In this document: piece by piece, positions 1 through 64,000 of the stretch
How the letters are laid out: each line of letters begins with the position of its first letter
Numbering within the stretch: the stretch's first letter is position 1
Notes under the pieces: generated by a model
The model's input: the letters and a program-made list of their open reading frames with translations, nothing else
Told to the model about the DNA's origin: nothing
The model's database searches: none
Made by a program: the position numbers and the translations under genes
DNA from: Brevibacillus sp. SYSU BS000544
GTDB taxonomy: Bacteria > Bacillota > Bacilli > Brevibacillales > Brevibacillaceae
Assembly (NCBI RefSeq): GCF_049846925.1
Contig: NZ_JBNCMT010000002.1
Span: 7,885 to 71,884, forward strand
Direction of reading: 5' to 3'
Length of the DNA: 64,000 bases

Positions 1-11
1 CTGGTTTCTGT

Positions 12-35
12 AAAAAACGTCTCGACGTTTTTTAT
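12..35. terminator. Stem-loop aaaacg/cgtttt flanked by an A-run and a T-run; probable terminator of a gene upstream of the window
   Basis: Inverted repeat aaaacg-tctcga-cgtttt followed by ttttt. Confidence 0.4.
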
Positions 36-62
36 AAAAAGTTGATGTGACCGCAGGTCGTC

Positions 63-88
63 AAAAAAACAGTCAGCTGTTTTTTTGA
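63..88. terminator. Second stem-loop aaacag/ctgttt followed by T7
   Basis: aaaaaaacagtcagctgttttttt seen directly in the sequence. Confidence 0.45.
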
Positions 89-161
89 CACACAATGTTC
101 AAACTATTCCGATAGTTGCCCTCTTGTCTATACTAAAATATGGAGCAAGGGGGTAATCGCC

Positions 162-875
162 ATGCTAGAAAAGCTAGATTTACAACAAAGCTACGCAACC
201 GAAAAAGAATATAAATCCATGCTGAAAGAATACCAGCTAGAATTACTCACCCTGCAAAGAGAACTGCACAGTACAGGAATTCCAACAATCATCCTGTTCG
301 AAGGTTGGGACGCCGCAGGTAAAGGTGGCACGATTCGCCGGCTGACAGAACGGATGGACCCTCGTGGTTTCCAGGTGCATTCAATCGCAGCACCCGATGG
401 TATCGAGAAGAAGCATCACTATTTATGGCGTTTTTGGAACCGCTTGCCTCACCAAGGCAGTGTAGGCATATTCGACAGATCCTGGTACGGACGTGTTCTG
501 GTCGAACGGGTTGAGAAATTTGCACATGAATATGAATGGAAACGTGCCTACGACGAAATCAACCAGTTTGAAAAAATGCTGACTGATGACGGCTATCTCG
601 TGATCAAGTTCTGGCTTCAAATATCGAAAGATGAACAGCTTCGTCGGTTTGAGGAACGTCAGAAAAATCCGTTCAAACAGTGGAAGCTGACCAAGGAGGA
701 TTGGCGAAACCGCGAAAAGTGGGACTTTTACGAAGAAGCCGTCGAAGAGATGCTGTATCGTACGAGCACGACGTACGCACCCTGGCAGCTCATTGAAGCT
801 GAATACAAGTGGTTCGCCCGTGTGAAGGTTTTACGAACGGTTGTTGATAAAATTAAAGAACGCAAAAAGCTTTAA
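162..875 (+). CDS. ppk2: Polyphosphate kinase 2 family protein (polyphosphate:nucleotide phosphotransferase)
   Basis: 237 aa with the Walker-A-like FEGWDAAGKGG motif and overall PPK2 architecture. ATG sits 7 nt after GGAGCAAGGGGG. Confidence 0.85.
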   Translation: MLEKLDLQQSYATEKEYKSMLKEYQLELLTLQRELHSTGIPTIILFEGWDAAGKGGTIRRLTERMDPRGFQVHSIAAPDGIEKKHHYLWRFWNRLPHQGSVGIFDRSWYGRVLVERVEKFAHEYEWKRAYDEINQFEKMLTDDGYLVIKFWLQISKDEQLRRFEERQKNPFKQWKLTKEDWRNREKWDFYEEAVEEMLYRTSTTYAPWQLIEAEYKWFARVKVLRTVVDKIKERKKL

Positions 876-1138
876 AAACAAAAATCCCCGCCTAAGCACG
901 AGGATTAACAACTTCTGACAGCCCTTAAATTTCATCACCTCTGTATATAAAATGTCACTTGGTAGGTTCCTTCTTCATTTGGCACAAAAGTACCATATGT
1001 GTAATAATTCTTCTTTGTTGTAGTAGTATTAATATTACTTAGGGATAACACTTTACCGTAAAAAGTTTATCGGTGCCTGTAATGAGTTTGCTGAAAGTTA
1101 CTGGCTTTTCAGATGAGAAAGTATTGAATCTAACACAC

Positions 1139-1200
1139 AAAACACAGCGGCCGTCTAAGACTTTTTTTAATAAGTCCTAGTCCTGCCGCTGTGTTTTTTT
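1139..1200. terminator. Long inverted repeat with T-run; bidirectional terminator between convergent ppk2 and the AlaX-like gene
   Basis: aaacacagcgg ... ccgctgtgttt (11-bp arms) followed by ttttttt. Confidence 0.45.
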
Positions 1201-1243
1201 ATCTATTTCATATCCCAGTAACTCAAGAATTCCAATCCAAAAC

Positions 1244-2449
1244 TTATTTATCGCTGGACACAATCAGCTCAAGCGCATGTTTGATGATAGTTTCTCCCGA
1301 TACAGTTCCTGCTCCGCCACCTTGACCCATCTCCGGCTTGCCTCCGCCTTTGCCATCGATGAGCGGGAGCACCTGCTTCAATAGTTGTGTTGCGTCGAGT
1401 GAGATTCCTTGGCCTCTGGCAAAAACAAGCTGTGTCCGTTCCCCCTCGGAGGCTAACAGAACAACACTGTCTTCGAAGCGAGCTGTGATCGTCTGAGCCA
1501 TCCGCTGCAATTCCTGCATGGATGCCTGATCAAGCACCTTCGTGATAATATGCATTCCTTGGTGAGTGATTGCCTGCTCTCTTAATTCACTGATTTCATA
1601 CTCCATCAATTGAAGACGAGCTTCTTGCAATTGGCGAGTGGAGTCTTTTTGTTCATCCAGCACACGAGTCATGTTATGCAGCAATTCTCCTTCACCACAG
1701 GTAAGCAATCGAGTGAGACTTTGCAATACGTCCATCTTATCCCGCAATAATCCAAGTACGCGTGAGCCACTTACAAAGCTAAGCCGGATTTTCCCTTTAT
1801 TCCGCTCCCAACCAATGACCTTGATCATACCGACTTCCCCGGTGAAACGAGGATGAGTTCCTCCGCACAGGTTATAGTCGAAATCTGGAATAATGACCAT
1901 CCGAATATTTTCGGTAACCGTTGGAGCTTTACGAATCGGCATTTTCGCCAATTCTTCCTGGCTTACAAACCGTGCTTCAATCGGACGGTTATTCACAACC
2001 ATCTGATTCGCCACATCTTCTACACTCCGTACCAGATCTTCCGTAAGTTCGGCAGTATCAAGATCAATGGTCACGATCTCTTTGCCTAAATGAAAGCCGA
2101 TCGTTGCAATATCAGCCTGATGATAAAATGCTGCTGAAAGAATATGCTGCCCATTATGCTGCTGCATGTGGTCGAATCGTCTTGCCCAGTCGATGCGTCC
2201 CTCAATTTCCGCAACATCCTCTGGCAGCGGACTCTCCAGATAATGTCGAATCTGTCCGTCTACTTCCTCCACTTGTGTAACACAAATGCCCTGAATCATT
2301 CCCGTGTCACAAGGCTGGCCCCCGCCTGTTGGATAAAAAGCGGTCTTGCTCAGTTCTATGTAATTTCCGATTGGATCGATCCCCCGATTGGTCACGGTGG
2401 CGTTGAATTCTTGTATGTAAGCATCCTGGTAATATAATCTGTCTTTCAT
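1244..2449 (-). CDS. AlaX-type alanyl-tRNA editing protein (Ser/Gly-tRNA(Ala) deacylase, AlaRS editing-domain homolog)
   Basis: HxxxH motif (HNGQH) and CGGTH zinc-binding motif of the AlaRS second additional domain. Start chosen at MKDRLYY, which has an AAGAGGT ribosome-binding site 4 nt upstream. Confidence 0.75.
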   Translation of the reverse strand: MKDRLYYQDAYIQEFNATVTNRGIDPIGNYIELSKTAFYPTGGGQPCDTGMIQGICVTQVEEVDGQIRHYLESPLPEDVAEIEGRIDWARRFDHMQQHNGQHILSAAFYHQADIATIGFHLGKEIVTIDLDTAELTEDLVRSVEDVANQMVVNNRPIEARFVSQEELAKMPIRKAPTVTENIRMVIIPDFDYNLCGGTHPRFTGEVGMIKVIGWERNKGKIRLSFVSGSRVLGLLRDKMDVLQSLTRLLTCGEGELLHNMTRVLDEQKDSTRQLQEARLQLMEYEISELREQAITHQGMHIITKVLDQASMQELQRMAQTITARFEDSVVLLASEGERTQLVFARGQGISLDATQLLKQVLPLIDGKGGGKPEMGQGGGAGTVSGETIIKHALELIVSSDK

Positions 2450-2643
2450 ACGAACCTCTTTTCTGTGGAAATTTATTCCTGATACCATTCTATTTTACTT
2501 GTTTGCAAACAACTGTACTAATTATTCTAAGTCATGTAAACTGTGATGATCAAAACAGACTCTTACATGTCGTTCTGATAATGTAAAATGGACTTGATAA
2601 CCGAAACCACCAAATAGAAATAAACAGGGAGAGAACAAGTAAA

Positions 2644-3384
2644 ATGAGTAAAGAGATTGCAACAATTAAAGAAATTATCAGGCATCCCGTCAAATCATTC
2701 CGTGGTGAGAGTGTGGCTTCTTGTTCAGTTGAAGCCTATGGACTGTATGGCGATCGGAGCCATACCTTTTTGGATGAGACAAGACCAGGCAGCTACTTAA
2801 CATCTACTCAAATTCCAGCAATGCTCGAGTACAAGGCCGAATTCATCGGTGAAGAAGATTATGATACATACCCGGATGTAAAAATAACTACACCACAAGG
2901 AAACGTATATTCCTGGAACGATCAAGCGCTTCTTGAAGAAATCCAGCGTCTTGCCGACCGCCCGGTTTCACAAATGAGGTACACTCCCGATCATGTACCC
3001 GTCGGAGCCATTGATGTGGAACCCCTCACCATCACAACGGAATCGTCCATTCGCAAACTGGAAGAGCTCTGGGGGAAATCGATACACCCTCGTCGCTTCC
3101 GCTCCAATCTTTTGCTCACTCTGGATGAAGATCGTCCGTTTGCAGAAGAAGAATGGATCGGCAAACATCTGGTAGCAGGCGATGTAATCATTCGTATCAC
3201 GGGCGCTGTTGATCGCTGCCCTATTATTAATATTGATCCAGATACGTTAGAAAGTGACAAATCCTTGCACAAGCTGGTACTGGATAAACGCAACAATTTC
3301 TTTTGTGTGTACGGACAGGTTATTCGCACCGGGAAAATTAGTGTGGGAGACCGAATCGAACTTCACGATCCAGAAACCTTATAG
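2644..3384 (+). CDS. MOSC domain-containing protein (MOSC beta-barrel plus MOSC)
   Basis: N-terminal IRHPVKSFRGE typical of MOSC_N; 246 aa. Confidence 0.7.
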   Translation: MSKEIATIKEIIRHPVKSFRGESVASCSVEAYGLYGDRSHTFLDETRPGSYLTSTQIPAMLEYKAEFIGEEDYDTYPDVKITTPQGNVYSWNDQALLEEIQRLADRPVSQMRYTPDHVPVGAIDVEPLTITTESSIRKLEELWGKSIHPRRFRSNLLLTLDEDRPFAEEEWIGKHLVAGDVIIRITGAVDRCPIINIDPDTLESDKSLHKLVLDKRNNFFCVYGQVIRTGKISVGDRIELHDPETL

Positions 3385-3395
3385 AATGAAAAAGG

Positions 3396-3417
3396 AGCGT
3401 GGCAATAGCCACGCTCA
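3396..3417. terminator. Hairpin gagcgtggc-aata-gccacgctc between convergent MOSC and GNAT genes
   Basis: Perfect 9-bp stem; no strong T-run. Confidence 0.35.
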
Positions 3418-3909
3418 TATTGTTGCTACCATTGTCCACGACGTGCCTTCTTCGCTAACTCTTGCAAAGCCGAAGCGCTCATAGAGTCTGCGGGCAGGAT
3501 TTTCCGGATTGACGCTCAAGGAAATGGACGAAATCTGATTCCTTTTTGACTGGCTAATTATTTCATGGAGTAATGACGTTCCAACACCTTTTCCCCGATG
3601 CTCAGGGAGAAGGGCAATACCCAGGATTGGGGTACTCTCGCCTACGTATCCGTAAGTCCGGTTCAGCTCATCGAAATGGCGAATCCACACTGCTCCAAGG
3701 TTTTGATTGGCTCGATCAGTCGCAATGAGCGCAACGTCGCCAATCCGTCCCCAATTCTCCAGACATCTTGCCAACTCTGGCTGTTTCAGAATATCTCTTG
3801 ATGGCCGCTTTTCCCCTTCTGGAATGAACAAGGCTTGATACAGCATTTCCCACAGAAAAGGCAGATCCGAATCAGTAGCTGCTCGAATGTGAAAATCCGT
3901 CATTCCCAT
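3415..3909 (-). CDS. GNAT family N-acetyltransferase
   Basis: Acetyl-CoA-binding motif EHRGKGVGTSLL. Start moved to ATG 3909 (GAGGGGAG ribosome-binding site); the track start at 3924 is a TTG inside that site. Confidence 0.8.
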   Translation of the reverse strand: MGMTDFHIRAATDSDLPFLWEMLYQALFIPEGEKRPSRDILKQPELARCLENWGRIGDVALIATDRANQNLGAVWIRHFDELNRTYGYVGESTPILGIALLPEHRGKGVGTSLLHEIISQSKRNQISSISLSVNPENPARRLYERFGFARVSEEGTSWTMVATI

Positions 3910-3941
3910 CAAATCTCCCCTCAACTTATTTGAAGAGAAGC

Positions 3942-4757
3942 CTATTTTGTAGCAGTGACCAATCGATCAGCCGTCTGAGCAATATGATCAAAGGCATGAT
4001 GCAATTCCTGCATGCTCGCCGAGTGCTGTTGTGTATAACTCGCAACTTGCTGAATCGTATCGTTTATTTTGATCACAGCATCCTGTATGTGTTGAAGCTG
4101 GTCGTGAATATTCTTGGCAGAGACCTTGCTTTGTTCAGCCATTTTTCGTATTTCATTCGCTACAACAGAGAACCCTCTTCCATGCTCACCAGCCCGTGCA
4201 GCTTCAATGGCCGCATTCAGGCCCAACATATGGGATTGACTGGCAACATCCTGAACAAACGCCAAAACGGAATGAATTTCTTTAATATCGTTGATCATGT
4301 TCTCTGATTCACTTAACAACCCTTGCAACCGGTGAGCCATATCGGCTGATGCAGATGAAACTTCTTGTGTCGTCGCTGACATTTCTTCAACCGTAGCGGA
4401 TAATTCAGTGGCACTGGTGCGGAGTGTATCAATTTGCTCGGATGAAACAACAGCACAAATGACACCGATCACCTTGCCATTTTCACGAATCGGAACACCA
4501 GAGGATATATATGCCATGCCAAACTGCTCAGGCCCCCGTTCTTCCTGAACCACTTTTCCTGTTTCAAAAGCTTTATAAGCCACTGTACCTTTAAACATCT
4601 CAATGGGTGTCCCCACCTTTACCTTGAGATCAACCTTTTTTCCTGGCAGATAGGCAACCACCTTTTCCGTATCTGCTACCACTATACAGGCATCCTCCGG
4701 GTAAGTTAACTGGTATGTCTCCATTGAGTTCATGATTTCCACGATCTTATGATTCAT
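3942..4757 (-). CDS. Soluble methyl-accepting chemotaxis protein: small N-terminal sensor-like domain plus MCP signalling domain
   Basis: Highly conserved MCP signalling motif AARAGEHGRGFSVVANEIRKMAEQS. No transmembrane segment. N-terminal ~115 aa are of unknown type. Confidence 0.8.
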   Translation of the reverse strand: MNHKIVEIMNSMETYQLTYPEDACIVVADTEKVVAYLPGKKVDLKVKVGTPIEMFKGTVAYKAFETGKVVQEERGPEQFGMAYISSGVPIRENGKVIGVICAVVSSEQIDTLRTSATELSATVEEMSATTQEVSSASADMAHRLQGLLSESENMINDIKEIHSVLAFVQDVASQSHMLGLNAAIEAARAGEHGRGFSVVANEIRKMAEQSKVSAKNIHDQLQHIQDAVIKINDTIQQVASYTQQHSASMQELHHAFDHIAQTADRLVTATK

Positions 4758-4894
4758 ATGAATCCCCTCAATCCTGTATTTCTATTTGATATAATTATGA
4801 ATAATATTTGCTTCTGTGGTGCTTTATTCTATATCGGTGGAATCAAGAAGTTTTTTAAGTCAAAAAAAGACGCCATAATAGCGCCTTTTTCCAT

Positions 4895-5089
4895 TTATTG
4901 TTTCTGAATTACATACAAAATGCGGTCTATTTTTGCATCGAGTTCAGCCAGTTTGCGAAGCACTTCCTGTTTGAATTCCAGATCAATTGCCCCACCGGAT
5001 ACAGACTCCCGCATGTGAGAGACTTCATCACGGATTTGGTCGTTCGGAATGTTGAATAATTTGTAAGCTAATTCTTTCTTTTGTTCCAT
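4895..5089 (-). CDS. Small hypothetical protein (64 aa) immediately downstream of hsdS
   Basis: ORF MEQKKELAYKLFNIPNDQIRDEV... with a G-rich ribosome-binding site. No recognisable domain. Confidence 0.3.
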   Translation of the reverse strand: MEQKKELAYKLFNIPNDQIRDEVSHMRESVSGGAIDLEFKQEVLRKLAELDAKIDRILYVIQKQ

Positions 5090-5183
5090 ACGCCCCACCC
5101 CCACTTAGTTTAGTAGGATTTTTCGACGAGGGTGATCGGCTTCCTTCACTAATTTGTTACCAAAATGTGAGCATTTCAGTTCA

Positions 5184-6386
5184 CTAGACAGAAAAATGTT
5201 TTTCAACAATTGCGGCTCTGAGCGATTGCAAACAAATGGACTCTTTCATAATGTGCAACGCTTTTCTTTCACGCAAAAAGGCTTGTTGAATCTCATCTAC
5301 CATTCGCGTTTGAATCGTCAGGCTTGGGCAAGGAACAGGGATCTGAAAGACCTCTCTCGCATAGATAGCCGCTACATTTGTGGTAGCTCTTTTTATCTGT
5401 CCCAGACCGGTCAACCCGTCAGGTGATTGAAGATAATAGTGGACATACCATGGATGAACTCCCTCTTTGAAACGAATCCGCATGATGTTGTTATTAAACA
5501 GATCAGGTATAGCTGATTTGTTCGTAAAAATCGCGTTTTTGCCAACCAGCCCCCAACTGTTCCGCATATTGAGCAGGAGGTCATCATTACAAAGGGTGTA
5601 TGCTTCCACTTCTTCTTCAGTCGCATGCACCTTGGTAAGATCATCCCAATCAAGCTCGCCAGCAGCAGTAATGTTGTTCATTTTAAAATAACCGTAGGGG
5701 TGATTGATCGACTGGTCCACTTGTTTACGAGCTAAACCAACCTTCGATTCCCTCACGAGTTCCCCAAAGGGCATCACATTCCAATCCGCAGATTTCCTCC
5801 GGTAGCTGGAAAATGTTTGAGCGAGAATCGATTGACGCAGCTCGTTACCTAATTCTTTCGCTTCCCTGACCAGTTGCTCGATTCGATCAAGCCTTGCCAA
5901 ATCCCGCTCGATTTCGTTCACAATCTGTAACTGCTCATGCATAGACGGCAGAGGAAAGGGCAGCTTGGACAGCCTGCTTTTACTAACAATGGCAATTGTC
6001 GTAATGGAGACCTGTGCATGCAGCAACCGCTGAAAAAACGGAGTAAGTGAATAGTAATACGTATACTTCGGGAAAACAGCAGCAGAAGGAATGAGGCTGT
6101 TGATCTGCTGGTTGGTCCGCACGGGGATCCGTGTAAATGCTGATTTCCCCACTGAACCGATACAGCATACCAAGGTGGAGTTGGCTGGGATGCAAGGAAC
6201 GGATTGTGCGCCCTTCTCAGTCAGGTATTCACTTGACTGCACCAACTGTTCACCCTGAGACAAGTCAGGTGGTTTGACGAAAGGGATATCTCCTCCATAA
6301 CACTCTTCACACTGTCTGGAGGGGGTTGAACCTGTTATAATTTCATGCGCCTCTCCCAGTGTGACCCATTTTCGGCCAAAAGCCAT
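5184..6386 (-). CDS. hsdS: Type I restriction-modification system specificity subunit HsdS
   Basis: 400 aa with two target-recognition-domain-like halves and the conserved WVTLGE...ITGSTPS, IPFVKPPDL and central repeat regions of HsdS. Overlaps the hsdM stop by 4 nt. Confidence 0.8.
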   Translation of the reverse strand: MAFGRKWVTLGEAHEIITGSTPSRQCEECYGGDIPFVKPPDLSQGEQLVQSSEYLTEKGAQSVPCIPANSTLVCCIGSVGKSAFTRIPVRTNQQINSLIPSAAVFPKYTYYYSLTPFFQRLLHAQVSITTIAIVSKSRLSKLPFPLPSMHEQLQIVNEIERDLARLDRIEQLVREAKELGNELRQSILAQTFSSYRRKSADWNVMPFGELVRESKVGLARKQVDQSINHPYGYFKMNNITAAGELDWDDLTKVHATEEEVEAYTLCNDDLLLNMRNSWGLVGKNAIFTNKSAIPDLFNNNIMRIRFKEGVHPWYVHYYLQSPDGLTGLGQIKRATTNVAAIYAREVFQIPVPCPSLTIQTRMVDEIQQAFLRERKALHIMKESICLQSLRAAIVEKHFSV

Positions 6387-6388
6387 AA

Positions 6389-7798
6389 CTACCCCTCATC
6401 TCTTCTCGTCTTCAAATCCTCCAGCAGTTCTTGTAAAAGCCGGGATGCCTCTTCTAGCTTACCGATCGCATTCTCTGCCAATCGGACCGGATCTGAATTA
6501 TTTTCCAACGCCTGACGGTGGAGCAATCCCAGATCGAGATTATCCCCCTGTTGGCGAATCTGCTCTCTTGAATAATACGACCATCGCTGATCTGCTATCG
6601 CATGCCGATCATTTGCACGATACGCCTCGATAAAATCAGTAAAATACTGCTCGGTCAGTTGTACTCGCTTGCCGAAGTTGGGCATGTCTGATCGCAAATC
6701 ATAAAACCATACACCCTGGGTATTCGCCTCATCACTTGTACCTCTCGTAAAAAACAACACACTGGTATGGACGCCAGTCGCATAAAAAATTCCCGTCGGC
6801 AGGCGAAGCACCGTATGCAGATTGCACTTTTCCATCAGATCACAGCGTATCTTCTGTGCTTCATTGTCCTGAAACAACACATTGTCTGGAACAATAACAG
6901 CCGCACGTGCGGAACCATTGGGACGGAGCGCTGAATATATGTGCTGAATAAACGCCAATTGCTTGTTAGAGGTGACAAAAGGCAAATCAGGACGAGCAGG
7001 ACGTTCCCCCCCTTTTTTTGATCCAAAGGGTGGATTCGTTAAAATGACGTCCATATTCATTTGTGACTCTCTTCGGACGGCAAGGGTATCACCTAAAATG
7101 ATTTGACTTTCCAATCCGTGAAGCATGGCATTCATCAAGGCAAGGCGGTGTGTATCCTGCACCAATTCACACCCGGAGAACGCTGATTGATGCTGGAATA
7201 ATCTTTCCTCTTCACTGAGCTTCCTGTAATTGTTGCTTAATGCACGAACATGGCGCTCTGCTGCAATCATAAAGCCGAATGTGCCGCAGGCAGGATCGTT
7301 ACAGCGGTCTCCTACCTGAGGGTTCATTAACTCTACAAGGAGCGTAACAAGTGGCCGAGGTGTAAAATATTGACCTGCCCCCGACTTCTTTTCGCTTGCA
7401 TTTTTGGCGAGCAGCCCCTCATACAGGTCTCCCAACCCTTCTACAGAAGAACTGTACCAATTTCCTTCATTCATGGCTTGGATAATTTTCTCCAGGTTTC
7501 TTGGCTCGGCAATATGCGTTCTGGCTCCAGCATAGATTTCTCCAATCAAGCCTGTCCTTGTCGCACCTAATTGTGTAAGCAGGTGAGAATAGGTTTCGAG
7601 CAATTTTTCTCCTTTCAACTCAGTCAGGCGATCCCAACGAAAGGCAACAGGTAGAATGTGCTCCTGCCCTGTCTCCCGGAGCAGCTTGATAAACAGCAAA
7701 TAGGTTAATTCAACAACGTACTGATGATAGGTGATTCCGTCATCCCGCAGCACATGACAGAGATTCCACAGTTTCTGAACCAGCTCTTGCGTCTTCAT
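6389..7798 (-). CDS. hsdM: Type I restriction-modification system DNA methyltransferase subunit HsdM (N6-adenine)
   Basis: HsdM N-terminal domain and the catalytic NPPF motif (ILTNPPFGSKKGG). Confidence 0.85.
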   Translation of the reverse strand: MKTQELVQKLWNLCHVLRDDGITYHQYVVELTYLLFIKLLRETGQEHILPVAFRWDRLTELKGEKLLETYSHLLTQLGATRTGLIGEIYAGARTHIAEPRNLEKIIQAMNEGNWYSSSVEGLGDLYEGLLAKNASEKKSGAGQYFTPRPLVTLLVELMNPQVGDRCNDPACGTFGFMIAAERHVRALSNNYRKLSEEERLFQHQSAFSGCELVQDTHRLALMNAMLHGLESQIILGDTLAVRRESQMNMDVILTNPPFGSKKGGERPARPDLPFVTSNKQLAFIQHIYSALRPNGSARAAVIVPDNVLFQDNEAQKIRCDLMEKCNLHTVLRLPTGIFYATGVHTSVLFFTRGTSDEANTQGVWFYDLRSDMPNFGKRVQLTEQYFTDFIEAYRANDRHAIADQRWSYYSREQIRQQGDNLDLGLLHRQALENNSDPVRLAENAIGKLEEASRLLQELLEDLKTRRDEG

Positions 7799-7898
7799 CC
7801 GTTAACCCTCTACAAGTGATTTTAGATCTATCATATCAAAAAAAGCTCACCCTTTCGCAGATCGCTTAACAATCTGGTGTGGATGAGCTTTCCGGAGA

Positions 7899-8585
7899 TT
7901 ACTTAACGAAAAGTGGGTTGCCTAACGCTACCGCTCTGCCTGTCAAATCGATCTTCAGCTTCACAACGCCTGTCAAATCAACTTGAATCCTGTACGGTTT
8001 CTCGAGATCGGAAGGAATGGCTTTGCTGTCATAGACAAGCTTGTCATCACAATAAATCTTGAGGCTGCCGATGTTATCCGATTTGTTCCGTAGCCCCCAT
8101 GCTTCCCCAGGAGCCAGATCAGCCACAAAGCGCTTGTATTGACCATTCAGGGCGTACTCGTAGCGAATAAACCCATCCTTGGCATCCAAACCGACTTTAT
8201 ATCCTGCATCTAGGGTCACGTCCCGATTAGTTGTAACTGTTTCCGAAAATTTGCTATTGTTTTCACCTGCAGCCGTTGGTTTGATGTCCTTCATATGAAC
8301 CGTTTGCTCATCTACAGAGCTTCCGATGTACAGCGAATACGTCTTTGGCACATAAGTGACGGTTTTTCCTATCGCATCGGCCATAAAGCGCAAAGGAACA
8401 TAGGTAGTTCCGTTATAAATAAAGCTTTGCTGCCCTTGAGGCGGAGCCTTCACAGCCCCGTCAAAATAAAATGTGAGCGGCAAAAATGTCACATTGATTC
8501 TCGTTGCGGCAAAAGCCACGCTGGTAAACAGGATGGAACCAACGAGAAATCCCGCTGATATGTACAAGTATTTTTTCCAGTTCAT
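7899..8585 (-). CDS. Secreted protein with a copper-amine-oxidase N-terminal-like domain plus a C-terminal beta-rich domain
   Basis: Signal peptide ...SVAFA/ATRINV; motif FIYNGTTYVPLRFMADAIGK typical of the Cu_amine_oxidN1 family; ribosome-binding site AGGAGGGGG. Confidence 0.6.
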   Translation of the reverse strand: MNWKKYLYISAGFLVGSILFTSVAFAATRINVTFLPLTFYFDGAVKAPPQGQQSFIYNGTTYVPLRFMADAIGKTVTYVPKTYSLYIGSSVDEQTVHMKDIKPTAAGENNSKFSETVTTNRDVTLDAGYKVGLDAKDGFIRYEYALNGQYKRFVADLAPGEAWGLRNKSDNIGSLKIYCDDKLVYDSKAIPSDLEKPYRIQVDLTGVVKLKIDLTGRAVALGNPLFVK

Positions 8586-8600
8586 CGAGCTTCCCCCTCC

Positions 8601-9317
8601 TTATTGGATTAACCGTGGATCGAGCATGGCTACCTGATCCTTTGCAAACCCTTCAATTGTAAGTTTGTTGTATTCACTTACATCCAGGTCGATCTTGATC
8701 GGTTCCTCGAGATTGGAAGGTATCGTTCCTGAATCATAAATTTCTCTACCGTCACCAAAAATTTTAAATCTGCCTACATCCGGATCAACTGGCTTATCAG
8801 CCCAATAGATGGAGGGAGCCAGTTCAGCCAGGAATTTGGTATAGCCCTTACTCAATATATATTCTGCTTTAAAATTGCCTCGGTCCAGCTTGAATCCTTT
8901 CACGACTTCATACCCATTCGAGTATGCCTTGCCTGATACCGTAGTGAAAGACGTAATCGGTTTCACCATATCTCCACTATTCCCTTTGCTTTTGTCAAAA
9001 GTACTTGGTTTCAATGCAGTCAGATAGGTAACCGTACCTTTCGGGGCCTTTCCCACATATACGGAGCGTGTCTCGGGAACATACGTGACTGATTTACCGA
9101 TGGAGTCTGCCATAAATCGAAGCGGAACATACGTCGTTCCGTTGTAGATCAACCCTTGTTGCCCACTGGCAGGTTGTTTTTGCTGACCGTCAAAATAAAA
9201 TTGTAAAGGTAAAAAGTTCACGTCAATCTTCGTGGCCGCAAAAACAGCACCTGTACAGAACACAGTACTTAACAAAAAACCAACAAGCATATACTTCCAT
9301 TTGTCATACCGTTTCAT
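8601..9317 (-). CDS. Paralog of the preceding copper-amine-oxidase-N-domain secreted protein
   Basis: Same architecture (LIYNGTTYVPLRFMADSIGK) and a conserved C-terminal domain. Start set at MKRYDK, which has an AGGGGG ribosome-binding site. Confidence 0.6.
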   Translation of the reverse strand: MKRYDKWKYMLVGFLLSTVFCTGAVFAATKIDVNFLPLQFYFDGQQKQPASGQQGLIYNGTTYVPLRFMADSIGKSVTYVPETRSVYVGKAPKGTVTYLTALKPSTFDKSKGNSGDMVKPITSFTTVSGKAYSNGYEVVKGFKLDRGNFKAEYILSKGYTKFLAELAPSIYWADKPVDPDVGRFKIFGDGREIYDSGTIPSNLEEPIKIDLDVSEYNKLTIEGFAKDQVAMLDPRLIQ

Positions 9318-9499
9318 TCTCATCCCCCTATGTATTGTGCCTTGTTCGAAAAAGTTCTGCCTCGCCAAGCCTTTTTCCTCCCGTCGGAATGTATATCACA
9401 GATGGTTTGTCTATATTCTTTTGAATTTTTGGTATTTTGTGAACTTTATCACTCTTTATGGTATGCTTACTGTAATGAAAACGCTTACGAGGTGAGCTG

Positions 9500-9793
9500 A
9501 TGGAACAAAAGATGAGTTTTATGGAACGGTATAAAAAGGACCATCAACATCCTATGAACAAGCTGACACATGCGATTGGTATACCGATGATCGTTGTTTC
9601 GCTTCCGGTCTTCTTCTTTGATTGGAAGTGGGGGATCGGTTTGTTTATCCTCGGATGGGTGTTTCAATTTATTGGTCATTTTTTTGAAGGCAACCCTCCT
9701 TCCTTTTTCAAAAATCCAATCTTTTTACTGGTTGGCCCATGGTGGATTGCCAAGCGAATGTGGGGTTTTGTCACTGGAAAGCCGTACAAATAA
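9500..9793 (+). CDS. DUF962-family small membrane protein (Mpo1/YGL010w-like)
   Basis: 97 aa with the conserved GHFFEGNPP motif and two transmembrane helices. Confidence 0.65.
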   Translation: MEQKMSFMERYKKDHQHPMNKLTHAIGIPMIVVSLPVFFFDWKWGIGLFILGWVFQFIGHFFEGNPPSFFKNPIFLLVGPWWIAKRMWGFVTGKPYK

Positions 9794-9801
9794 AATGAAA
9801 A

Positions 9802-9841
9802 AGAGCAGTTAGCCTGTTGCATGCTAACTGCTCTCTTTTTA
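9802..9841. terminator. Bidirectional rho-independent terminator
   Basis: Perfect 12-bp stem agagcagttagc/gctaactgctct followed by ttttt, and T-rich on the opposite strand as well. Confidence 0.8.
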
Positions 9842-9845
9842 AGAT

Positions 9846-9989
9846 TTACTCCCAGCAGCAATGGTTATTTTTTTTTCTGTTGTGGTGTCTCTTCTTTTTG
9901 TTATCCTCTTTAACGATAACTGTTACTTTTACAACAATAACCTTTTTGCCTTTTTTGAAACTAAAAGATTTTGCATCTTCTCCGTACAT
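9846..9989 (-). CDS. Possible small, highly basic 47-aa protein (MYGEDAKSFSFKKGKKVIVVKVTVIVKEDNKKKRHHNRKKNNHCCWE)
   Basis: Not in the ORF track (<60 aa). Strong ribosome-binding site AAGGGGGGAG 5 nt upstream of ATG; ends exactly at the bidirectional terminator. Confidence 0.35.
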   Translation of the reverse strand: MYGEDAKSFSFKKGKKVIVVKVTVIVKEDNKKKRHHNRKKNNHCCWE

Positions 9990-10120
9990 GATGGCTCCCC
10001 CCTTATCGTTAGGATAGGATAGTCTACGCTTTTTTCCGATTGCTTGTCACGGCATTTGTACGAGACCGAACGCATATTTCAATCGAGTAAACTGGAACCT
10101 ATCCCTAAAGGAAGAAATGA

Positions 10121-10822
10121 CTACAGCAATGAATCCAGAGCCACATGAATCATGTCGTTGAAAGTGGTTTGACGTTCTTCTGCAGTCGTCTCTTCACCCG
10201 TAATCACATGATCGCTTACAGTCAGAATGGACAGTGCTTTGCGATTAAACTTGGCAGCAAGTGTGTACAGAGCTGCTGTCTCCATTTCCAGTGCCAATAT
10301 CTGATAGTCTGCCCAACGCTTGATGCTCTCTTTATCCTCGTTATAGAAAGTATCACTCGTAAATACATTTCCGACCTTCACTGCCAAGCCTCTGGATGAT
10401 GCCGTATCATACGCTTTTTTGAGCAAATCGAAATTGGCAGTAGGAGCAAAATCGATTCCGTTAAAACGAATGCGATTTACTGCTGAATCCGTTGAAGCAC
10501 TCATGGCAATAATAATGTCTCTTACTCGAACATCTTCCTGGATGGCACCACAAGTACCAACACGAATCAGGTTTTGAACCCCATAGCTTTGCATTAATTC
10601 ATTCACATAGATAGAGATGGATGGTATTCCCATACCTGTTCCTTGGACGGAAACTCGCTTGCCTTTATATGTACCAGTAAAACCAAGCATTCCACGTACT
10701 TCATTGTAGCAAACGGCATTCTCCAGAAAATTCTCCGCTATATATTTGGCACGAAGCGGGTCGCCAGGCAGCAGGACCGTTTCGGCAATTTCGTTTTCTT
10801 TGGCACCGATATGTACACTCAT
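10121..10822 (-). CDS. deoD: Purine nucleoside phosphorylase, DeoD-type
   Basis: Full-length similarity to hexameric PNP (…[12 protein letters not shown]…[11 protein letters not shown]…). Start at MSVHIGA. Confidence 0.9.
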
Positions 10823-10972
10823 TTGTAACTCTCCCTCCGTAATGGACAAATATCACACCTACAAAACTACCACATTCTCTCAAGGAAATATATGCAAAAA
10901 TAATTGAACAGCACAACATTGTACTTGTATTTGGAAACGATTCTAGTATAACTTAATTATGGAAATATATTC

Positions 10973-12250
10973 TTGATTAGTAGGTGCGACGAAGTGGGCC
11001 ATGCTTGGAAAGACATCTTGATTAATGTATTTTTTATTATCTTCCCATTATTCCTTTATCAAATCCTTTCTCTGGATCGATTTCATATCACCAAGAAACA
11101 AAACAAATTAATCATTGCTTCCTTCTCAGCGATTAGTATTTTCCTATGTATGAGCTTCCCGTCTATTATCATACCCGGCTATCATTTTGACCTTCGCTTC
11201 ATTCCTTTTATCCTTGCCTCTCTTTACTGCGGATTTCCTACTGCAGTTGTACTTGCCATTGAGATCATTGGTTATCGATTTTTGTTAGGGGGAACAGGTA
11301 GCCTAGCAAACCTTGTAATTTATGGCTCCATGCTGCCAATCATTTACATAATACTTCCTCACTACAAAGGATTCACCATGCGATCCAAATTACTGGTCAC
11401 AACATCTCTGGCATTTTCCACATCAGTATTTTCAAACCTCTTATATTTGATTTTTTGCGAACTGCCCATCTTTATGATTTTCGTCGCAGAAGAACTCATT
11501 CTAATGAAAGTCATTATTGCCTTACTTGTTACTTTCATGGTAGAGCGTATACGGGAAAATACTGTGCTGAGAGAAATGATAAACCGTGCTGAAAAGTTGA
11601 GAGTGGTAAGTGAAATGGCTGCTTCCGTCTCTCATGAAATACGAAACCCTCTGACTGTTACCAGAGGATTTATCCAGTTGCTGCTAAAGGCTGATCTTCC
11701 CAAAGGGAAGCGTGATGAGTTCCTTCAGCTATCGTTAGAAGAGCTGGATCGAGCCGGTTCTATCATTACCGATTATCTTACTTTGGCCAAGCCTCAATTA
11801 AGCAGTATCGTAACATTGAATGTCTCTGATGAAATCAAGTACGTACTGGATGTGATGGCGCCATATGCCACTATGCACAATGTAGAGTTACATAAGGAGT
11901 TAAACGAGCTTTGTATCATATCTGGTGACAGGCAGAAACTTCATCAATGCCTGATTAACCTCGTGAAAAACGGGATCGAGGCAATGCCAGACGGGGGTAC
12001 ATTATCCATCTGCAATTCATTTCACAATCAGATGGCGGTAATTGAGATTACCGACTCAGGAACAGGAATGACAGCAGAACAAATTGCCCGCCTGGGAACA
12101 CCCTATTATTCAACCAAAGACAAAGGGACTGGATTAGGCACAATGGTCGCCTTTAGCATCGTCCATGCTTTCAACGGCAAAGTGAGCATAAACAGCGTGT
12201 ATGGTAAAGGAACCAAGTTTACTTTGTCATTTCCAGGCTCATGCAAATAA
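10973..12250 (+). CDS. Membrane sensor histidine kinase of the sporulation-kinase (KinB-like) type: multi-TM N-terminus plus HisKA plus HATPase_c
   Basis: H-box ASVSHEIRNPLTVTRGF is characteristic of Bacillus Kin-family phosphorelay kinases. 5-6 predicted TM helices. No cognate response regulator adjacent. Start codon uncertain (TTG 10973 or GTG 10996). Confidence 0.7.
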   Translation: MISRCDEVGHAWKDILINVFFIIFPLFLYQILSLDRFHITKKQNKLIIASFSAISIFLCMSFPSIIIPGYHFDLRFIPFILASLYCGFPTAVVLAIEIIGYRFLLGGTGSLANLVIYGSMLPIIYIILPHYKGFTMRSKLLVTTSLAFSTSVFSNLLYLIFCELPIFMIFVAEELILMKVIIALLVTFMVERIRENTVLREMINRAEKLRVVSEMAASVSHEIRNPLTVTRGFIQLLLKADLPKGKRDEFLQLSLEELDRAGSIITDYLTLAKPQLSSIVTLNVSDEIKYVLDVMAPYATMHNVELHKELNELCIISGDRQKLHQCLINLVKNGIEAMPDGGTLSICNSFHNQMAVIEITDSGTGMTAEQIARLGTPYYSTKDKGTGLGTMVAFSIVHAFNGKVSINSVYGKGTKFTLSFPGSCK

Positions 12251-12415
12251 CCGCCAAACCCCCATAGTAAAATGCGTATTTAGATAATAACCTAATTAGG
12301 TATTAGTCTAATCATTTTGATATTTCAATGATAACTTCAAGGATGAAGGATGTATGGATAAGTGCACCAATACAAGGGGAACATGGTAGTAAACAGCTTG
12401 ATAGGAGATGTCTAC

Positions 12416-12655
12416 ATGTTACCCGAAGATATTCAGAAGAAAATTCAGGAAATAAGGGTAGTAGGAAACTTCGAAGAGAAATACAACTCGCCAGATGACG
12501 AACAGGTACTTCAAACCATTCTAGCTGAGCAGAATATGTCGATTCCAAGTGGAAATCATACGGCGGATTGGTCAAGCGTGAAGCAGGTGCTAGACCAAAA
12601 AAAACAGGAGCTAAAAAAACGAAGTGAAGAATATTTTGAGAGTGGTTTTTGGTAA
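12416..12655 (+). CDS. Small hypothetical protein (79 aa)
   Basis: ORF with a GGAG ribosome-binding site, followed by a terminator. Confidence 0.35.
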   Translation: MLPEDIQKKIQEIRVVGNFEEKYNSPDDEQVLQTILAEQNMSIPSGNHTADWSSVKQVLDQKKQELKKRSEEYFESGFW

Positions 12656-12665
12656 ACATACCGAG

Positions 12666-12710
12666 AACCCCAAGGCAGTTTTTCCCTTGGGGTGTTTCGT
12701 TATTTTTCAA
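12666..12710 (+). terminator. Rho-independent terminator
   Basis: Stem ccccaagg/ccttgggg followed by a T-rich tract. Confidence 0.6.
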
Positions 12711-13097
12711 GCTACCTTCGTAAACAAACCAAAAACTAGCAGTATTAAGAAAAGGCTGATCATTACACTTACCCAAACGATTGAACCAGTATCGATTCTA
12801 TTTTTCCATTTCACTTATCATCACTCCTTGTCCTACTACTAAGCTATTCAGAATTAAGGGGATAATAGGACAAAAAAAACCACCCGGAAACATTTCCAAG
12901 TGGATAAAGGATTAGGGGTAGTACTGAAAAAAACATGTTGCTGGTTTTATAGACGTAACAAAGCAAATCCAAGGTTGCAGGAAATTTAAAGTTTGGACAT
13001 AAATTAAAACATTGATTTGGAGCAGGTCAGATATGCTCCGACTCATTTTCATGCTAGTCTGCATACATGCACAGTCGCAAACACAGTTTGAATACCG

Positions 13098-13355
13098 TTA
13101 TTTCGAATATTGGGTTTCTGTTAATTGATCACGTTCCTCTTCGGATAAAAAACGAAAATCATACATAAGCCCGAATTCCTTTGCGTTCTCTAATAAATTA
13201 AGAAAGAGTTCCTCCCCTTCAACATCAACACCTTTTAATCCGGTATAGATCCCTTGGAGTCTTTGTTGACCATCCAATTCTATAACAACCGAAGGCAAAA
13301 TTTTTGTATTGACGCTACTGCCATTCTCGACCGACGAAAGAAACAATCTGCTCAT
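13098..13355 (-). CDS. Hypothetical protein (~85 aa; start uncertain)
   Basis: ORF only. The upstream part of the track ORF overlaps a terminator hairpin, so the start is probably internal. Confidence 0.25.
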   Translation of the reverse strand: MSRLFLSSVENGSSVNTKILPSVVIELDGQQRLQGIYTGLKGVDVEGEELFLNLLENAKEFGLMYDFRFLSEEERDQLTETQYSK

Positions 13356-13440
13356 TTCCCCAACGAGGCTTGTCGTGTGGAAAAGCGGTACTCTCCTGTC
13401 TCCTCCTCGCACACATAGTATAACCCGATACTGATTCCTA

Positions 13441-13478
13441 AATTCGAAAACCCGCCTCTGCATTTGCAAAAGGCGGGC
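13441..13478 (-). terminator. Rho-independent terminator of the Gly/Thr-rich protein gene
   Basis: Stem cccgcc/ggcggg followed (minus strand) by ttttcgaatt. Confidence 0.55.
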
Positions 13479-13494
13479 TACTGGTTGCAAAGAT

Positions 13495-13905
13495 TTACCG
13501 TTGAGGTTCTCTGTTGTCTCTTCTGTTGCGCATTCCGGCTAATCCTGCCAGACCTAACAAGCCAAGCCAGCCCCAGTCAACATCATTGTCGCCAGCAGCA
13601 GCCCTTGTGCCATAACCATTATTATTCGTACCAAACGTACCATTATTGGTCATACCAGTTCCATTTGTGCCGTATGTGCCATAGGTGTTGTTGTAACCTG
13701 TCGTACCCGTTGTACCTGCTGTTGTACCAGCAGAGCCTCCGGTTGTCCCATAAGTGTTATAGCCTGTCCCTGTACCCGTCGTAAAACCTGCGCCGCTTCC
13801 ACCAACCCCTACGCCTGCTCTTGTACCACCTGTTTCAGCGTATGCTGAAGCACCCATTGCCAACATAAGCACCATTACAATAACTGACATTCTGGTTTTT
13901 TTCAT
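13495..13905 (-). CDS. Secreted low-complexity Gly/Thr/Asn/Tyr-rich protein with a C-terminal hydrophobic segment and basic tail
   Basis: Signal peptide MKKTRMSVIVMVLMLAMGASAYA; ~90 aa of GT-rich repeats; C-terminus DVDWGWLGLLGLAGLAGMRNRRDNREPQR. Confidence 0.5.
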   Translation of the reverse strand: MKKTRMSVIVMVLMLAMGASAYAETGGTRAGVGVGGSGAGFTTGTGTGYNTYGTTGGSAGTTAGTTGTTGYNNTYGTYGTNGTGMTNNGTFGTNNNGYGTRAAAGDNDVDWGWLGLLGLAGLAGMRNRRDNREPQR

Positions 13906-14059
13906 AATGAAAACTCAACCCCTTTCTTAGGTCTATTCAACTTATTTCCTAGGTTGAGTTGGATTATTCATTCCCCTCCACCCCTTTGAGCGCTTTCTTC
14001 CATAATGTGCCGTGTGGTATAATCGCTAAATTACAAACCACGTGTGTTGGAGGGTCTTC

Positions 14060-14536
14060 ATGCTTACATTTGAAGAAAAAACTGCTATCATTGAATCTTT
14101 TCCAGAACTGCAAAAAAAAGCCGTATCGCTCGGCCGAGTAAACTACCAGTTTGAGGAAAGCAAACACGAAAAGAAAAATGTGGTATATCATCTGCATCCG
14201 AATGGAAACGGGTTCGTTTATGCAGGACTGATTCGCGGATATAAAACAGATGACAAGGGCTTCGTAAATATCCGTGACTTTTCTGCTGATGCCTTGCAAA
14301 AATTGATTCGCTCATCCATTCAATCACTTTCTGAACCGCCTCGGACAGAAGCAGAAGAAGCGATTATCGGAGAAGGACAGGAGGAACGCTGGGCTGGACC
14401 CGACAATCAGACCCTGATCCTGCTGAACGAGGATGAGTGGTGGAACATTTACGCCGGGTTGAATCTGGAGGAGTCTTTCGGTTCGTATGAAGAGGCGACA
14501 CAATATCTGGAAGAAGAAGGGTTTACTCGAATATAA
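14060..14536 (+). CDS. Hypothetical cytoplasmic protein (158 aa)
   Basis: ORF with a GGAGGG ribosome-binding site 5 nt upstream of ATG 14060. No recognised domain. Confidence 0.45.
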   Translation: MLTFEEKTAIIESFPELQKKAVSLGRVNYQFEESKHEKKNVVYHLHPNGNGFVYAGLIRGYKTDDKGFVNIRDFSADALQKLIRSSIQSLSEPPRTEAEEAIIGEGQEERWAGPDNQTLILLNEDEWWNIYAGLNLEESFGSYEEATQYLEEEGFTRI

Positions 14537-14562
14537 ACCTGCTTAACAACACCAATTCAAAT

Positions 14563-14601
14563 AAAAACGCTCATCTCCGTAATGGAATGAGCGTTTTTGG
14601 T
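14563..14601. terminator. Bidirectional terminator between convergent genes
   Basis: aaaaacgctcat...atgagcgttttt: 9-bp stem with an A-run and a T-run. Confidence 0.7.
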
Positions 14602-14624
14602 TACAGTTCATATCGAACGGCTTC

Positions 14625-15314
14625 CTACTCCAACAATTTCATTAATTCATTGAATTCTTTGCTTGTCAGATTGCGCCAGTGGCCGATTTTCAGATCACCT
14701 AACCGTATATTCATTATCCGAATCCGTTGCAGTCGGGTCACCTGGTATCCAAATGCCTGGCACATCCTGCGAATTTGACGATTGAGTCCTTGTGTCAGGA
14801 TGATCCGAAACACCCTGTCACTGACACGGCTTACTTTGCACGGTTTCGTTTTGGTTCCCAAAATCTTGACTCCGCTAGACATCCCTTGCAAGAATTCCTG
14901 AGTGATCATTTTGTTCACCGTGACGATATACTCTTTCTCATGATTATTTTCTGCCCGCAATATCTTGTTGACAATGTCTCCGTCATTGGTGAGCAGAATC
15001 AGCCCTTCTGAATCCTTATCGAGACGCCCAATCGGAAATACCCGCGCTGGATGGTTCACAAAATCTACGATATTGCCCTGAACATGCTTTTCCGTTGTGC
15101 TCGTGATGCCAACAGGTTTGTTCAAGACGATGTAAACTGGCTTTTTCTTGGTGCCGATCGGCTTGCCGTCGATCATGACCATATCACCCGGTTCTGCCGT
15201 ACTGCCAAGCTCCGCCACTAGCCCATTGATGGTTACCCGCTTGGCATCAATCAGCTTGTCAGCTTCCCGCCTCGAACATACTCCTGTCTCACTTATAAAT
15301 TTATTGATTCTCAT
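14625..15314 (-). CDS. rRNA pseudouridine synthase (RsuA/RluB/RluF family, S4 plus PseudoU_synth_2)
   Basis: S4 domain MRINKFISETGVCSRREADKLI and the catalytic region FPIGRLDKDSEGLILLTNDG. Confidence 0.85.
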   Translation of the reverse strand: MRINKFISETGVCSRREADKLIDAKRVTINGLVAELGSTAEPGDMVMIDGKPIGTKKKPVYIVLNKPVGITSTTEKHVQGNIVDFVNHPARVFPIGRLDKDSEGLILLTNDGDIVNKILRAENNHEKEYIVTVNKMITQEFLQGMSSGVKILGTKTKPCKVSRVSDRVFRIILTQGLNRQIRRMCQAFGYQVTRLQRIRIMNIRLGDLKIGHWRNLTSKEFNELMKLLE

Positions 15315-15431
15315 GCGGAAATCCCTTCTCTATCTCATGGTTCTTGTTTTTCCTACTCAATTGTGCTTACAAGCATTTTCCATTGTAACACAAAGGATGG
15401 GGCGAAGCATCCAGCCCCACCCCATCCACAT

Positions 15432-15839
15432 TTATTTGCCTGTTTTTACTGGACCTTTCCAATCAAGCATACCACCTGAAACATTCACAATATTCGTATA
15501 GCCTTGCTCCTGAAGCAATTTCGCTGCTTGCATGCTTCTGTTCCCACTCCGGCAAATGATAACGACCTCTTTGTCTTTGGGAATTTCAGCTAAACGATTC
15601 GGTAAAGAGCTCAGAGGTACATTGGCAATCCCCTCAATATGCCCTTCCGTATACTCATTCTCTTCTCGCACGTCAATGAACACGGCTGAGGAATTCAACT
15701 GTTGCTGCAATTTTTCTTGTAATTGTGTAGTTGTCACCTGTTGAATCGTGCTACTCGTCTGAAAAAACAGCATCCAGACAACAGCTCCGATTGCAATCAC
15801 AGAAAGTAGGGCAATTATCGTTCGGTTCATTTCTCCCAA
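15432..15839 (-). CDS. Membrane-anchored rhodanese-like (sulfurtransferase) domain protein
   Basis: N-terminal TM helix; active-site loop CRSGNRS. Confidence 0.75.
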   Translation of the reverse strand: MGEMNRTIIALLSVIAIGAVVWMLFFQTSSTIQQVTTTQLQEKLQQQLNSSAVFIDVREENEYTEGHIEGIANVPLSSLPNRLAEIPKDKEVVIICRSGNRSMQAAKLLQEQGYTNIVNVSGGMLDWKGPVKTGK

Positions 15840-15852
15840 TCTCCTATATCCT

Positions 15853-16959
15853 CTATTTTTTAGCAGTAAATAGACTATTCAGTTGCTCTAGCAAATTTCC
15901 TCCACCGGACAAAGAGACATGTCCGATCCTTTCACAAATTCGCTCCAGATATTCCAACTCTTTCAAACGGGACAAAGTCTGATTCTCGTCCATCAGCTTC
16001 GCCGTATTGAGTAGACTTCTGGTCGATGCAGTCTCTTCTCTTCTAGTGATAATATTAGCCTGTGCCTTCTTTTCTGCCAGTAACACCATATTCAAAATCT
16101 CTTTGATATCACCAGGCAAAATAATATCTTTTACACCTGCAGACAGGAACTGCACGCCGAAATCCTCGCTTTTTTCCTGCAATCGTGACAAAACGAATTG
16201 TCCTACTTCCTGCTTGGTTCGCAAGAGGTCGTCAAGCTTCAGCGTACCGACATATTCTCGTAAAACAAGCTGCAACAAAATATAGATTTGCTCTTCAAAT
16301 GATTTAATCTCCATCATTCTCAAAGGATTCACAATTTTGTACTGGCAGACAAAGTTAAGCCGAAGCGCAATTTTGTCCTCAGTCATCATTTCCTGTCCAG
16401 TCATATCCAATTGCTGCTGGCGTAAATCAATCAGTTTTACTTGAATGGAGACGGGCCCTCGCCAAAAATAGTACTTGCCCGGTGGTAGAGTACGCTGCAT
16501 GACGTTGTTAAAGAAGAGAATGCCCGTCTCATAACTCGCAACCTCGTAAATAATAGCATAACTATTCACCCGAGGGCTGCTGAAAATCGACCGATCAATC
16601 TCCGGACGTACCTCTGGTTCTCTTGTATCGACTGTTATAAAGTCGTGCTTATGTAACAGATTCCAAAATACGTACTTCCCCGTGGTCAGGACAGACTTGA
16701 ATTTCTCATCCACGTAATGAAGGACATATTCGTAATCTTTCACTTCCACTACAACCAAATCCTTATTCAACTCTGGATCGTGAAGTAGAAGATTGATATT
16801 TTTATCGGGCACCTGAAACGGCTGATCGATTTTCAGTTTAATGACTTCGTTATTCACAAAGGGTGGAAAGAAATACTTCCCCGGCTGAAGATAACGTTGG
16901 TAGTTGCCATCCTTGAAGAGAAGGCCTCTTTCATCGTCTTGAATGATCACTTTTTTCAT
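15853..16959 (-). CDS. SPFH/band-7 (stomatin/prohibitin-like) domain protein, cytoplasmic
   Basis: C-terminal band-7-like region with a coiled-coil/Ala-rich tail (…VLLAEKKAQANIITRREETA…). No N-terminal TM. Confidence 0.6.
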   Translation of the reverse strand: MKKVIIQDDERGLLFKDGNYQRYLQPGKYFFPPFVNNEVIKLKIDQPFQVPDKNINLLLHDPELNKDLVVVEVKDYEYVLHYVDEKFKSVLTTGKYVFWNLLHKHDFITVDTREPEVRPEIDRSIFSSPRVNSYAIIYEVASYETGILFFNNVMQRTLPPGKYYFWRGPVSIQVKLIDLRQQQLDMTGQEMMTEDKIALRLNFVCQYKIVNPLRMMEIKSFEEQIYILLQLVLREYVGTLKLDDLLRTKQEVGQFVLSRLQEKSEDFGVQFLSAGVKDIILPGDIKEILNMVLLAEKKAQANIITRREETASTRSLLNTAKLMDENQTLSRLKELEYLERICERIGHVSLSGGGNLLEQLNSLFTAKK

Positions 16960-17424
16960 TTCTCTCTCCCCTTGCTTATCTCTTTATTGAAATCCTCCTG
17001 AAATGAATGCGGAGTCTGATTTAAGCATGAACGCACAAGACTCTTTCCCAGTTACTCATTTGCTCCACTTCGACTGCTTGAAGAAGATTTTCACGGCAAA
17101 GCGAAAAGCTGATTCATCCGATATCCACCAGCCTGCAAAGCGTTCATTTCAGTGTGGGCTTGCCACAGAGGATGATCAATAAAGAATAGGTTAGATTTTT
17201 AAGGCTTGATTGTTCATCAAGCGATTCGACCAGAAGTCACCTTGAAAGGGTGAGCTGAGGAATCGAACCTCTGCATGGTGGGATAAGGATGTCACTGTGC
17301 TCCAGCATACTGACCATCCAAGTGGAATGCAGCACTGTCGGATCATTCAGAAATCCGCACATAGGAGTCAATGCCCCATCATTACCCACAACCATCATAA
17401 CAAAACTTGGAATTGGAGGGAAAG

Positions 17425-17847
17425 TTATTCTTCCAATTCCCACTGTGGATTCCAGACGACTTCCCACAAGTGTCCATCCGGGTCTTGGAAGTGACCGGAA
17501 TATCCGCCCCAAAAGGTATCATGCGCCGGGTCGGTTATGATCGCTCCAGCAGATTGGGCTTGTGTCATCACCTGATCCACTTCTTCCTTGCTGCCTACGT
17601 TGTGACCAATCGTAAATTCAGTAGGATTCGGTGCGGTCTGAACAACCTTTGCCTCATGAGCGAGGTCTTTACGATTCCAAATGGCGAGCTTTAAACCTGC
17701 TTGTAAGTCAAAAAAAGCAACGGCGCCATGCTCAAACTCCTGACCGATGATCCCTTGAGTCGGCAGCCCCAGCCCATCACGATAAAATTTCAGTGATCGT
17801 TCCAAATCATCTACACCCAAAGTAATGACAGTAATTCGTGGTTTCAT
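17425..17847 (-). CDS. VOC (glyoxalase/bleomycin-resistance) family protein
   Basis: 140 aa with a paired beta-alpha-beta-beta-beta module pattern. Confidence 0.7.
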   Translation of the reverse strand: MKPRITVITLGVDDLERSLKFYRDGLGLPTQGIIGQEFEHGAVAFFDLQAGLKLAIWNRKDLAHEAKVVQTAPNPTEFTIGHNVGSKEEVDQVMTQAQSAGAIITDPAHDTFWGGYSGHFQDPDGHLWEVVWNPQWELEE

Positions 17848-17880
17848 CCTATGTTCATACCTCCATAAGTCTTCTTCCTA

Positions 17881-18387
17881 CTACTGCTCCCCCTCATATG
17901 CCTGCTTTAACACTTGAATATCCAATTTTTTCATTTGGAACATGGCTTTTAATACTCTTTCCGATTTTTGTGGATCGGGGCCACTCACGAGCTCGGTCAT
18001 TTCGGCTGGGACAATTTGCCACGACACACCAAACTTGTCTTTCAACCAACCACACACTTGTGCCTTTTCGTCTCCGCCTTCGGAGAGTTTTTCCCAAAAG
18101 TAGTCCAGTTCTTCCTGTGACTCACAATGGACAATAAAAGAGATGGCCTCAGTAAAAGGAAATTGCGGGCCGCCATTTAATGCAACGAATTGTTGATCTT
18201 CCAACTGGAACTCCACCGTCATTACGGCACCTTCTGATCTTCCGTGGATTTCATGTCCCACTTTTGTATATCGAGTGATTCTTCCAATACTAGAATTTTT
18301 AAAGATAGAAGTGTAGAACTTCGCTGCCTCTTCTGCTAGTGTGTCGAACCACAGGTTTGGCGTGATTTTTTGGATTTTGTTTTTCAT
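17881..18387 (-). CDS. VOC family protein, PhnB-like (3-demethylubiquinone-9 3-methyltransferase-like domain)
   Basis: KITPNLWF start typical of the family. Start moved to MKNKIQ, which has an AAGAGGTAGAG ribosome-binding site. Confidence 0.65.
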   Translation of the reverse strand: MKNKIQKITPNLWFDTLAEEAAKFYTSIFKNSSIGRITRYTKVGHEIHGRSEGAVMTVEFQLEDQQFVALNGGPQFPFTEAISFIVHCESQEELDYFWEKLSEGGDEKAQVCGWLKDKFGVSWQIVPAEMTELVSGPDPQKSERVLKAMFQMKKLDIQVLKQAYEGEQ

Positions 18388-18389
18388 TC

Positions 18390-19259
18390 TTACTCTACCT
18401 CTTTCTCTAGTGATTTTGTTTTCTTCCATTGTTCATTAATCGCTTGAACCTTGTTCCACAGATCGTCTCGCGCCTGTTTACTATAATTCACCAGATGTTC
18501 GCCAAAAATATCCCCCAAGACTTCAAACCATTGTGATTTTGATAGAATCTCTATCTTCTCAATCACATGTTTCTCCCGTTTGCTCCAGACACAACCTCTC
18601 AGTTCATTGCTTCCAGTCGCATGCCGATGTCGGACAAGAAACAGATTGATCCAGGGTGAATTTGCAGATCGGCTGTAATGCTCGTGTTTCGGATAAAACT
18701 CTTCCAGCTCATCCACAACCTCAGGATCATAATCTACTCCAGTAAATGTAGAAAGTGGATCATGTTCCAATCGCCAGCCATTGGTAACGACACTTGATTC
18801 AGTCACTTTATAAATAAAGGGATCTTGGTCATAGATTCCAGCTTGCAGAGGCAGTGGTTCAAATGGCATATCTCCAAGACCAACATCAATAATCCACCGT
18901 TCATTCTCTAATTTTACAGTGAGTCCAAGGTGAAAGGAATTGATTCGAGGCTGCTCTCCCATCGGCTGAACACCAGCTCGATGCCAAGAGACCTGATAAC
19001 CCAAGGAACGAAGAAGCTCGCTAAACGCTCCGTTCAGATGAAAACAATAACCGCTTCTACCATTGATCATCAGTTGCACGGATTCCCTGGTATCAATAGC
19101 AGTCGGCCTTCCAGCGAAAATATCAATGGTTTCCCACGGGATATTTTTCACGTGCGCTTTATGTAGTTCAGACAAAAATGAAAGGGTAGGCGGCTCAATT
19201 TCTTTAATTCCGAGTCTATGTAAATACGCTTTGATTTCTTCATTTTTCAGCATTTCCAT
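18390..19259 (-). CDS. Arylamine N-acetyltransferase (NAT) family protein
   Basis: Catalytic-cysteine motif RSGYCFHLNGAF, plus His/Asp downstream. Start at MEMLKNEE with an AAGGAGGGG ribosome-binding site. Confidence 0.75.
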   Translation of the reverse strand: MEMLKNEEIKAYLHRLGIKEIEPPTLSFLSELHKAHVKNIPWETIDIFAGRPTAIDTRESVQLMINGRSGYCFHLNGAFSELLRSLGYQVSWHRAGVQPMGEQPRINSFHLGLTVKLENERWIIDVGLGDMPFEPLPLQAGIYDQDPFIYKVTESSVVTNGWRLEHDPLSTFTGVDYDPEVVDELEEFYPKHEHYSRSANSPWINLFLVRHRHATGSNELRGCVWSKREKHVIEKIEILSKSQWFEVLGDIFGEHLVNYSKQARDDLWNKVQAINEQWKKTKSLEKEVE

Positions 19260-19423
19260 CTTCCCCTCCTTAGAGACATCATAGTTTTTCAAAGTATCGA
19301 TAGACATCTCCTTTTGTTACTATTTTCAACATCCATATTCATCCATTTCATTCATATTAACAAATACAGAAACACATGCAATAAGGTGACCAGCACTTTT
19401 CAACTCGAACCATGAAAATTTAC

Positions 19424-19456
19424 AAAAAAAAATCCCTCCGAAGTTGGAGAGATTCT
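19424..19456 (-). terminator. Rho-independent terminator of the tat/moaA/molybdoenzyme operon; degenerate copy of the repeat-borne terminator
   Basis: aaaaaaaaatccctccgaagttggagaga on the plus strand. On the minus strand this is a hairpin followed by T9. Confidence 0.65.
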
Positions 19457-19461
19457 AACGA

Positions 19462-20187
19462 TCAAGCAATCTCTATCGTTCTTTGATAGATCTCTTGTTT
19501 CCTGATCACCAAATTTGAAAGAAAGATACTCAGTTCATACAAAAGAACAAGAGGGATACAAACGATTAGATCAGAAATAACATCTGGTGGCGTAATCATC
19601 GCACTTACGATAAACAAGAGAAAATAGGCGTATTTGCGATATTTCCTCAGGATGTCTGGATGTAAAATATGGATCACTGTCAGAAACATCACCACCACAG
19701 GAAGTTCAAAAACGCCAGCTACAGGAATCACAATCCCCAACAAAAAGGATATATATTTATCCAATCCATACATTTGTTGTATTTCCATGTGCATATTTAA
19801 CGAGTTGGTAAACAGAAGTACCATGCGGAACACGACAAAGTAGCCAAATAGCATTCCTATCGCAAACATACATGCTGAAAAAGGGACGTATTTTAAGGCT
19901 GCTTTTTGTTCTGATTTTTTCAGTCCTGGTTTGACAAATGCCCAAAGTTGATACATGACATAGGGCGCTGTAATAATAAGCCCCAGCGAAAAGGATAATT
20001 GCATATAGATACTCAACACGTCTCCTGGAGAAAAAACGTTCCATACCACCTTGATTGGCGCTGTTCCTTGGAGCAAGGACAAAAAACCAGGCGTATAATA
20101 CAAACTAATTATCATTGATAAAACGAGTACAATGCCAATCCGAATGAGCCGCTTACGTAATTCACCGAGATGATTAACAAGAGACAT
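19462..20187 (-). CDS. tatC: Twin-arginine translocase subunit TatC
   Basis: N-terminal LVNHLGELRKRL and 6 TM helices; ribosome-binding site AGGAGGG. Confidence 0.85.
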   Translation of the reverse strand: MSLVNHLGELRKRLIRIGIVLVLSMIISLYYTPGFLSLLQGTAPIKVVWNVFSPGDVLSIYMQLSFSLGLIITAPYVMYQLWAFVKPGLKKSEQKAALKYVPFSACMFAIGMLFGYFVVFRMVLLFTNSLNMHMEIQQMYGLDKYISFLLGIVIPVAGVFELPVVVMFLTVIHILHPDILRKYRKYAYFLLFIVSAMITPPDVISDLIVCIPLVLLYELSIFLSNLVIRKQEIYQRTIEIA

Positions 20188-20191
20188 GACA

Positions 20192-21190
20192 TTACCCTCC
20201 TATTTGGGACATGCTTCTTACGGTCATCGAATCTTCATGTGTCAGCATATAGGCTTTTGACATTTCATGAGACTCTGGCTTTTGGTTTAGTACTCGGTGA
20301 ATCATTTCTATCATGTCAGTTTCGCTATCTATCCATTTTCGAATGTAGGATTCGTCGTTCCAAAACAAGCATCCTTTGAGATAGCCATCGGACGTTAAAC
20401 GCAGGCGATTACAGGAATGGCAGAAGTGATTGCTTACCGCATGAATCAAACCAAACTGCCCCTTTGCTCCGTCGATCTTGTAATACCTGGCTGGTCCATT
20501 TGCATTTTCTGCTTGCACTGGCCTTGCATTCCAATCATGCATGTGACAAGTTTGGATCACCTGATCTAGTGGTAGAAAACCATTCTTCCAAGGTTTCAAG
20601 GACCCAATTGGCATATACTCAATAAACCGGACGTGTATGGGCAAAGTGATACTTAATCGCAAGAAATCAGCTATCTCATCGTGATTGACACCATCGATCA
20701 AAACCACATTCACTTTAATTGGACTGATACCAATCCGCTGACACTCATCGATGCTATTTAGTACACGCTGAATATCTCCACCACGAGTTATCATCGAATA
20801 TCGTTCTGGCTTTAGCGAATCCAGGCTGATGTTCACTCGTTTTAGCCCTGCTTCTTTTAGTTTTTGGGCTTTTTTAGCCAACAATAGTCCATTGCTTGTC
20901 ATTGAAATATCTCGAATCGTAGGAATAGAGGCCAAACTTGCCACTAATGACTCCACATCAGGACGGAGCAAAGGTTCACCTCCTGTCAGGCGGACTCGCG
21001 AAATCCCCATTTTAGCCATGACCCGAACAACCTTCACAATCTCCTCATTCGTCAATAACGATTGATCGGGTAGAAATGATGTCCCTTTCGGAGGCATGCA
21101 GTACATACAACGTAAATTGCATCTGTCCGTAATTGATATTCGTAAATAATCATGCACTCGCCCAAATGAGTCAACCAGCTTTCCTGACAT
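20192..21190 (-). CDS. moaA: GTP 3',8-cyclase MoaA (molybdenum cofactor biosynthesis protein A)
   Basis: Radical-SAM CNLRCMYC cluster motif, C-terminal second cluster cysteines, and full-length MoaA similarity. Confidence 0.9.
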   Translation of the reverse strand: MSGKLVDSFGRVHDYLRISITDRCNLRCMYCMPPKGTSFLPDQSLLTNEEIVKVVRVMAKMGISRVRLTGGEPLLRPDVESLVASLASIPTIRDISMTSNGLLLAKKAQKLKEAGLKRVNISLDSLKPERYSMITRGGDIQRVLNSIDECQRIGISPIKVNVVLIDGVNHDEIADFLRLSITLPIHVRFIEYMPIGSLKPWKNGFLPLDQVIQTCHMHDWNARPVQAENANGPARYYKIDGAKGQFGLIHAVSNHFCHSCNRLRLTSDGYLKGCLFWNDESYIRKWIDSETDMIEMIHRVLNQKPESHEMSKAYMLTHEDSMTVRSMSQIGG

Positions 21191-21225
21191 AATCCTCACC
21201 TATTCCTGCTAGTTCAGCCATAATT

Positions 21226-21423
21226 TCAAATCTTGCTGCTTTCAGAAGACTCCTTGTGAACTGGTTTTTCTTCATCCGCCATCATTTCTTTGGCACTTGA
21301 CTTAAACTCTCGTAACGTTTTGCCAAAGGCACGTCCAAGCTCTGGAAGTTTCGATGGGCCAAAAACCAACAAAGCAACGAACAAAATCAGGATCAACGTT
21401 CCAGGTCCAATATTTTGTAACAT
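21226..21423 (-). CDS. tatA: Twin-arginine translocase subunit TatA/E
   Basis: 65 aa with a TM helix plus amphipathic helix (…LVFGPSKLPELGRAFGKTLREFK…). Confidence 0.8.
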   Translation of the reverse strand: MLQNIGPGTLILILFVALLVFGPSKLPELGRAFGKTLREFKSSAKEMMADEEKPVHKESSESSKI

Positions 21424-21441
21424 ATCAATTCCTCCCTATTC

Positions 21442-22500
21442 TTAGATCAGGCTGGATTCTGACTGAAACAACACTTCAGCGGGATGTTCCACAAGCGAAA
21501 TATTCTTTTCCCAGCAAACTTCTCTACACAAGCCACATTCTACACATGTAGCTGGTTGCAATCTGATTTCTCTTCCTAGCCCATTTTCCGTTTCTATCAT
21601 GCGAAGTGCTTGCGTCGGACAGAGAATGGTGCATGCTCCACAGATATCACATGAATCGTTTATTACTGGCAACTTGACGGTCATCCGTTGCATAAGGTTC
21701 TGATCCTGCTGTAGTTGATGCAACAATATTTTTCGTCTTTCCACATAGGTGTATCGTGATTCTCTCAGGATTTTTTCTACTATTTCTGCTTTTTTCTGCC
21801 GGATTTCCTCTGGTATTTCTGATATCTCAGCTAGTCTCTGTTCCTGTGTCTCACCAAGAATCTCTTTGAATACTTCCTTACCTGATTCTTTGAATTCATG
21901 AAGTGCAAATTGCAAAAACTGACGACGGCTACTATCGTAGGCATAGTCCCTGTCTATTTTCTCTACGGAAAAATATCGAGTTGCTTTCTTCTCGCAGAGG
22001 GTTTCCGCACGCCCCAACTGTTCGCTCCAAACCCGCTCACCTGTTGTAACCTCACACGTTTGACAACTTCCTTCTGGTAAATAAATAGAAAGCGAAGGAG
22101 AGGTAAGCAGCATTGACATCCAGACTTCCCAAGGAATTACTGCTAAACAAGGCACCTTCAAACCTACTATCTGTTCAGGAAATAACTGCTTGGAACAGGT
22201 AATATAAACTCTGCCTTCATCCACAAATTGACGTTCTGTTTGCTCCAGCATTCGTTTAAAGGAGGGGCGCTTCCAAGAAAATGCGTTGGTTGGACAAACC
22301 ACTCCACAGATTCCACATTCCAGACAGTCTGTCATCACGATCTCTTTGGCTGTTAATCTGATACTGTTTGAAGGGCAGTTGTCCATACAAAGCGTACAGG
22401 TACTTGCCGTTGATTTTAGCCGAGTGCAAACTTCCTTTTGAATCTCCACAGGTGACGCGTGTCGCTCGAACGCATTCATCAATTTAAACAAGTTAATCAT
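21442..22500 (-). CDS. Polyferredoxin-like 4Fe-4S cluster protein (352 aa) linked to the molybdoenzyme operon
   Basis: Motifs CTLCMDNCP, CLECGICGVVCP, CQTC, CDICGACTILCP and CVECGLCREVC; ribosome-binding site AAAGGAGGG. Confidence 0.6.
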   Translation of the reverse strand: MINLFKLMNAFERHASPVEIQKEVCTRLKSTASTCTLCMDNCPSNSIRLTAKEIVMTDCLECGICGVVCPTNAFSWKRPSFKRMLEQTERQFVDEGRVYITCSKQLFPEQIVGLKVPCLAVIPWEVWMSMLLTSPSLSIYLPEGSCQTCEVTTGERVWSEQLGRAETLCEKKATRYFSVEKIDRDYAYDSSRRQFLQFALHEFKESGKEVFKEILGETQEQRLAEISEIPEEIRQKKAEIVEKILRESRYTYVERRKILLHQLQQDQNLMQRMTVKLPVINDSCDICGACTILCPTQALRMIETENGLGREIRLQPATCVECGLCREVCWEKNISLVEHPAEVLFQSESSLI

Positions 22501-22530
22501 GGCTGCACCCTCCTTTCTTCGAACATACGT

Positions 22531-23337
22531 CTATAAATGAACCGCCGTTGTATAGAACAAGATTCTTCCTAACAACTCACTTATCATCAGCAACAAAAAC
22601 ATGAGACTACAGGTAACTGTATTATTGCTTTTGCTCCCTTTGATCGTTGGAAGAAGCATGGCTAGCACTACACCCAATAAAGCCATGCGAATCCAAAACA
22701 TGCCACTGTTTACGATCTGAACGCCAGACTGTGCCGCTTGTTCCAATCCAGAGAATAGAGAGGTGAGGTAAACAACTAGAAATATGACGGACAAACCCGT
22801 ACTGACCAGGGTAATACGTGAAAAGTCAAAGTTTTGCTCTTTTCTCCATTGCAGGACAGCTCCTACAAAAATGGGTCCCAACAGGATTGACGTCAGAAAA
22901 AAGGAGAGTGTCGTTGACCCGCTGTTCCATGCTGGAATCGCTGGAATCGTATAAATCATCGCAGAGGAAAAAATCGTCCCTGCTCCGAACAGAGTAGCTA
23001 AAGCACCAACTGTTTTTCGATTGGCAGGGCGGTCTGCTTTCCAAAAATAGCAATACATCAGACTGAACAGTATGAATATTGCATATACAGTAACCTCGCG
23101 ACTTAGCCAGGACTCGCCAATATTAAGAATCGCCCGATACGCTTCCAACGGATGCCCCAAGTGAAATAAGGAGATTAGCACTCCGACGATTGCAATGCCA
23201 GCAATTACAGAACTGATGGTAAAGCCAGATGAAACGGAAATTTTTTTGCCTGTTATCTCCAGCAGCCATAAGGTCACAAGTGCACCAATTGCAACCTGAG
23301 ATAAAACAGTGAAGAGTACGAGTGGAAAGTCATGCAT
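22531..23337 (-). CDS. DmsC-family membrane anchor subunit of a DMSO-reductase-family enzyme
   Basis: 8 TM helices. N-terminus HDFPLVLFTVLSQVAIGA and C-terminus ELLGRILFYTTAVHL resemble E. coli DmsC (WPLMIFTVFGQCVAG...GELIGRGVFYGLHMTV). The ATG overlaps the upstream TAA (TAATG). Confidence 0.75.
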   Translation of the reverse strand: MHDFPLVLFTVLSQVAIGALVTLWLLEITGKKISVSSGFTISSVIAGIAIVGVLISLFHLGHPLEAYRAILNIGESWLSREVTVYAIFILFSLMYCYFWKADRPANRKTVGALATLFGAGTIFSSAMIYTIPAIPAWNSGSTTLSFFLTSILLGPIFVGAVLQWRKEQNFDFSRITLVSTGLSVIFLVVYLTSLFSGLEQAAQSGVQIVNSGMFWIRMALLGVVLAMLLPTIKGSKSNNTVTCSLMFLLLMISELLGRILFYTTAVHL

Positions 23338-23897
23338 TACACGTCCCTCCTTACTTGCTTTCCTGTTTTCGGTAGGATAAATCGAGTAGTCGGGTGGGTA
23401 ATGGCCGTGTTAGCAAATCCAGCGACAGATACTTCGAGGTTGGCTCGATTTTCCTTCTCCAAATCAATCACTTCTAATGCATCCATTGGACATTTGGATA
23501 CACAGATGGGTTGTTTTCCTTCATCCTGCAATTGATAGCACATGCTGCACTTGTCCATTTTCTTCGTTGTATTGTTAAACTGCGGGACTTTGTAGGGACA
23601 AGCCTTGGCACACATTTTACAGCCAATACAGAGACTAGGATCGTGGACGACAATGCCATCCTCTCGTTTGGTATACGCTCCGACAGGGCACGCTTTTTTG
23701 CATGCAGGATCATCACAGTGATTACACGCAGAAGACAGATATGCTCGTGTAGGAGACCCGGTTAATAGCTCTGGCAACTCTCTTACGGTTCGACGGCTCA
23801 TGTCAGGTTCCAACTGATAAAAGCTTTTGCATGAAATCTCACAGGCATGACAACCGATACAGCGATCAATGTTAACTACAAATGCTTTTTTAGCCAC
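23337..23897 (-). CDS. DmsB-like 4Fe-4S electron-transfer subunit
   Basis: Four ferredoxin cysteine clusters in DmsB order (CIGCHACEISC…CNHCDDPACKKACP…CIGCKMCAKACP…CSMC…CVSKCP). Confidence 0.85.
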   Translation of the reverse strand: MAKKAFVVNIDRCIGCHACEISCKSFYQLEPDMSRRTVRELPELLTGSPTRAYLSSACNHCDDPACKKACPVGAYTKREDGIVVHDPSLCIGCKMCAKACPYKVPQFNNTTKKMDKCSMCYQLQDEGKQPICVSKCPMDALEVIDLEKENRANLEVSVAGFANTAITHPTTRFILPKTGKQVRRDV

Positions 23898-23910
23898 CTC
23901 CTATCCCCCC

Positions 23911-26124
23911 TTATGCTTTTTCGATGTTTACGAAATTATCGTGGAATGCAATTCCGGGCATCCCTGTTTGATAGGTTCCCATATCAGCCGGGATGGCTTT
24001 CACGGTAAAATTCACGTTAAAATCCTGATCTTTGTACCATGCTTCGTATACCGCTACTGTGTCCTTAGGCACATTTTGGGTAATCTTGGCTGGCACAATA
24101 ATGTATCCGATATCGTTAAACATTTTGACATTATCGTTTTCACTGATCCCTTTTTCTTTCGCTAGTGATGGGTGAATTTCGATAAACGGCTTGTTATTAA
24201 TTTTCTCTACCCAATCAAGATTCTGGAATTGGCTATGAAGACCAAATTTCCAGTGCGGTGAGATGCAGCGAATCGGATACGCCTCGGGTGCTTGAAGCTC
24301 TTCGAGATAGACTGGGAGCTGATGATTATTAAATTCAGTCGCCTTTTCAGACCAGAATTCATACTTACCAGATGGTGTTTTGAATTGATTGTCTTTCCAT
24401 TGGATTTCCATCCCTTTTGCTTTGGCAGTTCCCGTTTTATACAGGTCTTTCCAGTCGTTTAGTCCAAACATCTGATAAATACCATCATTAAATTCTTTGC
24501 CTACCCACTCTTCCAAATTACCTGACGTTGGGTACGTACATGATCCGGGTTCGATTTCATTCATTTTTTTGGACAATCCCATCGCAATTTCTACATCGCT
24601 CTTGGCTTCATACATTGGTTTGATCGCCTGTTGGTTGATATTAATCCAATAGTGCCAGTAGCTTACATTTACACCCCAACTCTCGAATGGAGTCGTAACG
24701 GGCAGCACCAGATCAGACATCTTTACGGTATTGGTCATAAACATGTCTGCGGTAACAATGAAATCCATCTGCTCAAATGCTTTTTGTACAACTTGCGTTT
24801 CCGGATCTTGGGAAAGTGGATTACGACAGGCGATCCACAGCATTTTGATCGGCGGCTCTTTTGCCGCTAATACCTCGGCGCCAAAATTATTAATGTTGAT
24901 GGCACGATCCTTTTCTCCCCCGCTTCCCTTTGGAGCCTTTTGGATCATCGCATGGTAATTGAAGCCCCATGTCGTAAGTTGTGCGTAGTTAGCGCCACCG
25001 CCTAAAACTCCTATGTTGCCGGTCAATGCAGCCAATGCATCAATCGCCCTGACGTTGGCCCCACCATTGGTATGACGCTGCGATCCGTACCCAATCCAGA
25101 TATTTGCCGGTTTTGCTGTGGCATATTCTCTCGCCAGGCGCTCTATTACTTCAACTGGTATACCTGTTTTTTCAGATGCCCATTCTAGCGTTATATTGGT
25201 TTTCACATAATCCAAAAACTCTTTGTATCCTTTGGAGTGCTGCTGCATCCAGTTCTCATCATACAGCTTGTGATCAATAATATATCGGGCCATGCCTAGC
25301 GCAAGCGCACCATCCGTACTCGCCTTGACCTGGATATATTCATCCGCTTTGGCTGCCGTCTGCGTCAGAATAGGATCAATGACAACGATCTTGCACCCTT
25401 TTTCTTTTGCTTTCTCAATAATGCTCATCGAGTGCACGGCACACCATGCAGGATTTGCTCCCCAGACGATCAGATACTTGGCATGTACCATTTGTTCTGG
25501 ATCGGCATTGGCGATTGTCCCCATATCATACGCCTGCGAATCAATTCCAGCAGGCCAGCAAGGAGTTCCTGTCGCTCTGGTGGTATATCCGATGCTGGAC
25601 AATGTACCTTCCACCCCATAATTGAGGATGTTGAAGTTGCCAGAGTATTTGTTTAAACAAATCGGAAGTGTGCTGCCATACTCTTTTTTAATTGCGAAAA
25701 TCTTTTCGGCAATGATTGTAAAAGCTTCGTCCCAACTGATCCGCTCCCACTTGCCGCTGCCTCTGCCGATCTGACGCATGGGATACTTGATGCGATCTGG
25801 CGAATAGACCATCCTTGGATAGGTGTTCCCTTTGATGCACAGCTTCCCGTTTGTATAAGTGTTGTTTTCATTCCCGGTTACAAAAGTTATCGTGCCGTCT
25901 TTTACCGTTGTTATCATTGAACAGGTATCATAGCAATTTCGCGGACATGCATTGAAAAATGTTTGTTCAGCACCCTCCGCTCCCGCTTTCTGTGGAGCAA
26001 GGCCCAGAAATTCATATTCTTTGGAGAATTTCAATCCAAATAAAGCACTAACGGTAGCTCCCACAGTTCCTGTCACTTTTAAAAAGCTGCGTCTGGATAT
26101 TTTATTGTCATTCATCGGGCTCAT
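23911..26124 (-). CDS. Molybdopterin (bis-MGD) oxidoreductase catalytic subunit, DmsA-like, Tat-exported
   Basis: Twin-arginine signal ISRRSFLKVTGTVGA; N-terminal Fe-S motif CPRNCYDTCSM; molybdopterin oxidoreductase domains; ribosome-binding site AAAGGAGGG. Confidence 0.85.
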   Translation of the reverse strand: MSPMNDNKISRRSFLKVTGTVGATVSALFGLKFSKEYEFLGLAPQKAGAEGAEQTFFNACPRNCYDTCSMITTVKDGTITFVTGNENNTYTNGKLCIKGNTYPRMVYSPDRIKYPMRQIGRGSGKWERISWDEAFTIIAEKIFAIKKEYGSTLPICLNKYSGNFNILNYGVEGTLSSIGYTTRATGTPCWPAGIDSQAYDMGTIANADPEQMVHAKYLIVWGANPAWCAVHSMSIIEKAKEKGCKIVVIDPILTQTAAKADEYIQVKASTDGALALGMARYIIDHKLYDENWMQQHSKGYKEFLDYVKTNITLEWASEKTGIPVEVIERLAREYATAKPANIWIGYGSQRHTNGGANVRAIDALAALTGNIGVLGGGANYAQLTTWGFNYHAMIQKAPKGSGGEKDRAININNFGAEVLAAKEPPIKMLWIACRNPLSQDPETQVVQKAFEQMDFIVTADMFMTNTVKMSDLVLPVTTPFESWGVNVSYWHYWININQQAIKPMYEAKSDVEIAMGLSKKMNEIEPGSCTYPTSGNLEEWVGKEFNDGIYQMFGLNDWKDLYKTGTAKAKGMEIQWKDNQFKTPSGKYEFWSEKATEFNNHQLPVYLEELQAPEAYPIRCISPHWKFGLHSQFQNLDWVEKINNKPFIEIHPSLAKEKGISENDNVKMFNDIGYIIVPAKITQNVPKDTVAVYEAWYKDQDFNVNFTVKAIPADMGTYQTGMPGIAFHDNFVNIEKA

Positions 26125-26136
26125 TTCCCTCCTTTA

Positions 26137-26757
26137 TCATTGGTAAAATAGCCTCTCCTGCTCAACCTCCAAAACTCCTTCCAAGAGATACGCCATTGCC
26201 TGACAAATTCGATTCTCAGCGTGTTTGTGAATATTTTCACAAAACTCCTTAAACCAAACCAAAAGATGTTTCTCTAGGAACTCTTTATACTGGTCAGGAA
26301 ATCCCTCTTCGGCATGAGTGGCAAGCAGGTAACAAATAAACTCTAGTTCCAAAGCAAGATGATCATCCGGCTCCATTCCCTTGTTGGCTACCTCTACACC
26401 TGCCTGTGAATAAAACAATCTAACCTGCAAGGTCTCCCTTTGCATCAATGTTTTTTCGGGGTTTCGGTAGCTTGATTCATACGGTGAAGCAAGCAGCTTG
26501 TCTGGTCCAACAAAGAGCCTATTAAATTCATACTCCACTTGCAGTGCATCTTCTTCTTGTATTCCAAGCAATAAATCAATGCATTTCCATATTTTCTGAC
26601 TAGGTAAAAGCAGTTGATACGCCTCTATGCTTGTGCAAATTTCCTTCCAATCTTGCGCACTCCACTTCAATGAACGCCCTGCATAAAAGTTCTGAAGGAT
26701 CATGAACATGCGAAAACACTCTTCCAGATGCTGGCTATACGTGTGGTTTGGTAGCAT
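26137..26757 (-). CDS. TorD/DmsD-family molybdoenzyme maturation chaperone (putative)
   Basis: ~200-aa all-helical protein immediately upstream of the Tat-dependent catalytic subunit; ribosome-binding site GGAGGAGAG. Confidence 0.55.
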   Translation of the reverse strand: MLPNHTYSQHLEECFRMFMILQNFYAGRSLKWSAQDWKEICTSIEAYQLLLPSQKIWKCIDLLLGIQEEDALQVEYEFNRLFVGPDKLLASPYESSYRNPEKTLMQRETLQVRLFYSQAGVEVANKGMEPDDHLALELEFICYLLATHAEEGFPDQYKEFLEKHLLVWFKEFCENIHKHAENRICQAMAYLLEGVLEVEQERLFYQ

Positions 26758-27009
26758 CCTTCTCTCCTCCAGTACCCTGTTTTTGAAGCTGTTTCGATTG
26801 TTGCATCAGAGCATCAAACCGTTTTTGCTGTTCATCCGTAATTTTGACCTTTCTTTCCACAATTGGCTTGGCTATTCCCTGATACTCTAAGTTGGATGAT
26901 CTGCTTTCAATTAGCGCACTCTCTGACTTTGCAGGCTGATTCGTGCACGCCGTCATCACCAGAATAGAAAGTACCAGGCAAGAATAAATGATCATCTGTT
27001 TACCCCGCA
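26735..27009 (-). CDS. Small putative lipoprotein/secreted protein (~90 aa)
   Basis: MRGKQMIIYSCLVLSILVMTAC signal with a lipobox-like TAC. Start inferred. Confidence 0.35.
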
Positions 27010-27173
27010 TTTTCTCACCTCCTGTTTCTAGTGAAATCGTATCACCTGCCCCACTGTACAAATGAACATGTTTGAAGGAGGCAGGGTGTGAATCTATCAC
27101 ATTTCGGTGTGCAAGATTGGGTGTTGTTCATCATTTGCACAAAAAAAAGCTACAAGTTTTAGAACTTGCAGCC

Positions 27174-28754
27174 TCATGTTACTATTTGAGAAATTTTAAG
27201 TGTGACAAAAACATTTAACAAATCTTCATACGAATTCAGGCTGATATCCAGTAGGCTTTCAATCTTCTTTAACCGATTTCGCAGCGTATTGGGATGAATA
27301 TAAAGAGAGTCAGAGGTTCGAGAAATATCTCCATTTTCCTGAACATACACTTCAAGCGTTCGAACCAATTCTCCATCATGCTCACGATCATACTCCAGTA
27401 ATTCTCCAAGGGTTTCTTTGAAGAATGTAATGAGAACATCGTTGTTAATGAGACAAAGTAACCGAATCACACCAATCTCTTCAAATAAAAATACGCCTTT
27501 TCTTTTCTGAAGAAATCTGCCCATTTCCAGTGCAATCTTCGCTTCCTGAAAACTCCGAAAAATCTCCAGGTTGGATCGATACAAACGCCCAATACCAACC
27601 GTAATCCTTACATCGGGAAACTTGCCTGCCAGTACCTGCTGAATTTGTGTTGCAAGGTATTTACTGAAATCTTTTCTTTCTTTTTTGGACTGTTTCTTTT
27701 CATCAAAAACAAAGACAACCACTTGATCCTGAAAATTTGTAACGATACCTGTAAGAGCCTGTGACTGGAGGATGAAGGTAATTTGATGCTTCATACTCTC
27801 CAAGAGTTCCATACTAAGGGACTGATCATTTTCGGAATGTAATTGCAGCACCATCAGCAACGGCTGCTTGGTAAAATTCCATCCCCAGAGTTTTCCTTGC
27901 GTAATCAACATCTCTTCCGATTCAAAATTGTTATACAAGACATCATAAAGAAACTGATTGGCGTATTTTCGATTCGTCTCAAGTATCGCTTCTTCTTTCT
28001 TAAACCAGGTCACGAGGCTTGGCAAAACCTGATGAACCAGTTCAATGGTCATATCAGTAATGGTTCCTCGCTCTTGTTTGATCAACAGGAATCCGTGGTT
28101 TTCCAGTTTGAACAGCAGAAACGATTCTTGTTGTTCTTGCAATAAACGGTAATCGTCTTTGGAACCGTTTCTCATCTGTACGTACCTTTGCTTCAAAAAT
28201 GTGTATTGATCCGAACCATCTACGGAGGGCATGGAAGAATGCAAAAAGAAAAAGGGGTCCAACAAGACAACTGGATTGTCGATGATCTCTGACAAACGAT
28301 CCAGCACTTTCTGGATATGATTCTCATTTATCATCGTGAGCCAGTATCTGGTCGATTGTTCCCACGCATACCGAAATAGTCCTAATTGCTTTAGTTTTTT
28401 CATTTCCTCAATCGTGCGAATGATGGAATCAAGGTCTGTATTGTCGAGAAACAGGACTGGTTTGTGTACCTCTTTGATTTTATCAAGTAGACTTGGACGA
28501 ATGTATTTTTTATCCAGATGGTAGAGTAAGACTCCCTGAATATAATCATGGTTTACTATCTCTGGAAGTTTTTGAATGTTTTCTTGCGATACTTCAAGAA
28601 TCAGCAGCGTTTGCCTCTTTACTGCTTGCAGATTTGACGCTACATCAATAAAGAAATTACCTTTTCCTGACCATCCACTAAGTATCTCAGCTTTCTGAAA
28701 AGGGTGCGCAATAATTAGCTCTTGAAAAGTCATCGTTGTTTCCAAATTACTCAC
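27174..28754 (-). CDS. PucR/CdaR-family transcriptional regulator
   Basis: 526 aa with a C-terminal PucR-type helix-turn-helix (…YIHPNTLRNRLKKIESLLDISL…). 4-nt overlap (ATGA) with the upstream 4Fe-4S gene. Confidence 0.75.
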   Translation of the reverse strand: MSNLETTMTFQELIIAHPFQKAEILSGWSGKGNFFIDVASNLQAVKRQTLLILEVSQENIQKLPEIVNHDYIQGVLLYHLDKKYIRPSLLDKIKEVHKPVLFLDNTDLDSIIRTIEEMKKLKQLGLFRYAWEQSTRYWLTMINENHIQKVLDRLSEIIDNPVVLLDPFFFLHSSMPSVDGSDQYTFLKQRYVQMRNGSKDDYRLLQEQQESFLLFKLENHGFLLIKQERGTITDMTIELVHQVLPSLVTWFKKEEAILETNRKYANQFLYDVLYNNFESEEMLITQGKLWGWNFTKQPLLMVLQLHSENDQSLSMELLESMKHQITFILQSQALTGIVTNFQDQVVVFVFDEKKQSKKERKDFSKYLATQIQQVLAGKFPDVRITVGIGRLYRSNLEIFRSFQEAKIALEMGRFLQKRKGVFLFEEIGVIRLLCLINNDVLITFFKETLGELLEYDREHDGELVRTLEVYVQENGDISRTSDSLYIHPNTLRNRLKKIESLLDISLNSYEDLLNVFVTLKISQIVT

Positions 28755-29317
28755 TCCCTCTCATCTTGTGCCCAGAAACGTTGTGATTGTACCTTTTTTT
28801 CTTTGAAACGAATAGAAGGACAAGTAATGGATTTCATCTGATAGGAAACGATTGCTTTTTGGTGCCCGGAGTTTTGCTCGCTGTTGATGTCGATGACCTG
28901 AATTGCACCCACAATGCATGATGAGACACAAGCAGGAAGCTCTCCCGACCTCTGCCTTTCCATACAAAAATCGCATTTGTCTGCTTTTCCCGTATCAGGA
29001 ATGATCGTTATTGCGTGAAACGGACAGGCATTGACGCATAACTTGCAGCCCGAACAGTTGCTTGAATCTAGCAGAACAATCCCATTCCGAGTCTTTTTAA
29101 TGCATGCAGTCGGACAAACAGACAAACAAGCAGGATTTTGACAATGGTTACAAGCGATTGACAGATAGCCGAAGATGTTTCCGTCATTTTGAGAAAGTGA
29201 AACCACTTTTCGTCGAGAGGTATCCTTTCGATTCCTTTCGTTTTTACAGGCAAATTCACAGGTTCGACACCCGATGCATTTTTGTGTATCAACCAAGAAA
29301 CCTAGCTGTTTTTCCAT
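28751..29317 (-). CDS. Second DmsB-like 4Fe-4S ferredoxin subunit
   Basis: CIGCRTCEFAC…CNHCQNPACLSVCP…CSGCKLCVNACP…CDFC…CVSSC. Confidence 0.8.
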   Translation of the reverse strand: MEKQLGFLVDTQKCIGCRTCEFACKNERNRKDTSRRKVVSLSQNDGNIFGYLSIACNHCQNPACLSVCPTACIKKTRNGIVLLDSSNCSGCKLCVNACPFHAITIIPDTGKADKCDFCMERQRSGELPACVSSCIVGAIQVIDINSEQNSGHQKAIVSYQMKSITCPSIRFKEKKVQSQRFWAQDERE

Positions 29318-29440
29318 GGGTAGCCCTTCAATTCTTCTCTGTCATGTTGGTTGCTAAAAATCTATCGTTAGTATACTATTAGCACGAATAATTGAGCGGC
29401 ACATATATTACAGATTGTTGAATCCTAAGGGGGTCAAAAC

Positions 29441-31525
29441 ATGCTCGAACCTTATACCGTAACCAGACATGTTTGCCCTCGCAACTGTTATAGTTCCTGC
29501 AGCATGCTAGGCTATTCCACTGATGGCATCCTTCAGAAAGTAGGAGGAGACCCTCTCCATGGCTACACAAAAGGAAAGCTCTGCCCCAAAGGCTTTAACT
29601 ATGTAAATCTCGTTTATCACCCTGAAAGAATCAAACACCCCATGATTCAGGAAAAGAGAGGCAGCGGCAAGTGGCGCAAGATTTCATGGGACACCGCTTT
29701 GGATATTATTTCTGAGAAAATCATTGAACTCCACCATCGCTATGATTCTCACCTGTCTCTTGCTCTGAATAAGTACTCAGGCAATTTCGGCATCTTGCAT
29801 CAAGCCGTAGAAGGAATGTTTAACAGCCTTGGTAAAACTTCAAGAGCAATCGGATCACCCTGTTGGTCACCAGGACTGGATGCCTTTCATTTTGATTTTG
29901 GTTGGCACCAAACATCTGATCTAGAAGATTTGATTCACGCCAAAACGATCATTCTCTGGGGTGTCAATCCGGTATGGACCTCGATTCATGCGCTTCCCTA
30001 TTTGTATCAGGCTAAAGAAATGGGCGCCACACTTATCACGATTGACCCAGTTTACACGGCAACTGCACAGAAATCCGATTTGTATTTTCAAGTGAAGCCA
30101 GGCAGTGACGGGGCTTTGGCACTTGCAATCGCCAAATACATCATTGATCATCAATTGCAAGACATGGATTTCATTGAAAAAAATACGGTTGGCTGGGATG
30201 AATGCAAAGCATATGTCGATTCCTTTCCAATGGAAGAGGCATTGCAAACGTGCGGTCAAACACTTGAAGCCATCAAGGAATTATCCTATCGGCTGATAGA
30301 AGGAGATCCTGTTTTTATTTGGACTGGATTCGGGTTACAGCGGCATGTACATGGTGGCCAAAGCATTCGAGCAATCAATGCTTTAGCAGCTATCACTGGG
30401 AATATTGGACGAAGAGGAAGTGGAGTACACTTTGCCAATGATCCCCAATGGAAGTTCACCTCAAACATTACAAAACACTTTCCGGATCATGTGGATCAGA
30501 ACAATTGCATCCGTCCGATTGACATTAATAACTTTGCAAAAGAGCTTCTTGGCCTGCAAGACCCTCCCGTGAAATTTCTCTGGATTTCTTGTCGCAACCT
30601 GTTAACCCAAAATCCGGATCGAGCTGTACTGATTCGGGCACTCCAATCATTAGAGCTGATTGTGACAGTCGACCTGTTCCTAACTCCCACAGCACAGTTA
30701 TCCGACATTGTCCTTCCTACCACAACGAATTTTGAAGAGTGGGATATTGTTTCAGGATACTGGCATCATTGGATCAGTATCAATCAGCCAGCAATCCCTC
30801 CTTATCACGAAAGTAAAAGTGATTTACAGATTGCCAAACTCTTATCCCAGAAATTAAATGAAAAGTCTCCCGGACTGTCTTCGTTTCCGACAGAAAAAAC
30901 GCCCATTCAATTTATTGAGGACGAATTTACTGATGAAATATATAGAGATCTGCAAATTTCTCAATGGACAGATCTTCTCAATGGCCCTAGAAGGAAACCT
31001 AGCCCCAATACAGCTTGGGAAAATTTACAGTTTGGCACTCCTTCTAAAAAAATTGAGCTTTATTCTCAATCGGCTGAAGATAGTTCCCTTCCGCCACTAG
31101 CTATGTATGTTCCTGCTCAGCAAGGAAACCAGAAATATCCCTATCGTCTGTTGATCACTCATGAACAATATCAAATCAATTCTCAATTTATTAATATTTA
31201 CTCGCTTCACGCAATCAAAACTGAACCGCACGTACTGCTTCACCCTGCGTTAGCAAAAGAAAGAAATATTGAATTGGGTGACATGGTGCGAATTTACAAC
31301 AATGATGGAGAGATGGTGATTAAAGCCAAGATTTCCTCGAGTGTAAGTAAATATACCCTACAAATTGCTCATTCGAATAACTTGCCCGTAAACAATCTGA
31401 TTTCGTTTATTCCTGCTGATATGGGAAAAGCAGTTACAGGTGCAAATGGTGTAGCGCTGAACGATACTTTTGTTGCTATTGAAAAGCTTGACGACATCAA
31501 ACTTGTCGAGTTACACCATCGTTAA
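29441..31525 (+). CDS. Second DmsA-like molybdopterin oxidoreductase catalytic subunit lacking a Tat signal (predicted cytoplasmic)
   Basis: Begins directly with the Fe-S motif VCPRNCYSSCSM at residue 12. Paralogous to 23911-26124 (KISWD…LNKYSGNF…). Ribosome-binding site AAGGGGG. Confidence 0.8.
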   Translation: MLEPYTVTRHVCPRNCYSSCSMLGYSTDGILQKVGGDPLHGYTKGKLCPKGFNYVNLVYHPERIKHPMIQEKRGSGKWRKISWDTALDIISEKIIELHHRYDSHLSLALNKYSGNFGILHQAVEGMFNSLGKTSRAIGSPCWSPGLDAFHFDFGWHQTSDLEDLIHAKTIILWGVNPVWTSIHALPYLYQAKEMGATLITIDPVYTATAQKSDLYFQVKPGSDGALALAIAKYIIDHQLQDMDFIEKNTVGWDECKAYVDSFPMEEALQTCGQTLEAIKELSYRLIEGDPVFIWTGFGLQRHVHGGQSIRAINALAAITGNIGRRGSGVHFANDPQWKFTSNITKHFPDHVDQNNCIRPIDINNFAKELLGLQDPPVKFLWISCRNLLTQNPDRAVLIRALQSLELIVTVDLFLTPTAQLSDIVLPTTTNFEEWDIVSGYWHHWISINQPAIPPYHESKSDLQIAKLLSQKLNEKSPGLSSFPTEKTPIQFIEDEFTDEIYRDLQISQWTDLLNGPRRKPSPNTAWENLQFGTPSKKIELYSQSAEDSSLPPLAMYVPAQQGNQKYPYRLLITHEQYQINSQFINIYSLHAIKTEPHVLLHPALAKERNIELGDMVRIYNNDGEMVIKAKISSSVSKYTLQIAHSNNLPVNNLISFIPADMGKAVTGANGVALNDTFVAIEKLDDIKLVELHHR

Positions 31526-32114
31526 CATACAAAAAAATCCCTCCGAAGTTCGGAGAGATCCAAATAAAAACGCCCTATCGATTATATAGGGCAGAGGTTT
31601 GTACGTGATAGATACAGTATATTCATCTTAAGCAATATACTCAATAGTGATATATAGGTATTTAAACCTTATAATAGCAAAAAAAATTGGCTGCTCACCC
31701 TGCGAATTTTGAGCGCCAATTTATTCCCCAGATCGGGTTGTACTAGATACTACCCTATATTATAGTTTTCGTAAAATTTATATTGGGGTTATATAGGTTT
31801 TTACTGGTAATTCATCGATTTTTCCTAACATACAAAAAAAAATCCCTCCGAAGTTCGGAGAGATCCAAATATAAACGCCCTATCGATTATATAGGGCGGA
31901 GGTTTGTACGTGATAGATACAGTATATTCATCTTTATCAATATACTCAATGGTGATATATAGGTATTTAAACCTTATAATAGCAAAAAAAAAATTGGCTG
32001 CTCACTCTGCAAAATTGGAGCGCCAATTTATATCCCCAGATCGGGTTGTACTAGATACTCCCTATATTATTGTTTTCGTCCAATTTATATTGGGGTTATA
32101 TAGGTTTTTACTGG
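31526..32114. repeat. Tandem direct duplication of a ~303-bp non-coding unit, two copies ~95% identical; each copy carries two terminator-like hairpins and several TATATAGGG palindromic motifs
   Basis: Copy 1 is 31526-31828 and copy 2 is 31829-32114, both beginning catacaaaaaaa(aa)tccctccgaagttcggagagatcc...; near-identical by direct reading. Confidence 0.85.
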
Positions 32115-32146
32115 AAAATTGCTATATTCAATACATCGAACCAATC

Positions 32147-32629
32147 CTACTCCTGAATCGTTAACCTGCTTACAACCTCAGTCAGACGATCCAGGTTTTC
32201 TTCATTCGCCGGAACAACAATTTCTTTTACCCTTTCCAGCTCTTCTACTGTCTCAAAACACTGCCGGAAAGTTAGACCTGTTTTGCCATGCAGGTCATCG
32301 AAAATGGCTGTTATTTGGAAGCGGTGAACCGGACCGATATGAGTCAAAACAAAGCGTTCTGGGAAGCTGATTTCATCAAATACACATTCATTCGGGTAGT
32401 CTACACCGTTCGGGCCATGCATGGTTAATTTCCAGTTTCCACCCGGCTTTAGCTCAAATTCATGAAACGTATTCGTGAAACCTTTAGGCCCCCACCATTG
32501 CGCCAGAAGTTCTGGGGATGTCCAAGCGCTAAAAACAATTTCACGTGGTGCATTAATTATTCGCTTATGCACCGATTCGCAGGTACCTGCACCTTCCGTA
32601 GAGCCTGCACTCAAATGAGCATCTGACAT
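32147..32629 (-). CDS. SRPBCC (Aha1/activator-of-Hsp90-ATPase-like) domain protein
   Basis: AHSA1-like domain (…FSAWTSPELLAQWWGPKGF…). Start at MSDAHL with a GGAGGGA ribosome-binding site. Confidence 0.7.
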   Translation of the reverse strand: MSDAHLSAGSTEGAGTCESVHKRIINAPREIVFSAWTSPELLAQWWGPKGFTNTFHEFELKPGGNWKLTMHGPNGVDYPNECVFDEISFPERFVLTHIGPVHRFQITAIFDDLHGKTGLTFRQCFETVEELERVKEIVVPANEENLDRLTEVVSRLTIQE

Positions 32630-32672
32630 TTTGAATCCCTCCGCTTCCATTATTATTTCCGCTCTCGATCTC

Positions 32673-33113
32673 CTACTTGCTTCGGAGCCCTTCGCCGAGT
32701 TTATCCAGCATGAGTTGTGTGCCATGCTCCCGCTGTTCTGGTGAATCATAGCCATCAAGGAACACACCTTGCTCTGTGAAGACCAGCCGTGTACCGTTAT
32801 CAACGGGTTCCATTTCAACCGTTACCAAGGATACTGAGATTCTGGTTTGCCCCATATCCAACGAGTAGCTGTAAACAATACGCTGTCCGGCTACAATCTC
32901 CTGATAACAAGCTTCGAACGTAAAGATTGGACCACCGGGAGGTCCCCCCTGATTCGTTTCCCTTCCTCCAACCCGAAAGTCAAACTCATCAGGCTTTTGA
33001 AACCATTGTGCTTTCGCTGCTGGATCTGCCCAAGCGGCAAATACCCTCTCAGGCGTGGTGCCATACATACGTTCAATTACAAAAGTAGCATGTTTGGCAG
33101 ATCGTTCGTTCAT
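32673..33113 (-). CDS. SRPBCC (Aha1-like) domain protein, paralogous neighbour
   Basis: …VFAAWADPAAKAQWFQ… same fold family. Confidence 0.7.
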   Translation of the reverse strand: MNERSAKHATFVIERMYGTTPERVFAAWADPAAKAQWFQKPDEFDFRVGGRETNQGGPPGGPIFTFEACYQEIVAGQRIVYSYSLDMGQTRISVSLVTVEMEPVDNGTRLVFTEQGVFLDGYDSPEQREHGTQLMLDKLGEGLRSK

Positions 33114-33116
33114 CAG

Positions 33117-33623
33117 TTATTCCTCCTTTTTAAGCACAGCATTCGCAGGCTTGGACAGAAAATCTCCCAGTCGGTCAAAGCTGCGCTCCCAGTCCAGTTT
33201 CCGCGCCGCAAAAAACTTTTCATGACTCTTCTTCATGAGCTTCAACAACTTCGTAAATTCCTCGACTGACACTTCTTCTTTTGTTTGCATCAGCCCGAGC
33301 ACGTACTCCAATTCTCCCAAAAGCTTTTGTTGAATCCGGATATTGTCTTTTATTAGCCTGATTTGCTGGGACACAACCTCGATTGGATTGTAATTTTCTC
33401 CAAGCAGCACCGATTTAACTTCATCCAGCGATAAATTCAATTCCTTTAGTGCCAAGATTTGATGTAATCGGGATAAGTCCTCTTCGTTATACAACCTGTG
33501 TCCAGAATCAGAATATCCCGATGGGGAGAACAAGCCTATCTGATCGTAATAGCGTAACGTCCGGATCGTTAACCCCGTTAGCTTCGCAAGCTCGCCTACC
33601 TTCCAGGTTGTTTTCATTCTCAT
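33117..33623 (-). CDS. MerR-family transcriptional regulator
   Basis: N-terminal helix-turn-helix WKVGELAKLTGLTIRTLRYYDQIGL. Confidence 0.8.
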   Translation of the reverse strand: MRMKTTWKVGELAKLTGLTIRTLRYYDQIGLFSPSGYSDSGHRLYNEEDLSRLHQILALKELNLSLDEVKSVLLGENYNPIEVVSQQIRLIKDNIRIQQKLLGELEYVLGLMQTKEEVSVEEFTKLLKLMKKSHEKFFAARKLDWERSFDRLGDFLSKPANAVLKKEE

Positions 33624-33778
33624 CTCCTTTCTTCCACGTGACGAATTACCGGTACCCTAACTATAAAACATTACGTAACGTTAGGTGCAAGTGTTATTTG
33701 GTATTTGCAACCATATCTTGAACGATTCGTAAAAGTAGAAAGAAATCCATCCGAATATGATGAAACGACATTCTACAA

Positions 33779-34891
33779 ATGCGTGTGCAGGATAAAATCC
33801 TTAGTGGCAGGGAAGTGAAGCTTGTGAAAAATGCACTAATGGAAATATTGACCCAAGAGCGAATGCAACGTTGGGCAAGCCCTCCAACTCATCATCTAAC
33901 AATTGGTCTGGTATCAAAAGCGGAAAGACTGGTATGGACAAAAGGTCAATGGGATGAAGACAGCGCAGCAAAATCTCTCTATGAGATCGGTTCTATTACC
34001 AAGACGATCATCGGACTATTGCTGGCAATTGGCGAACAGAAGGGAATTTGGAGTCGTTCCAATTCATTATCAGACCTCTTTCCCGAATGGTCATCAAGCT
34101 CGTTTGCACAACAAACGACCCTCTTGCAGCTTGTGACCCATACAGCAGGTCTGCCAGAGGTTCCTGCAAACTTCCGAGATACGATCGTAGATAAGCTTGA
34201 TCCTTATGCAAATTATTCAGAAGGACATTTAATAGAAGCAGTTTTAAGAGAGAGCCCGAAAACTAAAAAAAGCCACCAGTACTCCAACTATGGCTTTGGG
34301 ATACTCGGGTGGCTTCTTTCCAAACGATTAGGCAAAAACTTGGAAGATGCGCTAAATGATGAGGTTTTCAAACCTTTGGGAATGACTGATTCTCGCATCG
34401 GCTTGATTGCACAGATGAATGAGAGCAACGGCTTCGCCACCCCTCTTCCGGTCTTTAATGCGAAAGGCAAATCTGTGCCTCACTGGCATTTTCTTGACAC
34501 TATGGCAGGAGCCGGGGGCGTTTGTTCCACGATCACAGACATGCTTAACTACATCGAAGCACATTTGAACCTTACAGATGAACCAATACTGAGATCTGCG
34601 CTGGCACAATGCCATCAAGAGCACCATGCTATTTTTCCTGACAAAGGGATTGGAATCGGCTACGGTTGGATGTTCTATAAAGAAAAGGATGGCTCTACTA
34701 CTCACTGGCACAATGGAGGAACATACGGATCAAGCAGTTTTGCCACTTTTAACCGAGACAAGCAAACGGGATTGGTCATTCTGTCCAATAATGGAACCGA
34801 TCTTTGGAGTCAATTGCCGCTCATCGGTATGCACAAAATGAATGTAGATAAGTTGGCTCAAATGCTGACTACCAGGCTGTATCAAAGCTGA
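33779..34891 (+). CDS. Serine hydrolase / class C beta-lactamase-like esterase
   Basis: SxxK motif (GSITKT), YSN (QYSNYG) and HNGGT box equivalents; cytoplasmic. Start uncertain. Confidence 0.65.
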   Translation: MRVQDKILSGREVKLVKNALMEILTQERMQRWASPPTHHLTIGLVSKAERLVWTKGQWDEDSAAKSLYEIGSITKTIIGLLLAIGEQKGIWSRSNSLSDLFPEWSSSSFAQQTTLLQLVTHTAGLPEVPANFRDTIVDKLDPYANYSEGHLIEAVLRESPKTKKSHQYSNYGFGILGWLLSKRLGKNLEDALNDEVFKPLGMTDSRIGLIAQMNESNGFATPLPVFNAKGKSVPHWHFLDTMAGAGGVCSTITDMLNYIEAHLNLTDEPILRSALAQCHQEHHAIFPDKGIGIGYGWMFYKEKDGSTTHWHNGGTYGSSSFATFNRDKQTGLVILSNNGTDLWSQLPLIGMHKMNVDKLAQMLTTRLYQS

Positions 34892-34903
34892 TTTGTCACT
34901 TTT

Positions 34904-36304
34904 TTAGCGAAACAGAATGAGAATTTGGTTCGGTCCGGTTCGTCTCATCACCCAATACCCGCTTTCTGTATTTGTAGCGATCCCGCCATCGCTGGGCAGG
35001 CAATAGCCGCCTACGAAACAAGTCCCGTCATCTCGGACGAGAAGCTTTCCGATTAGACCAACCGCTGCCCATTCCGGTCGATCCATACGAGATCGGCACG
35101 GTTTCTCCGGTTCCCAGAATGGATTGATTACAGGTCGTCTCTCGGTCCTCTCTGGAGCGAGAATTCTACCATCCTGATCAGTAACGGCTGGAAAAAAGAC
35201 ATCCTCGTACTGCTTGCGGTTCCATTCATCGAGCAGGAATTTGCCACAAGCAGGATCTTCCACATCGGCTAGATACCCTGGATTGGAGCTAGTCACTCCC
35301 AGAATGTAGCTATCACTTGCAGTTGCCTTACGAATTTTCTCACTACCACTGGCAAACGTCACGAAATAGCCTACGTCTATCAGCTCTCCGTTAGAAGATT
35401 CAAACATCTCTGCAAAGTCGCAGGCACCTGCGGAAGTGATTACTCCAGCCGTGGTTACCGTTGAATCGAAACAGGCGGTTCCGTTACTTTGGATTTTGGC
35501 GACGACACCCGCTGTAGAATACTGAGAAGGACCGTTCATCAGATACCAGGAAAAGGGCAGATCACCGCCAGCAGGGTTAGGCTGCCCGTCCCTCCCCATG
35601 ACATGGACACCTTGCAAGCCATTGGTGGCAGTAAAAAAGCCTTCTGCATGGGATTGGGCTGCGTCTGCCCTTGTATTGCTTCCTTGCGCATGAGAAGAAT
35701 TACCGGAAGCCTCCGTTGAACTACCCTCTGCATGAGCTGCAAAAGCTGAAGCAGTGGTAAAAGATCCCTCTGCATGAGCAGTGAAACCTGTAGCTTTCGT
35801 TGCACTACCCTCCGCATGAGAAGATACACCACTCGCAGTTGTCGTCTCACCCTCCGCATGAGCAGCAGAACCAGTAGCCTGGGTAAAAATGCCCTCCGCA
35901 TGGGAAAAATCACCGCTGGCAATCGGACCTGGGAAAAATTCAACATTGTTTGAACCCCCTTCCGCATGAGATGCAAATCCGCTGGCTCTAGTACCAACCC
36001 CTTCTGCATGAGATCCATTTCCGCTTGCTATTGTCTGGAAACCTTCCGCATGGGATGCCTCACCACTTGCTTTCGTAAGTTCTCCCTCGGCATGCGAGCC
36101 ATTCGCCTCAGCAATGGTTTGGTATCCTTCTGAATGAGCAGTCACACCAATGGCAGTAGTTTGATACCCTTCTGCATGCGAGGCTTCACCAAACGTAATC
36201 GTAAGTTCTCCTTCCGCATGGGACGCAGGCCCGCCTGCTGTAGTATTGTTCCCTTCCGCCTCCGAGCACGGACCAAAAGCGTTATTATTGCATCCATCTG
36301 GCAT
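34904..36304 (-). CDS. SHAEG-repeat protein A: conserved Cys-containing N-cap, ~13 copies of a 14-residue [AS]HAEGxxTxA[ST]Gxx repeat, conserved ~230-aa Cys-containing C-terminal domain; no signal peptide
   Basis: Direct reading of the translation (466 aa from MPDGCNNNAFGPC). Ribosome-binding site AAGGATGA; tandem with two paralogs. Confidence 0.75.
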   Translation of the reverse strand: MPDGCNNNAFGPCSEAEGNNTTAGGPASHAEGELTITFGEASHAEGYQTTAIGVTAHSEGYQTIAEANGSHAEGELTKASGEASHAEGFQTIASGNGSHAEGVGTRASGFASHAEGGSNNVEFFPGPIASGDFSHAEGIFTQATGSAAHAEGETTTASGVSSHAEGSATKATGFTAHAEGSFTTASAFAAHAEGSSTEASGNSSHAQGSNTRADAAQSHAEGFFTATNGLQGVHVMGRDGQPNPAGGDLPFSWYLMNGPSQYSTAGVVAKIQSNGTACFDSTVTTAGVITSAGACDFAEMFESSNGELIDVGYFVTFASGSEKIRKATASDSYILGVTSSNPGYLADVEDPACGKFLLDEWNRKQYEDVFFPAVTDQDGRILAPERTERRPVINPFWEPEKPCRSRMDRPEWAAVGLIGKLLVRDDGTCFVGGYCLPSDGGIATNTESGYWVMRRTGPNQILILFR

Positions 36305-36354
36305 AGGAATCATCCTTTCTTTTGTTGGCTTATCAGCGTTATCCTAACTTTGCA

Positions 36355-38049
36355 TTAACGGAATACAACAAGAACTTGATTGGTTCCAGTCCGTTTCAAT
36401 ATCCGATAACCTGTTTCAGATTTGGTGGCGATTCCCTCATTATTGGGCATACAGTACCCTCCAACTACACAGGTTCCGTCGTCTCGGACAAGGAGTTTGC
36501 CGATCATGCCCACTGCTGCCCATTCCGGTCTTTCCAAGCGGGAACGGCACGGCTTCTCCGGTTCCCAAAAAGGATTTAGAACAGGACGTTTCTCCATTCG
36601 TTCAGGAACGATAATATTGCCTTCCCGATCCGTAATAGCAGGAAGTACGATATCTTCGTACTGCTTGCGGTTCCATTCGTCGAGCAGAAATTTGCCACAT
36701 GCTGGGTCTTCCGCATCTGCCAGTACTCCTGGATTAGAGCTGGTGATCCCCAAAATGTAGTCGTCACTTGCGTTTGCTTTGCGGATTTTCTCACTGGCAC
36801 CGTCAAGGGTTACAAAATAACCAACGTCAATCAACTCGCCGGTTGAGGTTTCATACATCTCGGCAAAGTCGCAGGCGCCAGCAGCCGTGTTAAAGGCAGA
36901 GGCAGTAACTGTTGAATCGAAGCAGGCTGTGCCGTTACTTTGGATTTTGGCTACAACTCCTGCTGTTGAGTAAGGAGCGGCTCCGTTCACCAGAAACCAG
37001 GAAAAGGGTAGGTCGCCGCCAGCCGGGTTAGGGGCCCCATTTTGTCCCATGACGTGGACGCCTATCAAACCGTTTGCGCTGGTTCTTCCGCCCTCTGTAT
37101 GGGCTAACGATGCATTTGCTATGGTTGCAGATCCTTCTGCATGAGCTGAAGTAGCACTTGCTATACTGCCATCACCTTCCGCATGAGCCGATTGTCCTGT
37201 TGCTTGAGTACCAAGCCCTTCTGCGTGAGAGCCAAATCCGCTGGAGGTGGTACTGACACCCTCCGCATGAGCAGCAACTCCGCTGGCCTTGGTCTCAATG
37301 CCTTCCGCGTGAGAAGAAGGTCCGCTGGCTTCTGTAGAGGTTCCTTCTGCATGAGCCGCTCGTGCAGTAGCATCAGTGCCTTCCCCTTCCGCATGGGAGG
37401 CAAATCCGCTTGCTAATGTAGAGTTACCTTCCGCATGGGAAGAAACGCCGCTTGCTAGAGAAAACGCTCCTTCTACATGAGCGCCTAAGTTTGATGCTTC
37501 TGTTGTGAACCCCTCAGCATGAGAGGCAAATCCACTAGAGGTAGTTCCACTTCCTTCCGCATGGGAATTAACTCCGCTGGCCGTTGTGTTGTCTCCTTCC
37601 GCATGAGCAGCATCGTTTGTCGCCTTAGTAGATATACCTTCCGCATGGGAAAAGTTGCCGCTGGCTATCGGAGCAGGAGTAGAAGCAATATCTGGTGTAC
37701 CTCCTTCCGCATGAGCGCCGAGTCCACTGGCGGTTGTAGCAATCCCTTCTGCATGAGAGGCATTTCCACTTGCCGTTGCTTGGAAGCCTTCCGCATGGGA
37801 TGCCTCACCGCTTGCTTTCGTAAGTTCACCCTCGGCATGCGAGCCGTTCGCTTCAGCAATGGTTTGATATCCTTCTGAATGAGCAGTCACACCAATGGCA
37901 GTTGTCTGATATCCTTCCGCATGAGAAGCTTCACCAAAAGTAATGGTAAGTTCACCTTCCGCATGGGATGCAGGTCCACCAGCCGTGGTATTATTACCTT
38001 CCGCCTCCGAGCAAGGACCAAAAGCGTTATTATTGCATCCATCTGACAT
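36355..38049 (-). CDS. SHAEG-repeat protein B (paralog; ~21 repeats; 565 aa)
   Basis: Start at MSDGCNNNAFGPC with an AAAGGAGG ribosome-binding site 8 nt upstream. N-terminal ~95 aa identical to A at the protein level; conserved C-terminal domain ending GTNQVLVVFR. Confidence 0.75.
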   Translation of the reverse strand: MSDGCNNNAFGPCSEAEGNNTTAGGPASHAEGELTITFGEASHAEGYQTTAIGVTAHSEGYQTIAEANGSHAEGELTKASGEASHAEGFQATASGNASHAEGIATTASGLGAHAEGGTPDIASTPAPIASGNFSHAEGISTKATNDAAHAEGDNTTASGVNSHAEGSGTTSSGFASHAEGFTTEASNLGAHVEGAFSLASGVSSHAEGNSTLASGFASHAEGEGTDATARAAHAEGTSTEASGPSSHAEGIETKASGVAAHAEGVSTTSSGFGSHAEGLGTQATGQSAHAEGDGSIASATSAHAEGSATIANASLAHTEGGRTSANGLIGVHVMGQNGAPNPAGGDLPFSWFLVNGAAPYSTAGVVAKIQSNGTACFDSTVTASAFNTAAGACDFAEMYETSTGELIDVGYFVTLDGASEKIRKANASDDYILGITSSNPGVLADAEDPACGKFLLDEWNRKQYEDIVLPAITDREGNIIVPERMEKRPVLNPFWEPEKPCRSRLERPEWAAVGMIGKLLVRDDGTCVVGGYCMPNNEGIATKSETGYRILKRTGTNQVLVVFR

Positions 38050-38089
38050 GCAAAGCGCCTCCTTTATTGATAAGGCTTGTAAGTAGTTT

Positions 38090-39931
38090 TTAGCGGAACA
38101 AAACAAGAATCTGATTAGGCCCTGTCCGTTTCATTACCCAATATCCACTTTCTGTTTTCGTTGCGATCCCATCATTGTTGGGCATGCAATAACCAGCAGG
38201 TATACAGGTTCCATCGTCACGTACAAGAAGCTTGCCGACAAGCCCAACCGCAGCCCATTCAGGCCTTTCCATGCGAGATCGGCATGGCTTTTCCGGTTCC
38301 CAGAAGGGATTGCGAACAGGTCGTCTCTCCGTCCGCTCGGGAACGATTATATTGCCCTCGTGATCGGTAACTGCAGGATGTATGAAATCCTCATATTGTT
38401 TTCGGTTCCATTCATCGAGCAAAAATTTGCCACAAGCAGGGTCTTCCGAATCTGCAATGATCCCTGGATTGGAGCTTGTCACCCCTAGGATATAGCTGTC
38501 ACTTGCTGTTGCTTTACGGATTTTTTCCCCGGTTTCATCAAATGTCACGAAATAGCCGACGTCAATCGTCTCTCCGGTTGAAGATTCAAACATCTCAGCA
38601 AAGTCGCACGCTCCAGCAGAAGTGATTACCCCGGCTGTGGTTACCGTTGAATCGAAACATGCAGAGCCGTTACTCAGGATTTTGGCAACGACTCCAAAGT
38701 TTATCAGATACCAGGAAAAGGAGAGGTCACCGCTAAGAGGGTTCGGGCCGCCATTGGTTCCCATGACATGGGCACCTTGCAAACCACCGGCATGAGTTGC
38801 CAATCCTTCGGTATGGGAAAATGCTCCATTAGCGATTGTGCTTTGTCCCTCAGCATGGGACGCAGGTCCGCTGGCAGTTGTAAAGGTTCCTTCCGCATGA
38901 GCAGATAAACTGGAAGCTAGTGTACTATTTCCCTCTGCATGAGATGTAATTCCACTAGCCACTGTAGCTCCTCCCTCCGCATGGGATGCCGGTCCGCTGG
39001 CCTCGGTACTGAATCCTTCCGCATGAGCTGCAGCAACTGTAGCTTTCGTATTTGATCCCTCTGCATGGGAAGCTTGGGCACTGGCAATAGTTGTAAACCC
39101 TTCCGCATGAGCTCCTTCCGCTGTGGCTTGAGTAGATCTCCCTTCCGCATGAGCAGCAATGCCGCTAGCGATTGTGAGGAGGCCCTCCGCATGAGCATCC
39201 GGACCTGTCGCCTGTGTTTGTTCCCCTTCTGCATGAGCACCGGGACCGCTGGCAGTTGTATTTCTCCCTTCTGCGTGAGAGTGTGTACCGCTAGCAGTTG
39301 TCAGTGAACCCTCCGAATGAGCCGCATCACCTGTAGCCTTGGTTTGAGAACCCTCCGCATGAGAAACATCCCCTTCGGCCTTGGTTTGCAGACCTTCTGC
39401 ATGAGAAAAAGTTCCACTGGCCATGGACTCAGCACCCTCCGCATGAGCGGCATCTCCACTGGCAACTGAACCCTGCCCTTCCGCATGAGCCGCAGGGGCT
39501 GTAGCTTGTGTTCTTAATCCTTCTGCGTGGGAAAAATCACCGCTGGCAACCGGGCCTGGAGCAAATACAGGATTTTCTGTACCACCTTCGGCATGAGCGG
39601 CAAAGCCACTGGCGGTTGTCACAAAACCTTCCGCATGAGCGGCATTACCACTAGCAGTAGTCTGCAATCCTTCCGCATGCGATGCCTCACCGCTTGCAGT
39701 CGTAAGCTCCCCCTCTGCATGTGAACCATTTCCACCAGCTATCGTTTGGTATCCCTCCGAATGAGCAGTAACACCAATGGCAGTAGTCTGATATCCTTCC
39801 GCATGAGAGGCTTCGCCAAAAGTAATGGTTAGTTCGCCTTCCGCATGGGATGCGGGTCCACCTGCTGTCGTATTGTGCCCTTCCGCCTCAGCACACGGCC
39901 CAAAAGCGTTATTGTTGCATCCATCTGCCAT
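38090..39931 (-). CDS. SHAEG-repeat protein C (paralog; ~24 repeats; ~613 aa)
   Basis: Start MADGCNNNAFGPC (ribosome-binding site AGAAAGGATGA); alternative start at 39940. First gene of the three-gene array. Confidence 0.75.
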   Translation of the reverse strand: MADGCNNNAFGPCAEAEGHNTTAGGPASHAEGELTITFGEASHAEGYQTTAIGVTAHSEGYQTIAGGNGSHAEGELTTASGEASHAEGLQTTASGNAAHAEGFVTTASGFAAHAEGGTENPVFAPGPVASGDFSHAEGLRTQATAPAAHAEGQGSVASGDAAHAEGAESMASGTFSHAEGLQTKAEGDVSHAEGSQTKATGDAAHSEGSLTTASGTHSHAEGRNTTASGPGAHAEGEQTQATGPDAHAEGLLTIASGIAAHAEGRSTQATAEGAHAEGFTTIASAQASHAEGSNTKATVAAAHAEGFSTEASGPASHAEGGATVASGITSHAEGNSTLASSLSAHAEGTFTTASGPASHAEGQSTIANGAFSHTEGLATHAGGLQGAHVMGTNGGPNPLSGDLSFSWYLINFGVVAKILSNGSACFDSTVTTAGVITSAGACDFAEMFESSTGETIDVGYFVTFDETGEKIRKATASDSYILGVTSSNPGIIADSEDPACGKFLLDEWNRKQYEDFIHPAVTDHEGNIIVPERTERRPVRNPFWEPEKPCRSRMERPEWAAVGLVGKLLVRDDGTCIPAGYCMPNNDGIATKTESGYWVMKRTGPNQILVLFR

Positions 39932-40187
39932 TTGAGTCATCCTTTCTGGTTACTTGATCATGTTTTGCTTTGATCCATCTCTTTCCTTGAAAAAGAAGTT
40001 TACGAGATATTCACCCAAAGGGAACTAGGCTACTATTTACTTCGATAAATAACAATACAGTTTATGAAAGAATGAGAAGTTTGCTTGTTCGAGTGACATG
40101 CCCGTTACCGCATGGATACGCAGGTTAATAACCATTTTTAGGGGAATTGGTACTTATTTAGCAATATTTTGGGGAGGTGAGAATCCT

Positions 40188-40253
40188 ATGTTCTCATATA
40201 AAAAAAACGACATCTCTGCCGTTTTCATAGTAGTTTACTATGGTGAACAATAG
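40188..40253 (+). CDS. Possible 21-aa peptide MFSYKKNDISAVFIVVYYGEQ
   Basis: Perfect ribosome-binding site GGGGAGGTGA 7 nt upstream of ATG. Lies between two minus-strand genes. Confidence 0.25.
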   Translation: MFSYKKNDISAVFIVVYYGEQ

Positions 40254-40286
40254 GTTGGTTTCAGTGGTTTGCAAGACTTTGTTCTC

Positions 40287-41198
40287 TTATTTGACCGTGA
40301 TGACTACGTTCCCCTTTTTATGCCCTTGTTCTACATATCGATGAGCCTCGCGAATTTGCTCCAAAGGATATCGTCGATCGATGACTGCTTGTAGCTTCCC
40401 TGTCTCGAATAGTTCTTTGAGCAAGAGCAGATCTTCTATTCGTTCCTTTGCTACTCCCTGCCCTTCCACCGACACAAATGTCCCGTTAGTCGTCAATACT
40501 TTCTTGCAAATAGATTTTGAGGTTTTCCCTACAGCATCAAAGATGATGTCATAACGCTCGCTTCTTTGCGTGAAATCTTCTTTGGTGTAATCGATGACCC
40601 GACTGGCTCCCAGCGATTTCACCAACTCGATATTTGTAGTACTGCATATCCCTGTAACCTCAGCACCAAGATACTTGGCAAGCTGTACAGCGGACGTCCC
40701 TACTGCTCCAGAGGCTCCATAAACAAGAACCTTTTTGCCTTTCTGGATATTTCCTTTTCTCAGAAAATGGAGTGCAGTGGTTCCTCCAAAAAGTATGGCA
40801 ACAGCTTCCTCATAACTCGCATTGGTTGGTTTTATTGCCACCAAACCGTCTTCCGGCAAACTGATGTACTCGGCATAGGCACCAAATTGCATACCAGTAA
40901 AGGAAAATACCTGGTCACCTTTTTTAAAACGCTTCACATCTTTTCCGATTTCCTCGATTTCTCCCGCTAACTCCACTCCAAGTATCGGTTTTCTTGGTTT
41001 TGTGATACCTAAGAATAGTCGCATAGGTATCCAGTACAAGAGCGGACTATTAAACGTTCGGACTCGACAGTCCCCTGAAGTTACCGCTGTCGCATGAATC
41101 TTTACCAGTACTTCCTTATCCTTGGGAACAGGTTTTTCTACCATTTTGAGCTCCAGAACATCTGGTGATCCGTATTTTGTACAGACAACTGCTCTCAT
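40287..41198 (-). CDS. Zinc-independent MDR-family NAD(P)H:quinone oxidoreductase / alcohol dehydrogenase-like protein
   Basis: [10 protein letters not shown] start; nucleotide-binding [19 protein letters not shown]; C-terminal [16 protein letters not shown]. Confidence 0.8.
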
Positions 41199-41363
41199 AG
41201 GGATTCCTCCACATTTCAATTTTGCAGTAAGTATATCTACAACATGGCATTGACTTGACAAATGAATACAAAAATATCAATTTTATGTCATTATTAGAAA
41301 AATAAGCAGAACAATGATATTCTGAACGTGTATAAATTATAGAATATTGAAAGGAAGTTAAAG

Positions 41364-42683
41364 ATGGGCATACGATTTCCATTCACACTTTCACTCATAG
41401 CATTTGCATTTCTGTTGCTTTCTGTTTTTCCAACACAGGGATATGCTGAAACCAAACCGCCTGTAAAGTGGACATACAAGTTGTCGGTTAATGATCCTGA
41501 TGTGCAGGAGGGAGAATACATACCAGTATGGAAGTCCATTGAGCAACTAAATGAGAATATTTACATCACGTTTACGTACAAGAATCCGCGTACAGCCCTC
41601 CAGGTTATTGGTGTTGACGGAAAAAAGAAGTGGGATATCATTGCCAATACGAGCGGGAAGTATCATTTTACCTCAACCCCTGATACCGACGGAGCCGTGT
41701 ATGTTTACACGAAGGAAATGAGCGAATTTCAAAAATACGACTCCAAAGGCAGCATGGCTTGGAGCATGCCGTTGACGAATGGGACCTTTCCATCCAAGGC
41801 GGTTATCGGATCAAAGGGATTGGTATACATCATGCATGAAATAGTGCCAGATGTGTTTGAATTGGTAGCAGTAGATAAAAAGACAGGAAAAACGGCATGG
41901 AAGTACGAGCCAGTATCATACCGATCGTTTTCCGCAGAAGAGCAGCTTGTTATTGGTCCCGATGGAACGATTTACATGTGGATTACACCTAATACACTTT
42001 CGGCCATTCGCTACGATGGAAAAGTAAAATGGACAAAGAATATCAATGCGTTCATTCTTTCCACACCTATTTTCGACAAGAAAGGAAATCTGTATCTTTT
42101 TACTTCCAAAGGAATATCAGCACTTGATAAGGAAGGCGAGAAAATCTGGACATATCAACCGAAGGATGGGCACTTCTTTCATATGGCACGAGGTGAGGAT
42201 GGCACGTTGTTTTTGAAGTATGAAAACAAGATTCATGCTGTCAAGCCGGACGGCAAATTCAAGTGGGAATATACGCTAAAACAGGATGAAGACAAAGCCG
42301 AAAGGCAGTTTGTCGGCGTTCCGTTAGCTGGGAAAGACGGCTCGCTGTATGTGCTTGCCGAGGGTGATCGATCAACTGAACCTTACTATTTGTACGCTAT
42401 CGATAAAAATGGAAAAGAAAAATGGGTTAGTGAATTGCAGGGAGACTTTTCGGGATTCTTCGTTTTTCCAATGGATACGAAAATACAAATAGATAAAGAT
42501 GGAATTCTCTATGTTCCAATTAGAAACAAGATTTTTGCGGTGACTCCAAAAGGGAAAGAAGAATGGACACTGGAATACGACAGAGATGACTTTGCAGGGC
42601 CAATTATTGGAGCTGATAGCAGTGTATATATCGGTTATGAGAATAAACTAACGGCAATCAAAAAAGGCAAAAAGAGCAAGTAG
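41364..42683 (+). CDS. Secreted PQQ-like beta-propeller repeat protein
   Basis: Signal peptide MGIRFPFTLSLIAFAFLLLSVFPTQGYA, then ~8 repeats of G(S/T)(L/I)Y… beta-propeller blades (DGKVKW, EGEKIW, DGKFKW, NGKEKW, KGKEEW). Confidence 0.6.
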   Translation: MGIRFPFTLSLIAFAFLLLSVFPTQGYAETKPPVKWTYKLSVNDPDVQEGEYIPVWKSIEQLNENIYITFTYKNPRTALQVIGVDGKKKWDIIANTSGKYHFTSTPDTDGAVYVYTKEMSEFQKYDSKGSMAWSMPLTNGTFPSKAVIGSKGLVYIMHEIVPDVFELVAVDKKTGKTAWKYEPVSYRSFSAEEQLVIGPDGTIYMWITPNTLSAIRYDGKVKWTKNINAFILSTPIFDKKGNLYLFTSKGISALDKEGEKIWTYQPKDGHFFHMARGEDGTLFLKYENKIHAVKPDGKFKWEYTLKQDEDKAERQFVGVPLAGKDGSLYVLAEGDRSTEPYYLYAIDKNGKEKWVSELQGDFSGFFVFPMDTKIQIDKDGILYVPIRNKIFAVTPKGKEEWTLEYDRDDFAGPIIGADSSVYIGYENKLTAIKKGKKSK

Positions 42684-42757
42684 TCTTTAATCGTCCTGCA
42701 AATGGTTCCCCACGAAAAAACGCGGTCTCCTTGAGGCTGCGTTTTTTTACCGTTTCA

Positions 42758-43564
42758 TCACTCGTCCTTCACATATATGATGACATTCCCCCTTTTGTGC
42801 CCTTGTTCAACATAGCGATGGGCCTCGGAACTCTGTTCCAACAGATAGCGTCTATCGATGACTGATTTTATTTTTCCTGCCTCAATCAGTTCTTTGAGGA
42901 AAAGTAAATCTTCATATTTATCGATACTCGCATTCCCGCCTATCACTTTCTTGCCGCTTGTCATAGAAATCCACAACCCCTGAATAATCGGTGATAGCTC
43001 CATGTGGACGGCTCTCAGATAGACTCCATTTTGCTTGAGTGATTTTACACAGTCTGAAAACGGACTCTTGCCTACCGTGTCAAAAATAACATCATAGGTC
43101 TCCCTGCTTCGGTTAAAATCCCCTTTCGTGTAATCAATGACCTTATCAGCTCCCAAAGATTTCACCAATTCCAGATTCGTGGCACTGCATACCCCGGTAA
43201 CCTCTGCCCCCATGTACTTGGCAATTTGTACCGCAAACGTACCTACGCTTCCAGAAGCACCATAGACAAGAACTTTTTGCCCTACTTGGATCTTTCCTTT
43301 TCTGAGAAAATGCAATGCAGTCATTCCCCCTATAGGAACGGATGCTGCTTCCTCAAAGGTCATGTTACTTTTTTTGGTCGTGTGAGACCGTTATAAAGTC
43401 TCGCTAGGAATGGGGCGGCTTTTCGGATGCGCCAATCCCCTGCTGTTACGGTTGTTGCATAGATTCGTACTCGAATTTCATTATCCTTGGGAATCGGTTT
43501 TTTCAATCTCTTTGAGCTGAAGAACTTCAGGTGGTCCGTACTTCGTGTACACGACAGCTTTCAT
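42758..43564 (-). pseudogene. Disrupted paralog of the MDR oxidoreductase: N-terminal fragment ([14 protein letters not shown]…, 67 codons then stop) and C-terminal fragment ([13 protein letters not shown]…), with ~70 codons missing between them
   Basis: The N-fragment was read from the minus strand at 43564 downward (ribosome-binding site GGGAGGAAG). Comparison with the intact paralog at 40287-41198 shows an internal deletion plus a frame break. Confidence 0.6.
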
Positions 43565-43707
43565 GGACTTCCTCCCAAACTCTGACTTACTCTCGAGCTA
43601 CCACATCAGATCGATATAAAAATTCGTTATAAAGAAATACGTGAATCCGCTTTGGAAAATTCCGATTATCTGATAAAAGAAAGGCCTACGAATATGCAAA
43701 AAGAAAA

Positions 43708-43733
43708 AACGCAGTCTGGATTTCGGCTGCGTT
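43708..43733 (-). terminator. Terminator of the Big_2 giant gene
   Basis: Stem aacgcag/ctgcgtt with T-rich sequence on the minus strand. Confidence 0.5.
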
Positions 43734-43777
43734 TTCGACTGATATATGGTGGTACACAGTCTTTTGTGCTTTTTTGA

Positions 43778-46700
43778 CTATGGTGCTGATTTTACAACAA
43801 CGGTAATCTTCACTCTTTTCTTTCCGTAGGATGCAGTAATTGTTGTCTCTCCTGCTTTGAGTCCTTTTATTTTTCCATCCTTCACCGTAGCAATGCTTTT
43901 GTCTTTGGAACTCCAGACTACGCCATCTTTCTCTGTAACCAGAACTGAGTCGTTGTCTGCTGTATAAAGGGCACTCAAGGTAACTTCTACCTCGCTCTCC
44001 TCAGCAAGCTCAACTTCTGTCTGACTCGCTGTCAGCTTTTTCAGCGTGACATCGATAGGGATTGTTACTGTTTTTTCATCAAACGTTGCAGTAATTGTAC
44101 CCTTGCCAAACTTGCCGGTTGAGACAACATAGCCATCCTTATCGATTTCTACAATTTGAGGTGATGAGAAATTCCACTCGACACGATGGTCGTTCGTTAC
44201 TTCGAAATTTTTTGTTTTCGAAACCCAGGCCAACAGTTTTAGTGGCTTACTGCTTCTATTTCCAGGTTTTAACGAAAGCTTCTCTACGTTAAAGGAAAGA
44301 GATTCTATGGAATCACCAAACAGAGCAATTTTGAGAGTTTTTCCACCATATCGCGCGATAATCGTTCCTTTTCCGCTCTTATTTACGGTAATGGTACCCT
44401 CGTCATCTACCGTAGCAAAATTTTCGCTGCCCCCATCAATTGACCAGTCTATTTCATCCCCTGTCAAATCCACGATCGTTTTATCAGACAAAACTGCTTT
44501 CACAGGAATGCTTACGGATTTTTCTGGGGCAACCACCAGTTTTTTGACTGTCGTCTGGATCGATTTTATCGTGGAATCTACCTGAATCACGACTTGTTTT
44601 CCGCCGAAGGAAGCTGTCACATCGATTTTGCCAAAATCCTTGGCAGCAATGATTCCATCTTTACTCACTGTAAATGCACTCTGGTTCTCATTGTATTTCC
44701 AGTCCACCTTGGATGGATCAACTGGAACTGTACTACCATCTTGGAGGACAGCTACAAGAGTGATCGGATTGTCCTGTGTACTGGTTCCAGGTTTAAGTGC
44801 AACCTTTGTTTTTGAAGCTTTCAGCAACTTAATAGTGGAGTCGACGGTGAATTCAATCGTATTTGACTCAAAAGTTGCTTTGATCGATGCAATTCCGTAG
44901 TCTTTGACGGAGATCGTACCATTATCTACAGTTGCCACCGCAGCATTGGAGGATGTCCATGTGGCAAGACCGGTAACGTTTTTTCTCGATCCATCCGAAT
45001 ACATCGCTTCCAGCGTCACAGGATACGTATCACCAGGCCGTTTCACGATCATTGTTGTACTAGGGCTTGCACTCAATCCAGTTAGTGTAACTGGTATTGG
45101 AATAGGAACGGGAGTAGGTGAATTAACGGTTACTTCAAACGTTTTTGACTCAAACGTTGCTTTGATCATAGCCGTTCCATAGCCTACGACAGTAATCGTA
45201 CCCTTATCGGCAGTCGCCACCGCAGCATTGGAGGTTGTCCAGGTAGCCTGATCGGTAACGGATTTTTTTGATCCATCCGAATAGGTTGCTTCCAACGTCA
45301 CTGGATACGTATCGCCTGGTTTTTTCTCGATTTTCGTTGCATTTGGGTTAGCAGTCAATCCCGTTATTGTGGCTGGAGGTGGAGCTTGATCACTGACAAC
45401 AATTTCAATCTTTTTTGCCCCATGCGATGCTCTGACCGTTGTAATTCCTTTGCCTACAACAGTAATTATACCTTTATCGACAGTTGCCACCTCAGTATTG
45501 TAGGCTTCCCACGTAGCGAGTTCGGTAACATCTTTTTTCGATCCATCCGAATAGGTCGCTTCCAGCGTCACAGCATACGTATCGCCGGGTTGTTTCACGA
45601 TCCACGTTGCACTTGGGGTAGGAGTCAATTCAGTTACTCTGGGTTTCGTGGGATCGTTAGACTCGACGGTTAATCTAATCGATTTTCCCTCGAATGTGGC
45701 TTTGATCGTTGTATATCCTAAACCTACGACAGTAATCATGCCCTTATCGACAGTTGCAACATTTGAATTGTCAGTTTTCCACTTAGCCAAATCGGTGACC
45801 GTTTTTTTCGATCCATCCGAATAAATCGCTTCCAGCGTCACAGGATACGTATCGCCAGGTGCCGTCAAGATCGTAGTTTCACTCGGGGTAGCAATCAATC
45901 CCGTTACTGTAGGTGTATTGGGATCGCCTGCATCGATCGTTAATTCAACCGATTTATTCCCATACGTTGCTGTGATCGTAGCTTTTCCGTAGCCTACGAC
46001 AACAATCGTACCGTAATTTATTGTCGCCACCGCAGGATTGGAGGTTGTCCAGGTAGCCTTGTTATTAACGAACTCTGTCGTTCCATTGGAATAGACCGCT
46101 TGCAGCCATACATTATATGCTTCGCCAGGTTTTTTCACGATCGTTGTTTCACTTGGAATGGTTTTTAATTCAACTACTGTGACCGGAGGCGGATCGGTGG
46201 CCTCAACGATTATTTCATACGTTTTTGTCTCAAAAGTTGCTTTGATCGTAGCCGTTCCGGGGCCAACGACAGAAATTTCCCCTTTATCTACAGTCGCCAC
46301 CGCAGGGTCGGAGGTTGTCCACGTAGCAAGGTTGTCTGCCGGTTTCACCGATCCATCCGAATAACTTGCAAACAGATCCACTTGATACTTGTTACCAGTA
46401 TGTTTCACGATCTTTTTTACATTAAAGTTGGTATACAATTCAGTTACTCTAAGTCTATTGCCATCGATCAGTACAATATCCTGCGTGGTACTTTGGTTGG
46501 CGATAATGATACCCTCACTTCCTTCAGGAGTGGGATACCCGTCCTTTGCAGCTTTTGCAAAATATTGACCAGCCTGAAGACCACCAATCACATAGTTTCC
46601 ATCCTTGTCCGTATATGCGGTGTAGGCACCGGCGTTTCTCGAATCATAAACCGTTACCAAAGCATGCGGAACCTTATTCCCATATTCATCTGTAACGACG

Positions 46701-47737
46701 CCTGTAAGCGTTCCATTATCCGCACTTGGTGCATAAGGGATGGTGAAATCAACGTTACATACTCCCGACTTTTCACATTGGATGTAACCCTTATCCACAA
46801 CTACGACTACACCCAAATCCTTGTTCTCCACTTCAGCTCGTACTTTATACGATCCAGACATAATGATGTCAGATTGGAACTCACCTTCATTCGGGTAGAA
46901 CTCATAGCCGTGTTCAGCCGACTTCATCGTCACCAGAACATCGATATTGCCATCTGACAATTTTTCGCCTGTTGCATACTCCTTAACAGTACCAAGCACC
47001 TTTGAGGCATCCCCACTATTTGCTGTAGGGATGTAAATGTGAAGATCCTTTGTTACGCCAGCAGCAATTTCATAAAAACTTCCATAGGTACGAACGAGCC
47101 CCCCGCCTGCATAGGTTTCTGCTGTGAGCGTATAGGCAGGTTTAATAGGAGAATATTCCGCTGGCGGGATTCCGCCAATCGAGAATTTGCTTATGCCATC
47201 GCCAAATTTCGTGTTACCGGAAAACGTCCAAGTCCGTTTGTTTTTCGGGTCAGTAAGTGAAACACCGTAATAACCTTCAGGTGCTTGAGCGCCACTAACC
47301 GTTACGACTCCTTCAAATGCGCCTGTTGCGCTGCCAGCAGTAAGAGATAATGGGAAAGAAAGAACTGTTTCTTTTCCGCTATCAATACGGATATCCTCTT
47401 GGCGAAACGACAGATTGCTAATCCCTGCACTGAGTGCATAAGAATCCTGCGGCAGTCCGCTGAACGAGAAGTTTCCATCTGCATCCGAATTTGCTGTCCA
47501 TTGTTTGGATCGGTCTGTTTCACTTCTCAGCTCTACCATTTGTCCCGGTAGCCCTTTTCCATCTTGGTCTGTTACGGTTCCTCTCAGTATCCCAGTCGCG
47601 TCCACAGACTCATCTTGACTATTCTTTGCCTTGTTTACTTCTGTGTCACTTGCGGCGCTAACAATGGATGGCATTCCACCCATCAGTAGAGCCAAAATTA
47701 AAAAGATTTTGGCTGTCCAGCTTACGCTATTTTTCAT
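43778..47737 (-). CDS. Large secreted cell-surface protein: signal peptide, carboxypeptidase-regulatory-like (CarbopepD_reg) domains, then ~10 bacterial Ig-like Big_2 domains
   Basis: Signal MKNSVSWTAKIFLILALLMGGMPSIVSA. Repeated …ATWTTS(D/N)PAVATVDKGxITVVGxGTATIKAT… units. The domains DGNFSFSGLPQDSY and DKDGNYVIGGLQAGQY. Confidence 0.75.
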   Translation of the reverse strand: MKNSVSWTAKIFLILALLMGGMPSIVSAASDTEVNKAKNSQDESVDATGILRGTVTDQDGKGLPGQMVELRSETDRSKQWTANSDADGNFSFSGLPQDSYALSAGISNLSFRQEDIRIDSGKETVLSFPLSLTAGSATGAFEGVVTVSGAQAPEGYYGVSLTDPKNKRTWTFSGNTKFGDGISKFSIGGIPPAEYSPIKPAYTLTAETYAGGGLVRTYGSFYEIAAGVTKDLHIYIPTANSGDASKVLGTVKEYATGEKLSDGNIDVLVTMKSAEHGYEFYPNEGEFQSDIIMSGSYKVRAEVENKDLGVVVVVDKGYIQCEKSGVCNVDFTIPYAPSADNGTLTGVVTDEYGNKVPHALVTVYDSRNAGAYTAYTDKDGNYVIGGLQAGQYFAKAAKDGYPTPEGSEGIIIANQSTTQDIVLIDGNRLRVTELYTNFNVKKIVKHTGNKYQVDLFASYSDGSVKPADNLATWTTSDPAVATVDKGEISVVGPGTATIKATFETKTYEIIVEATDPPPVTVVELKTIPSETTIVKKPGEAYNVWLQAVYSNGTTEFVNNKATWTTSNPAVATINYGTIVVVGYGKATITATYGNKSVELTIDAGDPNTPTVTGLIATPSETTILTAPGDTYPVTLEAIYSDGSKKTVTDLAKWKTDNSNVATVDKGMITVVGLGYTTIKATFEGKSIRLTVESNDPTKPRVTELTPTPSATWIVKQPGDTYAVTLEATYSDGSKKDVTELATWEAYNTEVATVDKGIITVVGKGITTVRASHGAKKIEIVVSDQAPPPATITGLTANPNATKIEKKPGDTYPVTLEATYSDGSKKSVTDQATWTTSNAAVATADKGTITVVGYGTAMIKATFESKTFEVTVNSPTPVPIPIPVTLTGLSASPSTTMIVKRPGDTYPVTLEAMYSDGSRKNVTGLATWTSSNAAVATVDNGTISVKDYGIASIKATFESNTIEFTVDSTIKLLKASKTKVALKPGTSTQDNPITLVAVLQDGSTVPVDPSKVDWKYNENQSAFTVSKDGIIAAKDFGKIDVTASFGGKQVVIQVDSTIKSIQTTVKKLVVAPEKSVSIPVKAVLSDKTIVDLTGDEIDWSIDGGSENFATVDDEGTITVNKSGKGTIIARYGGKTLKIALFGDSIESLSFNVEKLSLKPGNRSSKPLKLLAWVSKTKNFEVTNDHRVEWNFSSPQIVEIDKDGYVVSTGKFGKGTITATFDEKTVTIPIDVTLKKLTASQTEVELAEESEVEVTLSALYTADNDSVLVTEKDGVVWSSKDKSIATVKDGKIKGLKAGETTITASYGKKRVKITVVVKSAP

Positions 47738-47888
47738 GTTGTGTGCCCCTTTTAGTAGAATAAAATGCAATACATCTTGATTCTGAAATTCTACCGAACC
47801 ATTCTCACAAAAAACTCACAAAACTGGATCGAAAATAATGCATAAAAAAAACAGCACCTGAATGAAATCTCAAGTGCCGTTTTTTTGT

Positions 47889-48413
47889 CTACTGCTTGGC
47901 TTTTACATTGGCATAAAGCTGAAAATATACCTCTCTTTTTTCTTCAAGAGATAACTTGTTTTCCATCAGGGGGAAAAGTGTATGATCTTCCTTTTTAATG
48001 TGCTCTCTGATAAAGGACACAAAGTTTTTCGCCGCTCCATTTACTTGTTCTACATGGTCATTCGTCCAGCTATTTTTTAAAGAAGAAATGGAGTGTTGAA
48101 GCTGCTGAAATAAGCTTCGAAGCTGTTCGTGCTCAGCTATAATATCAGGAATAATCCCGCTTTCAAACCCGATGTGCCTGCCTAAGACTGGAAACAACGC
48201 CTCTTCTTCATTATAAAAATGCGGCTCTAACTCTTTGTTAATTTTCTGTTCCACTTCAAGCAACCCTGTTAGTTTCTGCGATTGTTCTTGTGGAGCAGTA
48301 ATGGAGTCCAGACGAACGAGCAACTGGTTTAATTCTTCTGTATGCTGCATCGCCTTTTCATGCTCTTGTGCAAATGCCATCACTTCTGACGTGAGATAAG
48401 GTGCGTGATACAT
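47889..48413 (-). CDS. Hemerythrin HHE cation-binding domain protein
   Basis: Paired H…E/H…H motifs (AEHEQLR, HIKKEDHTLFP). Start at MYHAPYL with an AGGAGGG ribosome-binding site. Confidence 0.65.
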   Translation of the reverse strand: MYHAPYLTSEVMAFAQEHEKAMQHTEELNQLLVRLDSITAPQEQSQKLTGLLEVEQKINKELEPHFYNEEEALFPVLGRHIGFESGIIPDIIAEHEQLRSLFQQLQHSISSLKNSWTNDHVEQVNGAAKNFVSFIREHIKKEDHTLFPLMENKLSLEEKREVYFQLYANVKAKQ

Positions 48414-48582
48414 CGTAACCCTCCTGTACAGATAATAATATCCATTGTAAACATATCTATTTTTTCTTATCCTCTCTTCTAAAATTCGCATCTTTCTTCT
48501 TCTGTCAAAAAGAAAAATCCCTTCCAACTTTCGTAGAAGGGATCACCGACTTTTCCATTTCAACTAATTCAATCATGCATAC

Positions 48583-49383
48583 CTAAACCCCAAAAAACTC
48601 CTTCGCTGTTTTCGTAGTAGCATTAGCAACTTCCTCAGGAGTCATTCCCAAACAATGAGCGACTGCATGCGAGATATGTCTCAGATACATCGGTTCATTT
48701 CGTCCATCCACAGGTTTTTCTTTTAAGTCACGAGGCGTTAGAAACGGAGCGTCCGTCTCGATCATCAAACGATTCAAAGGAATCTTTTTCACAAGCTCCC
48801 GCAGATGCTTCCCCCGCCGTTCATCACAAACCCACCCGGTAATCCCGATATGGAAATCCATGTCCAGATAGGTTTCCAATTCTTTGGCACTTCCCGTAAA
48901 GCAGTGTACGACCGCTCGATTGATTCGTTGGCGATGTTCTTTCAGAATGGAAAGAAAGTCAAGATGCGCATCTCTCTCATGCAAAAACAACGGCATTTGG
49001 AGATCAGTAGCTAAGTTGATTTGTTCGATAAACCACTTTCTTTGCACATCTCGAGGCGAGAAATCACGGTTATAATCCAGACCGCACTCCCCAATGGCAA
49101 CAACGTGAGGCAGCGATGCGAGTTCTCTCAATTTACTGATGGTAGAATCGCTACAGCTTTTTGCATCATGAGGATGAATACCTGCCGTGGAAAATAACTT
49201 TCCATTGGAGCGACTCGCATATTTTGAGGCATCTATGCTGTTTCTTAGGCTTGTCCCTGTCAAAATAAGCGGATAGATTCCTTGTTCCACCGCTCTTGAG
49301 ACGACTTCCTCGCGATCCTGTTGAAAGGAGCGGTGCATAAGGTTAACTCCAATATCAATAATCTGTGTGTTCAAAAGAATCAA
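48583..49383 (-). CDS. TatD-family metal-dependent hydrolase (DNase)
   Basis: IDIGVNLMH start and the HPHD, GECGLDY and ETDAPFL motifs of TatD/YjjV. Confidence 0.85.
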   Translation of the reverse strand: MILLNTQIIDIGVNLMHRSFQQDREEVVSRAVEQGIYPLILTGTSLRNSIDASKYASRSNGKLFSTAGIHPHDAKSCSDSTISKLRELASLPHVVAIGECGLDYNRDFSPRDVQRKWFIEQINLATDLQMPLFLHERDAHLDFLSILKEHRQRINRAVVHCFTGSAKELETYLDMDFHIGITGWVCDERRGKHLRELVKKIPLNRLMIETDAPFLTPRDLKEKPVDGRNEPMYLRHISHAVAHCLGMTPEEVANATTKTAKEFFGV

Positions 49384-49617
49384 TCCCTTCTATATACAGC
49401 AATCGTATGCATGTCAATTTTTGGTTGGTACCCATTATAACGAATTGAGTGGACAAGTTCTAGTTAAATTACCAATCTATACCGCATACATTTTCGTGAG
49501 CTTTGATCAACCGAGCAAATGCCTCCCGATCCCCTGCCTGTGCCCACTCCTTGGTTATCTGCTAAAAATCCCATATCATCTTCACGTTTACCATCGTGGA
49601 GATACATGGGATTTTTT

Positions 49618-49640
49618 GTTAGTGATTAATCAATCACTAT
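49618..49640. promoter_or_regulatory. Palindromic TetR-type operator-like site (copy a) TTAGTGATTAATCAATCACTAT
   Basis: Near-perfect inverted repeat TAGTGATT/AATCACTA, matching four other copies around the tetR-SDR pair. Confidence 0.4.
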
Positions 49641-50605
49641 ATAAGATGCCCATTATTGTTTTGAAGCATGCGAACCGTATCGGCAATTCCCTCTTCAAAG
49701 GATGTCATACGAACTGGACCGATCAACCGCTCGTATTTGTCTCTACTCAAGATAAGGGGCTCTTCTGTTAAGTAGAGCATTTCCACTACTTCCTTCATCA
49801 CCGGCACAACTAGGCCAATCAATGATAGACTTATTTTTCCTAGAGGAAAGACGGGCTTGGAAATTCCGCTTGCCTTGCTGGCGATTTGCACGATCTCTTT
49901 ACCCGAAATCAGACCAGCACCTGGAATATTCCAGTTTTCCCCCCAAGTATCTTCCTTGGCGGCCAGTTCCGCAATCATAAACGCCGCATCCGGCAAGTAA
50001 ATAAATTCCCGAGGGACACGCATGTTTCCGATGAATAATGCCATCTTGCCAGCAGCAATTGCTTCGAGCGTCGAGCCCAGATAAGAAGCCTCATTGGCTG
50101 TGGGACCATAGTAATCTGGCAACCGGACAATCATTACCTTGGCCTTGCTCCAACGGCTGTCGAACAGCATCTTCTCATAGGCAAGACGTGTCTTCCCTTT
50201 TCTAGTATGCGGCTGTTTCGGATGTTCCTCCGTCACCCGGTCCATCTGTCTTCTTCCATAAGGATAAATGCCGTCAATCGCAACGACCTTCAAGCCTAAC
50301 TGATCAGCAGCCTCCATCACTGATTCGCCAAGAGGAATCAGCTTGGTTTCCATCTCGTGATACGGCACGTTCGCACAATGGAATAGGACATCCGCATCTT
50401 CTGCAGCCTTAACTATGTCATGTGGACGGAAAGCGTCACCTGTTGCAATCAGTAGATTCTCTGGATTTCCGAGTTTAGCCCTAAGTCTCTCGAGCTTTTG
50501 CAAAGATCTGCCAAAAGCCACCGTGTGTATCCCTCGCTTGACCAATTCCTCCGTAATCGCAGCACCCGTACCACCAGTTGCTCCTACGACAATCGCATTT
50601 TTCAC
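49637..50605 (-). CDS. NAD-dependent epimerase/dehydratase (atypical SDR) family protein
   Basis: Rossmann motif VVGATGGTGAAI. Start placed at GTG 50605 with a GAGGTGA ribosome-binding site. Confidence 0.75.
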   Translation of the reverse strand: MKNAIVVGATGGTGAAITEELVKRGIHTVAFGRSLQKLERLRAKLGNPENLLIATGDAFRPHDIVKAAEDADVLFHCANVPYHEMETKLIPLGESVMEAADQLGLKVVAIDGIYPYGRRQMDRVTEEHPKQPHTRKGKTRLAYEKMLFDSRWSKAKVMIVRLPDYYGPTANEASYLGSTLEAIAAGKMALFIGNMRVPREFIYLPDAAFMIAELAAKEDTWGENWNIPGAGLISGKEIVQIASKASGISKPVFPLGKISLSLIGLVVPVMKEVVEMLYLTEEPLILSRDKYERLIGPVRMTSFEEGIADTVRMLQNNNGHLI

Positions 50606-50629
50606 AAGGATCACCTCATTCAATTTTTG

Positions 50630-50728
50630 TAATTGATCAATCACTAACAAAACTTGGTGTTTACTTAGTTATTGATCAATTACTAACTTGATGACAATGT
50701 ATCATGTAGTTAGTGATCAGTCAATAAC
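50630..50728. promoter_or_regulatory. Three copies of the GTTAGTGAT-TGATCAAT-CACTAAC palindromic operator between tetR and the SDR gene
   Basis: taattgatcaatcactaac (50630-48), ttagttattgatcaattactaac (50665-87), gttagtgatcagtcaataac (50709-28). Confidence 0.6.
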
Positions 50729-50752
50729 AACTTTTCAAAAATTATTCCTACT

Positions 50753-51274
50753 TCAAAATTCCTTTAATTCGGGCATGTTCAGTGCTGTCGAAATGTTGCA
50801 CAACATTCCTCTAGCCAAAAACAGCATCGTCCGTTCCTCGGGATTCGCAATACCGGCTGCACGAAAAGCGTCCAGTACCATACGGCGCACTTCCCTGAAT
50901 CCATTGCGCATCGCTTCCTGTATCAATTCTTCCTGGATCGTTTGAGCTTGCATTTGCAGCAGAATTTCATTCCGGTAGGAGTTCAGAATTTCATCATAAG
51001 CCATGATTAAATCAGTTTCCAACTGTTCCGGTGATGCTAATTCCACGACTTTACGGAAAGAATCGATCACTCGTGTCCATGATACCTCCAGCGCTGCGAG
51101 CAATAAGGCTTCTTTTGTTGAGAAAAAACGAAAGATATATGGCTGCGATATTTGGATCCGTTGTGCCACTTGTGCAGTCGTTGCCCGATAGTACCCAATC
51201 TCTGCGAACACCTCAATTGCTGCAGAGATTATCTCGGTTTTGCGATTAACTGATGTCGTCTCGGATTTCGCCAT
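50753..51274 (-). CDS. TetR/AcrR-family transcriptional regulator
   Basis: Helix-turn-helix RATTAQVAQRIQISQPYIFRFFSTKEAL. Start at MAKSETT. Confidence 0.8.
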   Translation of the reverse strand: MAKSETTSVNRKTEIISAAIEVFAEIGYYRATTAQVAQRIQISQPYIFRFFSTKEALLLAALEVSWTRVIDSFRKVVELASPEQLETDLIMAYDEILNSYRNEILLQMQAQTIQEELIQEAMRNGFREVRRMVLDAFRAAGIANPEERTMLFLARGMLCNISTALNMPELKEF

Positions 51275-51296
51275 TGGATTACCGCCTTTATTACAG

Positions 51297-51317
51297 GTTA
51301 GTGATTCATCAATCAGT
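51297..51317. promoter_or_regulatory. Fifth operator copy (GGTTAGTGATTCATCAATCAG) upstream of tetR, suggesting autoregulation
   Basis: Same half-site arms as the other copies. Confidence 0.5.
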
Positions 51318-51422
51318 TCTCTATTATATACCAAGATTAGCCTCGATACAATTCGGACGAAAAACCCCCCTCCACAAACCTTGAAAATGAGAGAACCTGA
51401 CAGGTTTATGAAGGGGGATCGA

Positions 51423-52922
51423 TTATTTTGGTTGGGCATCAATACTCAGTGGAACGTTTTTTCCTTTAGGGACAAACACCAGTTGCACGTCATCTTTTTC
51501 CTCGGAATACAGGTAACACAATTCCCACTCAAGTTCTGCCAGCAGCATTTCTTTTGCCGTATCGGCTGAAATCGTCACCTTGCCTTCTTGAAACTTCTTG
51601 TCTAGACGAATCGGTTCCACTGTCAGTCCCACGATTTTTCCCGTAGTAGGTTCCGTTTCAATCAGCCAGGACTCTCCGTTCACAGGAATCCCATTTACCA
51701 ATCGGTGCACAAGGTAGTTGTTCTCAAGTTGCTTGATCTGTACACCTTCTACTTTCTGGTTCATATTTCTCTCCAAAAAGGTTGTAATAATCTGTTTTTT
51801 CGCCTGTTCCGTCAGTCCGGTGTAGGGCTTTTTCAGATACTGCTTCTCCACCTTGGCACTCAGAAGTTGCCCCGTTTCCGCTTCCAACTCGATTTTGATT
51901 GCCTTTAACTCCCCGTATTGCTTGGATGTCCAGGTGTACAAAATTGCTGAAGCAGTGTCAGAATCTGTTTCCCTTACTTCACTAGCGGAAAATGCAAGCT
52001 CATTTGGCTTGATCCCCCACTCTTCTGCAACAAAGCGGTTCAATTCATCAATGGAACGAAATGCCAAGTTGCTTCCCTTCCCTTGCAAGGGTTGCCTTTG
52101 CAGTTTCCAGTCAATCGGTTCTACAGGTGTACCGTTTACCGCATTGAGTGGCCCAAAATAGTTGGGCACGAATTGCAATTTTGCTTCACGATCGCCTTGC
52201 TCTGCAGTATATTGTAGTTTCATATTGAGCAGCTTGGCATACGATTGCTTGATTGTTTCTGGTGTTTTCCAATTGGGAGGAAGCTCCACATTGGATTCAT
52301 CCCACTTGTTGTCAAAATTGGTTTTTAAGCCAAGAATGCTTCCATCACCATCCACCCTGATTTCAATCCACTTTTTCTTCACGGGTAGTTGATTGAGGCT
52401 CGGATAAAGCACAACCGTTTTGACCCCCGCTTTTTCATTGGCAATTGTCTCGTCTGCGACATGGAAATTCTCCATTAAAACAATATCAGCGAATCCAGAC
52501 GCCCGCTCTTTTGCCAATTCATCACTTGGGGGCTCTGCGGAAGCTGCCTTTGGCAAGACCATGCTATAGTGGCTAAGCTGTCCTTCCGAACCAAAGGTGA
52601 TCCTCACGTTTTTACTGCTTTTCCCATTCTTCTGCGGGCTGCTTAACGACAAAAAGCTGTTCTCCCCATTTTGGCTAAAATAGGCTTGATCCGTATCCAG
52701 TTTTTTCCATTCCGGTAAGTATTCTTTCAAGTCTTCCAGTAGTTCCTGAATATGAGCAGGAATCTCCGTAGTTGAAATCACGTTTGTTGTGCCGGCGTTT
52801 CCTTGTGTAAGTGGTTGTTCGGAAAAAACGGGCTGAACGAATAATAGCGAACTTGCTATTACCATCATTGGGATCGTTCTCATTTTTTTCAAGACTTTCA
52901 CCTTCCTGTTTTTCAAATACAC
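51423..52922 (-). CDS. Secreted hypothetical protein (~490 aa) with an N-terminal signal peptide
   Basis: …MRTIPMMVIASSLLFVQPVFSEQ… signal; no recognisable catalytic motif; start uncertain (52922 or 52883). Confidence 0.5.
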   Translation of the reverse strand: MYLKNRKVKVLKKMRTIPMMVIASSLLFVQPVFSEQPLTQGNAGTTNVISTTEIPAHIQELLEDLKEYLPEWKKLDTDQAYFSQNGENSFLSLSSPQKNGKSSKNVRITFGSEGQLSHYSMVLPKAASAEPPSDELAKERASGFADIVLMENFHVADETIANEKAGVKTVVLYPSLNQLPVKKKWIEIRVDGDGSILGLKTNFDNKWDESNVELPPNWKTPETIKQSYAKLLNMKLQYTAEQGDREAKLQFVPNYFGPLNAVNGTPVEPIDWKLQRQPLQGKGSNLAFRSIDELNRFVAEEWGIKPNELAFSASEVRETDSDTASAILYTWTSKQYGELKAIKIELEAETGQLLSAKVEKQYLKKPYTGLTEQAKKQIITTFLERNMNQKVEGVQIKQLENNYLVHRLVNGIPVNGESWLIETEPTTGKIVGLTVEPIRLDKKFQEGKVTISADTAKEMLLAELEWELCYLYSEEKDDVQLVFVPKGKNVPLSIDAQPK

Positions 52923-53142
52923 AGATTTACGCTAATTTTTGCATCATAAATAGTACGAATCAGAACTTGAAAAGGTTTCCAATTTATTTGATTTTTTACA
53001 GATTTTTTAATAGTTATAGTGCAAATAGACCCTTGAAGAATCGAGGCAAAATCACAACATACAAAAAAGCTGCCCCATTGTCATTTTTCATGACCTTTGG
53101 GACAGCCCCAGACCCAGACGCTGTAGGAGATTCTTCTCCAGC

Positions 53143-54108
53143 TTATTTCACTCGCTGATAATACCCGGAAGCAAAATGCAGGAACAGATGCAAGGCAACA
53201 CGAGATGTCATATCACGCACATCCTTGGTTGGATCCACGCAAACCATATCCATCCCGATCACTTTATTGCATTGTCCTACGGCAAATGCCGCAGCAAACA
53301 AATCTGTCGCCGAAAGACCCGCAGGACCAATGGCCGGAACTCCTGGCACTACCGATTGATCCATTGCATCCACATCGAAGGTGATATAGATGGCATCGCA
53401 TTTTTCCTCGAGATAGCGGATACTGTCTGCCACTACCTGCTCCATGCCACGTTCTCTGACCTGATTAGCAGTGATCAACGTCATGCCTTTCGCTTCTGCA
53501 TACCGGCGATATTCACGCGAGTTGGCAAAGCTGCGCAAGCCAATTGTCACCATATCCTCGCCACGAACTGTCTCTGATTCAATTAGACTTCGCATCGGTG
53601 TTCCGTTGGAAGGACCGCCGTAAGAGGTATCCCGAACATCCAGATGCGCATCGAACTGGATCAACCCGATCCGCTGCGGCTTTGCCCGCTTGATGCCTGT
53701 AATCGCCGGATAGGTAATCGAGTGGTCGCCACCAATTACTACAGGTAGAGCAGTTAGCTGCTGTGTCACTTCATGCAATGCTTCTTCAATATTCTTGTGG
53801 CAGCGCAAGATGTCGGTCACATGCATCGAAACATCACCCAGATCAACCGCTGCGAGCTCGGACAGCTCAATATCCTTGTCAAAGTTGTAGGTGGTAAAAG
53901 CGCTAAGCAATTGCCGGAACTGTAATGGATGGGCATGTGCCCCTGAAAAGCTGATCGAACTTTTGGACAACGGTACGCCGAGAATAGCAAAATCGTAGTC
54001 TACAGTTGCATTATATGTCTGTTCAATCCATTCCGACAGACGGGTTACGAACGGATCACCTTTTCCCTGCGTATAGCGAAAGGGTGGGGCTGCAATATAG
54101 TTGAACAT
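53143..54108 (-). CDS. Arginase/agmatinase/formimidoylglutamase-family ureohydrolase
   Basis: Binuclear-Mn motifs GGDHSITYP, DAHLD, and DVDAMDQSVVPG (DxDxxDP-type). Confidence 0.8.
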   Translation of the reverse strand: MFNYIAAPPFRYTQGKGDPFVTRLSEWIEQTYNATVDYDFAILGVPLSKSSISFSGAHAHPLQFRQLLSAFTTYNFDKDIELSELAAVDLGDVSMHVTDILRCHKNIEEALHEVTQQLTALPVVIGGDHSITYPAITGIKRAKPQRIGLIQFDAHLDVRDTSYGGPSNGTPMRSLIESETVRGEDMVTIGLRSFANSREYRRYAEAKGMTLITANQVRERGMEQVVADSIRYLEEKCDAIYITFDVDAMDQSVVPGVPAIGPAGLSATDLFAAAFAVGQCNKVIGMDMVCVDPTKDVRDMTSRVALHLFLHFASGYYQRVK

Positions 54109-54130
54109 GTTCCTATCCCCTTTGTACGTC

Positions 54131-54889
54131 TTAATGTGATAGTACTTTGCTAAGAAACGCCTGCGTACGTGCCTGTTCTGGGGCCGAGAAGATTTTTGCT
54201 GGTGCTCCCTCTTCGATCAGCACACCACCGTCCATCACTACCACTCGATCCGCCACTTCCTTGGCGAAGCCCATTTCATGAGTTACAACGACCATCGTCA
54301 TGCCTTCCGTGGCAAGCTGCTTCATAACTGCAAGCACCTCACCTACCAGCTCTGGATCAAGAGCAGAGGTAGGTTCATCGAACAGCATCACCTTGGGCTT
54401 CATGGCCAGCGCACGGGCAATGGCAACACGTTGCTTTTGTCCACCTGAAAGCTGATCCGGGTAATTGGTTGCCTTTTCAGCGAGGCCCACCTTGCGGAGC
54501 AACTCCCGAGCAAGCGGCTCCGCTTCCTCTCGCTTCATCTGCTTCACAGTCATCGGAGCCATCATCACGTTTTCCAATACACTCACATGTGGGAACAAGT
54601 TAAAGCCCTGGAATACCATCCCCACCTCAGCACGCACCTTGTCGAGCTCTTTCTGCGGCATTTCAACCAGCTTGTCGTTTTTCGAAATCAGCCCAATCGG
54701 CTTACTCTCGATTTCAATCGTGCCTGACTGAATCTGCTCCAGATAGTTCATGCAGCGAAGAAGCGTGCTCTTACCCGAGCCACTTGGACCAATGATGACC
54801 ACCACTTCCCCCTGCTCTACGTTCAGGCTGACGTTTTTCAACACATGATGACTGCCGTACGATTTATTAATTTGCTTGATTGCAATCAT
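54131..54889 (-). CDS. Polar amino-acid ABC transporter ATP-binding protein
   Basis: Walker [10 protein letters not shown], signature [15 protein letters not shown], Walker [13 protein letters not shown]. Confidence 0.9.
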
Positions 54890-55560
54890 GAGCGCGCCCC
54901 CTCTACCGACATTTTCCGTTCCAGGCGACCGATGCCCACCGAGATCGAGTAGTTCACAATAAAGTATAGGATCGCAATGCCGATATAGATTTCAAAGTAA
55001 CGGAAGTTATTGGAAACGATCAGGTTGCCTGCCCGCATCAATTCAGACACGGTGATAACGGACAACAGCGACGAGTTCTTGGTCAATGCAATGAACTCAT
55101 TACAGAGCGGTGGCAGCATCCGGCGAACGGCCTGTGGTAAAATTACCTTCCGCATCGTTTGCCAGTGGCTCATGCCAAGCGAACGTCCAGCTTCCATCTG
55201 CCCTTTGTCGATTGACTGAATCGCCCCGCGCACAATTTCCGAAACATAGGCAGCACTATACATGCCAAGACCCAACACCCCAGCCATCGAGGCGCTCAAA
55301 TCCACTTGCAAGCCAATCGCCAATCCATAATAGAGAATCATGAGCTGCACCAACAATGGCGTCCCTCGAAACCATGCCAGATACCACGAGCAGATAAGCG
55401 AAATCCATTTTTGCGACGACATCCGACCAAGACCAATTGCCAAGCCTAGCACGGAGCTTAATACAAGCGCCATGAAGGTCATCGACACCGTAACCCATAG
55501 TCCCTGCAGCAGTGCCATAAAGTTGTTATCTTCAAAGATCACCATGAAATCAAGTGACAT
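54886..55560 (-). CDS. Polar amino-acid ABC transporter permease (His/Glu/Gln/Arg/opine family)
   Basis: Five TM helices and the EAA-like loop …[17 protein letters not shown]…. Confidence 0.85.
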
Positions 55561-55580
55561 TGGTGCAGCACCTCCTGTTT

Positions 55581-56411
55581 TTATTCACCAAACCATTTCG
55601 TTACGATTTCTTTGTGCTTGCCGCTATCTTTCACCTTTTTCAGAGCATCATTTACTGCTTTCGTAAACTCAGGGTTATCCTTGCGAATGCCGTAGCCGTA
55701 CTCTTCTTGAGTCAACTCCTGATCAAGCACCTTTACCTTGCCGCTCTGCTTTGCATATACCTTGGCAGCAGGGCCACCCGTTACTACCGCTTCAACACGT
55801 CCACTCTCCAGCTCCAGGAACATTTCTACGTTTTTCTCTACTTCTACCAGCTGCACATCTGGGTATTTTTCTTTCAGAAACTTGGCAGACTTGGTACCAA
55901 TCTGTACAGATACCTTTTTGCCCTTCAGATCGTCCACGCTGTTAATCGTGGTGTTATCCTTTCCTACCATGATGCGAAGACCGCCCGGATAGTAAGGTTC
56001 TGAGAATTCTATCGTTTTCTTCCGCTCATCTGTGATGTACATGGCAGAAACGATCATGTCGAACTTCTTGCCCTGCAACCCTGGAATCAGACCTTTGAAA
56101 TCGGTGTCAACAAACTCTACCTTTTCCGCCCCAAGCTCTTTGGCAACGGCTTGTACCAGTTCAATGTCGAAACCTTCGTATTCATTTTGAGCGTTCTTGT
56201 ATTCAAACGGCTGGAATGTCGCATCAGTACCGACCAATAGGGTTTTGCTTTCCTTGATCTTTTGCAGCACTTCGTCAGCAGGTGCCGCCTGTTCGGTACT
56301 TCCTCCGGCAGCTGGCTGCTGTGATGCTGGTTGGGAACCACAGCCTACAACCAATGCGCTAGTCAACAAAACGGTCAACATTGAGAACAAACCTTTTCGA
56401 AACGCTTTCAT
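55581..56411 (-). CDS. ABC transporter substrate-binding lipoprotein, family 3 (polar amino acids/guanidino compounds)
   Basis: Lipoprotein signal …LTSALVVGCGS; SBP_bac_3 fold (…LLVGTDATFQPFEY…); ribosome-binding site GGGGGT. Confidence 0.85.
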   Translation of the reverse strand: MKAFRKGLFSMLTVLLTSALVVGCGSQPASQQPAAGGSTEQAAPADEVLQKIKESKTLLVGTDATFQPFEYKNAQNEYEGFDIELVQAVAKELGAEKVEFVDTDFKGLIPGLQGKKFDMIVSAMYITDERKKTIEFSEPYYPGGLRIMVGKDNTTINSVDDLKGKKVSVQIGTKSAKFLKEKYPDVQLVEVEKNVEMFLELESGRVEAVVTGGPAAKVYAKQSGKVKVLDQELTQEEYGYGIRKDNPEFTKAVNDALKKVKDSGKHKEIVTKWFGE

Positions 56412-56457
56412 ATTTTTACCCCCAATTTTATTGTTTTCTTATTTCGAAAATTTATAA

Positions 56458-56475
56458 TTACAAGAATCGTGCCAA
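56458..56475 (-). promoter_or_regulatory. Candidate sigma54 (-24/-12) promoter TTGGCACgattcTTGTAA upstream of the substrate-binding-protein gene
   Basis: TGGCAC-N5-TTGT on the minus strand, ~45 nt upstream of the ATG, directly downstream of a sigma54-activator gene. The -12 element is GT instead of GC. Confidence 0.45.
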
Positions 56476-56515
56476 CTAATAAAACGTCACAAAATAGCCA
56501 TTTTTATAAAAAGGA

Positions 56516-56544
56516 AACAAAAAAAGGCGGCAAAATCCGCCGCC
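56516..56544 (-). terminator. Rho-independent terminator after the sigma54-activator gene
   Basis: ggcggc-aaaatcc-gccgcc followed by T7 on the minus strand. Confidence 0.65.
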
Positions 56545-56583
56545 CTGCGAAAATTGCCGCCTGCCATTTTTGCCGCTTCACTA

Positions 56584-58047
56584 CTATTCCCCTGCCTCAA
56601 CATTGTACTTCTTCAACTTATCCCGCAGCGTCCGTTCACCCATCTCCAGCATCTGTGCCGTTTTTCGCCGGTTGCCATCCAGATAGTCCAGCGTGTGCAG
56701 GATGACCCGCTTCTCGATCTCATCCAGCGTCTCACCAACATATACCGGGATTAGCTTCGTTCGATCATCATCCGCACCAAGGCGTCCCTTTCCCGTGTCT
56801 GAAGCAGCTATTACGCTTACAGAAGCACCAGCTCCAGCCCCCAAATCAATACCTGCCTCTGGATCTCTTTGCTCCTGGCGTTCATTTAGTAGCTCCGGTG
56901 GCAAATCGTTTGTTTCAATCATCGGTGAACTGGTCAAGGCAATGGAGCGCTCCAGAATGTTTTGCAGCTCCCGAATGTTGCCAGGAAACGAGTATTTCTC
57001 GAGTACCTGCAGTGCTTGATGAGAGATCCCCTCGATAGACTTGCCCATCCGTTCGCTAATCTTCTTGATAAAATGTTGGACCAAAAGTGGAATGTCACCG
57101 TTTCTCTCCCGCAACGGGGCCAATTGAATGGGAATCACGTTTAGCCGATAGTACAAATCCTCACGAAAGCGGTTTTCCTTTACTTCCTTCCATAAATCAC
57201 GATTGGTGGCAGCAATGATCCGCACATCTACCGACTTTTCCTCGACGCCGCCAAGCGGGGTTAACTTCCGCTCCTGTATTACCCGCAGCAACTTGCTTTG
57301 CAGGGTTAAATCCATCTCGCCAATTTCATCGAGAAAAATGGTTCCTCCGTCAGCGAGCATGAATTGTCCAGGTTTGCTGTTCACCGCTCCAGTAAAGGCA
57401 CCTTTTTCATAACCGAACAACTCTGATTCTAGCAGACTAGCTGGAATGGCAGCACAGTTGAGCGCCTGGAAGCGTTTTTTTTGCCGTTTGCCCTGGGTGT
57501 GGATCGCCCGTGCCACGACCTCCTTGCCTGTCCCGCTCTCGCCATGGATCAATACGCTCGAATCAATATCCTTCACCTTGTTGATCAGTTCATACAACTG
57601 CTGCATCACCTTGCTGTTGCCGATCAGGCCGCTGTTGTCAGAGCGCTTGTCCAGCTCCTCACTTAGCCACTTCACCCGGGATTGTAAATAGTACAGCTCC
57701 TCAGCCTTTTGCAGTTGCACCTCCAACTCATCCATCAAGAGAGGCTTGGTCATATAAGTAAACGCCCCATGACGCATTGCTTCAACCGAGGAGGAAATGC
57801 TTCCGTAGGCTGTCATCATGATAACGACCGTACCAGGGGAGAGCCGCTTGATTTCCTGCAGCACAACCGTTCCATCGTGAGCACCAATTTTTAAATCGAG
57901 CAGTACAAGTGCCACCTCTATCTTTTGCAGAAGCATCAGTGCTGCAGAAGGTTCTCTAAAGGTGTGGACGTGATATTTCTCCTCCAGTGCAAACTCCAGC
58001 GACTGACAAATCGCCGGCTCATCGTCAATGACCAACAGATGTTGCAT
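56584..58047 (-). CDS. Sigma54-dependent response regulator (NtrC family: REC plus AAA+ plus Fis-type HTH)
   Basis: Receiver with LVLLDLKI; GESGTGKE Walker A; GAFTGA sigma54-contact motif (EKGAFTGAV); ESELFGY; C-terminal helix-turn-helix. Confidence 0.85.
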   Translation of the reverse strand: MQHLLVIDDEPAICQSLEFALEEKYHVHTFREPSAALMLLQKIEVALVLLDLKIGAHDGTVVLQEIKRLSPGTVVIMMTAYGSISSSVEAMRHGAFTYMTKPLLMDELEVQLQKAEELYYLQSRVKWLSEELDKRSDNSGLIGNSKVMQQLYELINKVKDIDSSVLIHGESGTGKEVVARAIHTQGKRQKKRFQALNCAAIPASLLESELFGYEKGAFTGAVNSKPGQFMLADGGTIFLDEIGEMDLTLQSKLLRVIQERKLTPLGGVEEKSVDVRIIAATNRDLWKEVKENRFREDLYYRLNVIPIQLAPLRERNGDIPLLVQHFIKKISERMGKSIEGISHQALQVLEKYSFPGNIRELQNILERSIALTSSPMIETNDLPPELLNERQEQRDPEAGIDLGAGAGASVSVIAASDTGKGRLGADDDRTKLIPVYVGETLDEIEKRVILHTLDYLDGNRRKTAQMLEMGERTLRDKLKKYNVEAGE

Positions 58048-58067
58048 ACGTCTCTTCCCCTTCTTTC

Positions 58068-60104
58068 TCAGGCTTGCGGCAGGCGAATCACCATCGTAGT
58101 GCCACTGCCCTGCTGGCTGTGGACGTCAATTGTGCCACCGTTTTCTTTTATCAGTTGATAGGAAATCGACAATCCTAGTCCGACTCCCTTTTCCTTGGTT
58201 GTATAAAACGGATCAAAAATCCGGTATTTTTCCTCCGTCGAAATGCCATGCCCTTCATCTTCTACCTCCAACACCACTTCATTCCCCTCGTTAAATCCAC
58301 GAATCACCAGTTGTCCTCCTTCTGCCATCGACTCGACCGCATTCAAGATCACATTAATCCAAACCTGCTTCACCTGATTCTGATCCGCATGGATGAACAA
58401 ATTGTCTGCGACCTGGAGACTTACAACGATTTTGCGCTCCTTAATCTTTGGATTGCAGAGGTGCAAAACCGCTTCCAGTAATTCTCCTGAACGGAATCGG
58501 GCCGGGGAAGGCGGCTTGGGTTTGGCATAATCCAATAGATCGGTTACAAGCCCGTTCAAGCGTAATATCTCACTTGGCACCTGCTGTGAGAAGAACTCTC
58601 GGAATTTGGGGTTATCAAATTTGGTAGGCAGAAGCTGTGTATAGGTAAGGATGGAGGTAAGCGGATTGCGGATTTCGTGGGCTACCCCCAGCATCAGTTT
58701 ACCCAGAGAACGAAGTCGGTCCTCCCGCTCTATTTTCTGCTCCATCTCTTTTTGCTCTGTTACATCGAGAAAATTAATAATCGCCCCGGTAATCTCCTTC
58801 GTCATCGTAACAATCGGGTAAATACTGAAGCGAATCACCCGTTGCTGCTTTTGTCCATCGGTCTCCCGCTCCCAAATGGTCTCCTGCTGTGAGCAGGTAG
58901 CTCCAACTGTAAGCACATCGTTGACAACATCGCCAGGGATAAACTTACTGAGAATCGTTTTTTCGAATGGCCGCCCAATCAGTGGCCCGTCCACTCCGAG
59001 ATACAAGATCGCTCTACGATTAACCAGCGACACACGTCCATCCTGTAAAAGTGTGACATAGGAGCTGTAGGTGCTATCTAAAAGCTGCTGCTGGAACTGA
59101 ACGTTTTCCTCCAACAATCCCATTTTCTCCTGAAGCTGCTGATTCATCACGTTTACCTGCTCGGTACGACGCAGCACCTCTTTTTTGAGCATCCGATTCC
59201 ACCAGATCACTACAAGAAAAATCAGTACAATGATGGCCAGTCCCCACTGTAAATAGGTCAAAATCCGCTGCATGCCGGGAGAGCGGGGCATAATGTACTC
59301 TCCAAACCATCGTTGTTCGATTTTGTCATAGGTTCCGTTCTTCTTAATTTTGTCTATTCCCTGGTTGAACACTTTCAGCAGCTTCTCGTTTTGCGGCATT
59401 ACGGCGACACCGTAATCAGTTGGGTCCACCGGGTCACCCACGATTTTGATCTGATCCTGTCGATTGCTCTTTTGCAGAAAATACTGGCCTGTAATCCGAT
59501 TGCCGACGAAAGCTTCTACCTCCCCGTCAAGCAAAAGCTGCACAGCCTCTTCCTGGCTGTGAGTCATAAAGAAGGACGCTTTGTGATGCTCCCGCAAAAG
59601 ATCGCTGGCAATATCGCCTTTTTGGATAGCTACCCGCTTTCCGTCCAAATCCCGAATCTGAAAGATGGTCATATTATCGCTACGAACAAATATCCCTTGT
59701 GAGCTTGTAAAGTAGGAATCAGAAAAATTATACGTCAGATCACGCGTCGGGCTGTACTTCATCCCCTGGATGGCGTCAACCTTTCCGGTCTGAAGTGCTG
59801 TCAGTGCCTCATTCCATGGCAACGGGACGAATTCGATCTTCATCCCCGTCTCAAGCGAAATCGCGTTCATAATATCTACATTGAAGCCACTGTAAACCCC
59901 TGTCTGTGCGAAATATTCAAACGGCGGAAAATTGTTGTCTCCGGCAATCCGAATGACCTTAGCCGGTGGGGTATCGCCTGAAAATGAAAAGGCGGACAGC
60001 AGAATAGCGGATATCACTATACTAAGTTTTATCCATATATAAGGCTTCTTGTTGGTAAACATGTATTTTCCCCTGCCTTTACTTCCCCGACTCATTTCTG
60101 TCAA
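58068..60104 (-). CDS. Sensor histidine kinase with a periplasmic family-3 solute-binding (SBP_bac_3) sensor domain
   Basis: N-terminal TM, SBP3-like domain (IRIAGDNNFPPFEY…), second TM, HisKA (AHEIRNPLTSI) and HATPase_c (GVGLGLSIS). Confidence 0.8.
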   Translation of the reverse strand: MTEMSRGSKGRGKYMFTNKKPYIWIKLSIVISAILLSAFSFSGDTPPAKVIRIAGDNNFPPFEYFAQTGVYSGFNVDIMNAISLETGMKIEFVPLPWNEALTALQTGKVDAIQGMKYSPTRDLTYNFSDSYFTSSQGIFVRSDNMTIFQIRDLDGKRVAIQKGDIASDLLREHHKASFFMTHSQEEAVQLLLDGEVEAFVGNRITGQYFLQKSNRQDQIKIVGDPVDPTDYGVAVMPQNEKLLKVFNQGIDKIKKNGTYDKIEQRWFGEYIMPRSPGMQRILTYLQWGLAIIVLIFLVVIWWNRMLKKEVLRRTEQVNVMNQQLQEKMGLLEENVQFQQQLLDSTYSSYVTLLQDGRVSLVNRRAILYLGVDGPLIGRPFEKTILSKFIPGDVVNDVLTVGATCSQQETIWERETDGQKQQRVIRFSIYPIVTMTKEITGAIINFLDVTEQKEMEQKIEREDRLRSLGKLMLGVAHEIRNPLTSILTYTQLLPTKFDNPKFREFFSQQVPSEILRLNGLVTDLLDYAKPKPPSPARFRSGELLEAVLHLCNPKIKERKIVVSLQVADNLFIHADQNQVKQVWINVILNAVESMAEGGQLVIRGFNEGNEVVLEVEDEGHGISTEEKYRIFDPFYTTKEKGVGLGLSISYQLIKENGGTIDVHSQQGSGTTMVIRLPQA

Positions 60105-60331
60105 CGATATCGACTCTTACTTACAAATGCAAGCAAGAATTGGGCCAATAAGTTCTGTAAAAACTCGACTGGGTTCTTTATTCATATTGACGAAATCTCT
60201 TGAATTATTATAGAGAAAATTGTCCCAAGTAACACAAAAAGAACCCTTGGAAATAAAGGGTTCATTGCTTGAAGTATACATTTCTTAGGATTACATAATC
60301 TAACCTTATTCCATTTGTCAGGGGTGTTTTC

Positions 60332-60860
60332 GATGGCTACTCTTATCTTATGGCTTATGCTTATTCTCTCGTGGCTATCATTACTTTTTATAAATAAACA
60401 TTCTTTGAAGCGTTTTATGCCTGTGGCAATTTTTTCTACACTGCTAGTTACTGTAATTTTTGAAATGGGGTATGCATTCAATTGGTGGACTCTTCTGGTG
60501 AAATTTACACCATGGCAACACTTCATTTCCACTCCATTAGTATTTGGAGGCTTTTTGGCAGGAACCATATGGATATTTCATTTTACTTATGATAAGTCCT
60601 TTTGGATGTATCTTTTGACCAATGTAGTTGTAGATGCTTTTTATGCATTTGGTATCCTTAATCTGTATATATACTTTGGATTGTATCGCTTAGATCGTAT
60701 GGGCAATTGGGGTATATTTATGCTAATGCTCTTTCTAACTTTTGTCATTTATGCTTATCAAAAATGGCAAGACGGCGCACTTAGGAAACGGGCTGCGAAA
60801 AGATGGCAACTAGAAATCGATATCAAGAAACTACTGCTGAGAAAAGAAAAAGCAAGATAA
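60332..60860 (+). CDS. Hypothetical integral membrane protein (5-6 TM helices)
   Basis: Hydrophobic ORF; ATG 60332 with a GGGGTG ribosome-binding site. Confidence 0.45.
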
Positions 60861-61024
60861 CTACCAAAATGACAACAAACGCTGAAATAACCGTACTCTA
60901 TCATATGTAAAGCTAAATGCTGTTAAACAATAAAACCCTTGGATTCTCAAGGGTTTTATTTAGTCTGTTATGGTAGCCCCTATCGTGATAGAATTGAGGA
61001 CTTCTTACATTGCTTGAGTATCAC

Positions 61025-61603
61025 TCAGGACAAACGAATTCCTTCAAATGCGCTAATGACCAATTGCTGCACATAGGAATCGTCTAATTTTTCACCCGTT
61101 ACCAGCAAGCGGTAGAAAATCGGCCCGTAAATGAGATCCGTGCTTAATCCGATATCGAGATCTTTCTTTAATTCCCCACGCTTAACTCCCCGTTCCATAA
61201 GTTGCCGTGCCTCAAGCCGGCGAGGTTGGAAATATCGTGCCTGATATTCCTGTGCTAATCCTGAATCAAACTGCCCTTCCCCTATTAACTCCGTAATGAT
61301 TTTACCCTCCCGACTTGTCAAAAACCGGGCTAAATTCGAGGCATGAAAAAGAATATCATTGAATACTGAACCCGTGTCAGGCACAGGCAGTCTTGTAGTA
61401 GCGGCAGATAGAAAACCATCCATCACCACTGCAGCCTTATTAGGCCACCATTTGTAAATCGTGGCCTTGCTAACCCCTGCTCGTTCAGCAATTTTATCTA
61501 CAGTAACCGCTCCAAAGCCAATTTCCAATAATAATTCATAGGCAGCGGTAAGGATAGACTTTTGCGTTTCAACATTACGCGGACGCCCTCTTTTCCCTTG
61601 CAC
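61025..61603 (-). CDS. TetR/AcrR-family transcriptional regulator
   Basis: Helix-turn-helix AVTVDKIAERAGVSKATIYKWWPNKAAV. Confidence 0.85.
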   Translation of the reverse strand: MQGKRGRPRNVETQKSILTAAYELLLEIGFGAVTVDKIAERAGVSKATIYKWWPNKAAVVMDGFLSAATTRLPVPDTGSVFNDILFHASNLARFLTSREGKIITELIGEGQFDSGLAQEYQARYFQPRRLEARQLMERGVKRGELKKDLDIGLSTDLIYGPIFYRLLVTGEKLDDSYVQQLVISAFEGIRLS

Positions 61604-61644
61604 CTGAAACCTCTCCTTTGGCTACATGTCAATAAAACATAAAC

Positions 61645-61757
61645 TATACGTTCAGTATACGAAAAATCAAATGAAAAGAAAATAAAATCGGTTATTTACA
61701 AAACTGTACGTTCAGTATACTATTTAATTATTATTTAATGAACTGAACGTTCAGTAT
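61645..61757. promoter_or_regulatory. Three operator sites with core ACTG(A/T)ACGTTCAGT in the tetR-MFS divergent intergenic region (one perfect 14-bp palindrome)
   Basis: tatacgttcagtatac (61645-60), tgtacgttcagtatac (61705-20), aactgaacgttcagtat (61741-57). Confidence 0.6.
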
Positions 61758-61823
61758 TTATTTTGCTTTACCAATTGACTCGTACAGCCGCACAATTAGA
61801 AAACAATCACAAGGAGGATTATT

Positions 61824-63026
61824 ATGAAAGTGGAACAAGTGCAAGAAGTTGGCCGCATGTCAAGTAAGATCATATTTCTGTTGGCATCCGCATGCGGTCT
61901 GATCGTTGCCAATCTTTATTATGCTCAAACCCTTGTAGGACCTATCAGTGTTGATACAGGCCTTTCTTCTACAACGGCAGGATTAATTGTCACTTTAACT
62001 CAAATCGGTTATGTTTTGGGGCTGCTGTTTATCGTACCAATCAGCGACATTATTGAAAATCGCCGCCTCACAATAGTATCGCTTACGGTTGCAGTTGGTG
62101 CATTGTTTACAGCCGCAATTGCCCCCAATGCCTCAGTATTCCTTATCGCGTCTCTGTTTATCGGTATTGCATCTGTGGTAGCTCAGATACTGGTGCCTTA
62201 TGCTACCTATTTGGCTTCAGAAGCGCAGCGCGGCCGTGTAGTAGGGAATGTGATGAGCGGCCTCTTGCTCGGAATTATGTTTGCCCGACCAGTGGCAAGT
62301 TTTATAACAAGCATCTGGGGCTGGCGTGCCGTTTTTGTTTTGTCGGCGATTGTGATTGCATTATTGGCAATTCTACTGTCACGTGCCCTCCCCGAGCGAA
62401 AGCCATCGCCTGCGGTACCCTACGGTAAATTAATCACATCTTTAGGTACACTCTTAAAACAATCGGCAGTATTACGCCGCCGAGCCCTATATCAAGCTTG
62501 TTTATTTGGAGCCTTTAGCCTCTTTTGGACTGTGGTTCCTATGAAATTAGCCGATGATTTCGGAATGTCCCAGAAAGGTATTGCATTATTTGCTTTAGTT
62601 GGTGTGGGCGGAGCAGTAGCGGCCCCGATTGCTGGAAGAATGGCGGATAAAGGCTGGAGCAGAGTGTTAACAGGCCTGGCTATGATAATTGCTGCCTTGT
62701 CTTTTCTATTGATCTATCTTTTTCAAAGCCATTCTGCTTTCTCTCTTATCATGCTCTTTCTTTCTGCGATTACACTGGATATGGCTGTATCGGGAAATCT
62801 CGTTCTTGGACAGCGTGTGATTTATTCATTGGGAAGTGAAGCAAGAGGTCGTCTAAACGGGCTATTTATGTCTATCTTTTTTGTTGGCGGTGCTATTGGT
62901 TCGTCTTTGGGCAGTTGGTCTTATTCATACGGGGGCTGGAATTTCACCTCTCTTCTTGGAGTGGCATTACCGATTTTAGCACTACTTTACTTTTTTACCG
63001 AGAAGCGAACTGTTGGAGATAAGTGA
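61824..63026 (+). CDS. MFS transporter (12 TM)
   Basis: Hydrophobicity pattern and a motif-A-like region GRMADKGWSR. Confidence 0.8.
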   Translation: MKVEQVQEVGRMSSKIIFLLASACGLIVANLYYAQTLVGPISVDTGLSSTTAGLIVTLTQIGYVLGLLFIVPISDIIENRRLTIVSLTVAVGALFTAAIAPNASVFLIASLFIGIASVVAQILVPYATYLASEAQRGRVVGNVMSGLLLGIMFARPVASFITSIWGWRAVFVLSAIVIALLAILLSRALPERKPSPAVPYGKLITSLGTLLKQSAVLRRRALYQACLFGAFSLFWTVVPMKLADDFGMSQKGIALFALVGVGGAVAAPIAGRMADKGWSRVLTGLAMIIAALSFLLIYLFQSHSAFSLIMLFLSAITLDMAVSGNLVLGQRVIYSLGSEARGRLNGLFMSIFFVGGAIGSSLGSWSYSYGGWNFTSLLGVALPILALLYFFTEKRTVGDK

Positions 63027-63096
63027 AAACGTAAAAACAAAAAAGCCCTGTTAAACCAGGGCCTTTCTCAACACTCTGAACGGTATCTCTGCTTTG

Positions 63097-63972
63097 TCAC
63101 TTTTCAAGAAACCCTCTTTGCTGCAATAAATCCTTGGTATCGTTCCAAAGCTTGTTTTGCATCATGATATCTCCACCTGGGTGTACAGGCACTATCGAAT
63201 TCCCGGTTCCAACAGTAAAATAGCCACCGGTAACCGCTTGATATCGAGAATCCACAATTAACCGGGTAATAATGTCAGCCCCTCTACGTGGATTTCCGAT
63301 ATGAAGAAAATTCAAGATGCGTTCAAGCATAGGTGCGAACCAGAGTTCACGTCCAAGACCTGTTACATTAAAGCCCGGATTTAATGCATTTACAGTGACT
63401 CCGGTATCATCTAATCGGCGAGCAAGTTCACCTGTAAACATAATGTTAAACAGCTTTGTTTTTCCATATATCGCAGATGACCCTCTATGGGTGAATTCAG
63501 ATGTATCAGTCAAATCCATGGGAAGCTTAAGTTCACCATGATTGCGTGAAGCTTCGGAAGCAACATTTACAACCCTAGCGTTTCCTGCATTCCTTAAAGA
63601 CTGCTGTAATTGAATTGTCAACAACCACGAAGCCAAATAGTTCACAGCTATCATTTCTGCAAACCCCTCTGAGGTTATTCTCTGTTCAAATGCGTGCAGT
63701 CCTGCATTGTTCACAAGTACATCTATTTTTGGATGTGCAGCGCTAATCTCATTTCCGATACGTCTGACATCCTCCATTAAAGCTAAGTCACCATAAAAGA
63801 ATTCCAGTTCTGCTACGGGCACAATATTTTTTATTATGTTCTCAGTTCTTTCAGCCCGTTCCTTGCTTCTGGCTGTCAGCACAAGACGAGTGCCACGCTT
63901 TACCAACTCAATGGCAACAAGATTGCCTAGACCACTTGTTGCACCCGTAATTACAACTGTCGGCATATTCAT
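63097..63972 (-). CDS. SDR-family oxidoreductase
   Basis: TGATSGLG Rossmann motif, NNAG, and a YxxxK-equivalent (YGKTK). Confidence 0.85.
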   Translation of the reverse strand: MNMPTVVITGATSGLGNLVAIELVKRGTRLVLTARSKERAERTENIIKNIVPVAELEFFYGDLALMEDVRRIGNEISAAHPKIDVLVNNAGLHAFEQRITSEGFAEMIAVNYLASWLLTIQLQQSLRNAGNARVVNVASEASRNHGELKLPMDLTDTSEFTHRGSSAIYGKTKLFNIMFTGELARRLDDTGVTVNALNPGFNVTGLGRELWFAPMLERILNFLHIGNPRRGADIITRLIVDSRYQAVTGGYFTVGTGNSIVPVHPGGDIMMQNKLWNDTKDLLQQRGFLEK

Positions 63973-64000
63973 TCTCCTTACTATTGCATCTATACGCTTC

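Follow-up and report, generated by a model that had tools for sequence, protein, structure and literature searches.

Organization of the locus

The window, by which we mean the whole stretch of 64,000 nucleotides analysed, contains a molybdoenzyme island of twelve genes (Table 1). A check of the open reading frames found all twelve where the preliminary description had placed them, and its domain calls were all upheld by Pfam and NCBIfam, with TatC, TatA and MoaA above the curated cut-offs, so that the inventory, including the Tat genes and MoaA, stands. Among public assemblies, only a Logan contig from SRR33145512 matched the exact sequence of the island.

Table 1. Features of the molybdoenzyme island (positions in the window)
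Feature	Position	Strand	Evidence
Terminator-like hairpin (intrinsic type), end of long operon	19429..19456	-	hairpin prediction
tatC	19462..20187	-	TIGR00945, 178 bits (cut-off 132.7); Pfam TatC
moaA (GTP 3',8-cyclase, Moco step one)	20192..21199	-	TIGR02666, 388 bits (cut-off 284)
tatA	21226..21423	-	NF011430, 96.8 bits (cut-off 62)
Polyferredoxin, 352 aa, cytoplasmic	21442..22500	-	Fer4 domain matches
dmsC, membrane anchor and quinol site	22531..23337	-	Pfam DmsC, 122.8 bits
B1, DmsB-type subunit	23337..23897	-	Fer4_11; TIGR02951, 138 bits (below cut-off 214)
A1, Tat-exported Mo/W-bisPGD catalytic subunit, RRSFLK	23911..26124	-	
TorD/DmsD/NarJ-family chaperone	26137..26757	-	Pfam Nitrate_red_del, 109.6 bits
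Small lipoprotein, ~91 aa, lipobox VMTAC	26735..27010	-	
TGTGA-N5-TCACA palindrome, long-operon promoter region	27087..27101		
Terminator-like hairpin directly 3' of pucR	27146..27175	-	
PucR/CdaR-family regulator	27174..28754	-	HTH_30 and GGDEF_2 matches
B2, cytoplasmic DmsB-type ferredoxin, four clusters	28751..29317	-	
Perfect palindrome TAGTATACTA, divergent B2-pucR/A2 promoter region	29369..29378		
A2, signal-less cytoplasmic A1 paralogue	29441..31525	+	
Hairpin downstream of A2, near-identical to tatC terminator	31531..31561		

The minus-strand genes had been read as a single operon. The hairpin directly after pucR divides them into two transcription units, namely, B2-pucR, whose two genes are tightly coupled and which ends at its own terminator, and the operon of the exported enzyme, in which the small lipoprotein gene is first and overlaps the start of torD. 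The terminator predicted after tatC is present. This 29-nt hairpin occurs again just past A2, where a 305-bp tandem duplication has it as its first element. B1 and dmsC are coupled by TAATG, as described; the ATGA overlap described for B2 and pucR was not found. At that junction, pucR starts either with a GTG that overlaps the TGA stop of B2 (GTGA) or with the TTG at 28745, which lies five bases past the stop and has a better Shine-Dalgarno spacing. Judged by the sequence, the TTG is the likely start.

Two catalytic subunits with different topologies

Sequence identity is 42% between A1 and A2 and 38% between B1 and B2. The view that A2 lacks a Tat signal held up when 29318-29440 was searched for a hidden upstream start: an in-frame TAA (29426-29428) lies five codons ahead of the A2 start, and all three frames contain stops and no RR motif. 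The A2 ATG is preceded by an AAGGGGG ribosome-binding site, and the short N-terminus is kept in about 38 genomes. All A1-type homologues carry RRxF[LI]K and have 47-75 residues ahead of FS0; A2-type homologues have 7-29 residues there, and none has an RR motif. The presence and absence of the Tat motif support the proposal of one exported and one cytoplasmic catalytic subunit. B1 has four [4Fe-4S] motifs with all 16 cysteines readable and no signal peptide, and it is presumably co-exported with A1.

In a 42-sequence alignment, about 85 columns are invariant over the A1 and A2 clades, including the FS0 cysteines, KYSGN, C-W, YWH and DMG, and the A1 tree parallels that of A2. FS0 is C-x3-C-x3-C in both proteins, and the family has the DmsA/NarG-type spacing with an Asn before the second Cys. 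The residues predicted to bind the metal are Cys189 of A1 and Cys141 of A2. Cys141 aligns with PsrA Cys173 and occupies the column of the Ser of YGDYSSAQ in E. coli DmsA; this column is Cys in each of the 58 members of the family. Cys is the typical ligand in sulfur, arsenic, selenium, nitrate and formate enzymes, and the known S- and N-oxide reductases have Ser, not Cys.

The best full-length profile match is dmsA_ynfE, whose cut-off of 778 bits is far above the 298 and 248 bits obtained here, and neither A1 nor A2 reached the cut-off of any curated family. Together with the invariant Cys ligand, this places them in an uncharacterised DmsA-like clade and not in DmsA proper. The earlier designation DmsAB-like should thus be used with reservation, since the ligand is Cys and the scores lie so far under the DmsA/YnfE cut-off. 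Foldseek searches with the A2 model, a confident one (pLDDT 88.9), gave MtsZ, PcrA, DorA and TorA as the best matches, and all PDB relatives lie at about the same distance (20-22% identity, TM 0.75-0.83).

It is very unlikely that the enzymes reduce an inorganic sulfur compound such as thiosulfate, polysulfide or tetrathionate. The Cys ligand would suit this role, PhsA is the fourth-best NCBIfam match of A1 (254 bits), and PsrA is the best PDB sequence match of A2. Against it, 254 bits is far under the cut-off of 694, FS0 is C-x3-C-x3-C rather than C-x2-C-x3-C, the anchor belongs to the DmsC and not the PsrC/NrfD family, and neither rhodanese nor sulfur-transferase genes are recurrent neighbours.

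Conservation of the module

The arrangement had been considered unusual. The exported set (TorD-A1-B1-DmsC, often plus the polyferredoxin) beside a signal-less A/B pair and PucR is present in dozens of genomes of the Bacillota, among them Bacillales, Negativicutes and Clostridia. In the phylogeny the clade is uncharacterised, but its operon architecture is widely conserved. The island is therefore the local form of a module shared by many Bacillota, made of real and conserved genes, and the claim of rarity is withdrawn. Unbiased clustering of neighbouring genes showed that only A, B, PucR, TorD, DmsC and the polyferredoxin recur. No recurrent transporter appeared in this clustering, which fits a membrane-permeant or extracellular substrate.

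The distribution of the family bears on whether the pair could be metalloid or halogen oxyanion reductases (selenate, tellurate, antimonate, arsenate or (per)chlorate), which we consider unlikely. The exported enzyme would then respire the oxyanion, and the cytoplasmic one would handle entering oxyanion or the next reduction step. Both Desulfuribacillus species and Anaerobacillus, which are oxyanion respirers, have close homologues (55-69%), and PcrA is among the best structural matches. A Cys ligand is also found in the Arr, Ttr and Srd clades (PMC7331816), and a dmsABC-like operon of Desulfitobacterium hafniense is induced under selenate (PMC3306737). However, the family is often found in bacteria without such physiology, namely those of the rumen and gut, soil Bacillales and acetogens, and no ars or other resistance genes recurred in the neighbour clustering. 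Moreover, the ArrA and TtrA profiles gave only 114 and 72 bits (cut-offs, 1600 and 1750), and the FS0 spacing differs from the Arr, Psr and Ttr type.

PucR and candidate operators

PucR is present at 35 of 38 loci with the signal-less pair versus 1 of 38 Tat-only loci. It is thus the conserved partner of the cytoplasmic pair and not, as first described, the regulator of one long operon. The order B-then-pucR occurs in 26 loci, with small gaps or overlaps between the reading frames (about 0 to +18 bases in most). The match of PucR to AdeR and CdaR is confined to its C-terminal half. The N-terminal 275 aa gave no family match, and positions 149-250 have a weak GAF-like match to SpoVT; we propose that the N-terminal half is a family-specific sensor.

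Two palindromes, one in each promoter region, are candidate operators based on their symmetry and footprints. TGTGA-N5-TCACA is unique in the window (0.11 expected by chance); both half-sites are kept in locus L075 and, with one mismatch, in L002, and the spacers differ. TAGTATACTA is also unique in the window (0.01 expected by chance), and TATAC..GTATA palindromes lie at the equivalent place in Neobacillus, Niallia and Bacillus loci. Through these sites, PucR probably acts on the exported set as well.

The close association of B2 with pucR raises the question of whether A2B2 is mainly a sensor of substrate or redox state that signals to PucR, so that PucR turns on the exported reductase. Such a function is compatible with our best explanation, but as the main role of A2B2 we consider it quite unlikely. 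The juxtaposition of the two genes for translation in 26 loci would fit it, as would the near absence of PucR from loci with the exported set alone and an N-terminal domain without a match to known ligand-binding families. On the other hand, A2 retains all cofactor motifs and the positions invariant with A1, as expected of an active enzyme, and regulators are commonly co-transcribed with one subunit, which need not mean that the two proteins are in contact. The triads of PucR, B and signal-less A without an exported set within 10 kb (L023, L046 and L049) can be read as support for a sensor, but they also argue for a job of A2B2 of its own.

PucR-family regulators usually govern the catabolism of organic nitrogen or carbon compounds, and this would agree with hydroxylation, dehydroxylation or hydration of an organic substrate, as by pyrogallol transhydroxylase, acetylene hydratase or gut catechol dehydroxylases. 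We would hardly expect such a reaction here: the cytoplasmic AB-type relatives pyrogallol transhydroxylase (4v4c) and acetylene hydratase (2e7z), the latter with a Cys ligand, were matched but rank lower (77-124 bits), no catabolic genes or transporters recur nearby, and the exported DmsC-anchored form resembles a respiratory terminal reductase.

Accessory genes

The polyferredoxin has two dicluster domains plus four central cysteines, and its twenty cysteines are invariant among 18 homologues. Its gene accompanies TorD/A1 even at loci without A2, and by analogy it may have a NapF-like role in maturation or electron transfer. DmsC aligns with E. coli DmsC along its entire length, at 28% identity. 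The call of a small lipoprotein is supported by its lipobox, which all Bacillales homologues have kept. MoaA catalyses only step one of Moco synthesis; no other Moco gene was found within the window, and an Rfam search gave no Moco riboswitch. In the nearest relative, Brevibacillus ginsengisoli, the cluster is 86% identical at the nucleotide level and lacks tatA-moaA-tatC, and of 79 related loci 6 have a nearby tatA, 2 a tatC and 3 a moaA. The idea of a self-contained pathway was therefore abandoned.

Proposed function

Building on the gene content, topology signals, Cys ligand position, conservation and linkage observed here, we propose, at slightly better than even odds (about 0.55), that the island encodes a menaquinol-linked extracytoplasmic reductase of a small oxo compound together with a cytoplasmic sister enzyme under PucR control. 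The first module, one operon from ~27010 down to 19462, would produce the outward-facing enzyme. A1 would receive its cofactors in the cytoplasm while held by the TorD-like chaperone, and the 5-cluster polyferredoxin may help in this loading, as NapF does for NapA. MoaA would raise the Moco supply. A1 and the signal-less B1 would be exported folded through the adjacent TatA/TatC and dock on DmsC, which would oxidise menaquinol. Electrons would pass from DmsC through the four B1 clusters and FS0 to the metal centre of A1, where the oxo compound would be reduced outside the cell, with the small lipoprotein as a conserved accessory. The second module, with B2-pucR divergent from A2, would give a cytoplasmic A2B2 enzyme with PucR as its dedicated regulator. 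A2B2 would have the cofactor set of A1B1 and has many invariant residues in common with it, and it may reduce the same or a closely related membrane-permeant substrate inside the cell with low-potential electrons, as an electron sink or for repair or detoxification, comparable to BisC versus DmsABC in E. coli.

As anticipated, the sequence did not establish a substrate, and we found no demonstrated substrate in the literature consulted for any member of the clade. Our leading guess, to which we give somewhat less than an even chance, is that DMSO, TMAO, methionine sulfoxide or another S- or N-oxide is reduced. The dmsA_ynfE match, the FS0 spacing, the Foldseek matches and the induction of a Moorella cluster discussed below speak for it, and the Cys ligand and the equidistant PDB relatives speak against it.

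Comparison with known systems

E. coli DmsABC/YnfEFGH with DmsD has the architecture of the exported set: the A subunit carries a Tat signal, the B subunit has four clusters and no signal, the anchor is of the DmsC family and the chaperone is of the TorD/DmsD type. E. coli DmsA has the same C-x3-C-x3-C spacing and is 29% identical to A1. However, the E. coli enzymes, which are S/N-oxide and selenate reductases, have a Ser ligand, and the island proteins are ~75 residues shorter. The island also has the lipoprotein, polyferredoxin, Tat and MoaA genes and a cytoplasmic paralogous pair, which the E. coli dms system lacks, and PucR in place of the Fnr/ModE/NarL scheme.

Periplasmic NapA and cytoplasmic NasA/NasC, like DmsABC and BisC, are sister Mo-bisPGD enzymes with the same chemistry, one on each side of the membrane, and the nap operon encodes a Tat chaperone (NapD) and a cytoplasmic polyferredoxin (NapF). 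The genes of neither pair lie together in a conserved module under a common regulator, and the Nap and Nas profiles score low on the island enzymes (106 and 240 bits; cut-offs, 904 and 1100). In Bacillus subtilis, TatAdCd-PhoD and TatAyCy-EfeB are minimal TatAC translocases adjoining a cargo gene, as in the island, where moaA is inserted between tatA and tatC; there, the linkage is not kept even in the nearest relative.

The Citrobacter torD-A-B-C locus, between ahpCF and uspG, has the gene order of the exported set, and its A subunit is 51% identical to A1, with a Tat signal and Cys in the ligand column. Salmonella STM0611, a putative orthologue of this subunit from its ahpF-uspG context, is listed as a molybdopterin-dependent Tat substrate and 'putative oxidoreductase'. 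The Salmonella (STM0611-0613) and Citrobacter loci have no cytoplasmic paralogue and no PucR.

According to PMC13391211, the Moorella thermoacetica cluster dmsD-A3-B3-(radical SAM)-A2-B2-dmsC is induced by DMSO (log2FC 3.2-4.6) along with BV:DMSO reductase activity, and the DMSO reductase is membrane-bound and menaquinone-linked (citing Rosenbaum et al. 2022). This Bacillota cluster resembles the island in its two adjacent A/B pairs, there co-induced, with one DmsC and one DmsD. The gene order differs, with a radical-SAM gene between the pairs, and no PucR is reported there. No M. thermoacetica protein was among the top matches of the Moorella caeni-type A1, and the cluster is a putative relative. 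The Moorella caeni-type genomes themselves (loci L026/L027) are clear members of the family, with the order A1-B1-dmsC-A'-B'-pucR.

RESULTS

Gene content and transcription units

Every gene that the preliminary description had placed in the island was recovered at the same position in a six-frame ORF list, and profile searches confirmed each of the identities proposed there. A1 and A2, the catalytic subunits of the exported and the cytoplasmic set, both score above the Pfam cut-offs for Fe4S4, Molybdopterin, and Molydop_binding, which places them in the Mo/W-bisPGD (DMSO reductase/MopB) superfamily. Their DmsB-type partners B1 and B2 (186 to 188 aa) each have a Fer4_11 domain with four complete cysteine groups (16 Cys) and score 138 and 125 bits, respectively, on TIGR02951 (cut-off, 214). 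The anchor belongs to the DmsC family (PF04976; 122.8 bits versus a cut-off of 22.3, with profile positions 5 to 273 of 275 covered). The chaperone belongs to the TorD/DmsD/NarJ family, with 109.6 bits on the Pfam domain Nitrate_red_del and 72.5 bits on each of the DmsD and TorD equivalogs, whose cut-offs are 162 and 132, respectively. TatC (178.3 bits; curated cut-off, 132.7) and TatA (96.8 bits; cut-off, 62) make up a minimal TatAC translocase, MoaA reaches 387.9 bits on TIGR02666 (cut-off, 284), and the 352-aa polyferredoxin has a ferredoxin domain at either end.

The minus-strand genes had been read as a single operon. We divide them into two transcription units, because a terminator-like hairpin lies directly 3' of pucR. 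At the junction of B2 and pucR we found GTGA in place of the reported ATGA, and a TTG five bases past the B2 stop is more likely to be the pucR start than the GTGA reading. The pathway had also been called self-contained, a view we do not keep, as MoaA is the only Moco gene found in the window. In Brevibacillus ginsengisoli (locus L075, positions 1 to 1886) a LysR-type regulator and a 142-aa ORF replace the tatA-moaA-tatC segment of window positions 19462 to 21440, and a Paenibacillaceae MAG (L002) has moaA and tatA at that position. Only a handful of the related loci have Tat genes. Bacillus is known to encode TatAC pairs beside their cargo (PhoD, EfeB), which makes this part of the cluster ordinary.

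Features of the window and their positions
Feature	Position	Strand	Remarks
Type I restriction-modification genes	5184-7798		HsdS specificity subunit and HsdM methylase
Four consecutive ORFs	12312-14536		130 to 164 aa; no Pfam match
tatC terminator hairpin	19456-19429	minus	Recurrence (19426-19453) of AAAAATCCCTCCGAAGTTCGGAGAGAT, the first 29 nt of the tandem duplication
Transcription unit 2: lipoprotein-torD-A1-B1-dmsC-polyferredoxin-tatA-moaA-tatC	27010 down to 19462	minus	Ends at the tatC terminator hairpin
TGTGAATATTTTCACA, TGTGA-N6-TCACA	26226-26241		Crp/Fnr-type perfect palindrome; within torD, toward its 3' end, ~100 bases before the A1 start
TGTGA-N5-TCACA	27087-27101		Ahead of the lipoprotein gene; unique, 0.11 expected by chance
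Transcription unit 1: B2-pucR	B2, 28751-29317; pucR, 27174-28754	minus	Ends at the hairpin after pucR
Palindrome TAGTATACTA	29369-29378		Between B2-pucR and A2; unique, 0.01 expected by chance
A2	29441-31525	plus	Signal-less catalytic subunit
Tandem duplication, ~305 bp, non-coding	31531-32142 (units 31531-31835 and 31836-32142)		Units 94 to 97% identical; between convergent A2 and a 223-aa gene
Three tandem paralogous genes	34904-39940		469, 583, and 616 aa; [S/T]HAEG-type YadA-head-like repeats, then a Peptidase_G2 autoproteolytic domain; G+C 0.515 versus ~0.44

Export signals

A1 carries the twin-arginine motif RRSFLK, and A2 has no such motif and starts 11 residues ahead of the first cluster cysteine. 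That A2 is signal-less, as first described, was borne out: no twin-arginine motif was found in any of the three frames of 29318 to 29440, and a hidden Tat signal 5' of A2 is ruled out by an in-frame TAA five codons upstream and by stop codons in each of the frames. The A2 ATG has a good ribosome-binding site in front of it. All A1-type proteins have RRxF[LI]K 47 to 75 residues before the cluster motif. All A2-type proteins have 7 to 29 residues before it, without RRxF[LI]K, so that the short N terminus is conserved. A neighbour-joining tree with E. coli DmsA as the root has the Tat forms monophyletic and the signal-less forms branching below them; it is built from distances without bootstrap, and its deep branching order is not to be relied on. 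Going by these comparisons of sequences, the signal-less form is a real and old lineage. In the same tree, the A1 and A2 subtrees have the same shape within Bacillales and Negativicutes, as expected if the pair was inherited together.

Enzyme class

Both A1 and A2 fall short of every curated NCBIfam cut-off. Their best profile match is dmsA_ynfE (TIGR02166), with 298 bits for A1 and 248 bits for A2 versus a cut-off of 777.7. The DmsA, YnfE, and YnfF exception models give 150 to 235 bits versus cut-offs of ~1600, and the scores for PhsA (254 versus 694), ArrA (114 versus 1600), and TtrA (72 versus 1750) also stay below the cut-offs. No close solved structure was found for A1 or A2, by sequence or by fold; the AlphaFold model of A2 (pLDDT 88.9) matches MtsZ, PcrA, DorA, TorA, FdhF, PsrA, and ArrA about equally well (TM 0.75 to 0.83, identity 16 to 22%).

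The N-terminal [4Fe-4S] cluster motif (FS0) of the clade has the spacing C-x3-C-x3-C with Asn before the second Cys, as in DmsA, NarG, and PcrA, and reads CPRNCYxxC in the family versus CTVNCGSRC in DmsA. In the alignment the metal-ligand column is Cys in every family member sampled (58/58) and Ser in E. coli DmsA (YGDYSSAQ); Cys141 of A2 aligns with Cys173 of PsrA. With DmsA, YnfE, and YnfF the clade therefore shares the FS0 motif but neither the Ser ligand nor a score above the TIGR02166 cut-off. With the Psr, Phs, Arr, and Ttr enzymes it shares the Cys ligand but not the C-x2-C-x3-C spacing, the PsrC/NrfD-type anchor, or scores above the profile cut-offs. To our knowledge, characterized enzymes with a C-x3-C-x3-C FS0 use Ser or Asp, and Cys accompanies the x2 spacing; we know of no characterized enzyme with both a DmsA/NarG-type FS0 and a Cys metal ligand. 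Because it joins the x3 spacing to a Cys ligand, we regard the clade as a hybrid and do not file it as DmsA. About 85 positions are invariant in both the A1 and the A2 clades.

Two further identities were considered and excluded. The Salmonella Xsr sulfate reductases and the DmsA_EC clade retain the Ser ligand, which is also kept in Salmonella DmsA and Xsr1-3A (PMC13524816). In the antimonite oxidase NaoABC of Symbiobacteriaceae, the A subunit is NapA-like and the C subunit is a Rieske protein.

Distribution of the cluster

The exact window proteins occur in one public assembly only. Relatives are numerous, as ~4400 of 8000 scored database candidates match A1 at an E value of ≤1e-20. A scan with one genome per species gave more than 550 relatives, and the best 79 loci were examined, their ORFs being annotated against twelve window proteins. 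The closest named genome is that of B. ginsengisoli (A1 94% and A2 89% identical); its DNA is collinear with the window, at 86% identity, over the stretch that starts with the polyferredoxin and finishes with A2. TorD-A1-B1-DmsC stands beside PucR, B2, and the signal-less A2, usually with the polyferredoxin next in Bacillales. This arrangement is present in Brevibacillus, Neobacillus, Niallia, Bacillus, Robertmurraya, Anaerobacillus, Salipaludibacillus, Sporomusa, Pelosinus, Selenomonas, and Thermincola and, in another gene order, in Moorella, Desulfosporosinus, Desulfitobacterium, and Paradesulfitobacterium. Desulfovibrionaceae, Desulfobacteraceae, Chloroflexota, Nitrospira, Citrobacter, and Superficieibacter have the exported set only. 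The comparison shows that the cluster of the window is a conserved gene module. Hosts of the clade include soil Bacillales, acetogens, organohalide respirers, rumen Selenomonas, and gut Desulfovibrio and Citrobacter.

A Bacillota MAG (L011, 8046 to 14455) has two triads of signal-less A, B, and PucR back to back beside one exported set, with A2 at 8046 to 10094, a second A at 10139 to 12190, and then B and pucR. In Citrobacter youngae (L073, 6717 to 14011), torD-A-B-C lies between ahpCF and uspG, and its A, which has the Cys of the ligand column, shares 51% identity with A1. We take this site to be the position of Salmonella STM0610-0613. The literature lists STM0611 solely as a molybdopterin-dependent Tat substrate whose function is unknown. 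B. ginsengisoli lacks ~9 to 11 kb that separates A2 from the next shared genes in the window, and no DNA similarity to the three tandem paralogues was found in the corresponding region of its genome.

Linkage of the accessory genes

Among the best 79 of the more than 550 relatives, pucR lies at most 10 kb from a signal-less A in 35 of 38 loci. It occurs in 1 of the 38 Tat-only loci, in which a second A is cut off by the edge of the contig. B is followed by pucR in 26 loci, where the gap or overlap between the two ORFs is small (~0 to +18 bases in most), and three loci (L023, L046, and L049) have PucR, B, and signal-less A together but no exported set. On this evidence of gene neighbourhood, PucR is linked to the predicted cytoplasmic pair and not to the exported enzyme. 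The C terminus of PucR matches HTH_30 and a GGDEF-like domain (71 and 56 bits, both above the cut-off). Residues 1 to 275 match no Pfam family, and a profile of 17 homologues gave a weak match of positions 149 to 250 to the SpoVT GAF-like domain (E = 0.0055). PucR falls outside the curated equivalogs AdeR, CdaR, and Rv1453, scoring 87 bits on AdeR (cut-off, 700).

The polyferredoxin has no signal peptide, and 20 Cys are invariant across 18 homologues, enough for five clusters. C102, C118, C146, and C149 lie beyond the four classical CxxCxxCxxxC(P) groups and are invariant in 18/18 homologues. This pattern suggests that the four extra cysteines bind a fifth cluster; the central domain in which they lie has no match to a known family. 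Since the polyferredoxin stays with TorD and A1 in loci without A2 (L022 and L032), we assign it to the exported enzyme; like NapF, which nap operons encode beside NapD, it may act in maturation of that enzyme or in electron delivery to it. A small lipoprotein with a lipobox is the first gene of the exported operon throughout Bacillales. Unbiased clustering of all neighbouring ORFs found no other recurrent neighbour, transporter and Moco genes included.

Candidate operators and repeated hairpins

The palindromes ahead of A2 and ahead of the lipoprotein gene are candidate operators. TATAC..GTATA palindromes stand at the position equivalent to the former in Neobacillus, Niallia, and Bacillus. 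Both half-sites of the latter are kept in B. ginsengisoli and, with one mismatch, in the Paenibacillaceae MAG, and the spacers differ. A canonical Fnr box at the promoter of the long operon was rejected, as the spacing is N5 and not N6. TGTGAATATTTTCACA is the sole exact N6 site, at a frequency within chance for the window, and is kept as a lead; in Robertmurraya (L010), B. massiliigorillae (L016), and Salipaludibacillus (L043), this motif immediately precedes A2 or torD.

No Moco riboswitch or other Rfam family was found in the island, and the tandem duplication matched no Rfam family at the gathering score. Each of its units contains three hairpins, two strong and one imperfect, along with a promoter-like site (GTGATA-17-TATAAT). 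As the start of the duplication recurs after tatC, the 12-kb island as a whole is flanked by near-identical hairpins that point the same way. Such 29-nt hairpins at both ends raised the idea that the island was inserted by site-specific recombination. They look like ordinary terminators, and the cluster is collinear with that of B. ginsengisoli.

DISCUSSION

All parts of the cluster are of known kinds, and the cluster itself is common. In open-access text we found no prior description of the combination of a Cys-ligated DmsA-like clade, its conserved pairing of an outside with an inside enzyme, and a PucR tied to the inside enzyme. The exported set can be placed firmly, by its predicted domains and signals, as a Tat-exported, DmsC-anchored, presumably menaquinol-oxidizing terminal reductase, accompanied by a putative cytoplasmic sister with the same cofactors.

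For the substrate we lean toward S- or N-oxides, because of the best profile and fold matches and the type of FS0. The lack of a recurrent transporter fits a permeant substrate and hence the same leaning. It is also in line with what the accessible text of a report on Moorella thermoacetica describes, namely, a possibly related cluster in which two DmsA/B pairs share a single DmsC and a single DmsD and which is 10- to 24-fold up on DMSO, alongside viologen:DMSO reductase activity (PMC13391211). No M. thermoacetica protein was among the top 120 homologue matches, and the 92% match is from a metagenome contig. A proteome paper on Desulfitobacterium mentions neither DMSO, Tat, nor PucR. Reduction of oxyanions or sulfur compounds is a live alternative, in view of the Cys ligand and of close homologues in Desulfuribacillus and Anaerobacillus.

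The clade is very common, and the database labels "DMSO reductase," "TMAO reductase," and "selenocysteine-containing dehydrogenase" have been applied to its members without any test. The Cys in place of Ser, the linked outside and inside pair in Firmicutes, and the PucR-type regulator of the inside enzyme offer experimental handles, and a PucR reporter could serve as an inducer screen. Brevibacillus and Neobacillus, which are facultative aerobes, should be easier to work with genetically than those carriers of the cluster that are strict anaerobes. With DMSO or TMAO as the substrate, the genes would bear on sulfur and nitrogen volatiles of soils and guts; with a metalloid oxyanion, on bioremediation markers.

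For A2B2 we propose that it reduces the same or a related compound inside the cell, much as BisC complements DmsABC or Nas complements Nap. The tight linkage of B2 and PucR leaves room for a sensing role of A2B2. It is conceivable, at odds that we would put at roughly one in eight, that A2B2 and PucR form an ancient cytoplasmic unit that stands by itself, its molybdoenzyme being the sensing device or obligate partner of a transcription factor. Such a unit would stand alone in some Clostridia and, in most Bacillota, be coupled to the exported sister, an arrangement by which one chemistry would be both carried out and monitored on either side of the membrane; the enzyme class, with its DmsA/NarG-type FS0 and Cys ligand, would be novel as well.

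What the first reader, a model, noticed from the sequence alone, without database searches (positions are those of the whole stretch)
31526..32146. Tandem ~303-bp non-coding duplication carrying terminator hairpins and TATATAGGG palindromes; related element reused as the tat/moaA operon terminator
The 620-bp convergent intergenic region between the cytoplasmic DmsA-like gene (+) and the SRPBCC gene (-) consists of two ~95%-identical direct copies of a ~303-bp unit.

Read on the minus strand, each copy contains:
- a hairpin ctccgaacttcggag followed by T9 (a strong intrinsic terminator);
- a second hairpin ttggcgctc…gagcagccaa followed by T9;
- several inverted copies of the motif ATTATATAGGG / CCCTATATAAT, including the hairpin gccctatcgattatatagggc.

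A degenerate third copy of the first ~60 bp sits at 19424-19480 (aaaaaaaaatccctccgaagttggagagattctaacgatc…) and acts as the terminator of the long tat/moaA/molybdoenzyme operon. The unit is therefore a dispersed, duplicating element.

Two readings are possible: a terminator-bearing MITE/REP-like element, or a small RNA gene with its own promoter and terminators that has been tandemly duplicated. The A/T-rich TATATAGG motifs could be promoter or regulator-binding sites.
Basis: seen in the sequence. Interest (0 to 1): 0.6.

Follow-up and report, generated by a model that had tools for sequence, protein, structure and literature searches.

The report
Duplicated terminator-bearing spacer, possible sibling sRNAs
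The 620-bp gap between two convergent genes of a Brevibacillus strain is a real duplication of a small module that ends in a transcription terminator; it may encode sibling small RNAs, but it has no detectable relatives anywhere and nothing marks it as a mobile element.

Summary
The tandem duplication is real. Copy A is 31523-31825 and copy B is 31826-~32149. They differ by 13 substitutions and 4 small indels over about 288 nt, and together they fill the whole stop-to-stop spacer.

On the minus strand each copy carries two hairpin-plus-U-run terminators (T2, then T1) and a GC-clamped hairpin (H). Each copy also looks like an older duplication of a ~140-nt module (X, Y).

The claimed "third copy" at 19.4 kb is only a 34-nt terminator cassette behind tatC, not 60 bp of the unit.

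There is no Rfam family, tRNA or conserved ORF. I found no inverted ends and no transposase in the window. No other copy turned up in the window, in relatives' syntenic loci, or in the genome, metagenome, viral, plasmid and phage collections. The source (Brevibacillus sp. SYSU BS000544) is not in the searchable genome set, so genome-wide copy number stays untested.

Best reading (0.40): a lineage-specific array of sibling small-RNA genes on the minus strand. Nearly as likely (0.38): a functionless duplication of the convergent genes' terminator/3'-UTR region. A MITE/REP-like element is unlikely (0.07).

Interest is modest.

The parts
31523..31825 (.). Copy A of the tandem unit (303 bp). It begins with the TAA stop codon of the Mo-oxidoreductase gene.
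31826..32149 (.). Copy B of the tandem unit. It aligns well with copy A up to 32117; the tail is loosely alignable up to the SRPBCC stop codon at 32147-32149.
31531..31559 (-). T1_A: predicted intrinsic terminator, AUCUCUCCGAACUUCGGAGGGAU followed by U7. It lies 5 nt from the stop codon of the convergent Mo gene.
   Evidence: Hairpin energy is -13.3 kcal/mol on the minus strand against -9.4 on the plus strand.
31834..31864 (-). T1_B: the same terminator hairpin followed by U9.
31571..31593 (-). H_A: GC-clamped hairpin UGCCCUAUAUAAUCGAUAGGGCG followed by UUUUUAUUU. The closing pair is U.G on the minus strand only.
31876..31898 (-). H_B: hairpin CGCCCUAUAUAAUCGAUAGGGCG with a C-G closing pair.
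31679..31719 (-). T2_A: hairpin UUGGCGCUC..GAGCAGCCAA followed by U8. On the + strand the same hairpin is preceded by A8 and followed by UUUAUU, so it may act as a bidirectional terminator for both convergent genes.
31984..32026 (-). T2_B: the same hairpin followed by U10. It is the first terminator downstream of the SRPBCC stop codon (about 120 nt). Four substitutions relative to T2_A all fall between the conserved outer arms; one (31710/32017) removes the innermost A-U pair that copy A can form.
31593..31615 (-). Y_A: predicted single-stranded segment GUAUCUAUCACGUACAAACCUCU (candidate seed; CCUCU here, CCUCC in copy B).
31898..31920 (-). Y_B: predicted single-stranded segment GUAUCUAUCACGUACAAACCUCC (contains an anti-Shine-Dalgarno-like CCUCC).
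31735..31750 (-). X_A: segment GUAUCUAGUACAACCC, the counterpart of the Y segment.
32043..32058 (-). X_B: segment GUAUCUAGUACAACCC.
31616..31644 (-). Promoter-like site TTGAGT-17-TATACT upstream of Y_A (9 of 12 matches). The two hexamers are also the arms of an AU-rich inverted repeat, so this evidence is ambiguous.
   Evidence: (I2/I13)
31921..31949 (-). The same promoter-like site upstream of Y_B. The hexamers are unchanged between copies; two substitutions fall in the spacer.
31647..31675 (+). Plus-strand promoter-like site GTGATA-17-TATAAT (10 of 12 matches), copy A. It would drive an RNA antisense to module X.
31952..31980 (+). Plus-strand promoter-like site GTGATA-17-TATAAT, copy B.
31583..31590 (+). 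TATATAGG motif (part of hairpin H_A).
31651..31658 (+). TATATAGG motif at the 5' end of module Y_A.
31753..31760 (+). Inverted motif CCCTATAT in module X_A. It can pair with the motif at 31790.
   Evidence: (I8/I16)
31790..31797 (+). TATATAGG motif at the 5' end of module X_A. This position is homologous to 31651 in the X/Y alignment.
31888..31895 (+). TATATAGG motif (part of hairpin H_B).
31956..31963 (+). TATATAGG motif at the 5' end of module Y_B.
32060..32067 (+). Inverted motif CCCTATAT in module X_B.
32097..32104 (+). TATATAGG motif at the 5' end of module X_B.
19421..19455 (-). Third T1 cassette: UCUCUCCAACUUCGGAGGGA followed by U9 and GUA, 8 nt downstream of the tatC stop codon. It is 97% identical to T1 over 34 nt, with one base deleted in the loop.
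29441..31525 (+). Flanking gene: molybdopterin oxidoreductase with no signal peptide (Fe4S4, Molybdopterin and Molydop_binding domains). Its closest named relative is the B. ginsengisoli protein, 89% identical.
32147..32629 (-). Flanking gene: SRPBCC/AHSA1 protein (160 aa), the last gene of a merR-SRPBCC-SRPBCC string. An identical protein is recorded for Brevibacillus sp. SYSU BS000544.

Best explanation
SHOWN
- A ~140-150-nt module, read on the minus strand, has been amplified locally in two steps.
- The module consists of an AU-rich 5' part with CCUAUAUA/UAUAUAGG arms, a conserved stretch GUAUCUA..GUACAA(A)CC, a short GC-clamped hairpin, an A/U-rich linker, and a hairpin followed by a U-run.
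- An old duplication produced modules X (ending in T2) and Y (ending in T1).
- A more recent duplication copied the X-Y pair as a 303-bp unit.
- The four modules now fill the entire spacer between the convergent Mo-oxidoreductase and SRPBCC genes.
- No copy was found outside this spacer in anything searchable, except the T1 cassette behind tatC; the rest of the source genome could not be searched.

INFERRED
- The modules, or at least the two Y modules, are independent small-RNA genes.
- They would be transcribed from sigma-A-like promoters lying just downstream of the preceding terminator.
- The products would be RNAs of about 80-115 nt. Each would have an exposed 5' segment (AUCACGUACAAACCUCC in copy B) that could pair with ribosome-binding regions of target mRNAs.
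- That makes them a lineage-specific set of sibling sRNAs.
- The 34-nt T1 cassette behind tatC would be a copy of the terminator alone, not of the RNA gene.
For: - The duplication and its anatomy are established.
- Four hairpin + U-run sites lie on the same strand, about 150 nt apart, although one would be enough for the SRPBCC operon.
- T1 is 3.9 kcal/mol more stable on the minus strand, through a G.U pair that becomes a C.A mismatch on the plus strand.
- The one substitution in hairpin H changes C-G to U.G, on the minus strand only.
- The 79-nt putative Y RNA folds with z = -4.7 and -5.0 (0 of 200 shuffles as stable). Copy B leaves a 16-nt unpaired 5' segment ahead of two clean hairpins; copy A's minimum-energy fold pairs part of that segment.
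- The 130-nt version folds with z = -3.9 and -4.0.
- The minus strand of the whole unit folds better than the plus strand: z = -3.2/-4.6 against -2.3/-3.2.
- X and Y align locally better than 481 to 500 of 500 dinucleotide shuffles, and they share the same order of elements.
- None of the 13 substitutions between the copies breaks T1, H or the outer stem of T2.
- A promoter-like TTGAGT-17-TATACT site lies 72 nt upstream of T1, with both hexamers unchanged between copies.
- Both flanking genes point into the spacer. It therefore cannot be a 5' leader or riboswitch, only 3' ends or independent genes.
- From general knowledge: tandem repeats of this size are lost by recombination much faster than they gain 4.5% substitutions. 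This hints that both copies are being kept.
- Tandem sibling sRNAs that arose by duplication are an established kind (PMC4211561).
Against: - There is no expression data, and no homologue in any other genome, so covariation and conservation cannot be tested.
- Promoter-like sites are not enriched over shuffled sequence: 6 against 5.4.
- The best minus-strand candidate's hexamers are also the arms of an AU-rich palindrome.
- Candidate promoters for X are poor and differ between the copies (read).
- The substitution pattern is not statistically distinguishable from uniform. About 2.7 stem hits would be expected and 1-2 are seen.
- X folds only modestly better than shuffles, z about -2.3.
- X-Y homology is marginal in one of the four comparisons (19 of 500 shuffles).
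- A scan of 58 translation-initiation regions in the window found no outstanding target for the putative seeds.
- The same T1 hairpin serves as a plain mRNA terminator behind tatC. T1 therefore does not need to belong to an RNA gene.
Confidence: 0.4

Rival explanations
1. There is no separate gene. The unit is simply the 3'-UTR and terminator region shared by two convergent transcription units. T2 would act as a bidirectional terminator and T1 (with H) as a fail-safe against antisense read-through into the Mo gene. The region would have been duplicated by unequal or illegitimate recombination and kept for no functional reason. The 4.5% divergence could mean that copy B arrived with the adjacent ~11-kb species-specific segment from a diverged strain, rather than long in-situ persistence.
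For: - The repeat spans exactly stop codon to stop codon.
- T2 has an A-run on one side and a T-rich tract on the other, and equal stability on both strands: -11.8 against -11.9 kcal/mol.
- Promoter-like sites are at chance level.
- The unit is absent from relatives, so there is no evidence of purifying selection.
- The unit lies at a synteny break. B. ginsengisoli matches window 21433-31489 and then only from 42758 onward.
- T1 is used as an ordinary gene terminator behind tatC.
- The substitution pattern is statistically compatible with neutrality.
Against: - Even a single unit carries two strong same-strand terminators 150 nt apart, separated by AT-rich, promoter-like DNA.
- The older X/Y duplication also persisted.
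- The Y segment is unusually well folded, with a free 5' tail in copy B.
- Tandem duplications are normally unstable (general knowledge).
Confidence: 0.38
2. It is a non-autonomous mobile or REP-like element. Under this view the 303-bp unit, or its 34-nt T1 palindrome, is a dispersed repeat that inserts at gene ends and supplies terminators.
For: - The 34-nt T1 cassette is 97% identical at two loci 12 kb apart, while about 25 other terminator-like hairpins in the window are unrelated to each other.
- Both loci are synteny break points relative to B. ginsengisoli.
- Independent short-read (Logan) contigs of the same strain break 35 nt and 62 nt into the repeat.
Against: - Only T1 recurs. No other part of the unit is found in 64 kb.
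- The unit ends carry no terminal inverted repeats among the pairs listed, and I saw no target-site duplication when reading the junctions.
- No transposase, integrase or Y1-transposase domain was found in the window's proteins that were annotated.
- The exact T1 core is absent from 185,579 species-representative genomes and from JGI metagenomes apart from chance hits in 64% GC coding DNA.
- The contig breaks are fully explained by the tandem copies themselves.
- The Logan contig runs uninterrupted through the tatC cassette.
Confidence: 0.07
3. The functional strand or molecule is a different one. Either a plus-strand RNA starts at GTGATA-17-TATAAT (31647-31675 and 31952-31980) and acts as antisense to module X and to the SRPBCC 3' end, or the recurrent TATATAGG boxes form an array of binding sites for a DNA-binding protein.
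For: - The plus-strand site is the best promoter match in the region (10 of 12) and is identical in both copies.
- On the plus strand, CCCUAUAU..AUAUAGG followed by U5 can form a terminator-like hairpin.
- TATATAGG is over-represented within a single unit: 10 of 2000 shuffles.
Against: - The plus-strand segments fold no better than shuffles, z = -1.5 and -1.8.
- The G.U evidence favours the minus strand.
- Motif spacing is irregular: 68, 139, 98, 68 and 141 bp.
- Two of the motifs are explained by X/Y paralogy, and the others form hairpin arms.
- A convergent spacer is an odd place for an operator.
Confidence: 0.08
4. It is an assembly artefact: a single spacer was wrongly written twice.
For: The source is a draft assembly, and the k-mer (Logan) assembly of the same strain does not resolve the region.
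Against: - The copies differ at 13 substitutions and 4 indels spread along their length. An artefactual duplicate would be identical.
- The Logan contigs stop exactly where 31-mers become shared by the two copies. This is expected if the sequence truly occurs at least twice.
Confidence: 0.02

Closest known systems
Tandem sibling sRNAs (OmrA/OmrB, PrrF1/PrrF2, AbcR1/AbcR2, some csRNAs; reviewed in PMC4211561). Listeria LhrC1-4 is added from my own memory.
   Same: - Several paralogous units of about 60-150 nt sit head to tail in one intergenic region.
- Each unit ends in a Rho-independent terminator.
- The 5'/seed and 3' parts are the most similar, and the origin is local duplication.
- A C-rich/anti-SD-like exposed segment (CCUCC) resembles csRNA, LhrC and RsaE-type seeds (the latter comparison is from memory).
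   Different: - There is no transcript evidence, no significant promoter, no identified regulator or target, and no conservation outside one strain.
- There is no sequence or covariance-model match to any of those families.
- Two different terminators alternate here (T2, T1), and the duplicated unit is a pair of modules.
Bidirectional or tandem intrinsic terminators between convergent genes.
   Same: - GC-containing hairpins followed by U-runs sit directly after stop codons.
- T2 is flanked by an A-run and a T-rich tract.
- The T1 cassette behind tatC is a textbook terminator.
   Different: - There are four same-strand terminators in 620 bp, and the whole spacer is duplicated.
- A 34-nt terminator is shared nearly identically by two unrelated loci.
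MITE/REP-type intergenic repeats that carry terminators (Neisseria Correia elements, pneumococcal BOX/RUP, Bacillus cereus-group bcr1, enterobacterial REP/RAYT). All recalled from memory, not checked here.
   Same: - AT-rich, structured, non-coding DNA at gene 3' ends.
- It is able to supply terminators.
- A short palindrome recurs at a second locus.
   Different: - The unit has no terminal inverted repeats, no target-site duplication and no cognate transposase.
- Apart from the 34-nt hairpin, it has only this one locus in 64 kb.
- Its arrangement is tandem rather than dispersed.
Rfam anti-hemB (RF02837) and Bacillus ncr1575 (RF02452), the best sub-threshold hits.
   Same: A hairpin followed by a terminator hairpin and a U-run, on the minus strand.
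   Different: Scores are 24.6 and 22.1 bits, against gathering cut-offs of 49.5 and 60. The alignments rest on the generic terminator only. It is not a member of either family.

Membership tests
Any curated RNA family (Rfam 15) | A covariance-model score at or above the family's gathering threshold. | tested here: not met
   There are 0 matches in the whole window at gathering thresholds. The best sub-threshold hit scores 24.6 bits against 49.5 required. ARAGORN finds no tRNA or tmRNA.
Intrinsic (Rho-independent) terminator | A GC-containing hairpin immediately followed by a U-run on the transcribed strand. | tested here: met
   T1 occurs three times and T2 twice, with U7-U10 on the minus strand. 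Function is predicted, not measured.
Tandem sibling sRNAs | Two or more paralogous units arranged in tandem. | tested here: met
   Copy A and copy B are 95.5% identical without gaps. X against Y beats 481-500 of 500 shuffles.
Tandem sibling sRNAs | Each unit has its own promoter. | tested here: inconclusive
   TTGAGT-17-TATACT lies upstream of Y and is conserved in both copies. However, the count of promoter-like sites equals the shuffle expectation, and the hexamers overlap a palindrome. The X candidates are weak.
Tandem sibling sRNAs | Discrete, stable transcripts. | not testable with these tools
   No transcriptome is available for Brevibacillus sp. SYSU BS000544, and no paper mentions the strain.
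Tandem sibling sRNAs | Conservation of the seed and structure in related genomes. | tested here: not met
   No homologue was found in the B. ginsengisoli locus or in two more distant syntenic loci. None was found in any collection scanned.
MITE | Terminal inverted repeats and target-site duplications. | tested here: not met
   No inverted pair joins the two unit ends in the list. I saw no duplicated flank when reading the junctions.
MITE / REP | Many dispersed copies in the genome. | tested here: inconclusive
   No further unit copy occurs in 64 kb, and only one extra T1 cassette. The whole source genome is not in any searchable collection.
REP/RAYT | An associated Y1 (IS200/IS605-like) transposase. 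| tested here: not met
   No such Pfam domain was found among the window's proteins that were annotated. The rest of the genome was not tested.
Type I toxin-antitoxin locus | A conserved small hydrophobic ORF with an RBS, opposed by an antisense RNA. | tested here: not met
   ORFs differ between the copies: an 8-aa ORF in copy A against an 84-aa read-through in copy B. The 20-aa minus-strand ORF has no SD and only non-synonymous changes. None of six candidate ORFs exists in the 15-billion-protein collection.
dif / replication-terminus site | A 28-bp XerCD site at the point where GC skew switches sign. | tested here: not met
   The best match to the B. subtilis dif sequence (recalled from memory) is 18 of 28 and lies outside the unit. 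GC skew is negative across the whole window.

The most novel reading that the evidence does not exclude
One Brevibacillus lineage has recently built a family of up to four sibling small RNAs with an anti-SD-like seed. It did so by repeatedly duplicating a terminator-ended module at the edge of a molybdoenzyme gene block. The 34-nt terminator of that module is itself a portable cassette that has been copied to the end of the tat/moaA operon. This would be a snapshot of de novo sRNA-family birth and of copy-and-paste spread of a terminator without any transposase.
Probability: 0.15. Interest if true: 0.5.

Novelty: new member of a known kind. Interest (0 to 1): 0.28.

Why it matters
If the modules are transcribed, this would be a very young, strain-specific sibling-sRNA array. 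Both duplication steps are still readable in it, which would make it a useful case for how sRNA families arise. The near-identical 34-nt terminator at a second locus would also show that terminators can be copied as independent cassettes.

If the modules are not transcribed independently, the region is just a duplicated terminator spacer at an island boundary, of local interest only. In either case the element is confined to one draft genome and nothing about it challenges current understanding.

Tried and rejected
- Tandem Repeats Finder gave no rows, so the repeat had to be shown with the repeat finder, MAFFT and blastn.
- Rfam at gathering and at permissive thresholds gave nothing usable. 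ARAGORN gave nothing.
It returned one chance hit in a Gaiellaceae MAG.
- Both metagenome scans (H core, T1 core) returned nothing or chance hits in 64% GC coding DNA.
- Two viral scans returned nothing. blastn of the whole 624 bp against plasmids and phages returned nothing.
- Comparative genomics through protein neighbours found that the orthologous Mo-enzyme loci of B. ginsengisoli (89% aa), a Logan genome (82%) and a 72% relative all lose synteny right after the gene. None contains a unit homologue.
- The nearest SRPBCC homologue (76%) sits in an unrelated context.
- One look-up was wasted on the identical protein. One window-end protein was not on record. The other showed that the Logan contig starts at window position ~50, so the window could not be extended.
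- Six ORFs of the unit were looked up in the protein collection, to test coding and to find dispersed copies through spurious gene calls. None is on record.
- A duplex scan of the putative seeds against 58 translation-initiation regions in the window gave top hits only about 2 SD from the mean, which is uninformative.
- I tested whether the flanks of the tatC cassette are a decayed copy of the Mo-gene 3' end or of the unit. They are not above chance in a position-consistent way.
- dif or Ter site: rejected.
- Type I toxin-antitoxin or small protein: rejected.
- sigma-B and ECF-type promoter consensus sequences were checked by eye on both strands. No match was found (own reading).
Full report
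**Observation**

The spacer between the molybdopterin oxidoreductase gene (29441-31525, +) and the SRPBCC/AHSA1 gene (32147-32629, -) is made of two head-to-tail copies of a ~303-bp unit.
- The repeat finder reports five co-linear direct-repeat families with 303-308-bp spacing.
- blastn of one copy against the window finds the other at 93.5% identity over 293 columns, E = 5e-123.
- A global alignment shows 13 substitutions and 4 small indels over about 288 nt, which is 95.5% identity without gaps. Two of the indels are length changes of A-runs.
- Tandem Repeats Finder reports nothing.

Both copies begin with TAACATACAAAAAAA. In copy A the TAA is the stop codon of the oxidoreductase gene. The tails (CATCGA..CCTA) remain loosely alignable up to the SRPBCC stop codon. 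The repeated segment is therefore the complete stop-to-stop spacer.

The flanking gene identities were confirmed with Pfam. The SRPBCC start codon at 32629 was confirmed by an exact protein match.

An assembly artefact is unlikely. The copies differ along their whole length. An independent k-mer assembly of the same strain (Logan SRR33145512) breaks 35 nt and 62 nt into the repeat from either side, exactly where 31-mers become shared by the two copies.

**Anatomy**

Read on the minus strand, each unit contains the following elements, in the direction of transcription away from the SRPBCC gene.
- An AU-rich part that starts with CCUAUAUA.
- The stretch GUAUCUAGUACAACCC.
- A small hairpin, CCCGAUCUGGG.
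- An A/U-rich linker.
- Hairpin T2 (UUGGCGCUC..GAGCAGCCAA) followed by U8 or U10.
- A second AU-rich part, again starting with CCUAUAUA.
- The stretch GUAUCUAUCACGUACAAACCUCC.
- Hairpin H (CGCCCUAUAUAAUCGAUAGGGCG).
- The linker UUUAUAUUUGG.
- Hairpin T1 (AUCUCUCCGAACUUCGGAGGGAU) followed by U7 or U9.

The two halves (X, ending in T2, and Y, ending in T1) share this order of elements. They align locally better than 481 to 500 of 500 dinucleotide shuffles, depending on the pair compared. I read this as an older duplication. It is suggestive rather than proven.

TATATAGG occurs six times in the window, all inside the repeat (0.84 expected). Three same-strand copies within one unit are reached by 10 of 2000 shuffles.
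- Two of the three positions correspond to each other in the X/Y alignment.
- The third is part of hairpin H.
- The inverted copy in X can pair with the X box.

The motif is therefore largely explained by paralogy and hairpin arms.

**Strand**

- T1 is -13.3 kcal/mol on the minus strand and -9.4 on the plus strand, because a G.U pair becomes a C.A mismatch.
- The only substitution inside H turns C-G into U.G on the minus strand.
- T2 and H are otherwise symmetric.
- All long U-runs are on the minus strand.
- The whole unit folds better on the minus strand: z = -3.2/-4.6 against -2.3/-3.2.
- On the plus strand, T2 is preceded by an A-run and followed by UUUAUU. It could also stop the oxidoreductase transcript, which has no other plausible terminator.

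**The "third copy"**

Only 19421-19453 matches: 33-34 nt at 97% identity, E = 1e-9 within the window. This is the A-run, the T1 hairpin with one loop base missing, and three further bases. Neither flank aligns above chance in register.

The cassette lies 8 nt downstream of the tatC stop codon, with U9 on the minus strand, and it folds at -13.8 kcal/mol. Calling it the operon terminator is a fair prediction.

It is odd that about 25 other terminator-like hairpins in the window are all unrelated to each other, while this one recurs nearly identically 12 kb away. I could not explain this.

Both T1 loci are synteny break points relative to B. ginsengisoli. Its locus matches window 21433-31489 and then resumes only at 42758.

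**Distribution**

The SRPBCC protein is identical to one recorded for Brevibacillus sp. SYSU BS000544. No paper mentions that strain.

The oxidoreductase is 89% identical to the B. ginsengisoli protein, followed by relatives at 82% and 72%. Their loci keep the gene cluster upstream, but synteny ends directly after the oxidoreductase gene. None contains anything like the unit.

Further searches found no relative.
- The T1 core against 185,579 species-representative genomes returned one chance hit.
- The H and T1 cores against JGI metagenomes returned none, or chance hits in 64% GC coding DNA.
- Both cores against IMG/VR returned nothing.
- The full 624 bp against plasmids and phages with blastn returned nothing.
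- A profile of the four modules run against the window and all loci returned only the four modules themselves.

The source genome is not in any DNA collection I could scan, so its genome-wide copy number is unknown. That is the main gap in this assessment.

**What it is not**

- It matches no Rfam family, even permissively. The best hit is 24.6 bits against 49.5 required, resting on the generic terminator.
- There is no tRNA or tmRNA.
- There is no conserved ORF. The plus-strand GGAGG-GTG ORF is 8 aa in copy A and 84 aa in copy B. The 20-aa minus-strand ORF has no SD and only non-synonymous differences. None of six candidate ORFs exists in a 15-billion-protein collection.
- No terminal inverted repeats join the unit ends.
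- No transposase, integrase or Y1-transposase domain turned up in the window's proteins that were annotated.
- It is not a dif or terminus site.
- Both neighbouring genes point into the spacer, so it cannot be a leader or riboswitch for either.

**Interpretation**

Two readings are nearly balanced.

(a) Sibling sRNA genes (0.40).
- A single unit already has two strong same-strand terminators 150 nt apart, separated by AT-rich DNA with a TTGAGT-17-TATACT site whose hexamers are unchanged between the copies.
- The RNA from that site to T1 would be about 79 nt. It folds with z = -4.7 and -5.0, and in copy B it leaves a 16-nt unpaired 5' segment containing CCUCC.
- The older X/Y duplication and the 4.5%-diverged recent one both persisted. 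Tandem repeats are normally lost quickly (general knowledge), so this hints at retention.
- Tandem sibling sRNAs that arose by duplication are well documented (PMC4211561).
- The proposed mode of action is pairing of the exposed segment with ribosome-binding regions. This is pure inference, and a scan of the window's 58 start regions found no outstanding partner.

(b) A functionless duplication of the convergent genes' terminator/3'-UTR region (0.38).
- Promoter-like sites are at chance level: 6 against 5.4.
- The best candidate's hexamers coincide with a palindrome.
- The X promoters are poor.
- The substitution pattern is statistically neutral.
- There is no conservation outside this strain.
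- T1 works as a plain terminator behind tatC.
- The unit sits at the edge of an ~11-kb species-specific segment. Copy B may have arrived already diverged.

Three minor rivals remain: a REP/MITE-like element (0.07), a plus-strand antisense RNA or protein-binding array (0.08), and an assembly artefact (0.02).

**Comparison and verdict**

The region works most like either tandem sibling sRNAs or redundant convergent terminators. It is a member of no curated family.
- The defining features of MITEs, type I toxin-antitoxin loci and dif sites were tested and not met.
- Of the sibling-sRNA criteria, paralogy and terminators are met, promoters are inconclusive, transcripts are untestable, and conservation is not met.

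The feature is real and lineage-specific, but it is ordinary in kind. I rate it as a new member of a known kind, with interest about 0.28.

The decisive experiments are a whole-genome BLAST of the unit and of T1 in the SYSU BS000544 assembly, and strand-specific 5'/3'-end RNA mapping.

Noticed in passing
window 19421-19453 versus 31531-31559 and 31834-31864: The 12-kb molybdoenzyme block (tatC through the oxidoreductase gene) is bracketed by direct, same-orientation copies of the 34-nt T1 terminator cassette. Both ends coincide with synteny breaks relative to B. ginsengisoli. No recombinase gene is nearby.
   Followed up: partly
window 34904-39940 (-): Three consecutive paralogous genes encode Peptidase_G2/intramolecular-chaperone-domain proteins (469, 583 and 616 aa; one also has a YadA-head repeat). 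The Logan short-read contig breaks inside them.
   Followed up: no
window 40287-41261 (-), 41364-42683 (+), 42758-43363 (-): A full Zn-alcohol-dehydrogenase gene and a C-terminal ADH fragment flank a PQQ beta-propeller gene. The fragment, not the full copy, is the better match (about 78% in translation) to the syntenic B. ginsengisoli ADH. This suggests an insertion that split or duplicated the gene.
   Followed up: partly
window 32147-33623 (-): A MerR-family regulator gene is followed by two tandem SRPBCC/AHSA1 genes. They are part of an ~11-kb segment (31526-42757) that is absent at this position in B. ginsengisoli.
   Followed up: partly
window 19462-21423 (-) versus L003: tatA-moaA-tatC follow the DMSO-reductase-like operon in this strain and in a 72% relative (L005). 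They are missing at this position in B. ginsengisoli.
   Followed up: no
window 12312-14299 (-): Four consecutive ORFs (154, 130, 136 and 111 aa) have no Pfam match at E <= 1e-5.
   Followed up: no
window 9803-9833: A near-perfect 31-nt palindrome (GAGCAGTTAGC..GCTAACTGCTC) is flanked by T-rich tracts on both strands. It looks like a bidirectional terminator.
   Followed up: no
window 5184-7798 (-): Type I restriction-modification specificity (HsdS) and methylase (HsdM) genes lie here. No adjacent HsdR was seen in the annotated stretch.
   Followed up: no

Follow-up and report, generated by a model that had tools for sequence, protein, structure and literature searches.

Three tandem Brevibacillus genes predicted to encode self-cleaving β-roll fibres, possibly of the spore surface

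Introduction

In the Peptidase_S74 fibres, among them the endosialidases, the L-shaped tail fibre of phage T5, and MyRF, a C-terminal trimerizing chaperone removes itself after folding a trimeric β-structure. Two fibre proteins of phage T4 coordinate metal through HxH motifs: gp37 binds Fe2+ on the axis of its tip, and gp12 binds Zn2+. Expression of BclA, an exosporium nap glycoprotein, is driven by mother-cell sigma factors. The solved heads of trimeric autotransporters are β-rolls in which positions 5 and 7 of the repeat form the trimer core and each layer contributes a rise of 4.8 Å; position 7 lies nearest the axis, and position 5 may face the neighbouring chain (PMC9543794).

Here, we describe an array of three Brevibacillus genes, A, B, and C, that lies in a 64-kb stretch of DNA analysed at its full length (the window) and that combines elements of these systems. 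The balance of the evidence tips, though not far, toward reading the three products as precursors of trimeric, self-cleaving β-roll fibres, likely located on the spore surface.

Results

The array consists of three co-oriented genes on the minus strand that encode 466 (A), 564 (B), and 613 (C) residues, at the positions given for them in the preliminary description (Table 1). Start codons were chosen from the position of the ribosome-binding site, AAAGGA or AAAGGAGG, which precedes each of the three starts by exactly 8 nt, such that every gene does have a site of its own, as had been proposed. The lengths of 466, 565, and ~613 residues reported previously hold for A and C, whereas B is one residue shorter from this start; likewise, the 40-nt spacing holds for the gap from C to B, but that from B to A is 50 nt. 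A terminator-like hairpin upstream insulates the array from read-through. The product of gene A is identical to a database protein (P0001) labelled as that of a Brevibacillus sp. SYSU isolate.

Table 1. Features of the array in window coordinates; a slash between residues marks a predicted cut.
Feature	Coordinates	Strand	Basis
Terminator-like hairpin of the preceding dehydrogenase gene	40203..40226	-	Sequence scan
Region upstream of the array, which must hold the promoter; only CATAAACTG at -135	39932..40202	-	Motif scan
Ribosome-binding site AAAGGA, gene C, 8 nt before ATG at 39931	39940..39945	-	Sequence
Gene C, 613-aa putative fibre precursor, MADGC... to ...GPNQILVLFR and stop	38090..39931	-	ORF; start by ribosome-binding-site spacing; Pfam
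Gene C N-terminal ~95 aa, Cys cap and about six units	39647..39931	-	Paralogue identity
Gene C β-roll, 26 units, aa 14-385, H at position 5, E at position 7	38777..39892	-	Unit spacing; register versus BpaC
Gene C 8th unit, 22 residues, conserved 8-residue loop AHAEGGTENPVFAPGPVASGDF	39533..39598	-	Unit spacing; same position in A, B
Gene C predicted autocleavage site, Cys442/Asp443, C/DFAEMFE	38603..38608	-	3gqh_A alignment; 57-sequence invariance
Gene C Peptidase_G2 domain, aa 443-613, predicted released	38093..38605	-	Pfam; 3gqh_A alignment
Ribosome-binding site AAAGGAGG, gene B, 8 nt before ATG at 38049	38058..38065	-	Sequence
Gene B, 564-aa putative fibre precursor, MSDGC... to ...GTNQVLVVFR and stop	36355..38049	-	ORF; start by ribosome-binding-site spacing; Pfam
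Gene B N-terminal ~95 aa	37765..38049	-	Paralogue identity
Gene B β-roll, 22 units, aa 14-329	37063..38010	-	Unit spacing
Gene B Peptidase_G2 domain, aa 394-564, predicted cleavage Cys393/Asp394	36358..36870	-	Pfam
Ribosome-binding site AAAGGA, gene A, 8 nt before ATG at 36304	36313..36318	-	Sequence
Gene A, 466-aa putative fibre precursor, MPDGC..., stop 34904-34906	34904..36304	-	ORF; start by ribosome-binding-site spacing; Pfam
Gene A N-terminal ~95 aa	36020..36304	-	Paralogue identity
Gene A β-roll, 15 units, aa 14-231, pLDDT 94-99	35612..36265	-	Unit spacing; AlphaFold monomer model
Gene A Peptidase_G2 domain, aa 296-466, predicted cleavage Cys295/Asp296	34907..35419	-	Pfam; model

The repeats of all three proteins are a YadA-type left-handed β-roll, the fold previously suggested from their periodicity. 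The Pfam model YadA_head (PF05658) scores 30.1 bits in C, above the cut-off of 25, and 14 bits in A and B, and the modelled roll of A matches the heads of BpaC, CbpF, UspA1, and BoaA with a Foldseek probability of 1.0. The 14-residue spacing is exact, as first described; the counts of ~13, ~21, and ~24 units are not retained, the totals being 15 in A, 22 in B, and 26 in C with the degenerate first (SEAEG) and last (SHTEG) units included. The single conserved, proline-containing interruption is likewise real and falls in the 8th unit of all three proteins, which an 8-residue insertion extends to 22 residues, all other spacings being 14. The same loop recurs across genera and is present in the B. 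cereus-group protein P0085. At the DNA level, the 42-nt period is only 65–80% identical (Tandem Repeats Finder), which indicates that the repeats are old and diverged.

Conservation within the unit is pronounced: across the 63 units of A, B, and C, position 8 is always G, and the other frequent residues are E at position 7 (62/63), H at 5 (60/63), A at 6 (56/63), T at 11 (55/63), and A at 13 (54/63). In 84 homologues comprising 1,917 units, position 5 is H in 94% and position 7 is E in 95%, values that are somewhat inflated by the way units were seeded. In register with BpaC, H takes the place of T at position 5 and E that of T, S, or N at position 7; in register with CbpF, E replaces F at position 7. 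The hydrophobic β-branched residues expected at these two positions are absent. As the preliminary description had surmised, His and Glu are thus predicted by this register to occupy both trimer-core positions, in about 95% of units.

The C-terminus, ~235 residues of which are conserved among A, B, and C, is an intramolecular-chaperone autocleavage domain of the Peptidase_G2 type with its Asp/Glu cleavage motif intact. This region, described earlier as a conserved ~230-residue domain, is not novel, as its last 171 residues match Peptidase_G2 (PF11962) at 109, 111.9, and 111.4 bits (cut-off 25). Phage phi29 gp12 is matched at E = 7.5e-15, and Foldseek aligns the gene A model with the released gp12 fragment 3gqh_A at E = 2.6e-12, with a target-normalized TM-score of 0.78 and 34% identity. 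The first residue of that fragment aligns with the Asp of C/DFAEMFE, and DFAEMFE (A and C) or DFAEMYE (B) aligns with DFAEYFE of gp12. Four residues here (D296, A298, E299, and E302 in gene A numbering) are invariant in 57 family sequences. The residue before the predicted cut is Cys in A, B, and C, Ala in most of the family, and Ser in phi29; in the gene A monomer model, pLDDT falls below 50 at residues 281–296, just before this point. Mature proteins are predicted to have lost this domain by cleavage. A common ending, GPNQIL(I/V)LFR, had been ascribed to all three proteins and is indeed found in A and C, but B ends in GTNQVLVVFR. A Pfam scan of A, B, and C gave no match to Peptidase_S74.

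As for the suggestion that the family was undescribed, thousands of database proteins already bear the name 'peptidase G2 autoproteolytic cleavage domain-containing protein', but we found no paper on the family itself; the family is large, unstudied, and spread over endospore-forming Bacillota. The preliminary description had named membership of a known family, combined with exposed, non-conserved His and Glu, as grounds for its refutation, and half of this applies: the domains do score to known families, whereas His and Glu are conserved in homologues and the core positions are not exposed.

The 78 best homologous loci are all from endospore-forming Bacilli or Clostridia, a restriction to spore formers that is confounded with phylogeny, and tandem arrays, the largest having 6 copies, occur at 10 of 81 loci. 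In the B. cereus-group homologues P0015, P0085, and the L039 product, a TIGR03720 exosporium leader is recognized at 52–57 bits (cut-off 23), and the leader and collagen repeats are followed by the same cap, SHAEG repeats, and chaperone domain. A, B, and C carry neither this leader nor any known coat or exosporium targeting motif among the NCBIfam profiles; collagen GXX repeats and a C1q-like C-terminal domain are absent from them in Pfam, and no spore-coat or exosporium genes were found flanking the array in the window. None of the family members examined has a signal peptide. The reported lack of signal peptide, TM segment, and LPXTG motif in A, B, and C is confirmed, with a maximal Kyte-Doolittle 19-residue mean of 1.16 and no hydrophobic N-terminus.

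The promoter regions of the homologues point in the same direction as the leaders. A −10 box of the mother-cell type, CATAnnnTA, precedes 31 of 79 homologues (39%) and 70 of 636 neighbouring genes (11%; Fisher p = 2.5e-9), and the enrichment is sharper when only the interval from −100 to −15 is considered (29/79 versus 41/636; p = 1.6e-12), although no perfect box was seen in 61% of homologues. TATAAT is depleted (8% versus 20% in neighbouring genes). The closest Brevibacillus homologues have a CATAnnnTA box at −40. A check for σK/σE-type promoters upstream of the array itself had also been suggested; the scan of this region found no consensus match to σ70, σK, or σE. Sporulation-specific expression of the array in the window is therefore predicted from its homologues. 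The spore-fibre hypothesis of the preliminary description nevertheless gains support from the exosporium leaders of homologues, the lack of signal peptides, and the CATAnnnTA enrichment.

Over the first 95 residues, A and B are identical at 92 positions, with 26 synonymous and 3 non-synonymous codon differences; A and C are identical at 87, with 34 synonymous and 8 non-synonymous differences, and B and C also at 87. Residues 134–217 are only about 50–60% identical among the paralogues. As synonymous differences far outnumber non-synonymous ones and the middle has diverged, the purifying selection previously claimed for the N-terminus is real, though the strict identity of A and B is not. Other species show the same pattern: in most arrays whose cap could be identified, paralogues resemble each other more closely over the N-terminal 90 residues than in the middle. 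This N-terminal conservation also favours the spore-fibre hypothesis.

Reading the N-terminal cap as a targeting signal is harder to sustain. The Cys-containing cap, MxxGCNxNxxGxCSEAEG, is conserved family-wide, and in the B. cereus-group proteins it sits behind the exosporium leader and collagen region; for this reason, it looks like a β-roll cap and not a targeting signal. What is specific to the paralogues is the conservation of the entire first ~95 residues, variable positions included.

Discussion

In the model that we favour, each gene would give rise to the precursor of a homotrimeric, rod-shaped fibre, the structure prediction itself being of the monomer. The C-terminal 171 residues would bring three chains into register and nucleate folding of the upstream β-roll, and the chaperone domain would then remove itself between the Cys and the Asp of C/DFAEMFE, leaving mature chains of 295 (A), 393 (B), and 442 (C) residues. 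With 15, 22, and 26 layers at 4.8 Å each, the rods would be about 7, 11, and 12.5 nm long. In every layer, each chain would contribute a His (position 5) and a Glu (position 7) to the lining of the trimer core, which is most economically read as a buried ladder of His-Glu hydrogen bonds and salt bridges. Since export signals are absent, the most likely course is synthesis in the mother cell late in sporulation, followed by deposition on the spore surface. The ~95 conserved N-terminal residues may form the proximal, anchored end, and the variable later repeats and neck the exposed one. The array would then yield fibres of three graded lengths that share the same base.

Alternatively, the genes could encode the fibres with which a phage-derived particle (tailocin, gene-transfer agent, or satellite of a prophage located elsewhere in the genome) binds its receptor, or be decaying remnants of such genes, with no role in the spore. 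Phage fibres typically contain modules of both kinds. The chaperone domain is shared with pre-neck appendage or receptor-binding proteins of phi29, Staphylococcus, and Bacillus phages, and YSHAEG..T.A.G repeats are found to the letter in the tail spike of a Flavobacterium phage and the tail fibre of a Verrucomicrobia phage. The PHROG family phrog_25468 is matched at E = 7e-76, and the viral structure matches include YadA-like proteins of Caudovirales and giant viruses. However, the absence of a surrounding prophage that had been noted before holds both locally, 40 ORFs across the window being all metabolic, regulatory, or restriction-modification genes, and more widely, no phage neighbour recurring around the 78 best homologous loci. 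Moreover, no phage record covers at least 80% of the protein, all three genes are intact and evolve under purifying selection, and the leaders and promoters described above are of exosporium and mother-cell type. We regard this origin as unlikely.

A similarly low probability attaches to the proteins being vegetative-cell or biofilm-matrix adhesins, comparable to trimeric autotransporter heads and released non-classically or by lysis. Homology of the β-roll to adhesin heads is compatible with such a role, JGI labels many homologues 'autotransporter adhesin', and the mature proteins are acidic (pI 4.7–4.9), as is the BpaC head (PMC9543794). Against it, A, B, and C show, besides their lack of export and sorting signals, no cell-wall-binding domain and no match to an autotransporter β-barrel; a σ70 promoter is missing upstream of the array, and TATAAT is depleted before homologues.

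Less probable again is a scaffold that primarily binds or stores metal, wherever it is located, in which three His and three Glu per layer would hold a cation on or near the three-fold axis; the HxE pair on one strand in about 95% of layers recalls the HxH sites of T4 gp37 and gp12. With position 7 nearest the axis and position 5 possibly facing the neighbouring chain (PMC9543794), such a site might not come together, and a ladder of salt bridges between His and Glu accounts for the conservation equally well.

The preferred reading, of self-cleaving fibres likely on the spore surface, also has a more far-reaching form, to which we assign an equally small chance: an unrecognized class of spore-surface fibre, distributed among endospore-forming Bacillota and assembled by a co-opted phage tail-spike chaperone, in which the HxE pairs of successive 4.8 Å layers would build either a column of 13–24 cation sites, each of three His and three Glu, or a His/Glu wire that conducts protons. 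To our knowledge, a continuous His/Glu cation column or proton wire on the three-fold axis has been seen in no solved fibre or β-solenoid.

Comparison with known systems

The same His/Glu subtype of the roll is found, at 38–51% identity, in the tail spike of Flavobacterium phage immuto, the tail fibre of Verrucomicrobia phage P8625, and Pithovirus collagen-repeat proteins, for which our literature search returned no structural or functional study. The two phage proteins inspected, those of immuto and P8625, do not end in Peptidase_G2 and are located among virion genes.

The trimeric autotransporter heads (YadA, BpaC 7o23, BoaA 3s6l, UspA1, and CbpF) have in common with A, B, and C the 14-residue left-handed parallel β-roll, with G at position 8 and small residues at 4, 6, 11, and 13. 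BpaC, the best match in sequence and structure, also has a hydrophilic core (PMC9543794), built from Thr, Ser, and Asn where A, B, and C have His and Glu and YadA has Val and Ile. In contrast to the autotransporters, A, B, and C lack a signal peptide, β-barrel anchor, and coiled-coil stalk, their host is Gram-positive, and trimerization is presumably driven by a cleavable chaperone domain instead of a membrane anchor. Membership of the trimeric autotransporter adhesins (type Vc) was rejected, there being no hydrophobic N-terminus and no YadA-like β-barrel anchor; NCBIfam adhesin models score 13–26 bits against cut-offs of 600–3000, and Pfam gives no anchor domain.

The BclA-family exosporium nap glycoproteins are trimeric fibres without signal peptides, as proposed here, and mother-cell expression, known for BclA, is suggested for the present family by the promoter enrichment. 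The TIGR03720 leader and collagen-like region are shared with BclA by the B. cereus-group homologues, whereas A, B, and C lack the leader, the collagen repeats, and the C1q-like C-terminal domain, and their shaft is a β-roll and not a collagen triple helix. With the Peptidase_S74 fibres, the three proteins would have the logic of the chaperone in common, the chaperone families being non-homologous.

The nearest counterpart of the chaperone is phi29 gp12 (Peptidase_G2, PF11962, MEROPS G2), homologous over the C-terminal 171 residues with the Asp and downstream Glu aligned. In both, the domain comes after a β-solenoid that is trimeric in gp12 and predicted to be so here. The passenger of gp12 is a right-handed, enzymatic β-helix, whereas that of A, B, and C is a left-handed YadA-type β-roll with no virion or phage context, and a Cys takes the place of the Ser before the predicted cut. 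The three Brevibacillus genes appear to have taken over from phage tail spikes an assembly domain that removes itself.

Organization of the gene array

Genes A, B, and C lie head to tail. Each ATG is preceded by AAAGGA or AAAGGAGG at a distance of exactly 8 nt, as revealed by inspection of the sequence, and this distance fixes the lengths of the three products. The preliminary description of the array is borne out with only minor numerical corrections: its lengths for A and C stand, B encodes 564 rather than 565 residues, and the spacing of 40 nt holds for the gap between C and B, the gap between B and A being 50 nt. The G+C content of the array is 0.49–0.52 compared with about 0.43, which we infer to be an effect of Ala/Gly-rich coding and not evidence of transfer.

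Features of the array and other genes in the window (window numbering)
Feature	Position (nt)	Strand	Product	Basis or remark
Three head-to-tail ORFs	34904-39940	minus		ORF call
Gene A	start 36304	minus	466 aa	in-frame ATG and ribosome-binding-site spacing
Gene B	start 38049	minus	564 aa	in-frame ATG and ribosome-binding-site spacing
Gene C	start 39931	minus	613 aa	in-frame ATG and ribosome-binding-site spacing
22-residue repeat unit in gene C	39533-39598			equivalents in A and B
Terminator-like hairpin of preceding dehydrogenase gene	40226-40203			insulates the array
Type I restriction-modification genes	5184-7798	minus	specificity (HsdS-like), methylase (HsdM)	
MoaA and TatC genes	19462-21199			directly upstream of molybdoenzyme sets
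Two DMSO-reductase-type molybdoenzyme gene sets	21442-31525		molybdopterin subunit, 4Fe-4S subunit, DmsC anchor, delta-type chaperone	either side of PucR-family regulator
Large surface or secreted protein	43778-47770	minus	1,330 aa	CarboxypepD_reg, hyaluronate-lyase N-terminal beta-sheet, and Big_2 domains; about 4 kb from array

A β-roll with His and Glu at the core positions

With the H-A-E-G motif as anchor, the products of A, B, and C contain 15, 22, and 26 units, respectively, spaced by exactly 14 residues; the strict period described previously is retained, and the earlier copy numbers (~13, ~21, and ~24) are replaced. Over all units of the three proteins, Gly at position 8 is invariant (63/63), followed by Glu at position 7 (62/63), His at position 5 (60/63), Ala at position 6 (56/63), Thr at position 11 (55/63), and Ala at position 13 (54/63). 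The corresponding 42-nt period is conserved to only 65–80% in the DNA, so the repeats are old and do not stem from recent slippage. The sole exception to the spacing is a 22-residue unit, which is always unit 8. Its 8-residue loop, GGT.D.....P.P, is found family-wide, and the full unit, HAEGGT.D.....P.P.ALGD, is kept across genera. The loop is also seen in the homologous loci L014, L025, L036, L043, L047, L061, L069, L071, L072, L076, and L079, and in the window it forms the border between the paralogue-conserved and the variable parts.

As modeled, the repeats are a YadA-type left-handed parallel β-roll. The AlphaFold model of A, a monomer, has a mean pLDDT of 86, with values of 94–99 over the roll, and a structure search matches this roll to the heads of the adhesins BpaC, CbpF, UspA1, and BoaA. 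Pfam YadA_head scores C above its cut-off and A and B below it. The likeness to YadA-head/Hep_Hag repeats noticed from the sequence is therefore upheld. In the numbering of the BpaC paper (PMC9543794), the canonical unit is GxNSVAIGAxSxAx, positions 5 and 7 form the trimer core, and each layer rises by 4.8 Å. Aligned to BpaC, the position-5 His corresponds to Thr and the position-7 Glu to Thr, Ser, or Asn; aligned to CbpF, the position-7 Glu corresponds to Phe. This register agrees with the earlier assignment of His and Glu to the two core positions. By alignment to these solved heads, the trimer core of A, B, and C would thus be charged.

The C-terminal chaperone domain

The conservation of the C-terminal region is confirmed, and what had been taken for a single domain resolves into a neck of roughly 55–65 residues and a 171-residue stretch matching Pfam Peptidase_G2 ("IMC autoproteolytic cleavage domain"; 109–112 bits in A, B, and C; cut-off 25). 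Among solved structures, the best relatives are gp12 of phage phi29 (E = 7.5e-15), which is a pre-neck appendage or tail spike, and the C-terminal fragment released from it, 3gqh. Residue 1 of this 163-residue fragment is aligned to the Asp of C/DFAEMFE (slash, scissile bond), and DFAEYFE of gp12 aligns to DFAEMFE residue for residue; the Asp, the Ala, and both Glu residues of the motif are invariant in a 57-sequence family alignment. The AlphaFold model of A superimposes on 3gqh_A with a target-normalized TM-score of 0.78 at 34% identity, and its least confident stretch, residues 281–296, directly precedes the scissile bond. According to work by Xiang and co-workers in 2009, the gp12 domain reportedly trimerizes, chaperones the upstream trimeric β-structure, and then removes itself. 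In line with the alignment to 3gqh, we take the gp12 cleavage site to be Ser691/Asp692.

The residue before the invariant Asp (aa 295, 393, and 442 in the window proteins) differs among clades: Brevibacillus and the B. cereus group have Cys, most members Ala, a Vallitaleaceae MAG Pro or Thr, and phi29 gp12 Ser. A further conserved Cys lies 17 residues upstream of this position and two more are located in the N-terminal cap, making disulfide cross-linking possible.

Conservation of the N-terminal region

The first 95 residues of A and B are identical at 92 of 95 positions, falling short of the strict A/B identity first reported, and those of C match A and B at 87 of 95 positions each. The strong conservation itself stands, the codon differences between A and B in this region being 26 synonymous and 3 nonsynonymous; over residues 134–217, identity among the paralogues is only about 50–60%. 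Neither a transmembrane segment, an LPXTG motif, nor a hydrophobic N-terminus is present in A, B, or C, in accord with the earlier statement that signal peptides and anchors are missing. The cap, MxxGCNxNxxGxCSEAEG, is found family-wide among homologue N-termini. An acidic extension, MSDQNEMKSSENQ.EE.Q.QE(I/V)G, precedes the Cys cap in homologues from about nine species (Lysinibacillus, Ectobacillus, Paenibacillus, Oceanobacillus, Halalkalibacter, Bacillus arachidis, and B. fengqiuensis; loci L011, L014, L020, L037, L045, L047, L052 with four genes, and L061), and it may be an alternative targeting peptide.

Distribution of the family

At least 7,991 cluster representatives match the family (7,991 of 8,000 scored candidates), mostly under the name [quoted passage not shown] and at JGI often as "autotransporter adhesin"; the product of gene A is identical to a database protein of a Brevibacillus sp. 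isolate. One cluster, P0059, is labeled Vibrio vulnificus (541 aa); its size and match statistics are near those of Peribacillus/Bacillus clusters, and the label is probably due to contamination or a mislabeled Bacillota contig. When one genome per species was scanned, 261 relatives were obtained, of which the best 78 loci were analyzed; these include Bacillus, Brevibacillus, Paenibacillus, Priestia, Lysinibacillus, and Clostridium, among other genera, as well as Desulfoscipio, Pelotomaculum, and Sporotomaculum. Among 1,917 in-register units from 84 of these proteins, about 94–95% have His at position 5 and Glu at position 7, a proportion somewhat inflated by seeding, and the pair is thus a family hallmark rather than a local oddity.

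Of 81 loci, 10 contain tandem arrays, the largest of six copies. In most arrays with a locatable cap, conservation among the paralogues is higher over the N-terminal ~90 residues than over the middle repeats; one exception is the B. gaemokensis pair. Judged from these sequences, such a pattern would be expected if the paralogues shared one end for anchoring and diversified in the part that is exposed. A Vallitaleaceae MAG carries six co-oriented copies (L058, 4689-15099), some sharing the N-terminal 90 residues and others the neck, and Bacillus fengqiuensis carries four (L052, 9206-17774).

Relation to phage and viral fibers

The SHAEG-type repeats are 45–51% identical to those of a Flavobacterium phage tail spike and a Verrucomicrobia phage tail fiber, both of which contain literal YSHAEG..T.A.G repeats, and the chaperone domain occurs in Staphylococcus and Bacillus phage appendage proteins at about 30% identity. 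No record in the phage database reaches 80% coverage of the protein. Giant-virus collagen-repeat and related proteins carry a roll 38–43% identical to that of gene A, so the pairing of collagen with a His/Glu roll is not limited to B. cereus-group spores. These structure matches include Klosneuvirus A0A1V0SLC5, Fadolivirus A0A7D3QU64, and Pithovirus LCPAC401 A0A481ZAB7, the last with an rmsd of 0.9 Å over 238 columns.

Forty ORFs over the whole 64 kb are all metabolic, regulatory, or restriction-modification genes, with no phage gene among them, and all-against-all ORF clustering of 80 loci yields no recurrent neighbor, partner, or phage structural gene, extending the earlier remark that phage genes are missing nearby. 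Membership in a prophage or tailocin is rejected on the features tested. Linkage is not claimed for glycosyltransferases or Ger-type germination genes, whose occurrence is too scattered (8 and about 9 loci, respectively). The building blocks are viral-fiber modules, and the Peptidase_G2/SHAEG family itself is cellular.

Probable association with spores

The best 78 of the 261 relatives all come from endospore-forming Bacilli or Clostridia, a restriction confounded with phylogeny. Four independent observations converge and point to a spore link for the family: the lack of signal peptides, the fusions to an exosporium leader, a mother-cell-type −10 element, and the conserved N-terminal end of paralogues in the tandem arrays described above. 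No signal peptide is found in any family member examined, which suits assembly in the mother cell. In B. cereus-group homologues, the cap, SHAEG repeats, and chaperone domain stand behind a BclA-type exosporium leader (TIGR03720, 52–57 bits; cut-off 23) together with GxT repeats of collagen-like type; in Paenibacillus and B. gaemokensis, some members have collagen repeats without the leader. The −10 element common to mother-cell sigma factors, CATAnnnTA, scanned as a fixed pattern over 200 nt, is found upstream of 31 of 79 homologues versus 70 of 636 neighboring genes at the same loci (Fisher p = 2.5e-9), with 8.6 ± 2.7 expected from shuffles and 4 for the reverse complement. The element clusters at about −35 to −60 relative to the start codon (29/79 homologues versus 41/636 neighbors for the interval −100 to −15; p = 1.6e-12), TATAAT is depleted upstream of the homologues, and the nearest Brevibacillus homologues have the CATAnnnTA box at −40.

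The sigma-K- or sigma-E-type promoter considered in the preliminary description does not appear upstream of the window array: no consensus sigma-K, sigma-E, or sigma-70 promoter is present, only CATAAACTG at −135, and neither pattern scans (sigma-K, E, F, G, and A) nor sigma-70 prediction gives a convincing match. A GG-N10-GC match spotted by eye was judged to be due to chance. No known targeting motif was found in A, B, or C, and no spore genes flank them in the window.

In Priestia megaterium (L083, JAMAVD010000014.1), the contig of one homologue is Rep3-plasmid-like, and the gene is surrounded by those for three GT4 glycosyltransferases, an NAD-dependent epimerase, and a sulfotransferase and by three DUF1796 genes, which suggests a glycosylated surface fiber locus. 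In B. megaterium, plasmids carry part of the exosporium determinants, which are as yet unidentified (PMC4674009), and a connection with this locus is offered as a lead only. A full-text literature search returned no paper tying Peptidase_G2 or YadA-like proteins to spores and no publication on the family; the domain is mentioned in only 14 papers, all in other contexts.

Proposed model

We propose that the chaperone domain would trimerize the precursor, after which the β-roll would fold and the chaperone would cleave itself off at Cys/Asp, so that the mature chains would have 295, 393, and 442 residues. The products would be rods of about 7, 11, and 12.5 nm, predicted to be acidic (pI 4.7–4.9), with three His and three Glu per core layer. 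The simplest core would be a buried ladder of His–Glu hydrogen bonds and salt bridges; a more speculative one would be a column in which cations are bound, for which the HxH iron sites in the fiber tip of T4 gp37 provide the analogy. The ~95 conserved N-terminal residues would attach the rods to a partner that they share, most likely on the spore surface, and the variable part would be displayed. Trimerization, cleavage, and core chemistry are inferred, the modeled structure being a monomer. The fiber-plus-chaperone architecture is very probable, the location of the window array on the spore surface is evenly balanced, and the model of self-cleaving trimeric fibers, likely on the spore surface, is mildly favored as a whole.

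Significance and comparison with known systems

Spore surfaces determine how spores adhere, disperse, and interact with hosts, and beyond the collagen-like BclA proteins and Ena pili, the surface fibers of most endospores are, to our knowledge, molecularly unknown. The Peptidase_G2/SHAEG family is a concrete candidate for such fibers well beyond the B. cereus group, and it represents a self-cleaving phage tail-spike chaperone reused by cells with phage genes absent around it. Of its parts, the C-terminal domain was known before. The family has been catalogued by domain name yet is unstudied, and its distinguishing traits are the His/Glu-core β-roll and a probable use as spore fibers. A charged instead of a hydrophobic trimer core would challenge the picture of how such rods are stabilized, and possible uses include pH- or metal-responsive protein nanofibers and spore display.

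A, B, and C are bona fide members of the Peptidase_G2 domain family only. Membership among the autotransporters is rejected, as the proteins have neither signal peptide nor barrel, and so is membership among the BclA proteins, as leader, collagen, and C1q domain are all missing. They would share the mode of assembly with the phage tail spike, the shape with the autotransporter adhesin head, and probably the location with BclA.
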